From assembly GCA_964016885.1 (NCBI GenBank), contig OZ024744.1, positions 126,294,001 to 126,358,000 of the forward strand: a DNA stretch of 64,000 nt. Reading direction: 5' to 3'. The notes beneath the pieces are model-generated. The model worked only from the letters and a program-made list of their open reading frames with translations. It did no database searches and was not told the origin of the DNA. This DNA comes from Eledone cirrhosa (Eukaryota). Shown here piece after piece: positions 1 through 64,000 of the stretch (within the stretch, counting starts at the first letter, position 1; each line of letters begins with the position of its first letter). The position numbers were made by a program, and so were the translations under genes.

Positions 1-2856
1 TATTCGAACGAGACATTCGTATGCGAAAGAAAAATATCTCGGTGGTAGTAGCAAATATTCGAACGAGACATTCGTATTCGAAAGAACGTTTGTCGGTGGT
101 AGTAGCAAATATTCGAACGAGACATTCGTATGCGAAAGAACGTTTGTCTGGAAGTGGCGATCCATGCCCGGTGGATAGTTGGTTCCGGGTTTTACTATGA
201 TTGTTGCAAAACAGAAACTTAAAGGGATTGACAGAATTTGCGATTCCGGAGAGAGGGCGATCCGTCTGCTTGATTCCGATAACGAACGAGACATTCGTAT
301 CCGAAAGAACGTTTGTCTGGAAACTGGTGAGTCAGTGAGTCGAAAAAAAAATATCTCGGTGGTAGTAGCAAATATTCGTATGCGAAAGAAAAGATCTCGG
401 TGGTAGTAGCAAATATTCGAACGAGACATTCGTAGGCGAAAGAAAAATATCTCGGTGGTAGTAGCAAATATTCGAACGAGACATTCGTATGCGAAAGAAC
501 GTTTGTCGGTGGTAGTAGCAAATATTCGAACGAGACATTCGTATGCGAAAGAACGTTTGTCGGTGGTAGTAGCAAATATTCGAACGAGACATTCGTATGC
601 GAAAGAACGTTTGTCTGGAAGTGGCGATCCATGCCCGGTGGATAGTTGGTTCCGGGTTTTACTATGATTGTTGCAAAACAAAAACTTAAAGGGATTGACA
701 GAATTTGCGATTCCGGAGAGAGGGCGATCCGTCTGCTTGATTCCGATAACGAACGAGACATTCGTATCCGAAAGAACGTTTGTCTGGAAACTGGTGAGTC
801 AGTGAGTCGAAAAAAAAATATCTCGGTGGTAGTAGCAAATATTCGAACGAGACATTCGTATGCGAAAGAACGTTTGTCTGGAAGTGGCGATCCATGCCCG
901 GTGGATAGTTGGTTCCGGGTTTTACTATGATTGTTGCAAAACAGAAACTTAAAGAGATTGACAGAATTTGCGATTACGGAGAGGGGGCGATCCGTCTGCT
1001 TGATTCCGATAACGAACGAGACATTCGTATCCGAAAGAACGTTTGTCTGGAAACTGGTGAGTCAGTGAGTCGAAAAAAAAATATCTCGGTGGTAGTGGCA
1101 AATATTCGAACGAGACATTCGTATGCGAAAGAACGTTTGTCGGTGGTAGTAGCAAATATTCGAACGAGACATTCGTATGCGAAAGAACGTTTGTCTGGAA
1201 GTGGCGATCCATGCCCGGTGGATAGTTGGTTCCGGGTTTTACTATGATTGTTGCAAAACAGAAACTTAAAGGGATTGACAGAATTTGCGATTACGGAGAG
1301 GGGGCGATCCGTCTGCTTGATTCCGATAACGAACGAGACATTCGTATCCGAAAGAACGTTTGTCTGGAAACTGGTGAGTCAGTGAGTCGAAAAAAAAATA
1401 TCTCGGTGGTAGTAGCAAATATTCGAACGAGACATTCGTATGCGAAAGAACGTTTGTCGGTGGTAGTAGCAAATATTCGAACGAGACATTCGTATGCGAA
1501 AGAACGTTTGTCGGTGGTAGTAGCAAATATTCGAACGAGACATTCGTATGCGAAAGAACGTTTGTCTGGAAGTGGCGATCCATGCTCGGTGGATAGTTGG
1601 TTCCGGGTTTTACTATGATTGTTGCAAAACAGAAACTTAAAGGGATTGACAGAATTTGCGATTCCGGAGAGGGGGCGATCCGTCTGCTTGATTCCGATAA
1701 CGAACGAGACATTCGTATCCGAAAGAACGTTTGTCTGGAAACTGGTGAGTCAGTGAGTCGAAAAAAAAATATCTCGGTGGTAGTAGCAAATATTCGTATG
1801 CGAAAGAAAAGATCTCGGTGGTAGTAGCAAATATTCGAACGAGACATTCGTAGGCGAAAGAAAAATATCTCGGTGGTAGTAGCAAATATTCGAACGAGAC
1901 ATTCGTATTCGAAAGAACGTTTGTCTGGAAGTTGCGATCCATGCCCTGTGGATAGTTGGTTCCGGGTTTTACTATGATTGTTGCAAAACAGAAACTTAAA
2001 GGGATTGACAGAATTTGCGATTCCGGAGAGGGGGCAATCCGTCTGCTTGATTCCGATAACGAACGAGACATTCGTATCCGAAAGAACGTTTGTCTGGAAA
2101 CTGGTGAGTCAGTGAGTCGAAAAAAAAAATATCTCGGTGGTAGTAGCAAATATTCGAACGAGACATTCGTATGCGAAAGAACGTGTGTCGGTGGTAGTAG
2201 CAAATATTCGAACGAGACATTCGTATGCGAAAGAACGTTTGTCGGTGGTAGTAGCAAATATTCGAACGAGACATTCGTATGCGAAAGAACGTTTGTCGGT
2301 GGTAGTAGCAAATATTCGAACGAGACATTCGTATGCGAAAGAACGTTTGTCGGTGGTAGTAGCAAATATTCGAACGAGACATTCGTATGCGAAAGAACGT
2401 TTGTCTGGAAGTTGCGATCCATGCTCGGTGGATAGTTGGTTCCGGGTTTTACTATGATTGTTGCAAAACAGAAACTTAAAGGGATTGACAGAATTTGCGA
2501 TTCCGGAGAGAGGGCGATCCGTCTGCTTGATTCCGATAACGAACGAGACATTCGTATCCGAAAGAACGTTTGTCTGGAAACTGGTGAGTCAGTGAGTCGA
2601 AAAAAAAATATCTCGGTGGTAGTAGCAAATATTCGTATGCGAAAGAAAAGATCTCGGTGGTAGTAGCAAATATTCGAACGAGACATTCGTATGCGAAAGA
2701 AAAATATCTCGGTGGTAGTAGCAAATATTCGAACGAGACATTCGTATTCGAAAGAACGTTTGTCTGGAAGTTGCGATCCATGCCCGGTGGATAGTTGGTT
2801 CCGGGCTTTACTATGATTGTTGCAAAACAGAAACTTAAAGGAATTGACAGAATTTT
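1..2856 (+). repeat. Tandem array of chimeric 18S/28S rRNA-derived monomers (263 bp core plus variable 54-bp subrepeats), copy A
   Basis: Monomer starts (TTGGTTCCGGG) at 179, 646, 909, 1226, 1597, 1956, 2436, 2795. Contains GAAACTTAAAGG(G/A)ATTGAC, GATTCCGGAGAGGG, TTCCGATAACGAACGAGAC (18S motifs) and GGTGGTAGTAGCAAATATTC (28S motif). Confidence 0.92.
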
Positions 2857-2880
2857 CGAATCGACATCAACTCGGCTACG

Positions 2881-3232
2881 GCTATCCCGTCGAGTACGAG
2901 AGTATCGCGGGATCAGAGCAACGGTTTGCTAGGCTGCCTCTGAGCGATAACGGCTGAACGCCTCCTCTAAGCCGGAACCCTAGCCGGACCCGAGTTGTTT
3001 TTCGACAAGCGTCTCGACCTTCTTAAGGCCCATGCCTTAGTTTGGCGATTGCCGTCCGTTCGCCGACGGCGGCAGCGTCAGCGGAAATGCCATTCTGTGA
3101 CGACTACGACGATTCGTCGTCGTCGTCGTCCATTCGATTTCCTGAAAGAGATAGAGACTAAAGTGATCAAATTGTTCGGAGTTACGTGCTTAGTAGAGCA
3201 GCTACCACACTGCAATCTATTGAGAGTTTTCT
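2881..3232 (+). pseudogene. 28S rRNA 3'-terminal fragment (degenerate), copy A
   Basis: AGTACGAGAG (sarcin-ricin loop core) at 2893, CTGAACGCCTC..TAAG and TTAGTAGAGCAGCTACCACACTGCAATCTATTGAGA, in the order expected at the LSU 3' end. Confidence 0.85.
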
Positions 3233-3590
3233 GACGAACGATACAATCCGCCCACGTGGCGCCAGAAAGGGAGAAGAAAAGAAAAGTTAGACGCCGCCGA
3301 TCGATCGGTTCGTTGTTTTACGTGTACACAGCTTGTGTGTGTGTCTGTATGTGATACAAGCCGCCTATCCGTCTTCCAAGTAAGTTTTGTGTGTAGACTG
3401 CGGAAAGAAATCCAATCCGCCGTCTAGGCGGTTCTGCCGCCGACCCATACTTTTGCGAGTCGCTCCCGGGAAAGACAGGCGGCAAGACGGCGTGTATACA
3501 CGACGCCTTCCGTCTTCCGCCTCGAACCCGGGCAAACGTTCCTTTATTCGTCCACGCCTTCCCGCTTCGATCGCGAGAAAGTAATCAATC
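3233..3590 (+). other. GC-rich 3' ETS/IGS-like sequence
   Basis: CpG-rich segment directly downstream of the 28S 3' end; assigned by position only. Confidence 0.4.
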
Positions 3591-3663
3591 TGTTTTGTGT
3601 GTGTGTCTGTGTGTGATACAAATTTGTTTTCTTAATTTGATAACCATGAATTGTTTCAACACC

Positions 3664-3679
3664 GGCCCTTTTAAGGGCC
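3664..3679 (+). promoter_or_regulatory. Orphan histone mRNA-type 3' stem-loop
   Basis: GGCCCT-TTTA-AGGGCC followed by AC matches the 6-bp stem, 4-nt loop histone hairpin. No histone ORF upstream. Confidence 0.6.
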
Positions 3680-4106
3680 ACTTATATTTTCAATAATCAG
3701 TTTAAATGGGTTGCACCGTAGCCACTTGGTAATACACTGCAAATCTCCCGTCAATCTATGAAGGTTTTGTAGTAGATTAGATCAAAACACAATCAGCAAG
3801 ACAGTAATGGAATGAATAATATAAACATTTGTTTATAATTAAAGCCTTAAGATGTCCCTCCCTCCCTCCCTTCCTCCCTTCCTTCCTTCCTTCCTTCCTT
3901 CCTTACGATATACACTTTAATAACATTGAAACTTATTTAATAAGTTTAAATTTTAAACACTTTTTATTCAGACGTACCGCGATAAGTAACTAGATATGTT
4001 CTAACGAATAATCCGCGATGTGGCGAGGATTACCGCGATAGGAAATTAGATACGTTCCAAAGAAATATCCGCGAAAAGTGAACCGCGATATAGCGGGTTC
4101 ACCAGC

Positions 4107-4165
4107 CAGTGTATTACTGGTACTTTATTTTATCGACCCCCATAAGGATGAAAGGCAAAGTTAAC
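4107..4165 (-). mobile_element. tRNA-derived SINE fragment
   Basis: Reverse complement of the TTAACTTTGCCTTTCATCCTT..GGGGTCGATAAAATAAAGTACCAG core also present at 15751-15800. Confidence 0.7.
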
Positions 4166-4260
4166 TGTGCAATAACAAAGGGAGATAACCTCGTCTTTTT
4201 TTTTTTACGGAGTTATTTCCCTTTAAATTTTATCTATTACTTATGATGATACAATTTAAT

Positions 4261-4392
4261 CAGTTCTTAGCTGTCGAGACACTGCATCCTTTAAAACCTC
4301 CATGGAACAAGCTACCTGCAACAGTTGTTAGCTGTCGAGACACTGCATCTTTTAAAACCTCCATGGAACAAACTACCTGCATCAGTTGTTAG
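4261..4392 (+). mobile_element. Tandem (~62 bp x2) fragment of a CR1 ORF2 3' end
   Basis: TGGAACAA(G/A)CTACCTGCA.CAGTTGTTAGCTGTCGAGACACTGCATC resembles the WNKLPASIVSCRDTASFKT coding end of the CR1 at 18079-18180. Confidence 0.75.
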
Positions 4393-4451
4393 GGTCTGAG
4401 TTCAAATCACGCCGAGGAGGTTAACTTTGCCTTTCATCCTTACGGGGTCGG
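4393..4451 (+). mobile_element. tRNA-derived SINE fragment
   Basis: GGTCTGAGTTCAAATCACGCCGAGG (B-box-like) plus TTAACTTTGCCTTTCATCCTTACGGGGTCG; near-identical to 15727-15780. Confidence 0.72.
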
Positions 4452-4660
4452 TCGGAAAACGAACCATTCCCGGTTCGCTTTCGAAGCGGGTTTCCGAAAA
4501 CAGCGCTTCTCTCGACCGGGCCCGTCGTCCGCTCGGCGGTGGTTTTCATCGTCCCAGGCACGGCTAACAGGCGGAGACGGGACAAACGCGCGTGTTCCTT
4601 TTTTTATCAGCCGCAGCGCCGTTCGTATATATGCTTAGGTTGTTTTTTTTTTAAATATCC

Positions 4661-4938
4661 TAAGTTAAGTTGGGGCTAAGTTAAGTTGGGGCTAAGTTAA
4701 GTTGAGGTTAAGTTGAGTTGGGGTTAAGTTAAGTGGGGGTTAAGTTAAGCTGGGGTTAAGTTAAGTTGAGGTTAAGTTAAGTTGGGGTTAAGTCAAGTTG
4801 GGGTTAAGTTAAGTTGGGGTTAAGTTAGGTTGGGGTTAAGTTAGGTTGGGGTTAAGTTAAGTTGGGGTTAAGTTAGGTTGCGGTTAAGTTAAGTTGGGGT
4901 TAAGTTAGGTTGGGGTTAAGTTAGGTTGGGGTTAAGTT
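4661..4938 (+). repeat. G-rich telomere-like ~16-bp repeat (GGGGTTAAGTTA(A/G)GTT)n
   Basis: Directly visible. The copy B tract (37042-37271) is 48 bp shorter. Confidence 0.93.
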
Positions 4939-4939
4939 A

Positions 4940-7900
4940 CATTCGCCGCCGGACTTCAGCTTCCTCATTTAGCATGGGCAGTTTTTCTTGAAAATCACAC
5001 CACACACAGCAAATGTGTGTCCGCACATGTACCAGTAATTACAGATCGATTCCGGTGAAAATTCACTGAAAACGGGCCATCCGGCCCTGTGCGTCGATCG
5101 TGGGCCGGCCGGATGTTGACGGATCGATGTGTAATTAGAAGTACATGTGCGGACACTCATTGGCTGTGCGTGGTATGCATTTCAGCAAGATATCTCCGTA
5201 ACATCAAGAGTTATGGCTGTGGAGGCACACCTAGTCAAACGTAAACAAGGTCTGGAGCGTTTACGCTTCGCGATTTTGTTTACGTTTGACTAGGTGTGCC
5301 TCCACAGCCACAACTCTTGATGTTACGGAGATATCTTGCTGAAATGCATACCGCGCACAGCCAATGAGTGTCCGCACATGTACTTCTAATTACACATCGA
5401 TCCGTCAACATCCGGCCGGCCCACGATCGACGCACAGGGCCGGATGGCCCGTTTTCAGTGAATTTTCACCGGAATCGATCTGTAATTACTGGTACATGTG
5501 CGGAGACACATTTGCTGTGTGTGGTGTGATTTTCAAGAAAAACTGCCCATGCTAAATGAGGAAGCTGAAGTCCGCCGGCGAATGGTGTGCTTCGAAGAAA
5601 ACTAATTCGAAAATGACCGTTTGCAGGCGGAGTAACCTTTTCGATCGTGGGCCAGCCGCCCGTGGTGGGATCCATCTGTAATTACTGGTACATGTGCGGA
5701 CATACATTTGCTGTGTGTGGTGTGATTTTCAAGAAGAACTGCCCATGCTAAATGAGGAAGCTGAAGTCCGCCGGCGAATGGTGTGCTTCGAAGAAAACTA
5801 ATTCGAAAATGACCGTTTGCAGGCGGGGTAACCTTTTCGATCGTGGGCCAGCCGCCCGTGGTGGGATCCATCTGTAATTACTGGTACATGTGCGGACACA
5901 CATTTGCTGTGTGTGGTGTGATTTTCGAGAAAGACTGCCCATGCTAAATGAGGAAGCTGAAGTCCGCCGGCGAATGGTGTGCTTCGAAGAAAACTAATTC
6001 GAAAATGACTATTTGCCGGCGGAATCACCTTTTCGGTCCTGGTCCGGCCGGATCTTGCCGGATCGATCGGAAATTTGTGGACCATGTTCGGAAGGCCATT
6101 GTGCATGTGTGGTGAAAAAAATTTGTGTCGAAATCTTCTCGGAAAATAACGGATCGCCGGCGGAGATTGCCATTTCGATCGTGGGCCGGCCGGATCTTGT
6201 CGGATCGATTCGGACATATGTGCATCGTGTTCGCAAGGCCCTTGTCTATGTGTGGTGTGATTTTCATAAAGAAATTCCGAAAAACCCAGTTTTAAATCTG
6301 ATTTCGCCAAAGAATTTTGGCTATCAGATCGGGTTGAAAGGTATGGTTTCAGGTCGATCTGAAAGTCTAAAATGGAATTCACTCGGTTAGCTAACTTTTG
6401 ATATATCGGAGATATCTTTCTGAAAATCACACCACACACTCCCAATGAGTGTCTGCACATGTACCAGTAATTACAGATGGATCCCACCACGGGCGGCCGG
6501 CCCACGATCGAAAAGGTTACTCCGAAGCACACCATTCGCCGGCGGAATTCATTTAGCATGGGCAGTTTTTCTCGAAAATCACACCACACACAGCCAATGA
6601 GTGTCCGCACATGTACCAGTAATTACAGATGGATCCCACCACGGGCGGCTGGCCCACGATCGAAAAGGTTACTCCGCCTGCAAACGGTCATTTTCGAATT
6701 AGTTTTCTTCGAAGCACACCATTCGCCGGCGGACTTCAGCTTCCTCATTTAGCATGGGCAGTTTTTCTCGAAAATCACACCACACACAGCAAATGTGTGT
6801 CCGCACATGTACCAGTAATTACAGATCGATTCCGGTGAAAATTCACTGAAAACGGGCCATTCTGCCCTGTGCGTCGATCGTGGGCCGGCCGGATGTTGAC
6901 GGATCGATGTGTAATTAGAAGTACATGTGCGGACACTCATTGGCTGTGCGTGGTATGCATTTCAGCAAGATATCTCCGTAACATCAAGAGTTATGGCTGT
7001 GGAGGCACACCTAGTCAAACGTAAACAAGCTCTGGAGCGTATACGCTTCGCGATTTTGTTTACGTTTGACTAGGTGTGCCTCCACAGCCACAACTCTTGA
7101 TGTTACGGAGATATCTTGCTGAAATGCATACCACGCACAGCCAATGAGTGTCCGCACATGTACTTCTAATTACACATCGATCCGTCAACATCCGGCCGGC
7201 CCACGATCGACGCACAGGGCCGGATGGCCCGTTTTCAGTGAATTTTCACCGGAATCGATCTGTAATTACTGGTACATGTGCGGACACACATTTGCTGTGT
7301 GTGGTGTGATTTTCACGAAAAACTGCCCATGCTAAATGAGGAAGCTGAAGTCCGCCGGCGAATGGTGTGCTTCGAAGAAAACTAATTCGAAAATGACCGT
7401 TTGCAGGCGGAGTAACCTTTTCGATCGTGGGCCAGCCGCCCGTGGTGGGATACATCTGTAATTACTGGTACATGTGCGGACACACATTTGCTGTGTGTGG
7501 TGTGATTTTCGAGAAAGACTGCCCATGCTAAATGAGGAAGCTGAAGTCCGCCGGCGAATGGTGTGCTTCGAAGAAAACTAATTCGAAAATGACTATTTGC
7601 CGGCGGAATCACCTTTTCGGTCCTGGTCCGGCCGGATCTTGCCGGATCGATCGGAAATTTGTGGACCATGTTCGGAAGGCCATTGTGCATGTGCGATGAA
7701 AAAAATTTGTGTCGAAATCTTCTCGGAAAATAACGGATCGCCGGCGGAGATTGCCATTTCGATCGTGGGCCGGCCGGATCTTGTCGGATCGATTCGGACA
7801 TATGTGCATCGTGTTCGCAAGGCCCTTGTCTATGTGTGGTGTGATTTTCATAAAGAAATTCCGAAAAACCCAGTTTTAAATCTGATTTCGCCAAAGAATT

Positions 7901-8775
7901 TTGGGTATCAGATCGGGTTGAAAGGTATGGTTTCAGGTCGATCTGAAAGTCTAAAATGGAATTCACTCGGTTAGCTAACTTTTGATATATCGGAGATATC
8001 TTTCTGAAAATCACACCACACACTCCCAATGAGTGTCTGCACATGTACCAGTAATTACAGATGGATCCCACCACGGGCGGCCGGCCCACGATCGAAAAGG
8101 TTACTCCGAAGCACACCATTCGCCGGCGGAATTCATTTAGCATGGGCAGTTTTTCTCGAAAATCACACCACACACGGCCAATGAGTGTCCGCACATGTAC
8201 CAGTAATTACAGATGGATCCCACCACGGGCGGCTGGCCCACGATCGAAAAGGTTACTCCGCCTGCAAACGGTCATTTTCGAATTAGTTTTCTTCGAAGCA
8301 CACCATTCGCCGGCGGACTTCAGCTTCCTCATTTAGCATGGGCAGTTTTTCTCGAAAATCACACCACACACAGCAAATGTGTGTCCGCACATGTACCAGT
8401 AATTACAGATCGATTCCGGTGAAAATTCACTGAAAACGGGCCATTCGGCCCTGTGCGTCGATCGTGGGCCGGCCGGATGTTGACGGATCGATGTGTAATT
8501 AGGAGTACATGTGCGGACACTCATTGGCTGTGCGTGGTATGCATTTCACTAAGATATCTCCGTAACATCAAGAGTTATGGCTGTGGAGGCACACCTAGTC
8601 AAACGTAAACAAGGTCTGGAGCGTTTACGCTTCGCGATTTTGTTTACGTTTGACTAGGTGTGCCTCCACAGCGACAACTCTTGATGTTACGGAGATATCT
8701 TGCTGAAATTCATACCACGCACAGCCAATGAGTGTCCGCACATGTACCTGTAATTACACATCGATCCGACGACGG
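4940..8775. repeat. 1584-bp array of long palindromes with 196-bp subrepeats, copy A (3 hairpin axes)
   Basis: Mirror ORFs 4969-5160(-)/5364-5555(+) and 6749-6940(-)/7144-7335(+). Axes at 5262, 7042, 8626, each with a 27-nt loop. Confidence 0.95.
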
Positions 8776-8880
8776 ACAGAGTATTCGGTTTATTTTCTTG
8801 ACATATTTCTTTACATATTGTCCAGGCATGCACTTTTTCCATGATTAGTTCTGTTGACGGCCCGCTTTCCAAAATACCTT

Positions 8881-8910
8881 ATCCTGTGCAACGCCGGGTA
8901 CCACTGCTAG
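8881..8910 (+). mobile_element. Helitron-type 3' terminus (hairpin + CTAG|T)
   Basis: CCTGTGCAACGCCGGG-TACCACTG-CTAG followed by (TA)n; matches the Helitron 3' end architecture. Confidence 0.75.
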
Positions 8911-9129
8911 TATATATATGTGTATGTATATATATATATATATATTGGTAAACGGAATAGAAAATTGTGACAAATTGTTCACAGTGAAAAATAGTTTAAT
9001 TAGGAATAAGTGATAATTAGTAATAGTATTGGTTAGTATTAAGTTTTGGTTTTAAGTTTTACTGGTTGCGCATTTCTAATGCTTTTCAAAAATAATTTTG
9101 AGATAGAGCGTCCGTGATGTTTGCTCTGA

Positions 9130-9177
<48 letters not shown>

Positions 9178-9327
9178 AACAGTAGAAAGGAAAAAGATTT
9201 TTTCAGTAGAAATTGCTGAAGAGATTCTTTCAGTGTAATTTCAAAACATTAATTTATTTATAAAGTGGATATTTCCACATTTAATAATGGCACTGGGTTC
9301 AGCATTATATACATTGTCAATTGTGGA

Positions 9328-9660
9328 TTCTACTTTTGGCACAAGGGCTGCAATTATCCAGTACATTACTGGTACTTTATTATTTATACAAATAATAATT
9401 GTTTCTACTTTTGGCACAAGGGCAGCAATTACCCAGTACATTACTGGTACTTTATTATTTATACAAATAATAATTGTTTCTACTTTAGGCACAAGGTCAG
9501 CAATTACCCAGTACATTACTGGTACTTTATTATTTATACAAATAATAATTGTTTCTACTTTAGGCACAAGGTCAGCAATTACCCCAGTACTTTATTTTAT
9601 CGACCCCGTAAGGATGAAAGAAAAGTTAACCTCAACGGGATTTGAACTCAGTCTGTAAAG
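9328..9660 (-). repeat. 75-bp minisatellite (~3.5 copies) grown from a SINE end, running into a SINE fragment
   Basis: TTCTACTTT..GCACAAGG at 9328, 9403, 9478, 9553, followed by TTTATCGACCCCGTAAGGATGAAAG...TTTGAACTCAG (reverse SINE core). Confidence 0.85.
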
Positions 9661-10374
9661 GGAGGTAACTGCTGGATTAATTTGGTTAATTAAGTTAACA
9701 GAAATTATGAACCGGTTTCTACAGAGCCTTCTGGACATTTAACCCTTTAGCATTTAAACCAGCCATACCTAGCCAGAATACTCTCACATCTTTCTGTTCA
9801 AACCAGCCATAACTGGCCACTCATACTGACGTTAAGGTATTGTTCTCAATATAAATAATATCAAAATCTCATAGATTCGATATTATATGAGATAATTATG
9901 TAAGATAAAGCCTTTACCACAAAAATACAATAGTATATATAGAGTAATAAAAATGCTAAAGGGTAAAAGTAGCTTATTATTTTGTGAGCTCTTGCTACTT
10001 ATTGCTCTTGTGCATCAAGAACATACACAGCTTACATTTTGTTGCTAATCTCACTGAGATCCAACTACATCTCTTGTTTATCCATAGTTTGGAATTTCTA
10101 CCTACTCCTTTCCTTTAGAATGATCAAGGCCATTTTCTTGTGGGGATCTAGGCCCTGTTTTCCTTTCTATTTTGCCAAGTTATCTTACATCACTTTCATT
10201 CTAGACCATGCTTCCAGGTTTGGAATTTCTCCTCTAATTTTACCACAGATTAAGTGACAAGGGTTCAATCATGTGCATACAGGAGTTCCCATGGACAGCC
10301 AGTAATATGTAATAGCCTGCAGGATGATAATAAACAGAAGAGGGTTAATTACAGAGCCCTGATAGAGGGTTAAT

Positions 10375-11850
10375 AACAGAGCCCTGATAGACTTGTTCAC
10401 TCAACTCCTCACTATAGCCATCATTACTTTTAACCTTACTGACTGCTCCTCCATACATGGCTTTTACTGCTCTCACAAGCCACTCATATACCCCTAGTTT
10501 TCTAAGTTATACACCAGATTAGGGAAGGGGGAAGTCTCACAGAAGCTCTCTCTGGGTCAACAAATGCCAAGTAGAGGGGCTTATTTTAGCTAGGTACTAC
10601 TCTTGCAGTTGCCACACAAGGAAGAGGACATCAGTGGTACTTTTACCTGGCACAAATCCAAACTTCATCTCATCTAGGTTAACTTGGTCCCTAATCAGCT
10701 GTGTTATAAATCTAACACCTTCATGAAGTGGTCCATCTAATATCTCTATAGTTTTCTAGCTCTAGTACATCTCCTTTGCCCTTGTAGCAGTTGATGATGA
10801 TGATACTACACCATTTATTTGGTATGACACCATTTTGTATTACATGCTGTACGATACCAGTGGTTAAGATGTGACCCACCATCCCAGATACTTTCAGTAT
10901 CTCAGCAACTATCACCAATGGACAAGATACTTTCTCTGTCTTCATATCCTTAATTACCTTACTTCATATCCTTAATTACCTTACTGCTTACTTGTATGGC
11001 TGGACCCTCTGTTGGGCCCACTTTCCGTAGACTATCTTCCTCCCATGCATTCTCCTCATTCAGTAATCTTTCATAAAGGCATTTCCATGTTACAAAGGTT
11101 GGCTGAAAAGTTCATAGACTATCAATGATAGCATGATGCTAGAGCTGTGAAATCTTGCCTGCATTAATTTCAACTCTTCTTATTAATAACTGCATTGTTT
11201 CCTTCCAGGGACTATGTTGAAAAATAAACCTCATTTGGTCATTCCATGAGTGTATCTTGGTCTGCCTATGAACTTTTCAGCTGACCCTATTCAGCATCAG
11301 TGAGCCCAAATGCCCCATTATCATCCTGGACACACTTTACCCCAACATCACAATTTGCCCTCACACACTGCCTCACAATCCTGAACATCTCATGTATTTC
11401 ATCCTCACATCATAAAACCAACTGAAATTATATATTCTCTGCTTCCCTCCTTGCAAAGAATACTTCTTGCCTAGCTTCCTGTAGTGTACCCTCCAGCTGC
11501 CTCCATTCTGCCATTATTCCATGCCTGTCTCTTGGCCTTAACTGTCTCATCTACCCTAGTGTTTCACCACCAAGATACTCTCCTCTCTGAAGCCCTGCTC
11601 CAGCCACAGATCTAGTTTGACACCTTCAGCAAAGGTTCTTTAAGGAACTCCCACTGTTCCCCTATATTGTATGTTTCTATTTGTTCTTCCTTACTGTTGT
11701 AAAGATCAAACAAAATATCTCTAAATTTGGAACTGGCTGAGGGGTCCTTTAACTTCCATATCCTTCTCCTCCAAGTTGCCCTCAGTCTTCAAGTTCATCT
11801 AAGTCTATGAAATCACTAACTACTGGGTTATGTTGGGAGGTGCATTCTTC
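10375..11850 (-). mobile_element. Degenerate RTE-clade LINE fragment (RT region)
   Basis: Minus-strand remnants YKGKGDVLELENYRDI and FGFVPG with many stops and frameshifts. Repeated at 14052-15527 and 47468-48943. Confidence 0.75.
11091..11292 (+). mobile_element. Mariner-derived MITE nested in the RTE
   Basis: Inverted termini GGCTGAAAAGTTCATAG ... CTATGAACTTTTCAGC. Internal GGGACTATGTTGAAAAATAA (DYVEK*) resembles a mariner transposase C-terminus. Confidence 0.7.
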
Positions 11851-12002
11851 CCCAGGGGGTGGGGATTGTGTGTTTACAAATGTCAATATCTCATCTTCTG
11901 GTGAGGATAAAAATCTGACTGGCATGCTCCTCTGACCAATAGGTGTTGAAGTGGTTGTCGGGTAAACGTTAAGACCCTCTGATATACATATATATATATA
12001 TA

Positions 12003-12270
12003 CTAGCAGTGGTACCCGGCGTTGCACGGGATAACGTATTTCGGAACGCGGGCCGCCATCTTCCACTTCAGCCGGTCGCCCTAAAGTGTTGGCTATTCAG
12101 TCTACTTGAGGCCAGTTGGTGAGGGGGGGGGGGTAAAGCTTTCAGTGTGCTACTACCCTCACGGTCAAATAGAAAGGGAGAGGAAGAAAAGTCAGCGTTA
12201 ATATCGTGCTACACGTTTGAAAGGTTGGATGACCTTAGAGTTCACCAGGGTGGGGGGTTCTAAAAGTATC
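12003..12270 (-). mobile_element. Non-autonomous Helitron-like element (3' terminus at 12003)
   Basis: Reverse complement reads CCCGTGCAACGCCGGG-TACCACTG-CTAG|TATATA, the same terminus as 8881-8910. The 5' boundary is uncertain. Confidence 0.7.
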
Positions 12271-12379
12271 TATCTTGGTATTTTATCTTAGAAGTAATCA
12301 TTACAGAGTGTACTGGGTGTATTTTAGTGGGCAGTAATTCCATAAAGAACACAGTATAATCTGTGGACACAAGCCTTGC

Positions 12380-13095
12380 AGTGTGATTACAGGCAGGTTA
12401 ATGGGAAAGATAGATTATATATGTGACATGATGTACATGAGAAGTGAGGACACAGACCACACATGAAATAGATTCCTACAACTGTCAGGGAGGCTCCCTA
12501 GAATTACAGATGACATATTTCAATATCTCGGTGATCAAGTTAGCAGTGGAGGAAGAATCTCTAAAAGTGTAATACCCAGGATAAGGACAGGCTGGAAGAA
12601 GTTTAGAGTACTGTTCCATCTGTTGACAACAAAGGGCTTCTCTCTCAGAATGGAGGCTAGACTGCTTGATACTTATGTGTGGTCTGCAATCTACACCCCA
12701 GCCATGCCCCTTCCACTACCACTCCTTAGCTATTTCTCTCCATTAATACTCCTCACATTTCAAGCAGTTTTCTCATCTCAATGAAAGAAAAATATTGGGC
12801 TCAAGAGAAGTCTTCAGTTATGCCATGGTGTGGCAACCTCCCTAGGGTTGGGCAGAGTGTAAATGAGAGTGAAATTAGGTATGAGAGGGATCAGATGCAG
12901 TATACAAGAGAGTAGATTACATTGGTATGGTCATGTGATGGGTATAAAGGATGACAGCTGTATAAAAATGTGCTGGGCAATCAAAGTTGATGGAAGTTAT
13001 GAAGGCGGAAGACCTAGGATGACCTGGGATGAGGTGATAAAAGATGACTTTGCACAATTGCAACTCTCAAAAACAATGACACAGGATAGAGATCT
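12380..13095 (+). mobile_element. Degenerate RTE-clade LINE 3' fragment
   Basis: ORF 12863: RLHWYGHVM...GRPRMTWDEVIKDD, a typical RTE C-terminus. Confidence 0.75.
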
Positions 13096-13353
13096 TATTT
13101 ATGTTTATTTACGTTTAGCGTAATCGATTTGTTTTCGATTTGTTTCCATATCACCACGCGTTTTATTTCATAGTCATAGTTATCAAGTTAGAAAACAAAT
13201 GAAGTTCAGGGGGCCGACACTACCGACTTTCTTAAAGAAAAACAATTTAACGCGGGTAACTACAAGATAGGCATCAGTAGTAGTAGCTCCCTAAACTGTT
13301 TCCATCCCATTCTCACTCAGGCTACTGTACCTTCAGAACACCCACCTCCACTG

Positions 13354-15693
13354 TTAATTTGGTTAATTAAGTTAACAGAAATTATGAACCGGTTTCTACA
13401 GAGCCTTCTGGACATTTAACCCTTTAGCATTTAAACCAGCCATACCTAGCCAGAATACTCTCACATCTTTCTGTTCAAACCAGCCATAACTGGCCACTCA
13501 TACTGACGTTAAGGTATTGTTCTCAATATAAATAATATCAAAATCTCATAGATTCGATATTATATGAGATAATTATGTAAGATAAAGCCTTTACCACAAA
13601 AATACAATAGTATATATAGAGTAATAAAAATGCTAAAGGGTAAAAGTAGCTTATTATTTTGTGAGCTCTTGCTACTTATTGCTCTTGTGCATCAAGAACA
13701 TACACAGCTTACATTTTGTTGCTAATCTCACTGAGATCCAACTACATCTCTTGTTTATCCATAGTTTGGAATTTCTACCTACTCCTTTCCTTTAGAATGA
13801 TCAAGGCCATTTTCTTGTGGGGATCTAGGCCCTGTTTTCCTTTCTATTTTGCCAAGTTATCTTACATCACTTTCATTCTAGACCATGCTTCCAGGTTTGG
13901 AATTTCTCCTCTAATTTTACCACAGATTAAGTGACAAGGGTTCAATCATGTGCATACAGGAGTTCCCATGGACAGCCAGTAATATGTAATAGCCTGCAGG
14001 ATGATAATAAACAGAAGAGGGTTAATTACAGAGCCCTGATAGAGGGTTAATAACAGAGCCCTGATAGACTTGTTCACTCAACTCCTCACTATAGCCATCA
14101 TTACTTTTAACCTTACTGACTGCTCCTCCATACATGGCTTTTACTGCTCTCACAAGCCACTCATATACCCCTAGTTTTCTAAGTTATACACCAGATTAGG
14201 GAAGGGGGAAGTCTCACAGAAGCTCTCTCTGGGTCAACAAATGCCAAGTAGAGGGGCTTATTTTAGCTAGGTACTACTCTTGCAGTTGCCACACAAGGAA
14301 GAGGACATCAGTGGTACTTTTACCTGGCACAAATCCAAACTTCATCTCATCTAGGTTAACTTGGTCCCTAATCAGCTGTGTTATAAATCTAACACCTTCA
14401 TGAAGTGGTCCATCTAATATCTCTATAGTTTTCTAGCTCTAGTACATCTCCTTTGCCCTTGTAGCAGTTGATGATGATGATACTACACCATTTATTTGGT
14501 ATGACACCATTTTGTATTACATGCTGTACGATACCAGTGGTTAAGATGTGACCCACCATCCCAGATACTTTCAGTATCTCAGCAACTATCACCAATGGAC
14601 AAGATACTTTCTCTGTCTTCATATCCTTAATTACCTTACTTCATATCCTTAATTACCTTACTGCTTACTTGTATGGCTGGACCCTCTGTTGGGCCCACTT
14701 TCCGTAGACTATCTTCCTCCCATGCATTCTCCTCATTCAGTAATCTTTCATAAAGGCATTTCCATGTTACAAAGGTTGGCTGAAAAGTTCATAGACTATC
14801 AATGATAGCATGATGCTAGAGCTGTGAAATCTTGCCTGCATTAATTTCAACTCTTCTTATTAATAACTGCATTGTTTCCTTCCAGGGACTATGTTGAAAA
14901 ATAAACCTCATTTGGTCATTCCATGAGTGTATCTTGGTCTGCCTATGAACTTTTCAGCTGACCCTATTCAGCATCAGTGAGCCCAAATGCCCCATTATCA
15001 TCCTGGACACACTTTACCCCAACATCACAATTTGCCCTCACACACTGCCTCACAATCCTGAACATCTCATGTATTTCATCCTCACATCATAAAACCAACT
15101 GAAATTATATATTCTCTGCTTCCCTCCTTGCAAAGAATACTTCTTGCCTAGCTTCCTGTAGTGTACCCTCCAGCTGCCTCCATTCTGCCATTATTCCATG
15201 CCTGTCTCTTGGCCTTAACTGTCTCATCTACCCTAGTGTTTCACCACCAAGATACTCTCCTCTCTGAAGCCCTGCTCCAGCCACAGATCTAGTTTGACAC
15301 CTTCAGCAAAGGTTCTTTAAGGAACTCCCACTGTTCCCCTATATTGTATGTTTCTATTTGTTCTTCCTTACTGTTGTAAAGATCAAACAAAATATCTCTA
15401 AATTTGGAACTGGCTGAGGGGTCCTTTAACTTCCATATCCTTCTCCTCCAAGTTGCCCTCAGTCTTCAAGTTCATCTAAGTCTATGAAATCACTAACTAC
15501 TGGGTTATGTTGGGAGGTGCATTCTTCCCCAGGGGGTGGGGATTGTGTGTTTACAAATGTCAATATCTCATCTTCTGGTGAGGATAAAAATCTGACTGGC
15601 ATGCTCCTCTGACCAATAGGTGTTGAAGTGGTTGTCGGGTAAACGTTAAGACCCTCTGATATACATATATATATATATACTAGCATGGTACCC
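13354..15693 (+). repeat. 2.34-kb local duplication of 9677-12017 (copy A only)
   Basis: Constant offset of 3677 (ORFs 10039/13716 and 10721/14398). Ends at TACTAGCATGGTACCC, a truncated Helitron terminus. Confidence 0.95.
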
Positions 15694-15726
15694 ATGCTTT
15701 CCAGCATAGAGTTACGTCTCTTTATG

Positions 15727-15830
15727 GTCTGAGTTCAAATCACGCCGAGGTTAACTTTGCCTTTCATCCTTACGGGGTCGATAAAATAAAGCACCAGTAA
15801 TGTACTGGGGTCGATTTAATCGACTTTCCC
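15727..15830 (+). mobile_element. tRNA-derived SINE
   Basis: GAGTTCAAAT B-box-like motif plus GCCTTTCATCCTTACGGGGTCGATAAAATAAAGCACCAG core. Related fragments at ~27147 and ~30565. Confidence 0.75.
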
Positions 15831-15876
15831 CTCCTCTGCCAAATGACACACACATGCATGGTTCGGGGGAACCTAC

Positions 15877-15932
<56 letters not shown>

Positions 15933-17091
15933 GTAGGTCACTGGTTGAGTCGGTATTAACCACAGTAACTAAGGTACTCAATACATATTAGATATAGGTG
16001 TCTTTCTAATTGCTGGCCTTGTTCATAAGGTATACACAAGTATGATGTGTGTCTGTTTAACTGTACGTGTGAAAACATCGCGAAATTGCGCCTTTTAATA
16101 TTTGAATATAAACAGTTAAAAAATAATTATTTTAGTAATTTTTAAATATCGATAATGTGTATATAAATATTAGAAATCAATTTAATTAGTTCAGTAACAT
16201 TACTCGGAGTTAAGATAAACCTTCATTTGAAGAAATTCGAGATTTGACCAAATAAATAGATTATGTGATCAATAAAAAAAATATGTATACGCGCTTGAAC
16301 GACGGGTTGCAGACAGTCAGGCATACAGACACATATTTTAAAGCGTGCGACGTTAAAAGTCTTACTCTCTCTCTTTTTAGATAGATAGACTTAATTAAAG
16401 CAGTTTCACTCTCTCTATATTTCATCAGCTCCCTCTCTCTTAAATTGAAAGATTCATTAAGGCTGAAATAATCTAAACAGTAACATCATATTCGCCAGCT
16501 CTAGCTTGCGTCCAGAGATATACACACACATATATATATATTTTTTTTGTTATCGAGTTGAGCTTTGCCAAGCATAGAATTCCAAATTTGACCATCTCCA
16601 CTGAAAATGTTCGTGAAATAGTCTTTAAGAAGCAATTTAATTTTTTCCAACTGAAACTGTAAGTATTTTAAAATTTATTTCAACATGGTCTTAAAAGATT
16701 GTTGGCTTTTTTTAAATTCATAACTATTTACTATGAAATATAAATTATTAAATCCAATTTATTTGATAACCATGATTTGATTTTATAATTACCTGAATCA
16801 CGTTAACATGTATGTATATATATACACACACACGTGTGTGTATATATATATATATATAATAATTGTTTCTACGTTACGCAGTGTATTACTGGTACTGTAT
16901 TTTACGATATTAAATATTAAATATTAACTATTAGATATTAAATATTAAATATTAGATATTAGATATTAAATATTAAATATTAAATATGATATCCCTGAAA
17001 TATATATAATGAAATAAATATGGTTTTATAAATGTAATTTCCATTTGTTTAATATCAAATATATATATATATATATATGTATTTATGTATA

Positions 17092-17163
<72 letters not shown>

Positions 17164-17389
17164 GCAGACACAGACACAGAATATCGTATATATCACACAC
17201 ACACAATTAAGACTTGACGTGTTGCAGACAGCCAGACATACAGAGAGATATTTTAAAGCGTGCGACCTTAAATGCCTTACTCTTTCTCTTATCAAAAGAG
17301 AAAGAGTAATGCTAACACTTACGTCTACTTCACGCTCTCTTGAACCGTTACAGAAATTGCATCACATCTAATTATAACTTTGTACGTTT

Positions 17390-17806
<417 letters not shown>

Positions 17807-20800
17807 TAATAATAATAATGAAATGATTGTGTACAGTGCTCAGGTGCACTACAACTCATCAAAGGTGCATGTATAGTACATAGAATAATGTACAAATGTC
17901 AGGAAAATAAACAGTGTATGAGTCATGATATAATAACAATAACAATAATGAAATATTGTGCACTGCCCAGGTGCACCACAACCCATCAAAAAAGTGCATG
18001 TACAGTACATAGGGCAATGCACAAACATCAGTAAAATGAACAGTGCACACATGTGTGCATGTGTATGGAAGGGGCACATCAGGTGTAGTTTTGGCGTATT
18101 TCGGGAAGCATGAGTGTCTTAAAGGATGCAGTGTCTCGGCAGCTAACAATTGACGCAGGCAGTTTGTTCCATGTTTCAGCAACTCTGAGCGTGAAAAAAT
18201 GTCTGCGAAAGTCATGGGAGCTGTGCTGTTTTCTTATCTTGTAGGCATGTCCACGTGTGTTAGACACATGGAGATCAAAGAGGCGCTCAGGGTTGCAGTT
18301 GGCGAGATGGTTAAAAACTTTGTGGGTATTCACCAAGTCCACTGCCAGATGTCGGAGCTTCAATGAATCCATGCCCAGGGAAGCAAGGCGTTCAGAGTAT
18401 GGTAGGTGTCTGATGGAGGGTATGCGCTTGGTTGCACGTCTCTGAACAGTTTCCAGGAGGTCAATGTTCCGAGCAAGATAGGGGTTCCAGACTGATGATG
18501 CGAATTCCAAGTGTGGTCGCACCATAGCTGTATACAGTTTTAAATAGATGGCTGGAGAGCGGCTAACAAAGGTCTTGCTGAGTGATGCCAAGACACCCTC
18601 GGCCTTCTTGACAATCTTAGAGACATGCTTTGTCCAACGCAAATCGTTGCCGACAGTAATGCCCAGGTCACGTTCACAAGAGGACTTTTTGATGTCAGTG
18701 TTGTGGAGGGAGTATGTGGACGCTGGATTTTTCCTTCCAAAATGCATGGTGGTACACTTGTCCACAGCCAGCTTCAGTTGCCAGTCTGTGATCCATTGCT
18801 GCATTGTGTCCAGGTCTGATTTTAGGAAAGAGTTGTAAATTTCAGGATCAGTCCTTTTGATTTCAAGGTACAGCTTGATGTCATCTGCATATTTTAGTAC
18901 CGTGGCATTCTGTAAGTTGGCATCTATGTCATTAATATATGCCACAAACAAAAGAGGACCAAGAACAGATCCCTGTGGTACACCAGATGACATCTCATAT
19001 GGTGAAGAATGCTGTCCTAGAACCGTGACTACTTTCCTTCGGCTGAGAATGAAGGATTTCAGCCAGTCGAAAAGATCATCCCTCACACCCATTGCAGAGA
19101 GTTTTGCCATAAGTCTTTTGTGTGGCACAGAATTAAAAGCCTTAGCAAAGTCAAGGTAAACAACATCCACCCATGAGCCGCTGTCAGTGATCCGGGTGAT
19201 GTCCTCAAGGAACTCGATAAGCTGATCACAGCAGCTGGAGTTAGGGATAAATCCAAACTGTGAGGGCCGGATGAGGCTGTGAGAGCTCCAGAAGTTCCAA
19301 AGTGTTTCTCTGACACAGGATTCCATCAGTTTGGCCATACAGCTAGTAAGACTGACTGGACGATAGTTGACAGGTGACATGCGGTTGCCCTTTTTGAACA
19401 GGGGAATGACACTGGCAGTTTTCCACTGCTCCGGAGTAGCACCATTGCTGAGACAGTATTGAAAGAAAAAAGAAAGCTGGCGCAAAAGGAAATCCCCGCC
19501 ACGTTTGAGAAGCAGGTATGTCACACCATCAAGACCAGGGGAGGCATAGTTGCGCTTATTCTTAAGGTGACGTCGCAACATTGCAGGTGTAAATTCCATA
19601 GTTGTTATGGAATTTGATGTTAGAGATGGTGGAGATGGTACATTCTGGTTTTCAACAGTAAAAATACTTGCATAGCACTCAGCAATGAGTTCTGCGCATT
19701 CCTTGGGATCGTCAGTGATCTGGCTTGTGTGGGGATTGCGAAGAGGACCAACTGGAGAGTGAGGTCTCTGCTTTGAATGAACATATTTCCAGAACACCTT
19801 ACTGTCAGGATTGGTTGCGATGCACTGTTCAAATTCAAGCACTGCCTTCTTTGTCACTTGCTTGAGATGGTTAGAAGATTTATTCCGCTTTTTTCTGTTG
19901 GCATCTGATCTATGCAGTTTATATTCCCGTTCAGCGTTCCGACGTTCTTTCCTGGCAAGTCGGACTGCTGAAGTTTCCCAGATTGCACTTTTGGGGTGGT
20001 TATTTTTCCGCTTCCGTGGCACTGATGCTGCACACGCTATCCATATTGAGTCCAGGATGCTCTGGAGTATAGAGTTCACATCTCCAGAGTTATACATCTC
20101 ATGCCAGTTTGGGCGCTGTAGCTCAGTGCAGTACAAGTTCCAATCCGCCCTCTTCCAATCAAAGCAAGCAGATTGGAGATGGCTCTGGTTTTTGTTGCTG
20201 CCCTCAAGTGCCAGATTGGCAATGATCATAGCATGATCAGAGTCGCCTAGAGGTTCCTCAGTAGTACAACTGATAACCACTTCAGGAGTAGTGGTGAAGA
20301 TCAGGTCCAAAGTGTTGTCACCTCTTGTTGGAGAGGTGACTACTTGTGACCAGTTTGAGTCCAGCACTAGTTCAAGGAAATCGTTTGCACCCTGTGGCCA
20401 ACGAAAGGTTTCCCAATCGATCTCAGGATGATTGAAGTCACCTGCAATAAACACATAAGTGGCTGTTTTCTTGGGCAGCAACTCTGAGGATATCGCAAAG
20501 CTGTGTGTCCTGATGGTAGTTTGGGGGGCGATAAACAACACCAAGCAGAAGTGTTGACATGGTCATACGTATGTCACAGAAAAAAACTTCTTCCTGTGAT
20601 TCGTTCAAATCAACGCAAGGAATTACCGAAAAGTTTGAACGAACGTAGACCATCACACCACCACCACGGCGGTTAATGCGGTCCTTGCGGAAAAGGTTGT
20701 ACCCAGTAATGGTGAAAACCCCATCACAGAGTAAGGAATGTGCCCATGTTTCCGTGACTGTGATGAAGTCAGGGTCGATGCTTCTGACGTAGGATTCGAA

Positions 20801-21056
20801 CAGATGTATCTTGTTGCATAAACTGCGAGCATTTAAGGACAACAATTTGTACCCTGCTCGCAGTCTATGATGGTGTGTAGAGGGTGGCAGGTTGTTCTGG
20901 TTTAGTTTCCCAGAGTTGTAGCAGTTTTTACATTGCCAGTTATTGTGGGTAGATCACACTCAGACCAGCTGGTATCTCTCTTCCACGTTTCACCCGCCTT
21001 GACAAACCTCCAGATCTGCCCATCATCACGCAGACTGAAACTTTCATCTTGTGCTG
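17807..21056 (-). pseudogene. CR1-clade LINE, 5'-truncated, ORF2 split by a 1-nt insertion (copy A)
   Basis: ORFs 20438-20845 and 18079-20544 together equal the 921-aa ORF of copy B. TTGGGCAG at ~20472 versus TTGGCAG in copy B. (ATT)n tail at ~17807-17820. Confidence 0.92.
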
Positions 21057-21119
21057 TATATATATATATATACACACGTGTGTGTGTATTTATGTATATA
21101 TATATATATACACACACAC

Positions 21120-21161
<42 letters not shown>

Positions 21162-21276
21162 GTGTGTGTGTGTATATATATTTATATATATATACACACA
21201 CGTGTGTGTATATATATATATATATATACACGTGTGTGTGTATTTATATATATATATATATACACACACACGTGTG

Positions 21277-21307
<31 letters not shown>

Positions 21308-21329
21308 GTGTGTGTATATATATATATCT

Positions 21330-21810
21330 GTCTCTCTCCCTGTCTCTCACTCTCCCTCTATCCCCCCTCTCTCTCTCTGTCTCTCTCTCCCCCCCCCTCT
21401 CTCTCTCTAGTAGTAGAGAGAGACAAAGAGAGAGAGATATAAACGTATAACCCTAACCAAACCCTAACCCAACCCTAACCCCAACCCTAACCCTAACCTA
21501 ACCCTAACCCATCTCTCTCTCTCTCTCACCCCCTCTCTCTCTCTCTAGTAGTAGAGAGAGAGACAAAGAGAGAGAGAGATATAAACGTATAACCCTAACC
21601 CAACCCTAACCTCTCTCTCTCTTCTCTCTCTCTCTCTCCCCTCTCTCTCTCTATTCCCCCCTCTCTATTTCCCCCCCCCTCTCTCTCTAGTAGTAGAGAG
21701 AGAGACAGAGAGAGAGAGAGAGATATAAACGTATAACCCTAACCCAACCCTAACCCTAACCCAACCCCAACCCTAACCCATCTCTCTCTCTCTCTCTCTC
21801 TCTCTCTTTG
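21330..21810. repeat. Composite repeat x3: (CT)n-TAGTAGTA-(GA)n-TATAAACGTAT-(AACCCT)n
   Basis: TATAAACGTATAACCCTAACC at ~21438, ~21580 and ~21724. Confidence 0.85.
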
Positions 21811-21959
21811 TTTTTAACATTGTTTTGTTTTTCTTTTCTTTTCTTATTCAGATGACAAACGGCAGAGGATACAACAGAAGAAAAGAACAAAGATAATTAT
21901 TATTATTATTACTATTATTATTTGTTTTATTATAATCAAAATATGCTGTTAGTTAGATC

Positions 21960-22510
21960 TGCATTGCGTACATTTTATATAATTTATGCCAGTTCCTTTT
22001 CTGCATATCGAACATGGCCATTTCCCTGACGGAATAGAGTTTTGTCCTCTTTCGTGACACAAAGTACAGCCAGCGGCATCATTGCGGACAGACTTAATCC
22101 CGAATTGCACTGACACACTGCCTCGCAATACGGAACACCGCACGTCTTTGATCTTCTTCCCGTCGATCAGCCTCCTTGCCATGCTAAGTACACCTGACGT
22201 CTAGCTTCTCTCTTAGCGGCGGCTTTATATTCTTCTCTACTCCCACTAATTTTCCAAGCATTCCATGCTAGCCTTTAGTCTCCAATGGCCCGATCTACCG
22301 TGCTGTCCCACCACCATGTCACTCTCTGTCTGGTTGGAACTCTGATCCAGCCACAAGTTTAATCAGTAGCCTGCAATAAGTTGTCACATAAGAAAATCGA
22401 GTTCTCATGTATGTCATACGACTGTGAATCGTCTTCTTTTTCGTCATACACATATTGAAGGGCTTTCCTAAATTTCTATTTTAGTGAAATCTCTTTTAGC
22501 TTCCAGACCT
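21960..22510 (-). mobile_element. RTE-clade LINE fragments
   Basis: Minus-strand SGKWPCSICRKG and WWDS-like linker remnants. An endonuclease remnant LLEFCDASVLTICKTNFHK lies at 22757 (+). Confidence 0.6.
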
Positions 22511-22999
22511 TTCTTTTTTCCACATCTTCCTGTATGTCTCAATCATACCTGGAGCTGTCCAACATGACCATTGAAATCCCCTGCTAGCATAACGATGTCT
22601 CCGTCCTGTCATTGTGGCTGTTTGTAAAAATTGCTTGTAAATGAAGTCTTTCTTTTCTTTACCTAGCAGAAGCAATTAACACTAACCCAACTGTAACACT
22701 AACCCTAACACTAACTTATGCAGGCCTAGGTAAAGACAAGAAAGATAAAACAAGGAGTGATGCTTCTTGAATTTTGTGATGCAAGTGTTTTAACCATTTG
22801 CAAAACCAACTTCCACAAACCTGCCTCACTGCCGCCTAATAACCTACAAATCAGGCAAGCACAGAAGCCGGATTTCTCGGTAGTTAGGCAGCGAGACAGA
22901 CAGATGGGGTGTGAAGTACCAGGGTGTGCCCCGGGGAGGAATGTTTCCCACAGCGTGGGTTGGTTGTTGGTGATGTCTCGGTTATCTTGAGACGGAGTG

Positions 23000-23172
23000 A
23001 GACGTGCAGGAATACTCTCACGGAATCGCCAAATGAGGTTTATTTTTCAACATAGTCCCTGGAATGAAACAATGTGGTTATTAAGAAGAATTGAAATTAA
23101 TGTAAGATTTCACAGATCTATGATCAATCCTTCACAGTCAGCTTACAAAGTTTTCAGCCAAACCTTGTGTAT
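23000..23172 (-). mobile_element. Mariner-derived MITE (diverged copy of 11091-11292)
   Basis: GAGGTTTATTTTTCAACATAGTCCCTGGAA...TTTTCAGCCAAACCTTG is the reverse complement of the 11091 element. Confidence 0.65.
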
Positions 23173-23384
23173 TTCCAACATTTCAAACCCTATCTAGGAC
23201 TACATTATCTAATGTACAGTACAGTAGTTAGTATTAGTGGCTATCAGACATAGTGTATCTAAATGCAACATTTTTAACATTGTTTTTTTTTTCTTTTCTT
23301 TTCTTTTCTTATTCAGATGACAGACGGCAGAGGATACAATAGAAGAAAAGAACAATGATAATTATTATTATTATTATTGTTGTT

Positions 23385-23781
23385 ATTCCTTGAATCTCAG
23401 TCATTGATGTTGGTTAACTGGAAAGTCCGTTGGAATGAATATCAAGCCACTACCTGCAGCCTCAGATATTCAGGACGTATCGGAGGGTTCTTGCTGTTCC
23501 AAGCAAGCATGCCTTTTGAAGCGTTCCAAAAAGCGTGAAGGGGCCGATTTTCTTTAACCATCCCTGGAAACTTTTGGAGATGGACAAAAAACTGGAACAC
23601 AATAGACCTGACCTGGTGGTTGTGGACAAAGAAAAAAGATCGTGTCTGATTGTGGATGTGGCCTGCCCGTTCAACACGAGAGTGCAAGAGAAGGAGAGGG
23701 AGAAAATTAACCGATACCAGGACCTAAAGTGGGAGGTGAAAAGGATTTGGAACTGCCATGAAGTCAAAGTGATCCCGATTG

Positions 23782-23783
<2 letters not shown>
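23385..23783 (-). mobile_element. RLE-type (R4/Dong-like) non-LTR retrotransposon 3' fragment with 5' inversion, inside an (ATT)n tract
   Basis: Plus strand HNRPDLVVVDKEKRSCLIVDVACP...EKINRYQDL...KVIPI (PD-D restriction-like endonuclease). Minus strand SKSFQGWLKKIG...LQKACLLGTARTLR* C-terminus. Confidence 0.8.
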
Positions 23784-23822
<39 letters not shown>

Positions 23823-24227
23823 TATTATTTGTTTTATTATAATCAAAATATGCTGTTAGTTAGATCTGCATTGTGTACATTTTATATAATTTATGCCAGT
23901 TCCTTTTCTACATATCGAACATGGCCATTTCCCTGACGGAATAGAGTTTTGTCCTCTTTTCTACTCATCAACACTCATTCGTGACACAAAGTACAGCCAG
24001 CGGCATCATTGCGGACAGACTTAATCCTGATTTGCACTGACACACTGCCTCGCAATACGGAACACCGCACGTCTTTGATCTTCTTCCCGTCGATCAGCCT
24101 CCTTGCCATGCAAAGTACACCTGACGTCTAGCTTCTCTCTTAGCGGCGGCGGCTGTATATTCTTCTCTACTCCCACTAATTTTCCAAGCATTCCATGCTA
24201 GTCTTTAGTCTCCAATGGCCCGATCTA

Positions 24228-24380
24228 CAGTTTCTGTCTCAACTCGTCTATGCTTGGTCGTTCCCGCACATTGACATTGCACATCCAACGGAGCATGCTT
24301 GCTTCATTTCTCTCCAGCCGTCGCATGTCCTCTGCAGTTGCTGCCCGTGTCTCACTACCATGCAGCATCGCGCATCTAAA
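24228..24380 (-). mobile_element. RTE-clade LINE fragment
   Basis: AMLHGSET...RRLERNEASMLRWMCNV. Confidence 0.7.
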
Positions 24381-24409
24381 CCTGGCCCTTACCCTAACCC
24401 CAACCTCTT

Positions 24410-25258
24410 TGGTTTTCGTTTTCTCGACGGCTAGCCGCATTTCGTGATCCGCCTTTCGATTGCGCTTCCGTCGCGGCAAAAGAATTGCCTTTCCAGACCG
24501 CCGTCGCCCGACCGGACCCATGATAGAAGACGTTCGTTACCGTTGGAGCAACGCAAATTACTCCTCGGTTGACGCCAAAAACGAACGCCTTCCCGCCTCG
24601 CGCCGCCTTCTCCTCGCCGACCCTCAGCCTCGACGATTAGCCACTTTCCGTCACAGCAGTAGATACGCGTCCGTCGTAATAGCCGTCATTTTAACGCAGG
24701 AGAAACGCCTAATTGCCCTGCACCGCGTTTGACGGCGATCTACGACGGCGACGATGCGCGCACTCTTCCTTGCTGCGACGAAGGTTTCGGCTTTTCGTCG
24801 TGGACCCGGTCAGGTCATGCCGCTGACCTCGCGTTACGGCGACGCGAGAAGACGTTCGTTACCGCTGGAGCAACGCAAATTACTCCTCGGTTGACGCCAA
24901 AAACGAACGCCTCGCGCCGCCGCTTCCTCCTCGGCCTCGACGATTAGCCGCTTTCCGTCACAGCAGTAGATACGCGTCCATCGTAATAGCCGTCATTTTA
25001 ACGCAGGAGAAACGCCTTGACGACGATATACGACGGGTCAACGACGCGCGCACTCTTTCTGCTGCGACGAAGGTTTTGGCTTTTCGTTGTGGACCCGGTC
25101 GGGTCATGCCTCTGACCTCGCGTTGCGTCGCCACCGCCGCGGCGGGCTTGGGTTTAGCCGTAGCTACCCTCGTTTTGCCAACGGCGACGCGAGAAGACGT
25201 TCGTTACCGCTGGAGCAACGCAAATTACTCCTCGGATGAGGCCAAAAACGAACGCTGA
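24410..25258 (+). repeat. Orphan GC-rich repeat block homologous to the 18S-upstream ETS-like region
   Basis: GAAGACGTTCGTTACCGCTGGAGCAACGCAAATTACTCCTCGG x3, shared with 31415-32191. No 18S follows. Confidence 0.85.
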
Positions 25259-25334
25259 AGAGATATTGTCCATGGATATCGGGAATTTTACCCGCCCTAG
25301 ATAGATAGATAGATAGGGATGTATGTATGTATGT

Positions 25335-25392
<58 letters not shown>

Positions 25393-25771
25393 GTATGTAT
25401 CTTTCTCATTCTCTCTGTATGTATGTATGTATGTATATATATATAATTATATATTTATAGACATCCTGAAAGCTTTTTAAATGTCTGAGAGATTGGCTAA
25501 ATATGTTTTGCAGGTATGACCAGTAAGAGAGAGGTAAGTTATTTCAAAACAATTCTTTGACCATTATTTTAAGGTACTATCTCAGTGTATTTTTAAATTG
25601 ACCTCTTGATAGGATGAAATGACCTGTATAATTTTTTTCATATTTAGATGGAATAGAAGAAAAACAAGAAAAATGAAATGAATTCAAACAGAAAATATAC
25701 ACCAATGCCAATGGAGGTATGATTTCAGTTTAATCTTAACCTAATGACCACTTTACAGAGTGTACTGGATA

Positions 25772-25840
<69 letters not shown>

Positions 25841-26289
25841 AGGAAGCTCCAACCGTTAAGGTTGTCTTTCCATTTATTAATATATTGTGTATTTACTCCA
25901 CTAAACTGTTGAGTGCTTTATATCAGTTATAAAAAAATTTCAGCTTGTTGAATCCCAAAATAGTTGTTGAAACAGCCACAGCTCAGCCGTCGGGGTCCTG
26001 AATATTTATCATATATATATACGTATGAGTGTGTGTGTTTTGAGAATTAATAATTATATAAACAAGTTTGTAATGAACAATTTATTTCTTATCAAAACTG
26101 TATAAACATGATATTATTTACAGTAAGAATAACAATAATAATGATGGTTTCTAGTAAAGGTGGAAGGCCAGTAATTTGGGGGAGGGGAAAGTTGATTAAA
26201 TCGAAGAGAGAAAGAAAGAAAAAACAGAACGGGAAGGAGAGGGGATGGCAAGAGGTCCGGTGTCGCAGGAGAGAGGGGAGGGTGGTTGA

Positions 26290-26785
26290 GCTTTGAGTCT
26301 AGGGCAAGAGGGCAGAAATGCTGCGCCCCACGGATAAGACGGCAAAAATATTCTCGCGGACGATGGCCAGAGATACCCAATGCAACAACCACCCAACCTC
26401 GCGGTGTTCCCTCCTCAGATGGGCTGCTGACTCTCCGATCTTTTGGAGGAGCTCGGCAGTACAAGGTCCAAGTACTCCTGGGGTCTCGACGTTGACTGGT
26501 GCAGAGAGGAAGTGGCCGGACAATCCTCGGTATTTGTTTATTTTACGTTCTTCTGCGAGGTGGGCTGCGATGCCGGGGTTTGTGACCGAAACGACTTGGA
26601 AACGAAGTTGTAGGCGGAGATTGTGTCGTAGCTGGTGGTGTCCCAGATGAGGGACCTACGTCCTTCGAATGGGAAGAGAGTGATTCCGTCGGGGCGCTTG
26701 CCATCTCCGGGACCTGTTGGCCCCAGTTGTGATGGGAAGCCAGCTGCGTCCAGGCTTCTTCTCAATATGTCGTTGACAACGACGT
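26290..26785 (-). mobile_element. CRE-like non-LTR retrotransposon RLE-domain fragment
   Basis: DGKRPDGITLFPF..GRRSLIWDTT and VETPGVLGP...VSLAIVREN remnants. Confidence 0.72.
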
Positions 26786-27330
26786 GTATCTATTCAATAA
26801 TTATTTGAATATTGAAATTTTAGGTTTAACTACCTTTTAAACCAAATACATTAAGAAAGGCATGACCAACACCACATCATTTTTATTTCTATTTTGAAAG
26901 TAGGTTTATAAGTATTAAATTTCAGTAGATTCTTATATCCTTCATGGTGGTCTGGTGGGAGATACGAGAGATGGTGGAGGTTCTGGTCTGGGGTTCAATC
27001 CTGCTCAGGAGATACTCTAAGGGGGTTCATACTAAACTTCTTCAGTGTTTCTTATCTCTAGAGACAAATATATATACATAAGGTAATCTGGTAAAGTTGT
27101 TAGAACATCACATAGAATTCTTTGTAGTATTTTTTCCAGTTCTTCAATCTGAGTTCAACTTTACTTTTCTTCCATTCGGGGTTGATAATAACGTACCAGT
27201 CAAATACTAGGGGTTAATTCTTCCTCTATATCTCTTTCTCACTCTCTGTCTGTTTTATTAAGACCTGGAGAGGTGATGTACTCTACCAGGTTTTATAATG
27301 AGTGATGGGGTCATACCTGCCTGCTACACC

Positions 27331-27655
27331 TCTGTGTACTAAGTGTAGCATATTATATCCTTGTTCAGGGCCTTCCTGACATTACTGTGTACTAAGGGTA
27401 GCATTTTATATCCTTGTTCAGGGCCATCTTAACATTGCTGTGTACTAAGTGTAGCATATTATATCCTTGTTCGGGGCCTTCCTGACATTAGTGTGTACTG
27501 AGTGTAGATTTTAACATCCTTGTTCTGGGCCTTCCTAACATTACTGTGTACTGAGTGTAGATTTTAACATCTTTGTTCAGAGCCTTCCTTACATTACTGT
27601 GTACTAAGTGTAGCATTTCATATACTTGTTCTGGGCCTTCCTAACGTTACTGTGG
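27331..27655. repeat. 53-bp minisatellite (~6 copies)
   Basis: ATTACTGTGTACT variants at 27381, 27434, 27487, 27540, 27593. Confidence 0.9.
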
Positions 27656-27659
27656 AAAT

Positions 27660-28430
27660 AGTAGTTTATATCCAATATGTAATATAGATATGGATTCTAC
27701 AGGACTAAAACTCATTAATATGAGGGGTATTAGTAGATTATATGCCATATTTAATAGAGAAATGGCTTCTACAAGACTAAAACTCATTAATATGAGGGGT
27801 ATTACAGTTTATATGCCATATTTAATACAGAAATGGCTTCTAAAGGACTAGAACTCTTTAAATTGAATAAAATAGTAGTATATATCCTATGTTTAATACA
27901 GAAATGCCTTCTAAAGGACTCATTAATATGAGGGTATTAGTAGATTATATAACATATTTAATACAGAAATGGCTTTTAAATTCAGGGACTCGTTAATTTG
28001 ATGGAAATAGTAGTGTCTATGCAATATTTAATACAGAAATAGCTTCTACAGGACTAAAACTAATTAATATGAGGGGTATTAGTAGTATATGTGCCATATT
28101 TAATACAGAGATGGCTTCTAAATGGAGGTATCTCATTAATTCGATTGAAATGGTAGTGTATATGCAATATTTAATACAGAAATAGCTTCTACAAGAATAA
28201 AACTCATTAATATGAAGGTTATTATTACATTATATGCCATATTTAATACAGAAATCGGTTCTAAAGGACTAGAACTCTTTAATTCAAATCAAATAGTAGT
28301 ATAAAGCAATATTTACTACAGAAATGGCTTCTACAAGACTAAAAATCCTTAATATGAGGGGTATTGTTAGATTATATACCATATTTAATACAGAAATGGC
28401 TTCTAAATGAAGAAATCTCTTTAATTCGAT
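27660..28430. repeat. ~71-bp AT-rich minisatellite (~11 copies)
   Basis: ATATTTAATACAGAAATGGCTTCTA recurring at ~71-bp spacing (27761, 27832, 27903...). Confidence 0.9.
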
Positions 28431-29089
28431 AGTAATAGTAATAATAATAATAGTAATAGTAATAATACAGCCAATTTTCCACGCAATACTTTTAGTTAGC
28501 ACCCCGAACGCATAATTGGGAATATAATCACTTATTTCCTAATGTTTGTTGAGTGAGTTGGGAAAAAAAACTTGGGAAATATATTTTCAGGGTCTCAAAA
28601 TCTTAAAGAGAAAAAAAAGTCCTGTGGAAGGTAGCAAAACAATTAGGAAGAAAATGGTTTGAAGTTGGTTGGTGAGTATAAGATTACAGTATCTTGTTGA
28701 TTTCTATAAAGTTTACTTTTAACTGAATTGGTAAAAATGGATAAATTAGAAGACACAATATAATAACTAATATTGTCTTCTAAAACAGGGAATAAAAATA
28801 TGTTGGTGTATTGGGGTGGGGTGGGGGGGGTAAACATGTGAGTTAATGGGAATGTTTTTGTTTGTTTTTATTGAAACATATTCAATCTACAGATAGGTTG
28901 TTATAGTTATTTAGTCTCGGGTCTGCCATTATCTGCAGATTTATAATTGAGGGGTGTTCCAGGTGTGACCACCCTACATTATTCCTAGAGATTGTTACTC
29001 CTTCATTCTTCAGTCATCTTGGTCTTCTTATGAGATGGTGGTGTAGTCTTATTTATTGTTAAGGTTATGGTCTTCCTTTGTCCACACTC

Positions 29090-29131
<42 letters not shown>

Positions 29132-29359
29132 AAAGGCTTCCTTCTCTGGAAAAAGATGATTTAATATTCACAACCATCTGTCTAATTGTTTTCTGATGAG
29201 AATAAAGTTAATCTTGCTTGTATGTCTACCTGATCAAATGACTGGCTGATATCTTGAAGTCATTTACACCACAGAACTGTAGGAGTCTTGATCCCTCAAG
29301 CCATACCTCTAGCCATCATGTACTCCAAAAGAGTCTCACCTTGGTGCTACTCAACATGT

Positions 29360-30160
29360 CCATTAAATTTAGCAGCAAGGATGCCCTCTTCTTAGTGAGA
29401 GACAACTACAAGAGAGGTTCTTAGAGAAGAATAAGCCACTATAGTTAACTTTTGTTGACATAGAGAACCCCGATCTGTCATCTGGTGGTCCTTAAGGAAA
29501 CTAGGTGTAGGGGAATGGCTTGTGAGGACAGTGCAAGCTATGTACAAGGGTGCTGTCAGTAAAGTGAGAGGAGGAATTCCAGAAACAAAGTAGGTGTACA
29601 TCAGGGTTCGGTCCTCAGTCCGCTCTTGTTCATTATAGTCCTCCCTCCCTCCCTCCCTCCCTCCCTCCAAGCCATAACAGAGGAGGAGTAGTTTAAGACT
29701 GGATGCCCATGGGAACTTCTCTATGCTGACGATCTGGTTCTTATAGCAGAATCAGTAGAGGAGCTAGCTAGAGAATAAATTCTGGCTATGGAAACAGCAG
29801 TAGTTGGAATCAAGAAGACTGAGAGTGAACCTAGCTAAGACAAAAGTGTTTATAAGTAGAAGAGAGGACAAAACTCTGATTCTGTCAGGGAAATGGCCAT
29901 GTTCGATATGTAGGAAAGGAGTTGGCATAAATTCTATGAAATGTAGTACGCAATGCAGATCTTGGCTACACAAGAGATGTAGTGGGATAGCAGGAAAACT
30001 GACTGACAGGTAGGGAGAAATACGTATGCAGTAGATGTACAGGGAAATTTGACAGAGATTGCAGTGATAGACACATTTTTCAAATGCAGGTGGGATCTAT
30101 AGAGGGAGTTGATAGCTTCTGATACCTAGGTGATCAGATTAGTAAGGGAGGAGGGTGATA
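29360..30160 (+). mobile_element. Degenerate RTE-clade RT fragment
   Basis: GVHQGSVLSPLLF, PWELLYADDL (CTCTATGCTGACGATCTG), LRVNLAKTKV and SGKWPCSICRKGVG. Confidence 0.82.
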
Positions 30161-30673
30161 TAAAATATATTGTTATCATGACTGTCTTTATTATTTAAAT
30201 TACCTCTGTCTATTTACAGATTTTACAGAGTGTACTGGGTGCTTTTATGATGGGAGCAGCAACTCTATACGATTTTACAGAGTGTACTTGGTGCTTTTAT
30301 CATGGCACATGGCAGCAGCAGCAACTACGATTTTACAGAGTGTACTTGGTGCTTTTTACTCTGACATCAGCACTGAGGAAGTTGTCATATTTTCAGCTAA
30401 ATTAATGAGTAGAAAAACCAAGTTTCTGCTACAAAAAATTCTCAGATTCAAGGGAGACATTCAGTTTAAGTATGGTATACTGTCACTAAGGCAGCAAATT
30501 GGCAGAGTCGCTAGAATATCAGATAGCATTCTTTACATTATTTGTTTCAGCTCTCTGTTCTCTCAATTCAAATCCTGCTCAGGTCAACTTTGCCTTTCAT
30601 CCATACAAAATAGATTAATAAAAGTACCAGTGTATTACTGGGGTCAATTCTTCTTCTAACTCTTCTGCACTTC

Positions 30674-30767
<94 letters not shown>

Positions 30768-30989
30768 GCTTCTTTAGAACACATCTGCTGTATTCAGACC
30801 TGGAGCGGAGATGGGCTCCACCAAGTTTTAAAAATTGCCCTTTAAGCGCTGTATGTCAATATGGTGCCCCTATGATTCCCTCCCTCAGGAGTTATGGGAC
30901 CATAGATACTGTCAATTGTAAAGAATAACAGAGATATTCAGTGCTAGTGTGGTGTTCTGTCAGTTGTGGAGATTGATGAATCTAAACAG

Positions 30990-31190
30990 AAATATCAACA
31001 GCACTTTTCATTTCTGAGTAACACATTTGTTACCAAGTGCTGCATGGCTGGAATGAAAATCAGTGCTGTGAAAACCAAGACATTCATCCTCTCAAGGAAG
31101 CTTGTGCAGTGCACTCTACATGTAAATGGAGTCCCACTGAAGCAGGTAGAAAAGTTCATGTATCTCGAAGCTGTGTTCACGAGTGATGAC
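30990..31190 (+). mobile_element. LINE RT fragment
   Basis: GMKISAVKTKT...LKQVEKFMYL. Confidence 0.6.
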
Positions 31191-31329
31191 AGAGACGGCA
31201 AAGGCACAACACACAACAGAAGAAAAGAACAATGACAATTATTATTATTATTATTATTATTATTATTTGTTTTATTAGTTTTATTATAATAAAAATTGTG
31301 CTGTTAGTTTGCTTGCTATACCATCATGT

Positions 31330-31417
31330 ACCCTAACCCTAAACCTAACCCCAACTCCAACTCTGACCCTAAACCTAACCCCAACCCCAACCCTAACCCT
31401 AACCCTAACCCTAACCC
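31330..31417 (-). repeat. Interstitial telomere-type repeat (CCCTAA)n, partly degenerate
   Basis: ACCCTAACCCTAAACCTAACCCCAA...CCCTAACCCTAACCC abutting the ETS-like block. Confidence 0.85.
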
Positions 31418-32191
31418 ACGATAGAAGACGTTCGTTACCGCTGGAGCAACGCAAATTACTCCTCGGTTGACGCCAAAAACGAACGCCTTCTCGACGGCTA
31501 GCCGCATTTCGTGATCCGCCTTTCGATTGCGCTTCCGTCGCGGAAAAAGAATTGCCTTTATAGGCCGCCGCCGCCGCCCGACCGGACCCACGATAGAAGA
31601 CGTTCGTTACCGCTGGAGCAACGCAAATTACTCCTCGGTTGACGCCAAAAACGAACGCCTTCTCGACGGCTAGCCGCATTTCGTGATCCGCCTTTCGATT
31701 GCGCTTCCGTCGCGGAAAAAGAATTGCCTTTATAGGCCGCCGCCGCCGCCCGACCGGACCCACGATAGAAGACGTTCGTTACCGCTGGAGCAACGCAAAT
31801 TACTCCTCGGTTGACGCCAAAAACGAACGCCTTCCGGTTCGGGCGACGTAAAAGTCTGTAGCCTTTTCGCCGATCCTCGACGATTATCCGCCTTCCGAAC
31901 AACCGCCTTTCCGCCGTCACAGCAGTAGGTACTCGTCCGTCGTAATAGCCGTCATTTTAATGCAGGAGAAACGCCTAAATGCACTGCGATTGACGACGAT
32001 CTACGACGCGCTTACTCTTCCTTGCTGCGACGAAGGTTTCGTTCGGCTTTTCGTCGTGGACCCGGTCAGGTCATGCCTCTGATCTCGCGTTGCGTCGTTA
32101 CCGCTGGAGCAACGCAAATTACTCCTCGTTTAACGCCAACATCGAACGCGCTTCGGTTCTCGGTCGTCGTTGTTTTGTTTCGTGCGGAAGA
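31415..32191 (+). other. 5' ETS/promoter-like GC-rich region with 172-bp tandem repeats
   Basis: CCCACGATAGAAGACG at 31415, 31587, 31759. Lies directly upstream of the 18S 5' end; the ETS call is positional inference. Confidence 0.6.
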
Positions 32192-32375
32192 TACCTGGGT
32201 GATCCTGCCAGTAGTCATATGCTTGTCTCAAAGCTTAAGCCATGCAAGTGGAAGTTCATGCCGTAAACGAAAATGGTGAAACCGCGAATGGCTCAGGAAC
32301 CGGATCTAATCCTCGGGACCGTATTCCTCACCGCGAGGAGAGGATAACTGTGGCAATTCTAGAGCTAATACATGC
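32192..32375 (+). pseudogene. 18S rRNA 5'-terminal fragment
   Basis: TACCTGGGTGATCCTGCCAGTAGTCATATGCTTGTCTCAAAG, GTGAAACCGCGAATGGCTCA and GGATAACTGTGGCAATTCTAGAGCTAATACATGC, collinear with the eukaryotic SSU 5' end. Confidence 0.93.
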
Positions 32376-35233
32376 AATTGAGATCGGAGAGGGAGCGATC
32401 CGTCTGCTTGATTCCGATAACGAACGAGACATTCGTATCCGAAAGAACGTTTGTCGGTGGTAGTAGCAAATATTCGAACGAGACATTCGTATGCGAAAGA
32501 ACGTTTGTCGGTGGTAGTAGCAAATATTCGAACGAGACATTCGTATGCGAAAGAACGTTTGTCTGGAGGTGGCGATCCATGCCCGGTGGATAGTTGGTTC
32601 CGGGTTTTACTATGATTGTTGCAAAACAGAAACTTAAAGGGATTGACAGAATTTGCGATTCCGGAGAGGGGGCGATCCGTCTGCTTGATTCCGATAACGA
32701 ACGAGACATTCGTATCCGAAAGAACGTTTGTCTGGAAACTGGTGAGTCAGTGAGTCGAAAAAAAAAATATCTCGGTGGTAGTAGCAAATATTCGAACGAG
32801 ACATTCGTATGCGAAAGAACGTTTGTCGGTGGTAGTAGCAAATATTCGAACGAGACATTCGTATGCGAAAGAACGTTTGTCGGTGGTAGTAGCAAATATT
32901 CGAACGAGACATTCGTAGGCGAAAGAAAAATATCTCGGTGGTAGTAGCAAATATTCGAACGAGACATTCGTATTCGAAAGAACGTTTGTCTGGAAGTTGC
33001 GATCCATGCCCGGTGGATAGTTGGTTCCGGGTTTTACTATGATTGTTGCAAAACAGAAACTTAAAGGGATTGACAGAATTTGCGATTCCGGAGAGGGGGC
33101 GATCCGTCTGCTTGATTCCGATAACGAACGAGACATTCGTATCCGAAAGAACGTTTGTCTGGAAACTGGTGAGTCAGTGAGTCGAAAAAAAAAATATCTC
33201 GGTGGTAGTAGCAAATATTCGAACGAGACATTCGTATGCGAAAGAACGTTTGTCGGTGGTAGTAGCAAATATTCGAACGAGACATTCGTATGCGAAAGAA
33301 CGTTTGTCGGTGGTAGTAGCAAATATTCGAACGAGACATTCGTATGCGAAAGAACGTTTGTCTGGAAGTGGCGATCCATGCCCGGTGGATAGTTGGTTCC
33401 GGGTTTTACTATGATTGTTGCAAAACAGAAACTTAAAGGGATTGACAGAATTTGCGATTCCGGAGAGAGGGCGATCCGTCTGCTTGATTCCGATAACGAA
33501 CGAGACATTCGTATCCGAGAGAACGTTTGTCTGGAAACTGGTGAGTCAGTGAGTCGAAAAAAAAATATCTCGGTGGTAGTAGCAAATATTCGAACGAGAC
33601 ATTCGTATGCGAAAGAACGTTTGTCGGTGGTAGTAGCAAATATTCGAACGAGACATTCGTAGGCGAAAGAAAAATATCTCGGTGGTAGTAGCAAATATTC
33701 GAACGAGACATTCGTATGCGAAAGAACGTTTGTCTAGAAGTGGCGATCCATGCTCGGTGGATAGTTGGTTCCGGGTTTTACTATGATTGTTGCAAAACAG
33801 AAACTTAAAGGGATTGACAGAATTTGCGATTCCGGAGAGGGGGCGATCCGTCTGCTTGATTCCGATAACGAACGAGACATTCGTATCCGAAAGAACGTTT
33901 GTCTGGAAACTGGTGAGTCAGTGAGTCGAAAAAAAAATATCTCGGTGGTAGTAGCAAATATTCGTATGCGAAAGAAAAGATCTCGGTGGTAGTAGCAAAT
34001 ATTCGAACGAGACATTCGTAGGCGAAAGAAAAATATCTCGGTGGTAGTAGCAAATATTCGAACGAGACATTCGTATTCGAAAGAACGTTTGTCTGGAAGT
34101 TGCGATCCATGCCCGGTGGATAGTTGGTTCCGGGCTTTACTATGATTGTTGCAAAACAGAAACTTAAAGGGATTGACAGAATTTGCGATTCCGGAGAGGG
34201 GGCGATCCGTCTGCTTGATTTCGATAACGAACGAGACATTCGTATCCGAAAGAACGTTTGTCTGGAAACTGGTGAGTCAGTGAGTCGAAAAAAAAAATAT
34301 CTCGGTGGTAGTAGCAAATATTCGAACGAGACATTCGTATGCGAAAGAACGTTTGTCGGTGGTAGTAGCAAATATTCGAACGAGACATTCGTATGCGAAA
34401 GAACGTTTGTCGGTGGTAGTAGCAAATATTCGAACGAGACATTCGTATGCGAAAGAACGTTTGTCGGTGGTAGTAGCAAATATTCGAACGAGACATTCGT
34501 ATGCGAAAGAACGTTTGTCTGGAAGTGGCGATCCATGCCCGGTGGATAGTTGGTTCCGGGTTTTACTATGATTGTTGCAAAACAGAAACTTAAAGGGATT
34601 GACAGAATTTGCGATTCCAGAGAGAGGGCGATCCGTCTGCTTGATTCCGATAACGAACGAGACATTCGTATCCGAAAGAACGTTTGTCTGGAAACTGGTG
34701 AGTCAGTGAGTCGAAAAAAAAATATCTCGGTGGTAGTAGCAAATATTCGAACGAGACATTCGTATGCGAAAGAACGTTTGTCTGGAAGTGGCGATCCATG
34801 CTCGGTGGATAGTTGGTTCCGGGTTTTACTATGATTGTTGCAAAACAGAAACTTAAAGGGATTGACAGAATTTGCGATTCCGGAGAGGGGGCGATCCGTC
34901 TGCTTGATTCCGATAACGAACGAGACATTCGTATCCGAAAGAACGTTTGTCTGGAAACTGGTGAGTCAGTGAGTCGAAAAAAAAATATCTCGGTGGTAGT
35001 AGCAAATATTCGTATGCGAAAGAAAAGATCTCGGTGGTAGTAGCAAATATTCGAACGAGACATTCGTATGCGAAAGAAAAATATCTCGGTGGTAGTAGCA
35101 AATATTCGAACGAGACATTCGTATTCGAAAGAACGTTTGTCTGGAAGTTGCGATCCATGCCCGGTGGATAGTTGGTTCCGGGCTTTACTATGATTGTTGC
35201 AAAACAGAAACTTAAAGGAATTGACAGAATTTT
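32376..35233 (+). repeat. Tandem array of chimeric 18S/28S rRNA-derived monomers, copy B (complete)
   Basis: Monomer starts at 32594, 33021, 33393, 33765, 34124, 34550, 34813, 35172; same motifs as 1-2856. Confidence 0.92.
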
Positions 35234-35257
35234 CGAATCGACATCAACTCGGCTACG

Positions 35258-35609
35258 GCTATCCCGTCGAGTACGAGAGTATCGCGGGATCAGAGCAACG
35301 GTTTGCTAGGCTGCCTCTGAGCGATAACGGCTGAACGCCTCCTCTAAGCCGGAACCCTAGCCGGACCCGAGTTGTTTTTCGACAAGCGTCTCGACCTTCT
35401 TAAGGCCCATGCCTTAGTTTGGCGATTGCCGTCCGTTCGCCGACGGCGGCAGCGTCAGCGGAAATGCCATTCTGTGACGACTACGACGATTCGTCGTCGT
35501 CGTCGTCCATTCGATTTCCTGAAAGAGATAGAGACTAAAGTGATCAAATTGTTCGGAGTTACGTGCTTAGTAGAGCAGCTACCACACTGCAATCTATTGA
35601 GAGTTTTCT
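35258..35609 (+). pseudogene. 28S rRNA 3'-terminal fragment, copy B
   Basis: Same sequence as 2881-3232; AGTACGAGAG at 35270. Confidence 0.85.
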
Positions 35610-36040
35610 GACGAACGATACAATCCGCCCACGTGGCGCCAGAAAGGGAGAAGAAAAGAAAAGTTAGACGCCGCCGATCGATCGGTTCGTTGTTTTACGT
35701 GTACACAGCTTGTGTGTGTGTCTGTATGTGATACAAGCCGCCTATCCGTCTTCCAAGTAAGTTTTGTGTGTAGACTGCGGAAAGAAATCCAATCCGCCGT
35801 CTAGGCGGTTCTGCCGCCGACCCATACTTTTGCGAGTCGCTCCCGGGAAAGACAGGCGGCAAGACGGCGTGTATACACGACGCCTTCCGTCTTCCGCCTC
35901 GAACCCGGGCAAACGTTCCTTTATTCGTCCACGCCTTCCCGCTTCGATCGCGAGAAAGTAATCAATCTGTTTTGTGTGTGTGTCTGTGTGTGATACAAAT
36001 TTGTTTTCTTAATTTGATAACCATGAATTGTTTCAACACC

Positions 36041-36056
36041 GGCCCTTTTAAGGGCC
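36041..36056 (+). promoter_or_regulatory. Orphan histone mRNA-type 3' stem-loop, copy B
   Basis: GGCCCTTTTAAGGGCC followed by AC. Confidence 0.6.
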
Positions 36057-37041
36057 ACTTATATTTTCAATAATCAGTTTAAATGGGTTGCACCGTAGCC
36101 ACTTGGTAATACACTGCAAATCTCCCGTCAATCTATGAAGGTTTTGTAGTAGATTAGATCAAAACACAATCAGCAAGACAGTAATGGAATGAATAATATA
36201 AACATTTGTTTATAATTAAAGCCTTAAGATGTCCCTCCCTCCCTTCCTTCCTTCCTTCCTTCCTTCCTTCCTTCCTTCCTTCCTTACGATATACACTTTA
36301 ATAACATTGAAACTTATTTAATAAGTTTAAATTTTAAACACTTTTTATTCAGACGTACCGCGATAAGTAACTAGATATGTTCTAACGAATAATCCGCGAT
36401 GTGGCGAGGATTACCGCGATAGGAAATTAGATACGTTCCAAAGAAATATCCGCGAAAAGTGAACCGCGATATAGCGGGTTCACCAGCCAGTGTATTACTG
36501 GTACTTTATTTTATCGACCCCCATAAGGATGAAAGGCAAAGTTAACTGTGCAATAACAAAGGGAGATAACCTCGTCTTTTTTTTTTTACGGAGTTATTTC
36601 CCTTTAAATTTTATCTATTACTTATGATGATACAATTTAATCAGTTCTTAGCTGTCGAGACACTGCATCCTTTAAAACCTCCATGGAACAAGCTACCTGC
36701 AACAGTTGTTAGCTGTCGAGACACTGCATCTTTTAAAACCTCCATGGAACAAACTACCTGCATCAGTTGTTAGGGTCTGAGTTCAAATCACGCCGAGGAG
36801 GTTAACTTTGCCTTTCATCCTTACGGGGTCGGTCGGAAAACGAACCATTCCCGGTTCGCTTTCGAAGCGGGTTTCCGAAAACAGCGCTTCTCTCGACCGG
36901 GCCCGTCGTCCGCTCGGCGGTGGTTTTCATCGTCCCAGGCACGGCTAACAGGCGGAGACGGGACAAACGCGCGTGTTCCTTTTTTTATCAGCCGCAGCGC
37001 CGTTCGTATATATGCTTAGGTTGTTTTTTTTTTAAATATCC

Positions 37042-37271
37042 TAAGTTAAGTTGGGGCTAAGTTAAGTTGGGGCTAAGTTAAGTTGAGGTTAAGTTGAGTT
37101 GGGGTTAAGTTAAGTGGGGGTTAAGTTAAGCTGGGGTTAAGTTAAGTTGAGGTTAAGTTAAGTTGGGGTTAAGTCAAGTTGGGGTTAAGTTAAGTTGGGG
37201 TTAAGTTAGGTTGGGGTTAAGTTAGGTTGGGGTTAAGTTAAGTTGGGGTTAAGTTAGGTTGCGGTTAAGTT
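37042..37271 (+). repeat. G-rich telomere-like ~16-bp repeat, copy B
   Basis: (GGGGTTAAGTTAAGTT)n variants. Confidence 0.93.
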
Positions 37272-37272
37272 A

Positions 37273-40200
37273 CATTCGCCGCCGGACTTCAGCTTCCTCA
37301 TTTAGCATGGGCAGTCTTTCTTGAAAATCACACCACACACAGCAAATGTGTGTCCGCACATGTACCAGTAATTACAGATCGATTCCGGTGAAAATTCACT
37401 GAAAACGGGCCATCCGGCCCTGTGCGTCGATCGTGGGCCGGCCGGATGTTGACGGATCGATGTGTAATTAGAAGTACATGTGCAGACACTCATTGGCTGT
37501 GCGTGGTATGCATTTCAGCAAGATATCTCCGTAACATCAAGAGTTGTGGCTGTGGAGGCACACCTAGTCAAACGTAAACAAGGTCTGGAGCGTTTACGCT
37601 TCGCGATTTTGTTTACGTTTGACTAGGTGTGCCTCCACAGCCATAACTCTTGATGTTACGGAGATATCTTGCTGAAATGCATACCGCGCACAGCCAATGA
37701 GTGTCCGCACATGTACTTCTAATTACACATCGATCCGTCAACATCCGGCCGGCCCACGATCGACGCACAGGGCCGGATGGCCCGTTTTCAGTGAATTTTC
37801 ACCGGAATCGATCTGTAATTACTGGTACATGTGCGGAGACACATTTGCTGTGTGTGGTGTGATTTTCAAGAAAAACTGCCCATGCTAAATGAGGAAGCTG
37901 AAGTCCGCCGGCGAATGGTGTGCTTCGAAGAAAACTAATTCGAAAATGACCGTTTGCAGGCGGAGTAACCTTTTCGATCGTGGGCCAGCCGCCCGTGGTG
38001 GGATCCATCTGTAATTACTGGTACATGTGCGGACACACATTTGCTGTGTGTGGTGTGATTTTCAAGAAGAACTGCCCATGCTAAATGAGGAAGCTGAAGT
38101 CCGCCGGCGAATGGTGTGCTTCGAAGAAAACTAATTCGAAAATGACCGTTTGCAGGCGGGGTAACCTTTTCGATCGTGGGCCAGCCGCCCGTGGTGGGAT
38201 CCATCTGTAATTACTGGTACATGTGCGGACACACATTTGCTGTGTGTGGTGTGATTTTCGAGAAAGACTGCCCATGCTAAATGAGGAAGCTGAAGTCCGC
38301 CGGCGAATGGTGTGCTTCGAAGAAAACTAATTCGAAAATGACTATTTGCCGGCGGAATCACCTTTTCGGTCCTGGTCCGGCCGGATCTTGCCGGATCGAT
38401 CGGAAATTTGTGGACCATGTTCGGAAGGCCATTGTGCATGTGTGGTGAAAAAAATTTGTGTCGAAATCTTCTCGGAAAATAACGGATCGCCGGCGGAGAT
38501 TGCCATTTCGATCGTGGGCCGGCCGGATCTTGTCGGATCGATTCGGACATATGTGCATCGTGTTCGCAAGGCCCTTGTCTATGTGTGGTGTGATTTTCAT
38601 AAAGAAATTCCGAAAAACCCAGTTTTAAATCTGATTTCGCCAAAGAATTTTGGCTATCAGATCGGGTTGAAAGGTATGGTTTCAGGTCGATCTGAAAGTC
38701 TAAAATGGAATTCACTCGGTTAGCTAACTTTTGATATATCGGAGATATCTTTCTGAAAATCACACCACACACTCCCAATGAGTGTCTGCACATTTACCAG
38801 TAATTACAGATAGATCCCACCACGGGCGGCCGGCCCACGATCGAAAAGGTTACTCCGAAGCACACCATTCGCCGGCGGAATTCATTTAGCATGGGCAGTT
38901 TTTCTCGAAAATCACACCACACACAGCCAATGAGTGTCCGCACATGTACCAGTAATTACAGATGGATCCCACCACGGGCGGCTGGCCCACGATCGAAAAG
39001 GTTACTCCGCCTGCAAACGGTCATTTTCGAATTCGTTTTCTTCGAAGCACACGATTCGCCGGCGGACTTCAGCTGCCTCATTTAGCATGGGCAGTTTTTC
39101 TCGAAAATCACACCACACACAGCAAATGTGTGTCCGCACATGTACCAGTAATTACAGATCGATTCCCGTGAAAATTCACTGAAAACGGGCCATTCGGCCC
39201 TGTGCGTCGATCGTGGGCCGGCCGGATGTTGACGGATCGATGTGTAATTAGAAGTACATGTGCGGACACTCATTGGCTGTGCGTGGTATGCATTTCAGCA
39301 AGATATCTCCGTAACATCAAGAGTTATGGCTGTGGAGGCACACCTAGTCAAACGTAAACAAGCTCTGGAGCGTATACGCTTCGCGATTTTGTTTACGTTT
39401 GACTAGGTGTGCCTCCACAGCCACAACTCTTGATGTTACGGAGATATCTTGCTGAAATGCATACCACGCACAGCCAATGAGTGTCCGCACATGTACTTCT
39501 AATTACACATCGATCCGTCAACATCCGGCCGGCCCACGATCGACGCACAGGGCCGGATGGCCCGTTTGCAGTGAATTTTCACCGGAATCGATCTGTAATT
39601 ACTGGTACATGTGCGGACACACATTTGCTGTGTGTGGTGTGATTTTCACGAAAAACTGCCCATGCTAAATGAGGAAGCTGAAGTCCGCCGGCGAATGGTG
39701 TGCTTCGAAGAAAACTAATTCGAAAATGACCGTTTGCAGGCGGAGTAACCTTTTCGATCGTGGGCCAGCCGCCCGTGGTGGGATACATCTGTAATTACTG
39801 GTACATGTGCGGACACACATTTGCTGTGTGTGGTGTGATTTTCGAGAAAGACTGCCCATGCTAAATGAGGAAGCTGAAGTTCGCCGGCGAATGGTGTGCT
39901 TCGAAGAAAACTAATTCGAAAATGACTATTTGCCGGCGGAATCACCTTTTCGGTCCTGGTCCGGCCGGATCTTGCCGGATCGATCGGAAATTTGTGGACC
40001 ATGTTCGGAAGGCCATTGTGCATGTGTGGTGAAAAAAATTTGTGTCGAAATCTTCTCGGAAAATAACGGATCGCCGGCGGAGATTGCCATTTCGATCGTG
40101 GGCCGGCCGGATCTTGTCGGATCGATTCGGACATATGTGCATCGTGTTCGCAAGGCCCTTGTCTATGTGTGGTGTGATTTTCATAAAGAAATTCCGAAAA

Positions 40201-43200
40201 ACCCAGTTTTAAATCTGATTTCGCCAAAGAATTTTGGCTATCAGATCGGGTTGAAAGGTATGGTTTCAGGTCGATCTGAAAGTCTAAAATGGAATTCACT
40301 CGGTTAGCTAACTTTTGATATATCGGAGATATCTTTCTGAAAATCACACCACACACTCCCAATGAGTGTCTGCACATGTACCAGTAATTACAGATGGATC
40401 CCACCACGGGCGGCCGGCCCACGATCGAAAAGGTTACTCCGAAGCACACCATTCGCCGGCGGAATTCATTTAGCATGGGCAGTTTTTCTCGAAAATCACA
40501 CCACACACAGCCAATGAGTGTCCGCACATGTACCAGTAATTACAGATGGATCCCACCACGGGCGGCTGGCCCACGATCGAAAAGGTTACTCCGCCTGCAA
40601 ACGGTCATTTTCGAATTAGTTTTCTTCGAAGCACACCATTCGCCGGCGGACTTCAGCTTCCTCATTTAGCATGGGCAGTTTTTCTCGAAAATCACACCAC
40701 ACACAGCAAATGTGTGTCCGCACATGTACCAGTAATTACAGATCGATTCCGGTGAAAATTCACTGAAAACGGGCCATTCTGCCCTGTGCGTCGATCGTGG
40801 GCCGGCCGGATGTTGACGGATCGATGTGTAATTAGAAGTACATGTGCGGACACTCATTGGCTGTGCGTGGTATGCATTTCAGCAAGATATCTCCGTAACA
40901 TCAAGAGTTATGGCTGTGGAGGCACACCTAGTCAAACGTAAACAAGCTCTGGAGCGTATACGCTTCGCGATTTTGTTTACGTTTGACTAGGTGTGCCTCC
41001 ACAGCCACAACTCTTGATGTTACGGAGATATCTTGCTGAAATGCATACCACGCACAGCCAATGAGTGTCCGCACATGTACTTCTAATTACACATCGATCC
41101 GTCAACATCCGGCCGGCCCACGATCGACGCACAGGGCCGGATGGCCCGTTTTCAGTGAATTTTCACCGGAATCGATCTGTAATTACTGGTACATGTGCGG
41201 ACACACATTTGCTGTGTGTGGTGTGATTTTCACGAAAAACTGCCCATGCTAAATGAGGAAGCTGAAGTCCGCCGGCGAATGGTGTGCTTCGAAGAAAACT
41301 AATTCGAAAATGACCGTTTGCAGGCGGAGTAACCTTTTCGATCGTGGGCCAGCCGCCCGTGGTGGGATACATCTGTAATTACTGGTACATGTGCGGACAC
41401 ACATTTGCTGTGTGTGGTGTGATTTTCGAGAAAGACTGCCCATGCTAAATGAGGAAGCTGAAGTCCGCCGGCGAATGGTGTGCTTCGAAGAAAACTAATT
41501 CGAAAATGACTATTTGCCGGCGGAATCACCTTTTTGGTCCTGGTCCGGCCGGATCTTGCCGGATCGATCGGAAATTTGTGGACCATGTTCGGAAGGCCAT
41601 TGTGCATGTGTGGTGAAAAAAATTTGTGTCGAAATCTTCTCGGAAAATAACGGATCGCCGGCGGAGATTGCCATTTCGATCGTGGGCCGGCCGGATCTTG
41701 TCGGATCGATTCGGACATATGTGCATCGTGTTCGCAAGGCCCTTGTCTATGTGTGGTGTGATTTTCATAAAGAAATTCCGAAAAACCCAGTTTTAAATCT
41801 GATTTCGCCAAAGAATTTTGGCTATCAGATCGGGTTGAAAGGTATGGTTTCAGGTCGATCTGAAAGTCTAAAATGGAATTCACTCGGTTAGCTAACTATT
41901 GATATATCGGAGATATCTTTCTGAAAATCACACCACACACTCCCAATGAGTGTCTGCACATGTACCAGTAATTACAGATGGATCCCACCACGGGCGGCCG
42001 GCCCACGATCGAAAAGGTTACTCCGAAGCACACCATTCGCCGGCGGAATTCATTTAGCATGGGCAGTTTTTCTCGAAAATCACACCACACACAGCCAATG
42101 AGTGTCCGCACATGTACCAGTAATTACAGATGGATCCCACCACGGGCGGCTGGCCCACGATCGAAAAGGTTACTCCGCCTGCAAACGGTCATTTTCGAAT
42201 TCGTTTTCTTCGAAGCACACGATTCGCCGGCGGACTTCAGCTGCCTCATTTAGCATGGGCAGTTTTTCTCGAAAATCACACCACACACAGCAAATGTGTG
42301 TCCGCACATGTACCAGTAATTACAGATCGATTCCCGTGAAAATTCACTGAAAACGGGCCATTCGGCCCTGTGCGTCGATCGTGGGCCGGCCGGATGTTGA
42401 CGGATCGATGTGTAATTAGAAGTACATGTGCGGACACTCATTGGCTGTGCGTGGTATGCATTTCAGCAAGATATCTCCGTAACATCAAGAGTTATGGCTG
42501 TGGAGGCACACCTAGTCAAACGTAAACAAGCTCTGGAGCGTATACGCTTCGCGATTTTGTTTACGTTTGACTAGGTGTGCCTCCACAGCCACAACTCTTG
42601 ATGTTACGGAGATATCTTGCTGAAATGCATACCACGCACAGCCAATGAGTGTCCGCACATGTACTTCTAATTACACATCGATCCGTCAACATCCGGCCGG
42701 CCCACGATCGACGCACAGGGCCGGATGGCCCGTTTGCAGTGAATTTTCACCGGAATCGATCTGTAATTACTGGTACATGTGCGGACACACATTTGCTGTG
42801 TGTGGTGTGATTTTCACGAAAAACTGCCCATGCTAAATGAGGAAGCTGAAGTCCGCCGGCGAATGGTGTGCTTCGAAGAAAACTAATTCGAAAATGACCG
42901 TTTGCAGGCGGAGTAACCTTTTCGATCGTGGGCCAGCCGCCCGTGGTGGGATACATCTGTAATTACTGGTACATGTGCGGACACACATTTGCTGTGTGTG
43001 GTGTGATTTTCGAGAAAGACTGCCCATGCTAAATGAGGAAGCTGAAGTTCGCCGGCGAATGGTGTGCTTCGAAGAAAACTAATTCGAAAATGACTATTTG
43101 CCGGCGGAATCACCTTTTCGGTCCTGGTCCGGCCGGATCTTGCCGGATCGATCGGAAATTTGTGGACCATGTTCGGAAGGCCATTGTGCATGTGTGGTGA

Positions 43201-45860
43201 AAAAAATTTGTGTCGAAATCTTCTCGGAAAATAACGGATCGCCGGCGGAGATTGCCATTTCGATCGTGGGCCGGCCGGATCTTGTCGGATCGATTCGGAC
43301 ATATGTGCATCGTGTTCGCAAGGCCCTTGTCTATGTGTGGTGTGATTTTCATAAAGAAATTCCGAAAAACCCAGTTTTAAATCTGATTTCGCCAAAGAAT
43401 TTTGGCTATCAGATCGGGTTGAAAGGTATGGTTTCAGGTCGATCTGAAAGTCTAAAATGGAATTCACTCGGTTAGCTAACTTTTGATATATCGGAGATAT
43501 CTTTCTGAAAATCACACCACACACTCCCAATGAGTGTCTGCACATGTACCAGTAATTACAGATGGATCCCACCACGGGCGGCCGGCCCACGATCGAAAAG
43601 GTTACTCCGAAGCACACCATTCGCCGGCGGAATTCATTTAGCATGGGCAGTTTTTCTCGAAAATCACACCACACACAGCCAATGAGTGTCCGCACATGTA
43701 CCAGTAATTACAGATGGATCCCACCACGGGCGGCTGGCCCACGATCGAAAAGGTTACTCCGCCTGCAAACGGTCATTTTCGAATTAGTTTTCTTCGAAGC
43801 ACACCATTCGCCGGCGGACTTCAGCTTCCTCATTTAGCATGGGCAGTTTTTCTCGAAAATCACACCACACACAGCAAATGTGTGTCCGCACATGTACCAG
43901 TAATTACAGATCGATTCCGGTGAAAATTCACTGAAAACGGGCCATTCTGCCCTGTGCGTCGATCGTGGGCCGGCCGGATGTTGACGGATCGATGTGTAAT
44001 TAGAAGTACATGTGCGGACACTCATTGGCTGTGCGTGGTATGCATTTCAGCAAGATATCTCCGTAACATCAAGAGTTATGGCTGTGGAGGCACACCTAGT
44101 CAAACGTAAACAAGCTCTGGAGCGTATACGCTTCGCGATTTTGTTTACGTTTGACTAGGTGTGCCTCCACAGCCACAACTCTTGATGTTACGGAGATATC
44201 TTGCTGAAATGCATACCACGCACAGCCAATGAGTGTCCGCACATGTACTTCTAATTACACATCGATCCGTCAACATCCGGCCGGCCCACGATCGACGCAC
44301 AGGGCCGGATGGCCCGTTTTCAGTGAATTTTCACCGGAATCGATCTGTAATTACTGGTACATGTGCGGACACACATTTGCTGTGTGTGGTGTGATTTTCA
44401 CGAAAAACTGCCCATGCTAAATGAGGAAGCTGAAGTCCGCCGGCGAATGGTGTGCTTCGAAGAAAACTAATTCGAAAATGACCGTTTGCAGGCGGAGTAA
44501 CCTTTTCGATCGTGGGCCAGCCGCCCGTGGTGGGATACATCTGTAATTACTGGTACATGTGCGGACACACATTTGCTGTGTGTGGTGTGATTTTCGAGAA
44601 AGACTGCCCATGCTAAATGAGGAAGCTGAAGTCCGCCGGCGAATGGTGTGCTTCGAAGAAAACTAATTCGAAAATGACTATTTGCCGGCGGAATCACCTT
44701 TTTGGTCCTGGTCCGGCCGGATCTTGCCGGATCGATCGGAAATTTGTGGACCATGTTCGGAAGGCCATTGTGCATGTGTGGTGAAAAAAATTTGTGTCGA
44801 AATCTTCTCGGAAAATAACGGATCGCCGGCGGAGATTGCCATTTCGATCGTGGGCCGGCCGGATCTTGTCGGATCGATTCGGACATATGTGCATCGTGTT
44901 CGCAAGGCCCTTGTCTATGTGTGGTGTGATTTTCATAAAGAAATTCCGAAAAACCCAGTTTTAAATCTGATTTCGCCAAAGAATTTTGGCTATCAGATCG
45001 GGTTGAAAGGTATGGTTTCAGGTCGATCTGAAAGTCTAAAATGGAATTCACTCGGTTAGCTAACTATTGATATATCGGAGATATCTTTCTGAAAATCACA
45101 CCACACACTCCCAATGAGTGTCTGCACATGTACCAGTAATTACAGATGGATCCCACCACGGGCGGCCGGCCCACGATCGAAAAGGTTACTCCGAAGCACA
45201 CCATTCGCCGGCGGAATTCATTTAGCATGGGCAGTTTTTCTCGAAAATCACACCACACACAGCCAATGAGTGTCCGCACATGTACCAGTAATTACAGATG
45301 GATCCCACCACGGGCGGCTGGCCCACGATCGAAAAGGTTACTCCGCCTGCAAACGGTCATTTTCGAATTAGTTTTCTTCGAAGCACACCATTCGCCGGCG
45401 GACTTCAGCTTCCTCATTTAGCATGGGCAGTTTTTCTTGAAAATCACACCACACACAGCAAATGTGTGTCCGCACATGTACCAGTAATTACAGATCGATT
45501 CCGGTGAAAATTCACTGAAAACGGGCCATTCGGCCCTGTGCGTCGATCGTGGGCCGGCCGGATGTTGACGGATCGATGTGTAATTAGAAGTACATGTGCG
45601 GACACTCATTGGCTGTGCGTGGTATGCATTTCACTAAGATATCTCCGTAACATCAAGAGTTATGGCTGTGGAGGCACACCTAGTCAAACGTAAACAAGGT
45701 CTGGAGCGTTTACGCTTCGCGATTTTGTTTACGTTTGACTAGGTGTGCCTCCACAGCGACAACTCTTGATGTTACGGAGATATCTTGCTGAAATTCATAC
45801 CACGCACAGCCAATGAGTGTCCGCACATGTACCTGTAATTACACATCGATCCGACGACGG
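37273..45860. repeat. 1584-bp array of long palindromes, copy B (6 hairpin axes)
   Basis: Axes at 37595, 39375, 40959, 42543, 44127, 45711 from mirrored ORFs. Confidence 0.95.
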
Positions 45861-45965
45861 ACAGAGTATTCGGTTTATTTTCTTGACATATTTCTTTACA
45901 TATTGTCCAGGCATGCACTTTTTCCATGATTAGTTCTGTTGACGGCCCGCTTTCCAAAATACCTT

Positions 45966-45995
45966 ATCCTGTGCAACGCCGGGTACCACTGCTAG
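45966..45995 (+). mobile_element. Helitron-type 3' terminus, copy B
   Basis: CCTGTGCAACGCCGGGTACCACTGCTAG|TATA. Confidence 0.75.
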
Positions 45996-46214
45996 TATAT
46001 ATATGTGTATGTATATATATATATATATATTGGTAAACGGAATAGAAAATTGTGACAAATTGTTCACAGTGAAAAATAGTTTAATTAGGAATAAGTGATA
46101 ATTAGTAATAGTATTGGTTAGTATTAAGTTTTGGTTTTAAGTTTTACCGGTTGCGCATTTCTAATGCTTTTCAAAAATAATTTTGAGATAGAGCGTCCGT
46201 GATGTTTGCTCTGA

Positions 46215-46270
<56 letters not shown>

Positions 46271-47467
46271 AACAGTAGAAAGGAAAAAGATTTTTTCAGT
46301 AGAAATTGCTGAAGAGATTCTTTCAGTGTAATTTCAAAACATTAATTTATTTATAAAGTGGATATTTCCACATTTAATAATGGCACTGGGTTCAGCATTA
46401 TATACATTGTCAATTGTGGATTCTACTTTTGGCACAAGGGCTGCAATTATCCAGTACATTACTGGTACTTTATTATTTATACAAATAATAATTGTTTCTA
46501 CTTTTGGCACAAGGGCAGCAATTACCCAGTACATTACTGGTACTTTATTATTTATACAAATAATAATTGTTTCTACTTTAGGCACAAGGTCAGCAATTAC
46601 CCAGTACATTACTGGTACTTTATTATTTATACAAATAATAATTGTTTCTACTTTAGGCACAAGGTCAGCAATTACCCCAGTACTTTATTTTATCGACCCC
46701 GTAAGGATGAAAGAAAAGTTAACCTCAACGGGATTTGAACTCAGTCTGTAAAGGGAGGTAACTGCTGGATTAATTTGGTTAATTAAGTTAACAGAAATTA
46801 TGAACCGGTTTCTACAGAGCCTTCTGGACATTTAACCCTTTAGCATTTAAACCAGCCATACCTAGCCAGAATACTCTCACATCTTTCTGTTCAAACCAGC
46901 CATAACTGGCCACTCATACTGACGTTAAGGTATTGTTCTCAATATAAATAATATCAAAATCTCATAGATTCGATATTATATGAGATAATTATGTAAGATA
47001 AAGCCTTTACCACAAAAATACAATAGTATATATAGAGTAATAAAAATGCTAAAGGGTAAAAGTAGCTTATTATTTTGTGAGCTCTTGCTACTTATTGCTC
47101 TTGTGCATCAAGAACATACACAGCTTACATTTTGTTGCTAATCTCACTGAGATCCAACTACATCTCTTGTTTATCCATAGTTTGGAATTTCTACCTACTC
47201 CTTTCCTTTAGAATGATCAAGGCCATTTTCTTGTGGGGATCTAGGCCCTGTTTTCCTTTCTATTTTGCCAAGTTATCTTACATCACTTTCATTCTAGACC
47301 ATGCTTCCAGGTTTGGAATTTCTCCTCTAATTTTACCACAGATTAAGTGACAAGGGTTCAATCATGTGCATACAGGAGTTCCCATGGACAGCCAGTAATA
47401 TGTAATAGCCTGCAGGATGATAATAAACAGAAGAGGGTTAATTACAGAGCCCTGATAGAGGGTTAAT

Positions 47468-48943
47468 AACAGAGCCCTGATAGACTTGTTCACTCAACTC
47501 CTCACTATAGCCATCATTACTTTTAACCTTACTGACTGCTCCTCCATACATGGCTTTTACTGCTCTCACAAGCCACTCATATACCCCTAGTTTTCTAAGT
47601 TATACACCAGATTAGGGAAGGGGGAAGTCTCACAGAAGCTCTCTCTGGGTCAACAAACGCCAAGTAGAGGGGCTTATTTTAGCTAGGTACTACTCTTGCA
47701 GTTGCCACACAAGGAAGAGGACATCAGTGGTACTTTTACCTGGCACAAATCCAAACTTCATCTCATCTAGGTTAACTTGGTCCCTAATCAGCTGTGTTAT
47801 AAATCTAACACCTTCATGAAGTGGTCCATCTAATATCTCTATAGTTTTCTAGCTCTAGTACATCTCCTTTGCCCTTGTAGCAGTTGATGATGATGATACT
47901 ACACCATTTATTTGGTATGACACCATTTTGTATTACATGCTGTACGATACCAGTGGTTAAGATGTGACCCACCATCCCAGATACTTTCAGTATCTCAGCA
48001 ACTATCACCAATGGACAAGATACTTTCTCTGTCTTCATATCCTTAATTACCTTACTTCATATCCTTAATTACCTTACTGCTTACTTGTATGGCTGGACCC
48101 TCTGTTGGGCCCACTTTCCGTAGACTATCTTCCTCCCATGCATTCTCCTCATTCAGTAATCTTTCATAAAGGCATTTCCATGTTACAAAGGTTGGCTGAA
48201 AAGTTCATAGACTATCAATGATAGCATGATGCTAGAGCTGTGAAATCTTGCCTGCATTAATTTCAACTCTTCTTATTAATAACTGCATTGTTTCCTTCCA
48301 GGGACTATGTTGAAAAATAAACCTCATTTGGTCATTCCATGAGTGTATCTTGGTCTGCCTATGAACTTTTCAGCTGACCCTATTCAGCATCAGTGAGCCC
48401 AAATGCCCCATTATCATCCTGGACACACTTTACCCCAACATCACAATTTGCCCTCACACACTGCCTCACAATCCTGAACATCTCATGTATTTCATCCTCA
48501 CATCATAAAACCAACTGAAATTATATATTCTCTGCTTCCCTCCTTGCAAAGAATACTTCTTGCCTAGCTTCCTGTAGTGTACCCTCCAGCTGCCTCCATT
48601 CTGCCATTATTCCATGCCTGTCTCTTGGCCTTAACTGTCTCATCTACCCTAGTGTTTCACCACCAAGATACTCTCCTCTCTGAAGCCCTGCTCCAGCCAC
48701 AGATCTAGTTTGACACCTTCAGCAAAGGTTCTTTAAGGAACTCCCACTGTTCCCCTATATTGTATGTTTCTATTTGTTCTTCCTTACTGTTGTAAAGATC
48801 AAACAAAATATCTCTAAATTTGGAACTGGCTGAGGGGTCCTTTAACTTCCATATCCTTCTCCTCCAAGTTGCCCTCAGTCTTCAAGTTCATCTAAGTCTA
48901 TGAAATCACTAACTACTGGGTTATGTTGGGAGGTGCATTCTTC
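47468..48943 (-). mobile_element. Degenerate RTE LINE with nested mariner MITE, copy B
   Basis: Copy of 10375-11850 at offset 37093. Confidence 0.75.
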
Positions 48944-49095
48944 CCCAGGGGGTGGGGATTGTGTGTTTACAAATGTCAATATCTCATCTTCTGGTGAGGA
49001 TAAAAATCTGACTGGCATGCTCCTCTGACCAATAGGTGTTGAAGTGGTTGTCGGGTAAACGTTAAGACCCTCTGATATACATATATATATATATA

Positions 49096-49360
49096 CTAGC
49101 AGTGGTACCCGGCGTTGCACGGGATAACGTATTTCGGAACGCGGGCCGCCATCTTCCACTTCAGCCGGTCGCCCTAAAGTGTTGGCTATTCAGTCTACTT
49201 GAGGCCAGTTGGTGAGGGGGGGTAAAGCTTTCAGTGTGCTACTACCCTCACGGTCAAATAGAAAGGGAGAGGAAGAAAAGTCAGCGTTAATATCGTGCTA
49301 CACGTTTGAAAGGTTGGATGACCTTAGAGTTCACCAGGGTGGGGGGTTCTAAAAGTATCT
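49096..49360 (-). mobile_element. Non-autonomous Helitron-like element, copy B
   Basis: CTAGCAGTGGTACCCGGCGTTGCACGGG at 49096. Confidence 0.7.
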
Positions 49361-50319
49361 ATCTTGGTATTTTATCTTAGAAGTAATCATTACAGAGTGT
49401 ACTGGGTGTATTTTAGTGGGCAGTAATTCCATAAAGAACACAGTATAATCTGTGGACACAAGCCTTGCAGTGTGATTACAGGCAGGTTAATGGGAAAGAT
49501 AGATTATATATGTGACATGATGTACATGAGAAGTGAGGACACAGACCACACATGAAATAGATTCCTACAACTGTCAGGGAGGCTCCCTAGAATTACAGAT
49601 GACATATTTCAATATCTCGGTGATCAAGTTAGCAGTGGAGGAAGAATCTCTAAAAGTGTAATACCCAGGATAAGGACAGGCTGGAAGAAGTTTAGAGTAC
49701 TGTTCCATCTGTTGACAACAAAGGGCTTCTCTCTCAGAATGGAGGCTAGACTGCTTGATACTTATGTGTGGTCTGCAATCTACACCCCAGCCATGCCCCT
49801 TCCACTACCACTCCTTAGCTATTTCTCTCCATTAATACTCCTCACATTTCAAGCAGTTTTCTCATCTCAATGAAAGAAAAATATTGGGCTCAAGAGAAGT
49901 CTTCAGTTATGCCATGGTGTGGCAACCTCCCTAGGGTTGGGCAGAGTGTAAATGAGAGTGAAATTAGGTATGAGAGGGATCATATGCAGTATACAAGAGA
50001 GTAGATTACATTGGTATGGTCATGTGATGGGTATAAAGGATGACAGCTGTATAAAAATGTGCTGGGCAATCAAAGTTGATGGAAGTTATGAAGGCGGAAG
50101 ACCCAGGATGACCTGGGATGAGGTGATAAAAGATGACTTTGCACAATTGCAACTCTCAAAGACAATGACACAGGATAGAGATCTTGAGATGTATGCAGCA
50201 ATACAGAAGGCCTGCTTTCCAATGTGCACGGACTCAAACATACATCTAGTAGGCCCCTCCTAACCACTATACTCCTTTCCAAACTCCCACACTCCCACTT
50301 CTGTACACACCACCTTTAG

Positions 50320-51077
50320 ACTGTAAAGTGGTAGTGTACAAGTCACAACAAAAGCACCCAGTCCACTCTGTAAAGTTGATGTGTTGGTGTCATAACAAAA
50401 GGCACTCAGTCCACTCTGTAAAGAGGTTGTGTAAGTGTCACAACAAAGACATCTAGTCCACACTGTAAAGTGGTCATGTAGGTGTCACAACAAAAAGTAC
50501 CAGTCATTATTGTAAAGTGGTTGTATAGGTGTCATAACAAAAAGCACCCAGTCGACACTGTAAAGTGGTTGTGTAGGTGTCAGAACCAAAAGCACCCAGT
50601 CCACACTGTAAAGTGGTTGTGTAGGTGTCATGACAAAAAGCACTCAGTCTACATTGTAATGAGGTTGTGTAGGTGTCATGACAAAAAGCACCTAGTCCAC
50701 ACTGTAAAGTGGTCATGCAGGTGTCATGACAAAAAGCACCCAGTCCTCACTGTAAAGTGGTCATGTAGGTGTCATGTCAAAAAGCACCCAGTCCACCCTG
50801 TAAAGTGGTTGTGTAGGTGTCATGATAAAAAGCACCCAGTCCACACAGTAAAGTGGTCATGTAGGTGTCACTAAAAAAGCACCCAGTCTACTCTGTAAAG
50901 TGGTCATGTAGGTGTCATGACAAATAGCACCCAGTCCACCCTGTAAAGTGTTCATGTAGGTGTCATGATGGAGAGTAACCAGTCCACAATGTAAAGTAGC
51001 CATGTAGCTGTCACAACAAAGCACCCAGTCCACACTGTAAAGTGGTCATGTAGGTGTCATTTCAAAAAGCACCCAGG
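50320..51077. repeat. 48-bp minisatellite (~16 copies), copy B only
   Basis: CACTGTAAAGTGGTCATGTAGGTGTCATGACAAAAAGCACCCAGTCCA variants; 16-aa periodicity in ORF 50482-50874. Confidence 0.92.
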
Positions 51078-51306
51078 TCCATGGCTTGGCCTGCTAACCG
51101 ACGCTATACCCAAGTCGGTCGCCATGCTTTCCAGCATAGAGTTACGTCTCTTTATGGTCTGAGTTCAAATCACGCCGAGGTTAACTTTGCCTTTCATCCT
51201 TACGGGGTCGATAAAATAAAGCACCAGTAATGTACTGGGGTCGATTTAATCGACTTTCCCCTCCTCTGCCAAATGACACACACATGCATGGTTCGGGGGA
51301 ACCTAC

Positions 51307-51342
<36 letters not shown>

Positions 51343-52220
51343 GTAGGTCACTGGTTGAGTCGGTATTAACCACAGTAACTAAGGTACTCAATACATATTA
51401 GATATAGGTGTCTTTCTAATTGCTGGCCTTGTTCATAAGGTATACACAAGTATGATGTGTGTCTGTTTAACTGTACGTGTGAAAACATCGCGAAATTGCG
51501 CCTTTTAATATTTGAATATAAACAGTTAAAAAATAATTATTTTAGTAATTTTTAAATATCGATAATGTGTATATAAATATTAGAAATCAATTTAATTAGT
51601 TCAGTAACATTACTCGGAGTTAAGATAAACCTTCATTTGAAGAAATTCGAGATTTGACCAAATAAATAGATTATGTGATCAATAAAAAAAATATGTATAC
51701 GCGCTTGAACGACGGGTTGCAGACAGTCAGGCATACAGACACATATTTTAAAGCGTGCGACGTTAAAAGTCTTACTCTCTCTCTTTTTAGATAGATAGAC
51801 TTAATTAAAGCAGTTTCACTCTCTCTATATTTCATCAGCTCTCTCTCTCTTAAATTGAAAGATTCATTAAGGCTGAAATAATCTAAACAGTAACATCATA
51901 TTCGCCAGCTCTAGCTTGCGTCCAGAGATATACACACACATATATATATATTTTTTTTGTTATCGAGTTGAGCTTTGCCAAGCATAGAATTCCAAATTTG
52001 ACCATCTCCACTGAAAATGTTCGTGAAATAGTCTTTAAGAAGCAATTTAATTTTTTCCAACTGAAACTGTAAGTATTTTAAAATTTATTTCAACATGGTC
52101 TTAAAAGATTGTTGGCTTTTTTTAAATTCATAACTATTTACTATGAAATATAAATTATTAAATCCAATTTATTTGATAACCATGATTTGATTTTATAATT
52201 ACCTGAATCACGTTAACATG

Positions 52221-52265
<45 letters not shown>

Positions 52266-52520
52266 GTGTGTGTATATATATATATATATATAATAATTGT
52301 TTCTACGTTACGCAGTGTATTACTGGTACTGTATTTTACGATATTAAATATTAAATATTAACTATTAGATATTAAATATTAAATATTAGATATTAGATAT
52401 TAAATATTAAATATGATATCCCTGAAATATATATAATGAAATAAATATGGTTTTATAAATGTAATTTCCATTTGTTTAATATCAAATATATATATATATA
52501 TATATATGTATTTATGTATA

Positions 52521-52580
<60 letters not shown>

Positions 52581-52807
52581 GCAGACACAGACACAGAATA
52601 TCGTATATATCACACACACACAATTAAGACTTGACGTGTTGCAGACAGCCAGACATACAGAGAGATATTTTAAAGCGTGCGACCTTAAATGCCTTACTCT
52701 TTCTCTTATCAAAAGAGAAAGAGTAATGCTAACACTTACGTCTACTTCACGCTCTCTTGAACCGTTACAGAAATTGCATCACATCTAATTATAACTTTGT
52801 ACGTTTG

Positions 52808-52843
<36 letters not shown>

Positions 52844-52846
52844 TAC

Positions 52847-52944
<98 letters not shown>

Positions 52945-52977
52945 GTGTGTGTGTGTATATATATACACACACACGTG

Positions 52978-53008
<31 letters not shown>

Positions 53009-53013
53009 GTGTG

Positions 53014-53083
<70 letters not shown>

Positions 53084-53173
53084 CACACACACGTGTGTGT
53101 GTATATATATATATACACACACACACGTGTGTGTGTATATATTTATATATATATATATACACACGTGTGTGTG

Positions 53174-53218
<45 letters not shown>

Positions 53219-53222
53219 GTGA

Positions 53223-53253
<31 letters not shown>

Positions 53254-53484
53254 CACGTGTGTGTGTGTATATATATATATATACACACACACGTGTGTAT
53301 ATATATATATATACACACACACGTGTGTGTGTATATAATAATAATAATAATAATGAAATGATTGTGTACAGTGCTCAGGTGCACTACAACTCATCAAAGG
53401 TGCATGTATAGTACATAGAATAATGTACAAACATCAGTAAAATGAACAGTGCACACATGTGTGCATGTGTATGGAAGGGGCACA

Positions 53485-56250
53485 TCAGGTGTAGTTTTGG
53501 CGTATTTCGGGAAGCATGAGTGTCTTAAAGGATGCAGTGTCTCGGCAGCTAACAATTGACGCAGGCAGTTTGTTCCATGTTTCAGCAACTCTGAGCGTGA
53601 AAAAATGTCTGCGAAAGTCATGGGAGCTGTGCTGTTTTCTTATCTTGTAGGCATGTCCACGTGTGTTAGACACATGGAGATCAAAGAGGCGCTCAGGGTT
53701 GCAGTTGGCGAGATGGTTAAAAACTTTGTGGGTATTCACCAAGTCCACTGCCAGATGTCGGAGCTTCAATGAATCCATGCCCAGGGAAGCAAGGCGTTCA
53801 GAGTATGGTAGGTGTCTGATGGAGGGTATGCGCTTGGTTGCACGTCTCTGAACAGCTTCCAGGAGGTCAATGTTCCGAGCAAGATAGGGGTTCCAGACTG
53901 ATGATGCGAATTCCAAGTGTGGTCGCACCATAGCTGTATACAGTTTTAAATAGATGGCTGGAGAGCGGCTAACAAAGGTCTTGCTGAGTGATGCCAAGAC
54001 ACCCTCGGCCTTCTTGACAATCTTAGAGACATGCTTTGTCCAACGCAAATCGTTGCCGACAGTAATGCCCAGGTCACGTTCACAAGAGGACTTTTTGATG
54101 TCAGTGTTGTGGAGGGAGTATGTGGACGCTGGATTTTTCCTTCCAAAATGCATGGTGGTACACTTGTCCACAGCCAGCTTCAGTTGCCAGTCTGTGATCC
54201 ATTGCTGCATTGTGTCCAGGTCTGATTTTAGGAAAGAGTTGTAAATTTCAGGATCAGTCCTTTTGATTTCAAGGTACAGCTTGATGTCATCTGCATATTT
54301 TAGTACCGTGGCATTCTGTAAGTTGGCATCTATGTCATTAATATATGCCACAAACAAAAGAGGACCAAGAACAGATCCCTGTGGTACACCAGATGACATC
54401 TCATATGGTGAAGAATGCTGTCCTAGAACCGTGACTACTTTCCTTCGGCTGAGAATGAAGGATTTCAGCCAGTCGAAAAGATCATCCCTCACACCCATTG
54501 CAGAGAGTTTTGCCATAAGTCTTTTGTGTGGCACAGAATTAAAAGCCTTAGCAAAGTCAAGGTAAACAACATCCACCCATGAGCCGCTGTCAGTGATCCG
54601 GGTGATGTCCTCAAGGAACTCGATAAGCTGATCACAGCAGCTGGAGTTAGGGATAAATCCAAACTGTGAGGGCCGGATGAGGCTGTGAGAGCTCCAGAAG
54701 TTCCAAAGTGTTTCTCTGACACAGGATTCCATCAGTTTGGCCATACAGCTAGTAAGACTGACTGGACGATAGTTGACAGGTGACATGCGGTTGCCCTTTT
54801 TGAACAGGGGAATGACACTGGCAGTTTTCCACTGCTCCGGAGTAGCACCATTGCTGAGACAGTATTGAAAGAAAAAAGAAAGCTGGCGCAAAAGGAAATC
54901 CCCGCCACGTTTGAGAAGCAGGTATGTCACACCATCAAGACCAGGGGAGGCATAGTTGCGCTTATTCTTAAGGTGACGTCGCAACATTGCAGGTGTAAAT
55001 TCCATAGTTGTTATGGAATTTGATGTTAGAGATGGTGGAGATGGTACATTCTGGTTTTCAACAGTAAAAATACTTGCATAGCACTCAGCAATGAGTTCTG
55101 CGCATTCCTTGGGATCGTCAGTGATCTGGCTTGTGTGGGGATTGCGAAGAGGACCAACTGGAGAGTGAGGTCTCTGCTTTGAATGAACATATTTCCAGAA
55201 CACCTTACTGTCAGGATTGGTTGCGATGCACTGTTCAAATTCAAGCACTGCCTTCTTTGTCACTTGCTTGAGATGGTTAGAAGATTTATTCCGCTTTTTT
55301 CTGTTGGCATCTGATCTATGCAGTTTATATTCCCGTTCAGCGTTCCGACGTTCTTTCCTGGCAAGTCGGACTGCTGAAGTTTCCCAGATTGCACTTTTGG
55401 GGTGGTTATTTTTCCGCTTCCGTGGCACTGATGCTGCACACGCTATCCATATTGAGTCCAGGATGCTCTGGAGTATAGAGTTCACATCTCCAGAGTTATA
55501 CATCTCATGCCAGTTTGGGCGCTGTAGCTCAGTGCAGTACAAGTTCCAATCCGCCCTCTTCCAATCAAAGCAAGCAGATTGGAGATGGCTCTGGTTTTTG
55601 TTGCTGCCCTCAAGTGCCAGATTGGCAATGATCATAGCATGATCAGAGTCGCCTAGAGGTTCCTCAGTAGTACAACTGATAACCACTTCAGGAGTAGTGG
55701 TGAAGATCAGGTCCAAAGTGTTGTCACCTCTTGTTGGAGAGGTGACTACTTGTGACCAGTTTGAGTCCAGCACTAGTTCAAGGAAATCGTTTGCACCCTG
55801 TGGCCAACGAAAGGTTTCCCAATCGATCTCAGGATGATTGAAGTCACCTGCAATAAACACATAAGTGGCTGTTTTCTTGGCAGCAACTCTGAGGATATCG
55901 CAAAGCTGTGTGTCCTGATGGTAGTTTGGGGGGCGATAAACAACACCAAGCAGAAGTGTTGACATGGTCATACGTATGTCACAGAAAAAAACTTCTTCCT
56001 GTGATTCGTTCAAATCAACGCAAGGAATTACCGAAAAGTTTGAACGAACGTAGACCATCACACCACCACCACGGCGGTTAATGCGGTCCTTGCGGAAAAG
56101 GTTGTACCCAGTAATGGTGAAAACCCCATCACAGAGTAAGGAATGTGCCCATGTTTCCGTGACTGTGATGAAGTCAGGGTCGATGCTTCTGACGTAGGAT
56201 TCGAACAGATGTATCTTGTTGCATAAACTGCGAGCATTTAAGGACAACAA
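53485..56250 (-). CDS. CR1-clade LINE ORF2: APE endonuclease + reverse transcriptase (921 aa, uninterrupted, no ATG start)
   Basis: NARSL, VTETW, GDFN, LDL, SDH (APE); PGLDG, YRPVSL, QFGF, LDFAKAF, GVPQGSVLGP, YADD (RT); TRGH..K...FFTLRV..WN.LP (CR1 C-terminal signature). Confidence 0.95.
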   Translation of the reverse strand: MLSLNARSLCNKIHLFESYVRSIDPDFITVTETWAHSLLCDGVFTITGYNLFRKDRINRRGGGVMVYVRSNFSVIPCVDLNESQEEVFFCDIRMTMSTLLLGVVYRPPNYHQDTQLCDILRVAAKKTATYVFIAGDFNHPEIDWETFRWPQGANDFLELVLDSNWSQVVTSPTRGDNTLDLIFTTTPEVVISCTTEEPLGDSDHAMIIANLALEGSNKNQSHLQSACFDWKRADWNLYCTELQRPNWHEMYNSGDVNSILQSILDSIWIACAASVPRKRKNNHPKSAIWETSAVRLARKERRNAEREYKLHRSDANRKKRNKSSNHLKQVTKKAVLEFEQCIATNPDSKVFWKYVHSKQRPHSPVGPLRNPHTSQITDDPKECAELIAECYASIFTVENQNVPSPPSLTSNSITTMEFTPAMLRRHLKNKRNYASPGLDGVTYLLLKRGGDFLLRQLSFFFQYCLSNGATPEQWKTASVIPLFKKGNRMSPVNYRPVSLTSCMAKLMESCVRETLWNFWSSHSLIRPSQFGFIPNSSCCDQLIEFLEDITRITDSGSWVDVVYLDFAKAFNSVPHKRLMAKLSAMGVRDDLFDWLKSFILSRRKVVTVLGQHSSPYEMSSGVPQGSVLGPLLFVAYINDIDANLQNATVLKYADDIKLYLEIKRTDPEIYNSFLKSDLDTMQQWITDWQLKLAVDKCTTMHFGRKNPASTYSLHNTDIKKSSCERDLGITVGNDLRWTKHVSKIVKKAEGVLASLSKTFVSRSPAIYLKLYTAMVRPHLEFASSVWNPYLARNIDLLEAVQRRATKRIPSIRHLPYSERLASLGMDSLKLRHLAVDLVNTHKVFNHLANCNPERLFDLHVSNTRGHAYKIRKQHSSHDFRRHFFTLRVAETWNKLPASIVSCRDTASFKTLMLPEIRQNYT

Positions 56251-56306
56251 TTTGTACCCTGCTCGCAGTCTATGATGGTGTGTAGAGGGTGGCAGGTTGT
56301 TCTGGT

Positions 56307-56461
56307 TTAGTTTCCCAGAGTTGTAGCAGTTTTTACATTGCCAGTTATTGTGGGTAGATCACACTCAGACCAGCTGGTATCTCTCTTCCACGTTTCACCC
56401 GCCTTGACAAACCTCCAGATCTGCCCATCATCACGCAGACTGAAACTTTCATCTTGTGCTG
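56307..56461 (-). pseudogene. C-terminal remnant of CR1 ORF1 (5'-truncated)
   Basis: Open frame AQDESFSLRDDGQIWRF...TATTLGN* from the microsatellite junction, overlapping the ORF2 frame. Confidence 0.6.
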
Positions 56462-56524
56462 TATATATATATATATACACACGTGTGTGTGTATTTATGT
56501 ATATATATATATATACACACACAC

Positions 56525-56566
<42 letters not shown>

Positions 56567-56683
56567 GTGTGTGTGTGTATATATATTTATATATATATAC
56601 ACACACGTGTGTGTGTATATATATATATATATATACACGTGTGTGTGTATTTATATATATATATATATACACACACACGTGTG

Positions 56684-56714
<31 letters not shown>

Positions 56715-57102
56715 GTGTGTGTATATATATATATCTGTCTCTCTCCCTGTCTCTCACTCTCCCTCTATCCCCCCTCTCTCTCTCTGTCTCTCTCTCCCCC
56801 CCCCTCTCTCTCTCTAGTAGTAGAGAGAGACAAAGAGAGAGAGATATAAACGTATAACCCTAACCAAACCCTAACCCAACCCTAACCCCAACCCTAACCC
56901 TAACCTAACCCTAACCCATCTCTCTCTCTCTCTCACCCCCTCTCTCTCTCTCTAGTAGTAGAGAGAGAGACAAAGAGAGAGAGAGATATAAACGTATAAC
57001 CCTAACCCAACCCTAACCTCTCTCTCTCTTCTCTCTCTCTCTCTCCCCTCTCTCTCTCTATTCCCCCCTCTCTATTTCCCCCCCCCCTCTCTCTCTAGTA
57101 GT

Positions 57103-57133
<31 letters not shown>

Positions 57134-58794
57134 TATAAACGTATAACCCTAACCCAACCCTAACCCTAACCCAACCCCAACCCTAACCCATCTCTCTCTC
57201 TCTCTCTCTCTCTCTCTTTGTTTTTAACATTGTTTTGTTTTTCTTTTCTTTTCTTATTCAGATGACAAACGGCAGAGGATACAACAGAAGAAAAGAACAA
57301 AGATAATTATTATTATTATTACTATTATTATTTGTTTTATTATAATCAAAATATGCTGTTAGTTAGATCTGCATTGCGTACATTTTATATAATTTATGCC
57401 AGTTCCTTTTCTGCATATCGAACATGGCCATTTCCCTGACGGAATAGAGTTTTGTCCTCTTTCGTGACACAAAGTACAGCCAGCGGCATCATTGCGGACA
57501 GACTTAATCCCGAATTGCACTGACACACTGCCTCGCAATACGGAACACCGCACGTCTTTGATCTTCTTCCCGTCGATCAGCCTCCTTGCCATGCTAAGTA
57601 AACCTGACGTCTAGCTTCTCTCTTAGCGGCGGCTTTATATTCTTCTCTACTCCCACTAATTTTCCAAGCATTCCATGCTAGCCTTTAGTCTCCAATGGCC
57701 CGATCTACCGTGCTGTCCCACCACCATGTCACTCTCTGTCTGGTTGGAACTCTGATCCAGCCACAAGTTTAATCAGTAGCCTGCAATAAGTTGTCACATA
57801 AGAAAATCGAGTTCTCATGTATGTCATACGACTGTGAATCGTCTTCTTTTTCGTCATACACATATTGAAGGGCTTTCCTAAATTTCTATTTTAGTGAAAT
57901 CTCTTTTAGCTTCCAGACCTTTCTTTTTTCCACATCTTCCTGTATGTCTCAATCATACCTGGAGCTGTCCAACATGACCATTGAAATCCCCTGCTAGCAT
58001 AACGATGTCTCCGTCCTGTCATTGTGGCTGTTTGTAAAAATTGCTTGTAAATGAAGTCTTTCTTTTCTTTACCTAGCAGAAGCAATTAACACTAACCCAA
58101 CTGTAACACTAACCCTAACACTAACTTATGCAGGCCTAGGTAAAGACAAGAAAGATAAAACAAGGAGTGATGCTTCTTGAATTTTGTGATGCAAGTGTTT
58201 TAACCATTTGCAAAACCAACTTCCACAAACCTGCCTCACTGCCGCCTAATAACCTACAAATCAGGCAAGCACAGAAGCCGGATTTCTCGGTAGTTAGGCA
58301 GCGAGACAGACAGATGGGGTGTGAAGTACCAGGGTGTGCCCCGGGGAGGAATGTTTCCCACAGCGTGGGTTGGTTGTTGGTGATGTCTCGGTTATCTTGA
58401 GACGGAGTGAGACGTGCAGGAATACTCTCACGGAATCGCCAAATGAGGTTTATTTTTCAACATAGTCCCTGGAATGAAACAATGTGGTTATTAAGAAGAA
58501 TTGAAATTAATGTAAGATTTCACAGATCTATGATCAATCCTTCACAGTCAGCTTACAAAGTTTTCAGCCAAACCTTGTGTATTTCCAACATTTCAAACCC
58601 TATCTAGGACTACATTATCTAATGTACAGTACAGTAGTTAGTATTAGTGGCTATCAGACATAGTGTATCTAAATGCAACATTTTTAACATTGTTTTTTTT
58701 TTCTTTTCTTTTCTTTTCTTATTCAGATGACAGACGGCAGAGGATACAATAGAAGAAAAGAACAATGATAATTATTATTATTATTATTGTTGTT

Positions 58795-59191
58795 ATTCCT
58801 TGAATCTCAGTCATTGATGTTGGTTAACTGGAAAGTCCGTTGGAATGAATATCAAGCCACTACCTGCAGCCTCAGATATTCAGGACGTATCGGAGGGTTC
58901 TTGCTGTTCCAAGCAAGCATGCCTTTTGAAGCGTTCCAAAAAGCGTGAAGGGGCCGATTTTCTTTAACCATCCCTGGAAACTTTTGGAGATGGACAAAAA
59001 ACTGGAACACAATAGACCTGACCTGGTGGTTGTGGACAAAGAAAAAAGATCGTGTCTGATTGTGGATGTGGCCTGCCCGTTCAACACGAGAGTGCAAGAG
59101 AAGGAGAGGGAGAAAATTAACCGATACCAGGACCTAAAGTGGGAGGTGAAAAGGATTTGGAACTGCCATGAAGTCAAAGTGATCCCGATTG

Positions 59192-59193
<2 letters not shown>
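58795..59193 (-). mobile_element. RLE-type non-LTR fragment with 5' inversion, copy B
   Basis: Copy of 23385-23783 (offset 35410). Confidence 0.8.
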
Positions 59194-59232
<39 letters not shown>

Positions 59233-59819
59233 TATTATTTGTTTTATTATAATCAAAATATGCTGTTAGTTAGATCTGCATTGTGTACATTTTATATAAT
59301 TTATGCCAGTTCCTTTTCTACATATCGAACATGGCCATTTCCCTGACGGAATAGAGTTTTGTCCTCTTTTCTACTCATCAACACTCATTCGTGACACAAA
59401 GTACAGCCAGCGGCATCATTGCGGACAGACTTAATCCTGATTTGCACTGACACACTGCCTCGCAATACGGAACACCGCACGTCTTTGATCTTCTTCCCGT
59501 CGATCAGCCTCCTTGCCATGCAAAGTACACCTGACGTCTAGCTTCTCTCTTAGCGGCGGCGGCTGTATATTCTTCTCTACTCCCACTAATTTTCCAAGCA
59601 TTCCATGCTAGTCTTTAGTCTCCAATGGCCCGATCTACAGTTTCTGTCTCAACTCGTCTATGCTTGGTCGTTCCCGCACATTGACATTGCACATCCAACG
59701 GAGCATGCTTGCTTCATTTCTCTCCAGCCGTCGCATGTCCTCTGCAGTTGCTGCCCGTGTCTCACTACCATGCAGCATCGCGCATCTAAACCTGGCCCTT
59801 ACCCTAACCCCAACCTCTT

Positions 59820-60668
59820 TGGTTTTCGTTTTCTCGACGGCTAGCCGCATTTCGTGATCCGCCTTTCGATTGCGCTTCCGTCGCGGCAAAAGAATTGCCT
59901 TTCCAGACCGCCGTCGCCCGACCGGACCCATGATAGAAGACGTTCGTTACCGTTGGAGCAACGCAAATTACTCCTCGGTTGACGCCAAAAACGAACGCCT
60001 TCCCGCCTCGCGCCGCCTTCTCCTCGCCGACCCTCGGCCTCGACGATTAGCCACTTTCCGTCACAGCAGTAGATACGCGTCCGTCGTAATAGCCGTCATT
60101 TTAACGCAGGAGAAACGCCTAATTGCCCTGCACCGCGTTTGACGGCGATCTACGACGGCGACGATGCGCGCACTCTTCCTTGCTGCGACGAAGGTTTCGG
60201 CTTTTCGTCGTGGACCCGGTCAGGTCATGCCGCTGACCTCGCGTTACGGCGACGCGAGAAGACGTTCGTTACCGCTGGAGCAACGCAAATTACTCCTCGG
60301 TTGACGCCAAAAACGAACGCCTCGCGCCGCCGCTTCCTCCTCGGCCTCGACGATTAGCCGCTTTCCGTCACAGCAGTAGATACGCGTCCGTCGTAATAGC
60401 CGTCATTTTAACGCAGGAGAAACGCCTTGACGACGATATACGACGGGTCGACGACGCGCGCACTCTTTCTGCTGCGACGAAGGTTTTGGCTTTTCGTTGT
60501 GGACCCGGTCGGGTCATGCCTCTGACCTCGCGTTGCGTCGCCACCGCCGCGGCGGGCTTGGGTTTAGCCGTAGCTACCCTCGTTTTGCCAACGGCGACGC
60601 GAGAAGACGTTCGTTACCGCTGGAGCAACGCAAATTACTCCTCGGATGAGGCCAAAAACGAACGCTGA
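59820..60668 (+). repeat. Orphan ETS-like GC-rich repeat block, copy B
   Basis: Copy of 24410-25258. Confidence 0.85.
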
Positions 60669-60744
60669 AGAGATATTGTCCATGGATATCGGGAATTTTA
60701 CCCGCCCTAGATAGATAGATAGATAGGGATGTATGTATGTATGT

Positions 60745-60784
<40 letters not shown>

Positions 60785-61163
60785 GTATGTATCTTTCTCA
60801 TTCTCTCTGTATGTATGTATGTATGTATATATATATAATTATATATTTATAGACATCCTGAAAGCTTTTTAAATGTCTGAGAGATTGGCTAAATATGTTT
60901 TGCAGGTATGACCAGTAAGAGAGAGGTAAGTTATTTCAAAACAATTCTTTGACCATTATTTTAAGGTACTATCTCAGTGTATTTTTAAATTGACCTCTTG
61001 ATAGGATGAAATGACCTGTATAATTTTTTTCATATTTAGATGGAATAGAAGAAAAACAAGAAAAATGAAATGAATTCAAACAGAAAATATACACCAATGC
61101 CAATGGAGGTATGATTTCAGTTTAATCTTAACCTAATGACCACTTTACAGAGTGTACTGGATA

Positions 61164-61232
<69 letters not shown>

Positions 61233-61681
61233 AGGAAGCTCCAACCGTTAAGGTTGTCTTTCCATTTATTAATATATTGTGTATTTACTCCACTAAACTG
61301 TTGAGTGCTTTATATCAGTTATAAAAAAATTTCAGCTTGTTGAATCCCAAAATAGTTGTTGAAACAGCCACAGCTCAGCCGTCGGGGTCCTGAATATTTA
61401 TCATATATATATACGTATGAGTGTGTGTGTTTTGAGAATTAATAATTATATAAACAAGTTTGTAATGAACAATTTATTTCTTATCAAAACTGTATAAACA
61501 TGATATTATTTACAGTAAGAATAACAATAATAATGATGGTTTCTAGTAAAGGTGGAAGGCCAGTAATTTGGGGGAGGGGAAAGTTGATTAAATCGAAGAG
61601 AGAAAGAAAGAAAAAACAGAACGGGAAGGAGAGGGGATGGCAAGAGGTCCGGTGTCGCAGGAGAGAGGGGAGGGTGGTTGA

Positions 61682-62177
61682 GCTTTGAGTCTAGGGCAAG
61701 AGGGCAGAAATGCTGCGCCCCACGGATAAGACGGCAAAAATATTCTCGCGGACGATGGCCAGAGATACCCAATGCAACAACCACCCAACCTCGCGGTGTT
61801 CCCTCCTCAGATGGGCTGCTGACTCTCCGATCTTTTGGAGGAGCTCGGCAGTACAAGGTCCAAGTACTCCTGGGGTCTCGACGTTGACTGGTGCAGAGAG
61901 GAAGTGGCCGGACAATCCTCGGTATTTGTTTATTTTACGTTCTTCTGCGAGGTGGGCTGCGATGCCGGGGTTTGTGACCGAAACGACTTGGAAACGAAGT
62001 TGTAGGCGGAGATTGTGTCGTAGCTGGTGGTGTCCCAGATGAGGGACCTACGTCCTTCGAATGGGAAGAGAGTGATTCCGTCGGGGCGCTTGCCATCTCC
62101 GGGACCTGTTGGCCCCAGTTGTGATGGGAAGCCAGCTGCGTCCAGGCTTCTTCTCAATATGTCGTTGACAACGACGT
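61682..62177 (-). mobile_element. CRE-like RLE-domain fragment, copy B
   Basis: Copy of 26290-26785 (offset 35392). Confidence 0.72.
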
Positions 62178-62722
62178 GTATCTATTCAATAATTATTTGA
62201 ATATTGAAATTTTAGGTTTAACTACCTTTTAAACCAAATACATTAAGAAAGGCATGACCAACACCACATCATTTTTATTTCTATTTTGAAAGTAGGTTTA
62301 TAAGTATTAAATTTCAGTAGATTCTTATATCCTTCATGGTGGTCTGGTGGGAGATACGAGAGATGGTGGAGGTTCTGGTCTGGGGTTCAATCCTGCTCAG
62401 GAGATACTCTAAGGGGGTTCATACTAAACTTCTTCAGTGTTTCTTATCTCTAGAGACAAATATATATACATAAGGTAATCTGGTAAAGTTGTTAGAACAT
62501 CACATAGAATTCTTTGTAGTATTTTTTCCAGTTCTTCAATCTGAGTTCAACTTTACTTTTCTTCCATTCGGGGTTGATAATAACGTACCAGTCAAATACT
62601 AGGGGTTAATTCTTCCTCTATATCTCTTTCTCACTCTCTGTCTGTTTTATTAAGACCTGGAGAGGTGATGTACTCTACCAGGTTTTATAATGAGTGATGG
62701 GGTCATACCTGCCTGCTACACC

Positions 62723-63822
62723 TCTGTGTACTAAGTGTAGCATATTATATCCTTGTTCAGGGCCTTCCTGACATTACTGTGTACTAAGGGTAGCATTTTA
62801 TATCCTTGTTCAGGGCCATCTTAACATTGCTGTGTACTAAGTGTAGCATATTATATCCTTGTTCGGGGCCTTCCTGACATTAGTGTGTACTGAGTGTAGA
62901 TTTTAACATCCTTGTTCTGGGCCTTCCTAACATTACTGTGTACTGAGTGTAGATTTTAACATCTTTGTTCAGAGCCTTCCTTACATTACTGTGTACTAAG
63001 TGTAGCATTTCATATACTTGTTCTGGGCCTTCCTAACGTTACTGTGGAAATAGTAGTTTATATCCAATATGTAATATAGATATGGATTCTACAGGACTAA
63101 AACTCATTAATATGAGGGGTATTAGTAGATTATATGCCATATTTAATAGAGAAATGGCTTCTACAAGACTAAAACTCATTAATATGAGGGGTATTACAGT
63201 TTATATGCCATATTTAATACAGAAATGGCTTCTAAAGGACTAGAACTCTTTAAATTGAATAAAATAGTAGTATATATCCTATGTTTAATACAGAAATGCC
63301 TTCTAAAGGACTCATTAATATGAGGGTATTAGTAGATTATATAACATATTTAATACAGAAATGGCTTTTAAATTCAGGGACTCGTTAATTTGATGGAAAT
63401 AGTAGTGTCTATGCAATATTTAATACAGAAATAGCTTCTACAGGACTAAAACTAATTAATATGAGGGGTATTAGTAGTATATGTGCCATATTTAATACAG
63501 AGATGGCTTCTAAATGGAGGTATCTCATTAATTCGATTGAAATGGTAGTGTATATGCAATATTTAATACAGAAATAGCTTCTACAAGAATAAAACTCATT
63601 AATATGAAGGTTATTATTACATTATATGCCATATTTAATACAGAAATCGGTTCTAAAGGACTAGAACTCTTTAATTCAAATCAAATAGTAGTATAAAGCA
63701 ATATTTACTACAGAAATGGCTTCTACAAGACTAAAAATCCTTAATATGAGGGGTATTGTTAGATTATATACCATATTTAATACAGAAATGGCTTCTAAAT
63801 GAAGAAATCTCTTTAATTCGAT
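62723..63822. repeat. 53-bp and ~71-bp minisatellites, copy B
   Basis: Copy of 27331-28430. Confidence 0.9.
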
Positions 63823-64000
63823 AGTAATAGTAATAATAATAATAGTAATAGTAATAATACAGCCAATTTTCCACGCAATACTTTTAGTTAGCACCCCGAA
63901 CGCATAATTGGGAATATAATCACTTATTTCCTAATGTTTGTTGAGTGAGTTGGGAAAAAAAACTTGGGAAATATATTTTCAGGGTCTCAAAATCTTAAAG

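Follow-up and report, generated by a model that had tools for sequence, protein, structure and literature searches.

The 64,000-nucleotide (nt) window, the whole stretch of DNA analyzed here, holds two copies of a repeat of about 32 to 35 kb. The interior of one copy is a tandem array of short monomers placed between the two ends of an rRNA gene. The features, in window coordinates, are as follows:

2870..35240, + strand: full macro-repeat unit, 32.4 kb here
24413..25255, + strand: second 5'ETS-derived fragment, preceded by a short telomere-like word
31330..31417, + strand: (TAACCC)n repeats of telomere type, sharing a 4-nt word with the 5'ETS at the point of fusion
31414..32191, + strand: 5'ETS-derived sequence with 172-bp repeats and internal deletions, about 830 nt of ETS being absent
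32192..32382, + strand: first ~190 nt of 18S, from alignment to host rDNA
32383..35229, + strand: mosaic array of 263-bp basic monomers with expansions of a 54-bp sub-repeat
35241..35635, + strand: 3' end of 28S, ~400 nt, with 8% substitutions (Rfam LSU, 61.6 bits)
35636..35966, + strand: shortened 3'ETS/IGS-derived sequence
35997..36069, + strand: histone stem-loop, one arm of a dispersed inverted-repeat element
36836..37042, + strand: separate 28S expansion-segment fragment

The order telomere repeats, 5'ETS, 18S start, array, 28S end, and shortened 3'ETS/IGS is that of an rDNA unit in which the array occupies a deletion of about 10 kb. The 5.8S gene is among the missing parts, and instead of a complete collinear 18S-5.8S-28S unit only the first ~190 nt of 18S and the last ~400 nt of 28S are present. 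Over the block 32148-32382, identity to host rDNA is 94.5%, and the flanks of the array differ from canonical rDNA by 3 to 8% substitutions. In the 28S flank, two hairpins of 26 and 33 nt (predicted at -15.9 and -18.7 kcal/mol) have been removed whole. The fusion of telomere-type repeats to the 5'ETS looks like the product that telomerase healing of a broken rDNA end would leave.

The remnant lacks the putative Pol I start: its ETS begins about 220 nt further downstream. The motif TATATAGGG, taken here as the Pol I start of invertebrates, has 18 copies within 40 kb of the host rDNA contig C12, in canonical spacer repeats. It was absent from the 64-kb window, as was any homology to the surroundings of the last canonical copy. 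A pattern for the proximal Pol I start had 15 matches in the genome and none on contig C28, which carries the main cluster of the macro-repeat. Thus, the spacer or promoter repeats with a Pol I start that belong to a functional 45S unit were not found. A Pol I-driven long noncoding RNA with a promoter of its own was considered and rejected, since the repeats upstream of the array are 5'ETS and not promoter. The histone stem-loop was likewise discarded as a transcript 3' end, being a passenger that forms one half of a dispersed element with inverted repeats. This element has two inverted histone 3' stem-loops as arms and is dense on contig C18 (L063, L066, L068, L069, L072-L074); one arm is similar to the 3' end of an H4 gene (L067).

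Within the array, monomers stand head to tail and are homologous to host rDNA, as in an rDNA-derived satellite; lengths of 317 to 372 bp are the most frequent. The outermost pieces, first and last, retain ancestral letters that inner copies lack, as is expected of array edges. The folding of the monomer RNA showed no extra stability over shuffled sequences (z = -0.04). Long stop-free frames are present on both strands, but they merely translate the repeat, and a coding role was rejected.

To identify donors, host rDNA was retrieved through a 5.8S search of the genome. Three loci were taken and contig C12 was annotated (18S of 2876 nt, 5.8S, and 28S); donor coordinates below refer to the joined C12 stretch. 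All four units checked (on C12, C4, and C25) carry an insert of 1.16 to 1.24 kb in 28S, at the R2 site. They are therefore probably minor, inactive copies. Their alleles agree with the high-depth 28S contigs of sequencing runs X1 and X14, and the units are therefore usable as a reference. In the C12 copy of the insert (L026:4971-6208), the longest stop-free frame is at most 137 aa, and judged from this sequence the insert looks like a nonautonomous R2 derivative.

Aligned to host rDNA with word size 7, the monomer showed seven pieces, all in sense orientation, whose donors are 18S (four), 28S (two), and ITS1 (one); together they span 204 of the 263 nt. In the window copy they lie as follows:

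32392..32430, + strand: P1, 18S 3' major domain; donor 18S 9115-9153, 38/39
32432..32450, + strand: P2; donor ITS1 10238-10256, 19/19
32454..32489, + strand: P3; donor 28S 13353-13391, 38/39 (35/36 in the window copy)
32567..32587, + strand: P4; donor 28S 12663-12683, 19/21
32590..32649, + strand: P5 and P5b, two 18S pieces with a 6-nt shared word at their join; donors 18S 8916-8973 (82%, including an exact 23-mer) and 18S 9049-9059 (11/11)
32656..32673, + strand: P6, 18S 5' domain; donor 18S 7648-7665, 17/18
32728..32768, + strand: monomer spacer, without significant rDNA source

The first-pass annotation, made from the letters of the window, had described the monomer as a scrambled patchwork of rRNA motifs, and this was borne out. 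The order of the pieces includes several backward jumps relative to rDNA, and no collinear alignment to the host rDNA was obtained. Exact matches of at least 12 nt to host rDNA cover 108 nt in sense and 0 nt in antisense. In 1000 dinucleotide shuffles of the monomer the mean coverage was 2.8 nt and the maximum 36, and a 19-mer match was seen in 0/1000. The assignment of three short words to the 18S central domain, in contrast, did not hold: at these positions host 18S has another sequence, and ITS1 matches the stretch exactly. The ITS1 word of P2 was found in all 15 ITS1 matches listed, some of which are overlapping loci and one of which has a mismatch.

About 59 nt of the monomer lie outside the seven pieces. 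An origin of the spacer from inverted ITS1 was tried and rejected (its alignment scored 27.1, and the best of 1242 other windows reached 27.5), as was an origin of the short spacer variant from any rDNA site (score 25, against a shuffle mean of 23 and maximum of 31). An 11-nt inverted ITS1 word adjoins P2.

The exact words of the pieces were present in host rDNA in 6/6 cases and in 0/103 rDNA loci of other eukaryotes. In addition, a 10-nt word shared by 18S and 28S requires the host-type 28S allele, which is absent from the eight commonest variants of the 103 loci. Judged from these host-specific alleles, the patchwork therefore arose within the host lineage.

Five joins of the monomer fall on words shared by the two donors, of 5, 10, 4, 6, and 7 nt, as had been proposed from the window; an unbroken GGAGC lies at 32392, and host 18S and 28S both contain CGAACGAGAC. 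For about 20,000 random site pairs, the probability of a shared word was 0.025 for at least 4 nt and 0.0009 for at least 7 nt, and 10 nt was never reached. The 4-nt join rests on one assumed substitution and the 7-nt join on an assumed internal deletion. The remaining joins adjoin sequence outside the identified pieces. Thus, the monomer combines several nonadjacent donors, seven pieces in all, with microhomologies of 4 to 10 nt at five joins, the pattern of a template-switch chimera.

We compared the pieces with 103 eukaryote rDNA loci. P3 was excluded from this comparison because the loci had been retrieved with it. Five of the six unselected pieces fall in the top 3 to 21% of pre-rRNA windows by conservation. 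A hand-calculated binomial gave about 0.002, a value that is optimistic because the pieces are match defined, P5 and P5b are neighbors, and 59 nt have no donor. The claim that the pieces are conserved cores was thus correct as a bias, but not for every piece, since P2 is ITS1.

These observations bear on how the monomer arose. The reading we favor, if only tentatively, is a deleted rDNA unit that acquired its seven-piece patchwork in one event by reverse transcriptase hopping on pre-rRNA, followed by neutral amplification. An rDNA unit would have lost its interior, together with its normal spacer and likely Pol I start, and a single event would have patched the break. During this patching, a reverse transcriptase, perhaps of the R2 type or another cellular enzyme, would have hopped between fragments of pre-rRNA serving as template. 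Unequal exchange may then have expanded the patchwork, giving a satellite inside a macrosatellite, an amplification that was probably neutral and without selected function.

Reverse transcriptase jumping is favored because of the conserved-core bias, the all-sense orientation of the pieces, and the two precise hairpin deletions. The bias supports an RNA template, since a DNA template offers no reason for it. All donors, ITS1 included, lie inside the transcribed region. The R2-site inserts suggest that R2 is active in host rDNA. The R2 reverse transcriptase is described as jumping between templates via microhomology, although the jumps as described are end to end and with nontemplated bases and not by internal annealing over 5 to 10 nt (PMC4117753). 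The mosaic would resemble such jumping in being one continuous sequence over separate templates joined by microhomology, and the enzyme acts in rDNA; it differs from the in vitro, end-to-end reaction of that account in containing no R2 sequence, and the R2 site lies in the deleted part (PMC4117753).

Alternatively, serial microhomology-mediated template switches or deletions at the DNA level (MMBIR, FoSTeS, or polymerase theta type) in a decaying rDNA cluster, again followed by neutral amplification, could have produced the monomer. Microhomology at the joins fits this mechanism, every donor lies within the deleted interval, and the 11-nt inverted ITS1 word beside P2 points the same way. The macro-unit also contains other same-strand rDNA scraps and the telomere-fused ETS, which are typical of a decayed cluster. 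The frame around the array looks DNA derived, because its flanks include IGS-like sequence some 2 kb beyond the end of 28S and an ETS fused to telomere repeats. The all-sense orientation and the hairpin skips fit DNA as well, since a head-to-tail array keeps orientation and single-stranded DNA skips hairpins. Templated insertions at deletion junctions, by MMBIR, FoSTeS, or polymerase theta, fill a deletion with short local pieces joined by microhomology. They are usually of mixed orientation and have no reason to favor rRNA cores. The mosaic is like them in being a chain of short microhomology-joined pieces in a deletion, and unlike them in being all sense and biased to rRNA cores. A DNA origin leaves this bias unexplained, the single inverted candidate did not reach significance, and serial random deletions would not leave pieces of 11 to 50 nt time after time. 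We consider a DNA origin somewhat unlikely.

Under either template, the patchwork was amplified after its assembly, as the first-pass annotation had supposed: tandem monomers are present in 59 assembled macro-units. The exact 5' junction of the array occurs 59 times in the assembly, 43 times on C28, once on C18, and 15 times on unplaced contigs, and one inner monomer junction has 959 genome copies (about 16 per unit over 59 units). The first 100 of the 959 matches listed are on C18 and C28 only. The canonical 18S pattern, with 22 matches in the genome, has none on C28. The C28 cluster extends from 124.72 to 126.45 Mb with a median unit spacing of 37.8 kb (a ~38-kb macro-repeat). Assembly gaps of 200 N flank it on either side. 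The repeat is thus tandem at two levels, monomers within arrays and macro-units within the cluster. It is amplified and homogenized apart from functional units, as a satellite is, within a cluster bounded by gaps. Dispersed copies like those of a SINE or retroposon were not found, the units being on C28, C18, and unplaced contigs.

We compared 22 units (20 fetched units, the window, and the C18 copy). Array length was 0.73 to 8.6 kb in 20 and above 8.5 kb in 2. Over the 530 nt upstream of the array, 528 to 530 positions are the same as in the window in 18/21 units, and the other 3 have small indels. Downstream, 997 to 1000 of 1000 positions are the same in 16 of the 17 units measured; the C18 copy is rearranged. 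Because the flanks differ by 3 to 8% from canonical rDNA yet are near-identical among units, the element is, judged by this divergence, old but homogenized. In run X1, contigs of the derived flanks have depths of 4062 to 4107, and 28S contigs with canonical alleles have depths of 4128 to 4247 (contig depth, not copy number). From these depths there is a hint that many more macro-units than the assembled ones are collapsed in the assembly.

The element is probably functionless, neutral satellite DNA, because it has no putative Pol I start, its array length varies, it folds like shuffled sequence, and its pieces carry recurrent substitutions. Among 323 monomers, substitutions seen at least twice occur at 17 to 21 of 183 piece positions and at 0 of 62 spacer positions; 4 of the 21 sites come from misalignment of one deletion variant, some are CpG related, and indels were not counted. 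Counting any minor allele, the numbers were 31 in pieces and 7 in spacers (P = 0.32). No sign of purifying selection on the pieces was seen among these monomers, and their divergence is similar to that of the flanks. In run X14, a 289-nt monomer contig spans the junctions. This contig and the high copy number may leave room for function.

The kind of run X14 is off record and its contigs are unstranded; it looks RNA-like because its contig set is small and its 28S depth high. The contig is therefore a hint that the array is transcribed, although DNA carry-over could give the same contig. The derived 3' flank and the IGS repeats are without cover in the X14 contigs, but holes in contigs prove nothing. 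None of the 24 runs containing the monomer was listed as an RNA run. A fuller scenario can be built on such transcription, in which a germ-line rDNA break was patched by a reverse-transcribed concatemer of pre-rRNA fragments, which was then amplified to a dose matching that of true rRNA genes. Its transcripts would now adjust ribosome biogenesis, either as a multivalent RNA mimicking rRNA or by giving rise to small RNAs directed against rRNA. We regard this scenario as improbable.

The first-pass annotation had suggested selection as multivalent binding sites for snoRNAs or ribosome biogenesis factors, and this part of its interpretation was not supported. It is highly doubtful that selection keeps a transcribed array as a decoy or scaffold that binds many snoRNPs or ribosome-assembly factors at once. 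The core bias, the near-identity of flanks between units, and the X14 contig would fit such a role. Four to five of the six core pieces contain a mapped 2'-O-methylation site common to plant and human, and P3 contains three, the equivalents of the plant Cm1447, Am1459, and Gm1460, which are given as U24 targets (PMC8583080). Plant sites and their human equivalents, as given in Table 1 of that source (PMC8583080), were placed on host rRNA through proxy loci. Those 18S sites near positions 1219-1330 map differently between proxy loci, so claims on individual sites there are soft. The enrichment of these plant and human sites over conservation-matched windows was weak and depended on the proxy (P = 0.04 to 0.50 in eight tests). 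A selected role is also at odds with the recurrent substitutions within pieces, compared with none in spacers, with the missing Pol I start, and with the lack of a diverged orthologue among the four runs examined. The patchwork, microhomology, and amplification of the first interpretation therefore stand without snoRNA-site selection; P4, the deleted rDNA frame, and the ~38-kb macro-repeat had been overlooked.

A related possibility is that the macro-repeat is transcribed from the opposite strand, or from both, and supplies small RNAs antisense to the rRNA cores, which would modulate rRNA synthesis or silence rDNA units. Each unit would supply about 16 copies of each core, the cluster is TE rich and heterochromatin-like, and the per-contig depth of derived alleles in X1 is close to that of canonical 28S alleles. 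Against this stands the absence of any sign of constraint on the pieces, and we judge an antisense source very unlikely.

Monomer words are also contained in runs X4-X20, which bear many organism labels. In X4 and X5, labeled as other organisms, a monomer contig is identical to common host alleles, and X5 contains host-type 28S at a depth of about 4 alongside foreign 28S ends. This fits trace contamination or a mixed sample in X5, and the signal of both runs fits trace carry-over of a high-copy repeat. No cross-species conservation of the element was seen among the 4 of 24 runs examined, and the junction pattern had 0 matches in JGI metagenomes. Chimeras of rRNA are frequent library artifacts, and the cluster has 200-N gaps on both sides, but a mosaic made by assembly or library preparation is extremely improbable given 959 copies of one junction, higher-order patterns specific to units, and junction-spanning contigs in 4/4 runs examined, from 3 studies (X1 may be the source sample).

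Several known systems share parts of this architecture. Like the tomato IGS-derived repeat, an rDNA-derived satellite DNA, the mosaic would be a tandem repeat that grew from a decaying rDNA unit and was amplified and homogenized apart from functional genes (PMC2679016). As described there, IGS sub-repeats gave rise to the tomato repeat and the coding sequence was eliminated, whereas the mosaic has 18S, ITS1, and 28S donors, scrambled and framed by the two ends of the gene (PMC2679016). Displaced rDNA pseudogenes are also nonfunctional remnants outside working arrays, but in the account consulted they are degraded near-full-length units and small scattered strings, whereas the mosaic is shuffled, internally amplified, and homogenized over dozens of units (PMC5381670). 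SINE28 and other rDNA-bearing retroposons likewise turned rRNA sequence into a new repeat family, probably via RNA; they are dispersed with one rRNA fragment, and the mosaic is tandem with seven donors (PMC10946416). The available text of this 2024 review describes no multi-donor mosaic (PMC10946416), and in open papers we found no account of the element, or of any mosaic satellite drawn from several rRNA donors. It is apparently an undescribed rDNA-derived satellite, grown in an rDNA pseudogene, whose monomer combines gene cores from several donors in one chimera.

Even if neutral, the element preserves a clear record of template switching among several donors of rRNA sequence that became fixed in a germ line, with a satellite monomer assembled from seven scraps instead of one duplicated locus. 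Should it be transcribed and bound, it would represent a new type of regulator that mimics rRNA. In practical work with this host, near-exact 18S and 28S core words lie outside true rDNA in hundreds to thousands of copies and can bias rDNA FISH, estimates of copy number, the filtering of rRNA reads, and depletion with probes.

The macro-unit has further contents. A LINE on the - strand (18079-20953) has an open frame of 826 aa with RVT_1 and endonuclease Pfam matches, and the start of its endonuclease lies in another frame, i.e., it is frameshifted. A 1584-bp repeat at 4940-8768 and 37273-45853, with inverted arms of about 0.7 to 1.1 kb and 196-bp sub-repeats, differs in copy number between macro-units. 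Telomere-like tracts lie inside the macro-unit at 21448-21780, 37042-37272, and 24390-24412; they suggest a subtelomeric history, though the cluster sits 10 Mb from the contig end. An interstitial telomere block is located at C28:126507327-126508650, about 32 kb past the right-hand cluster gap.
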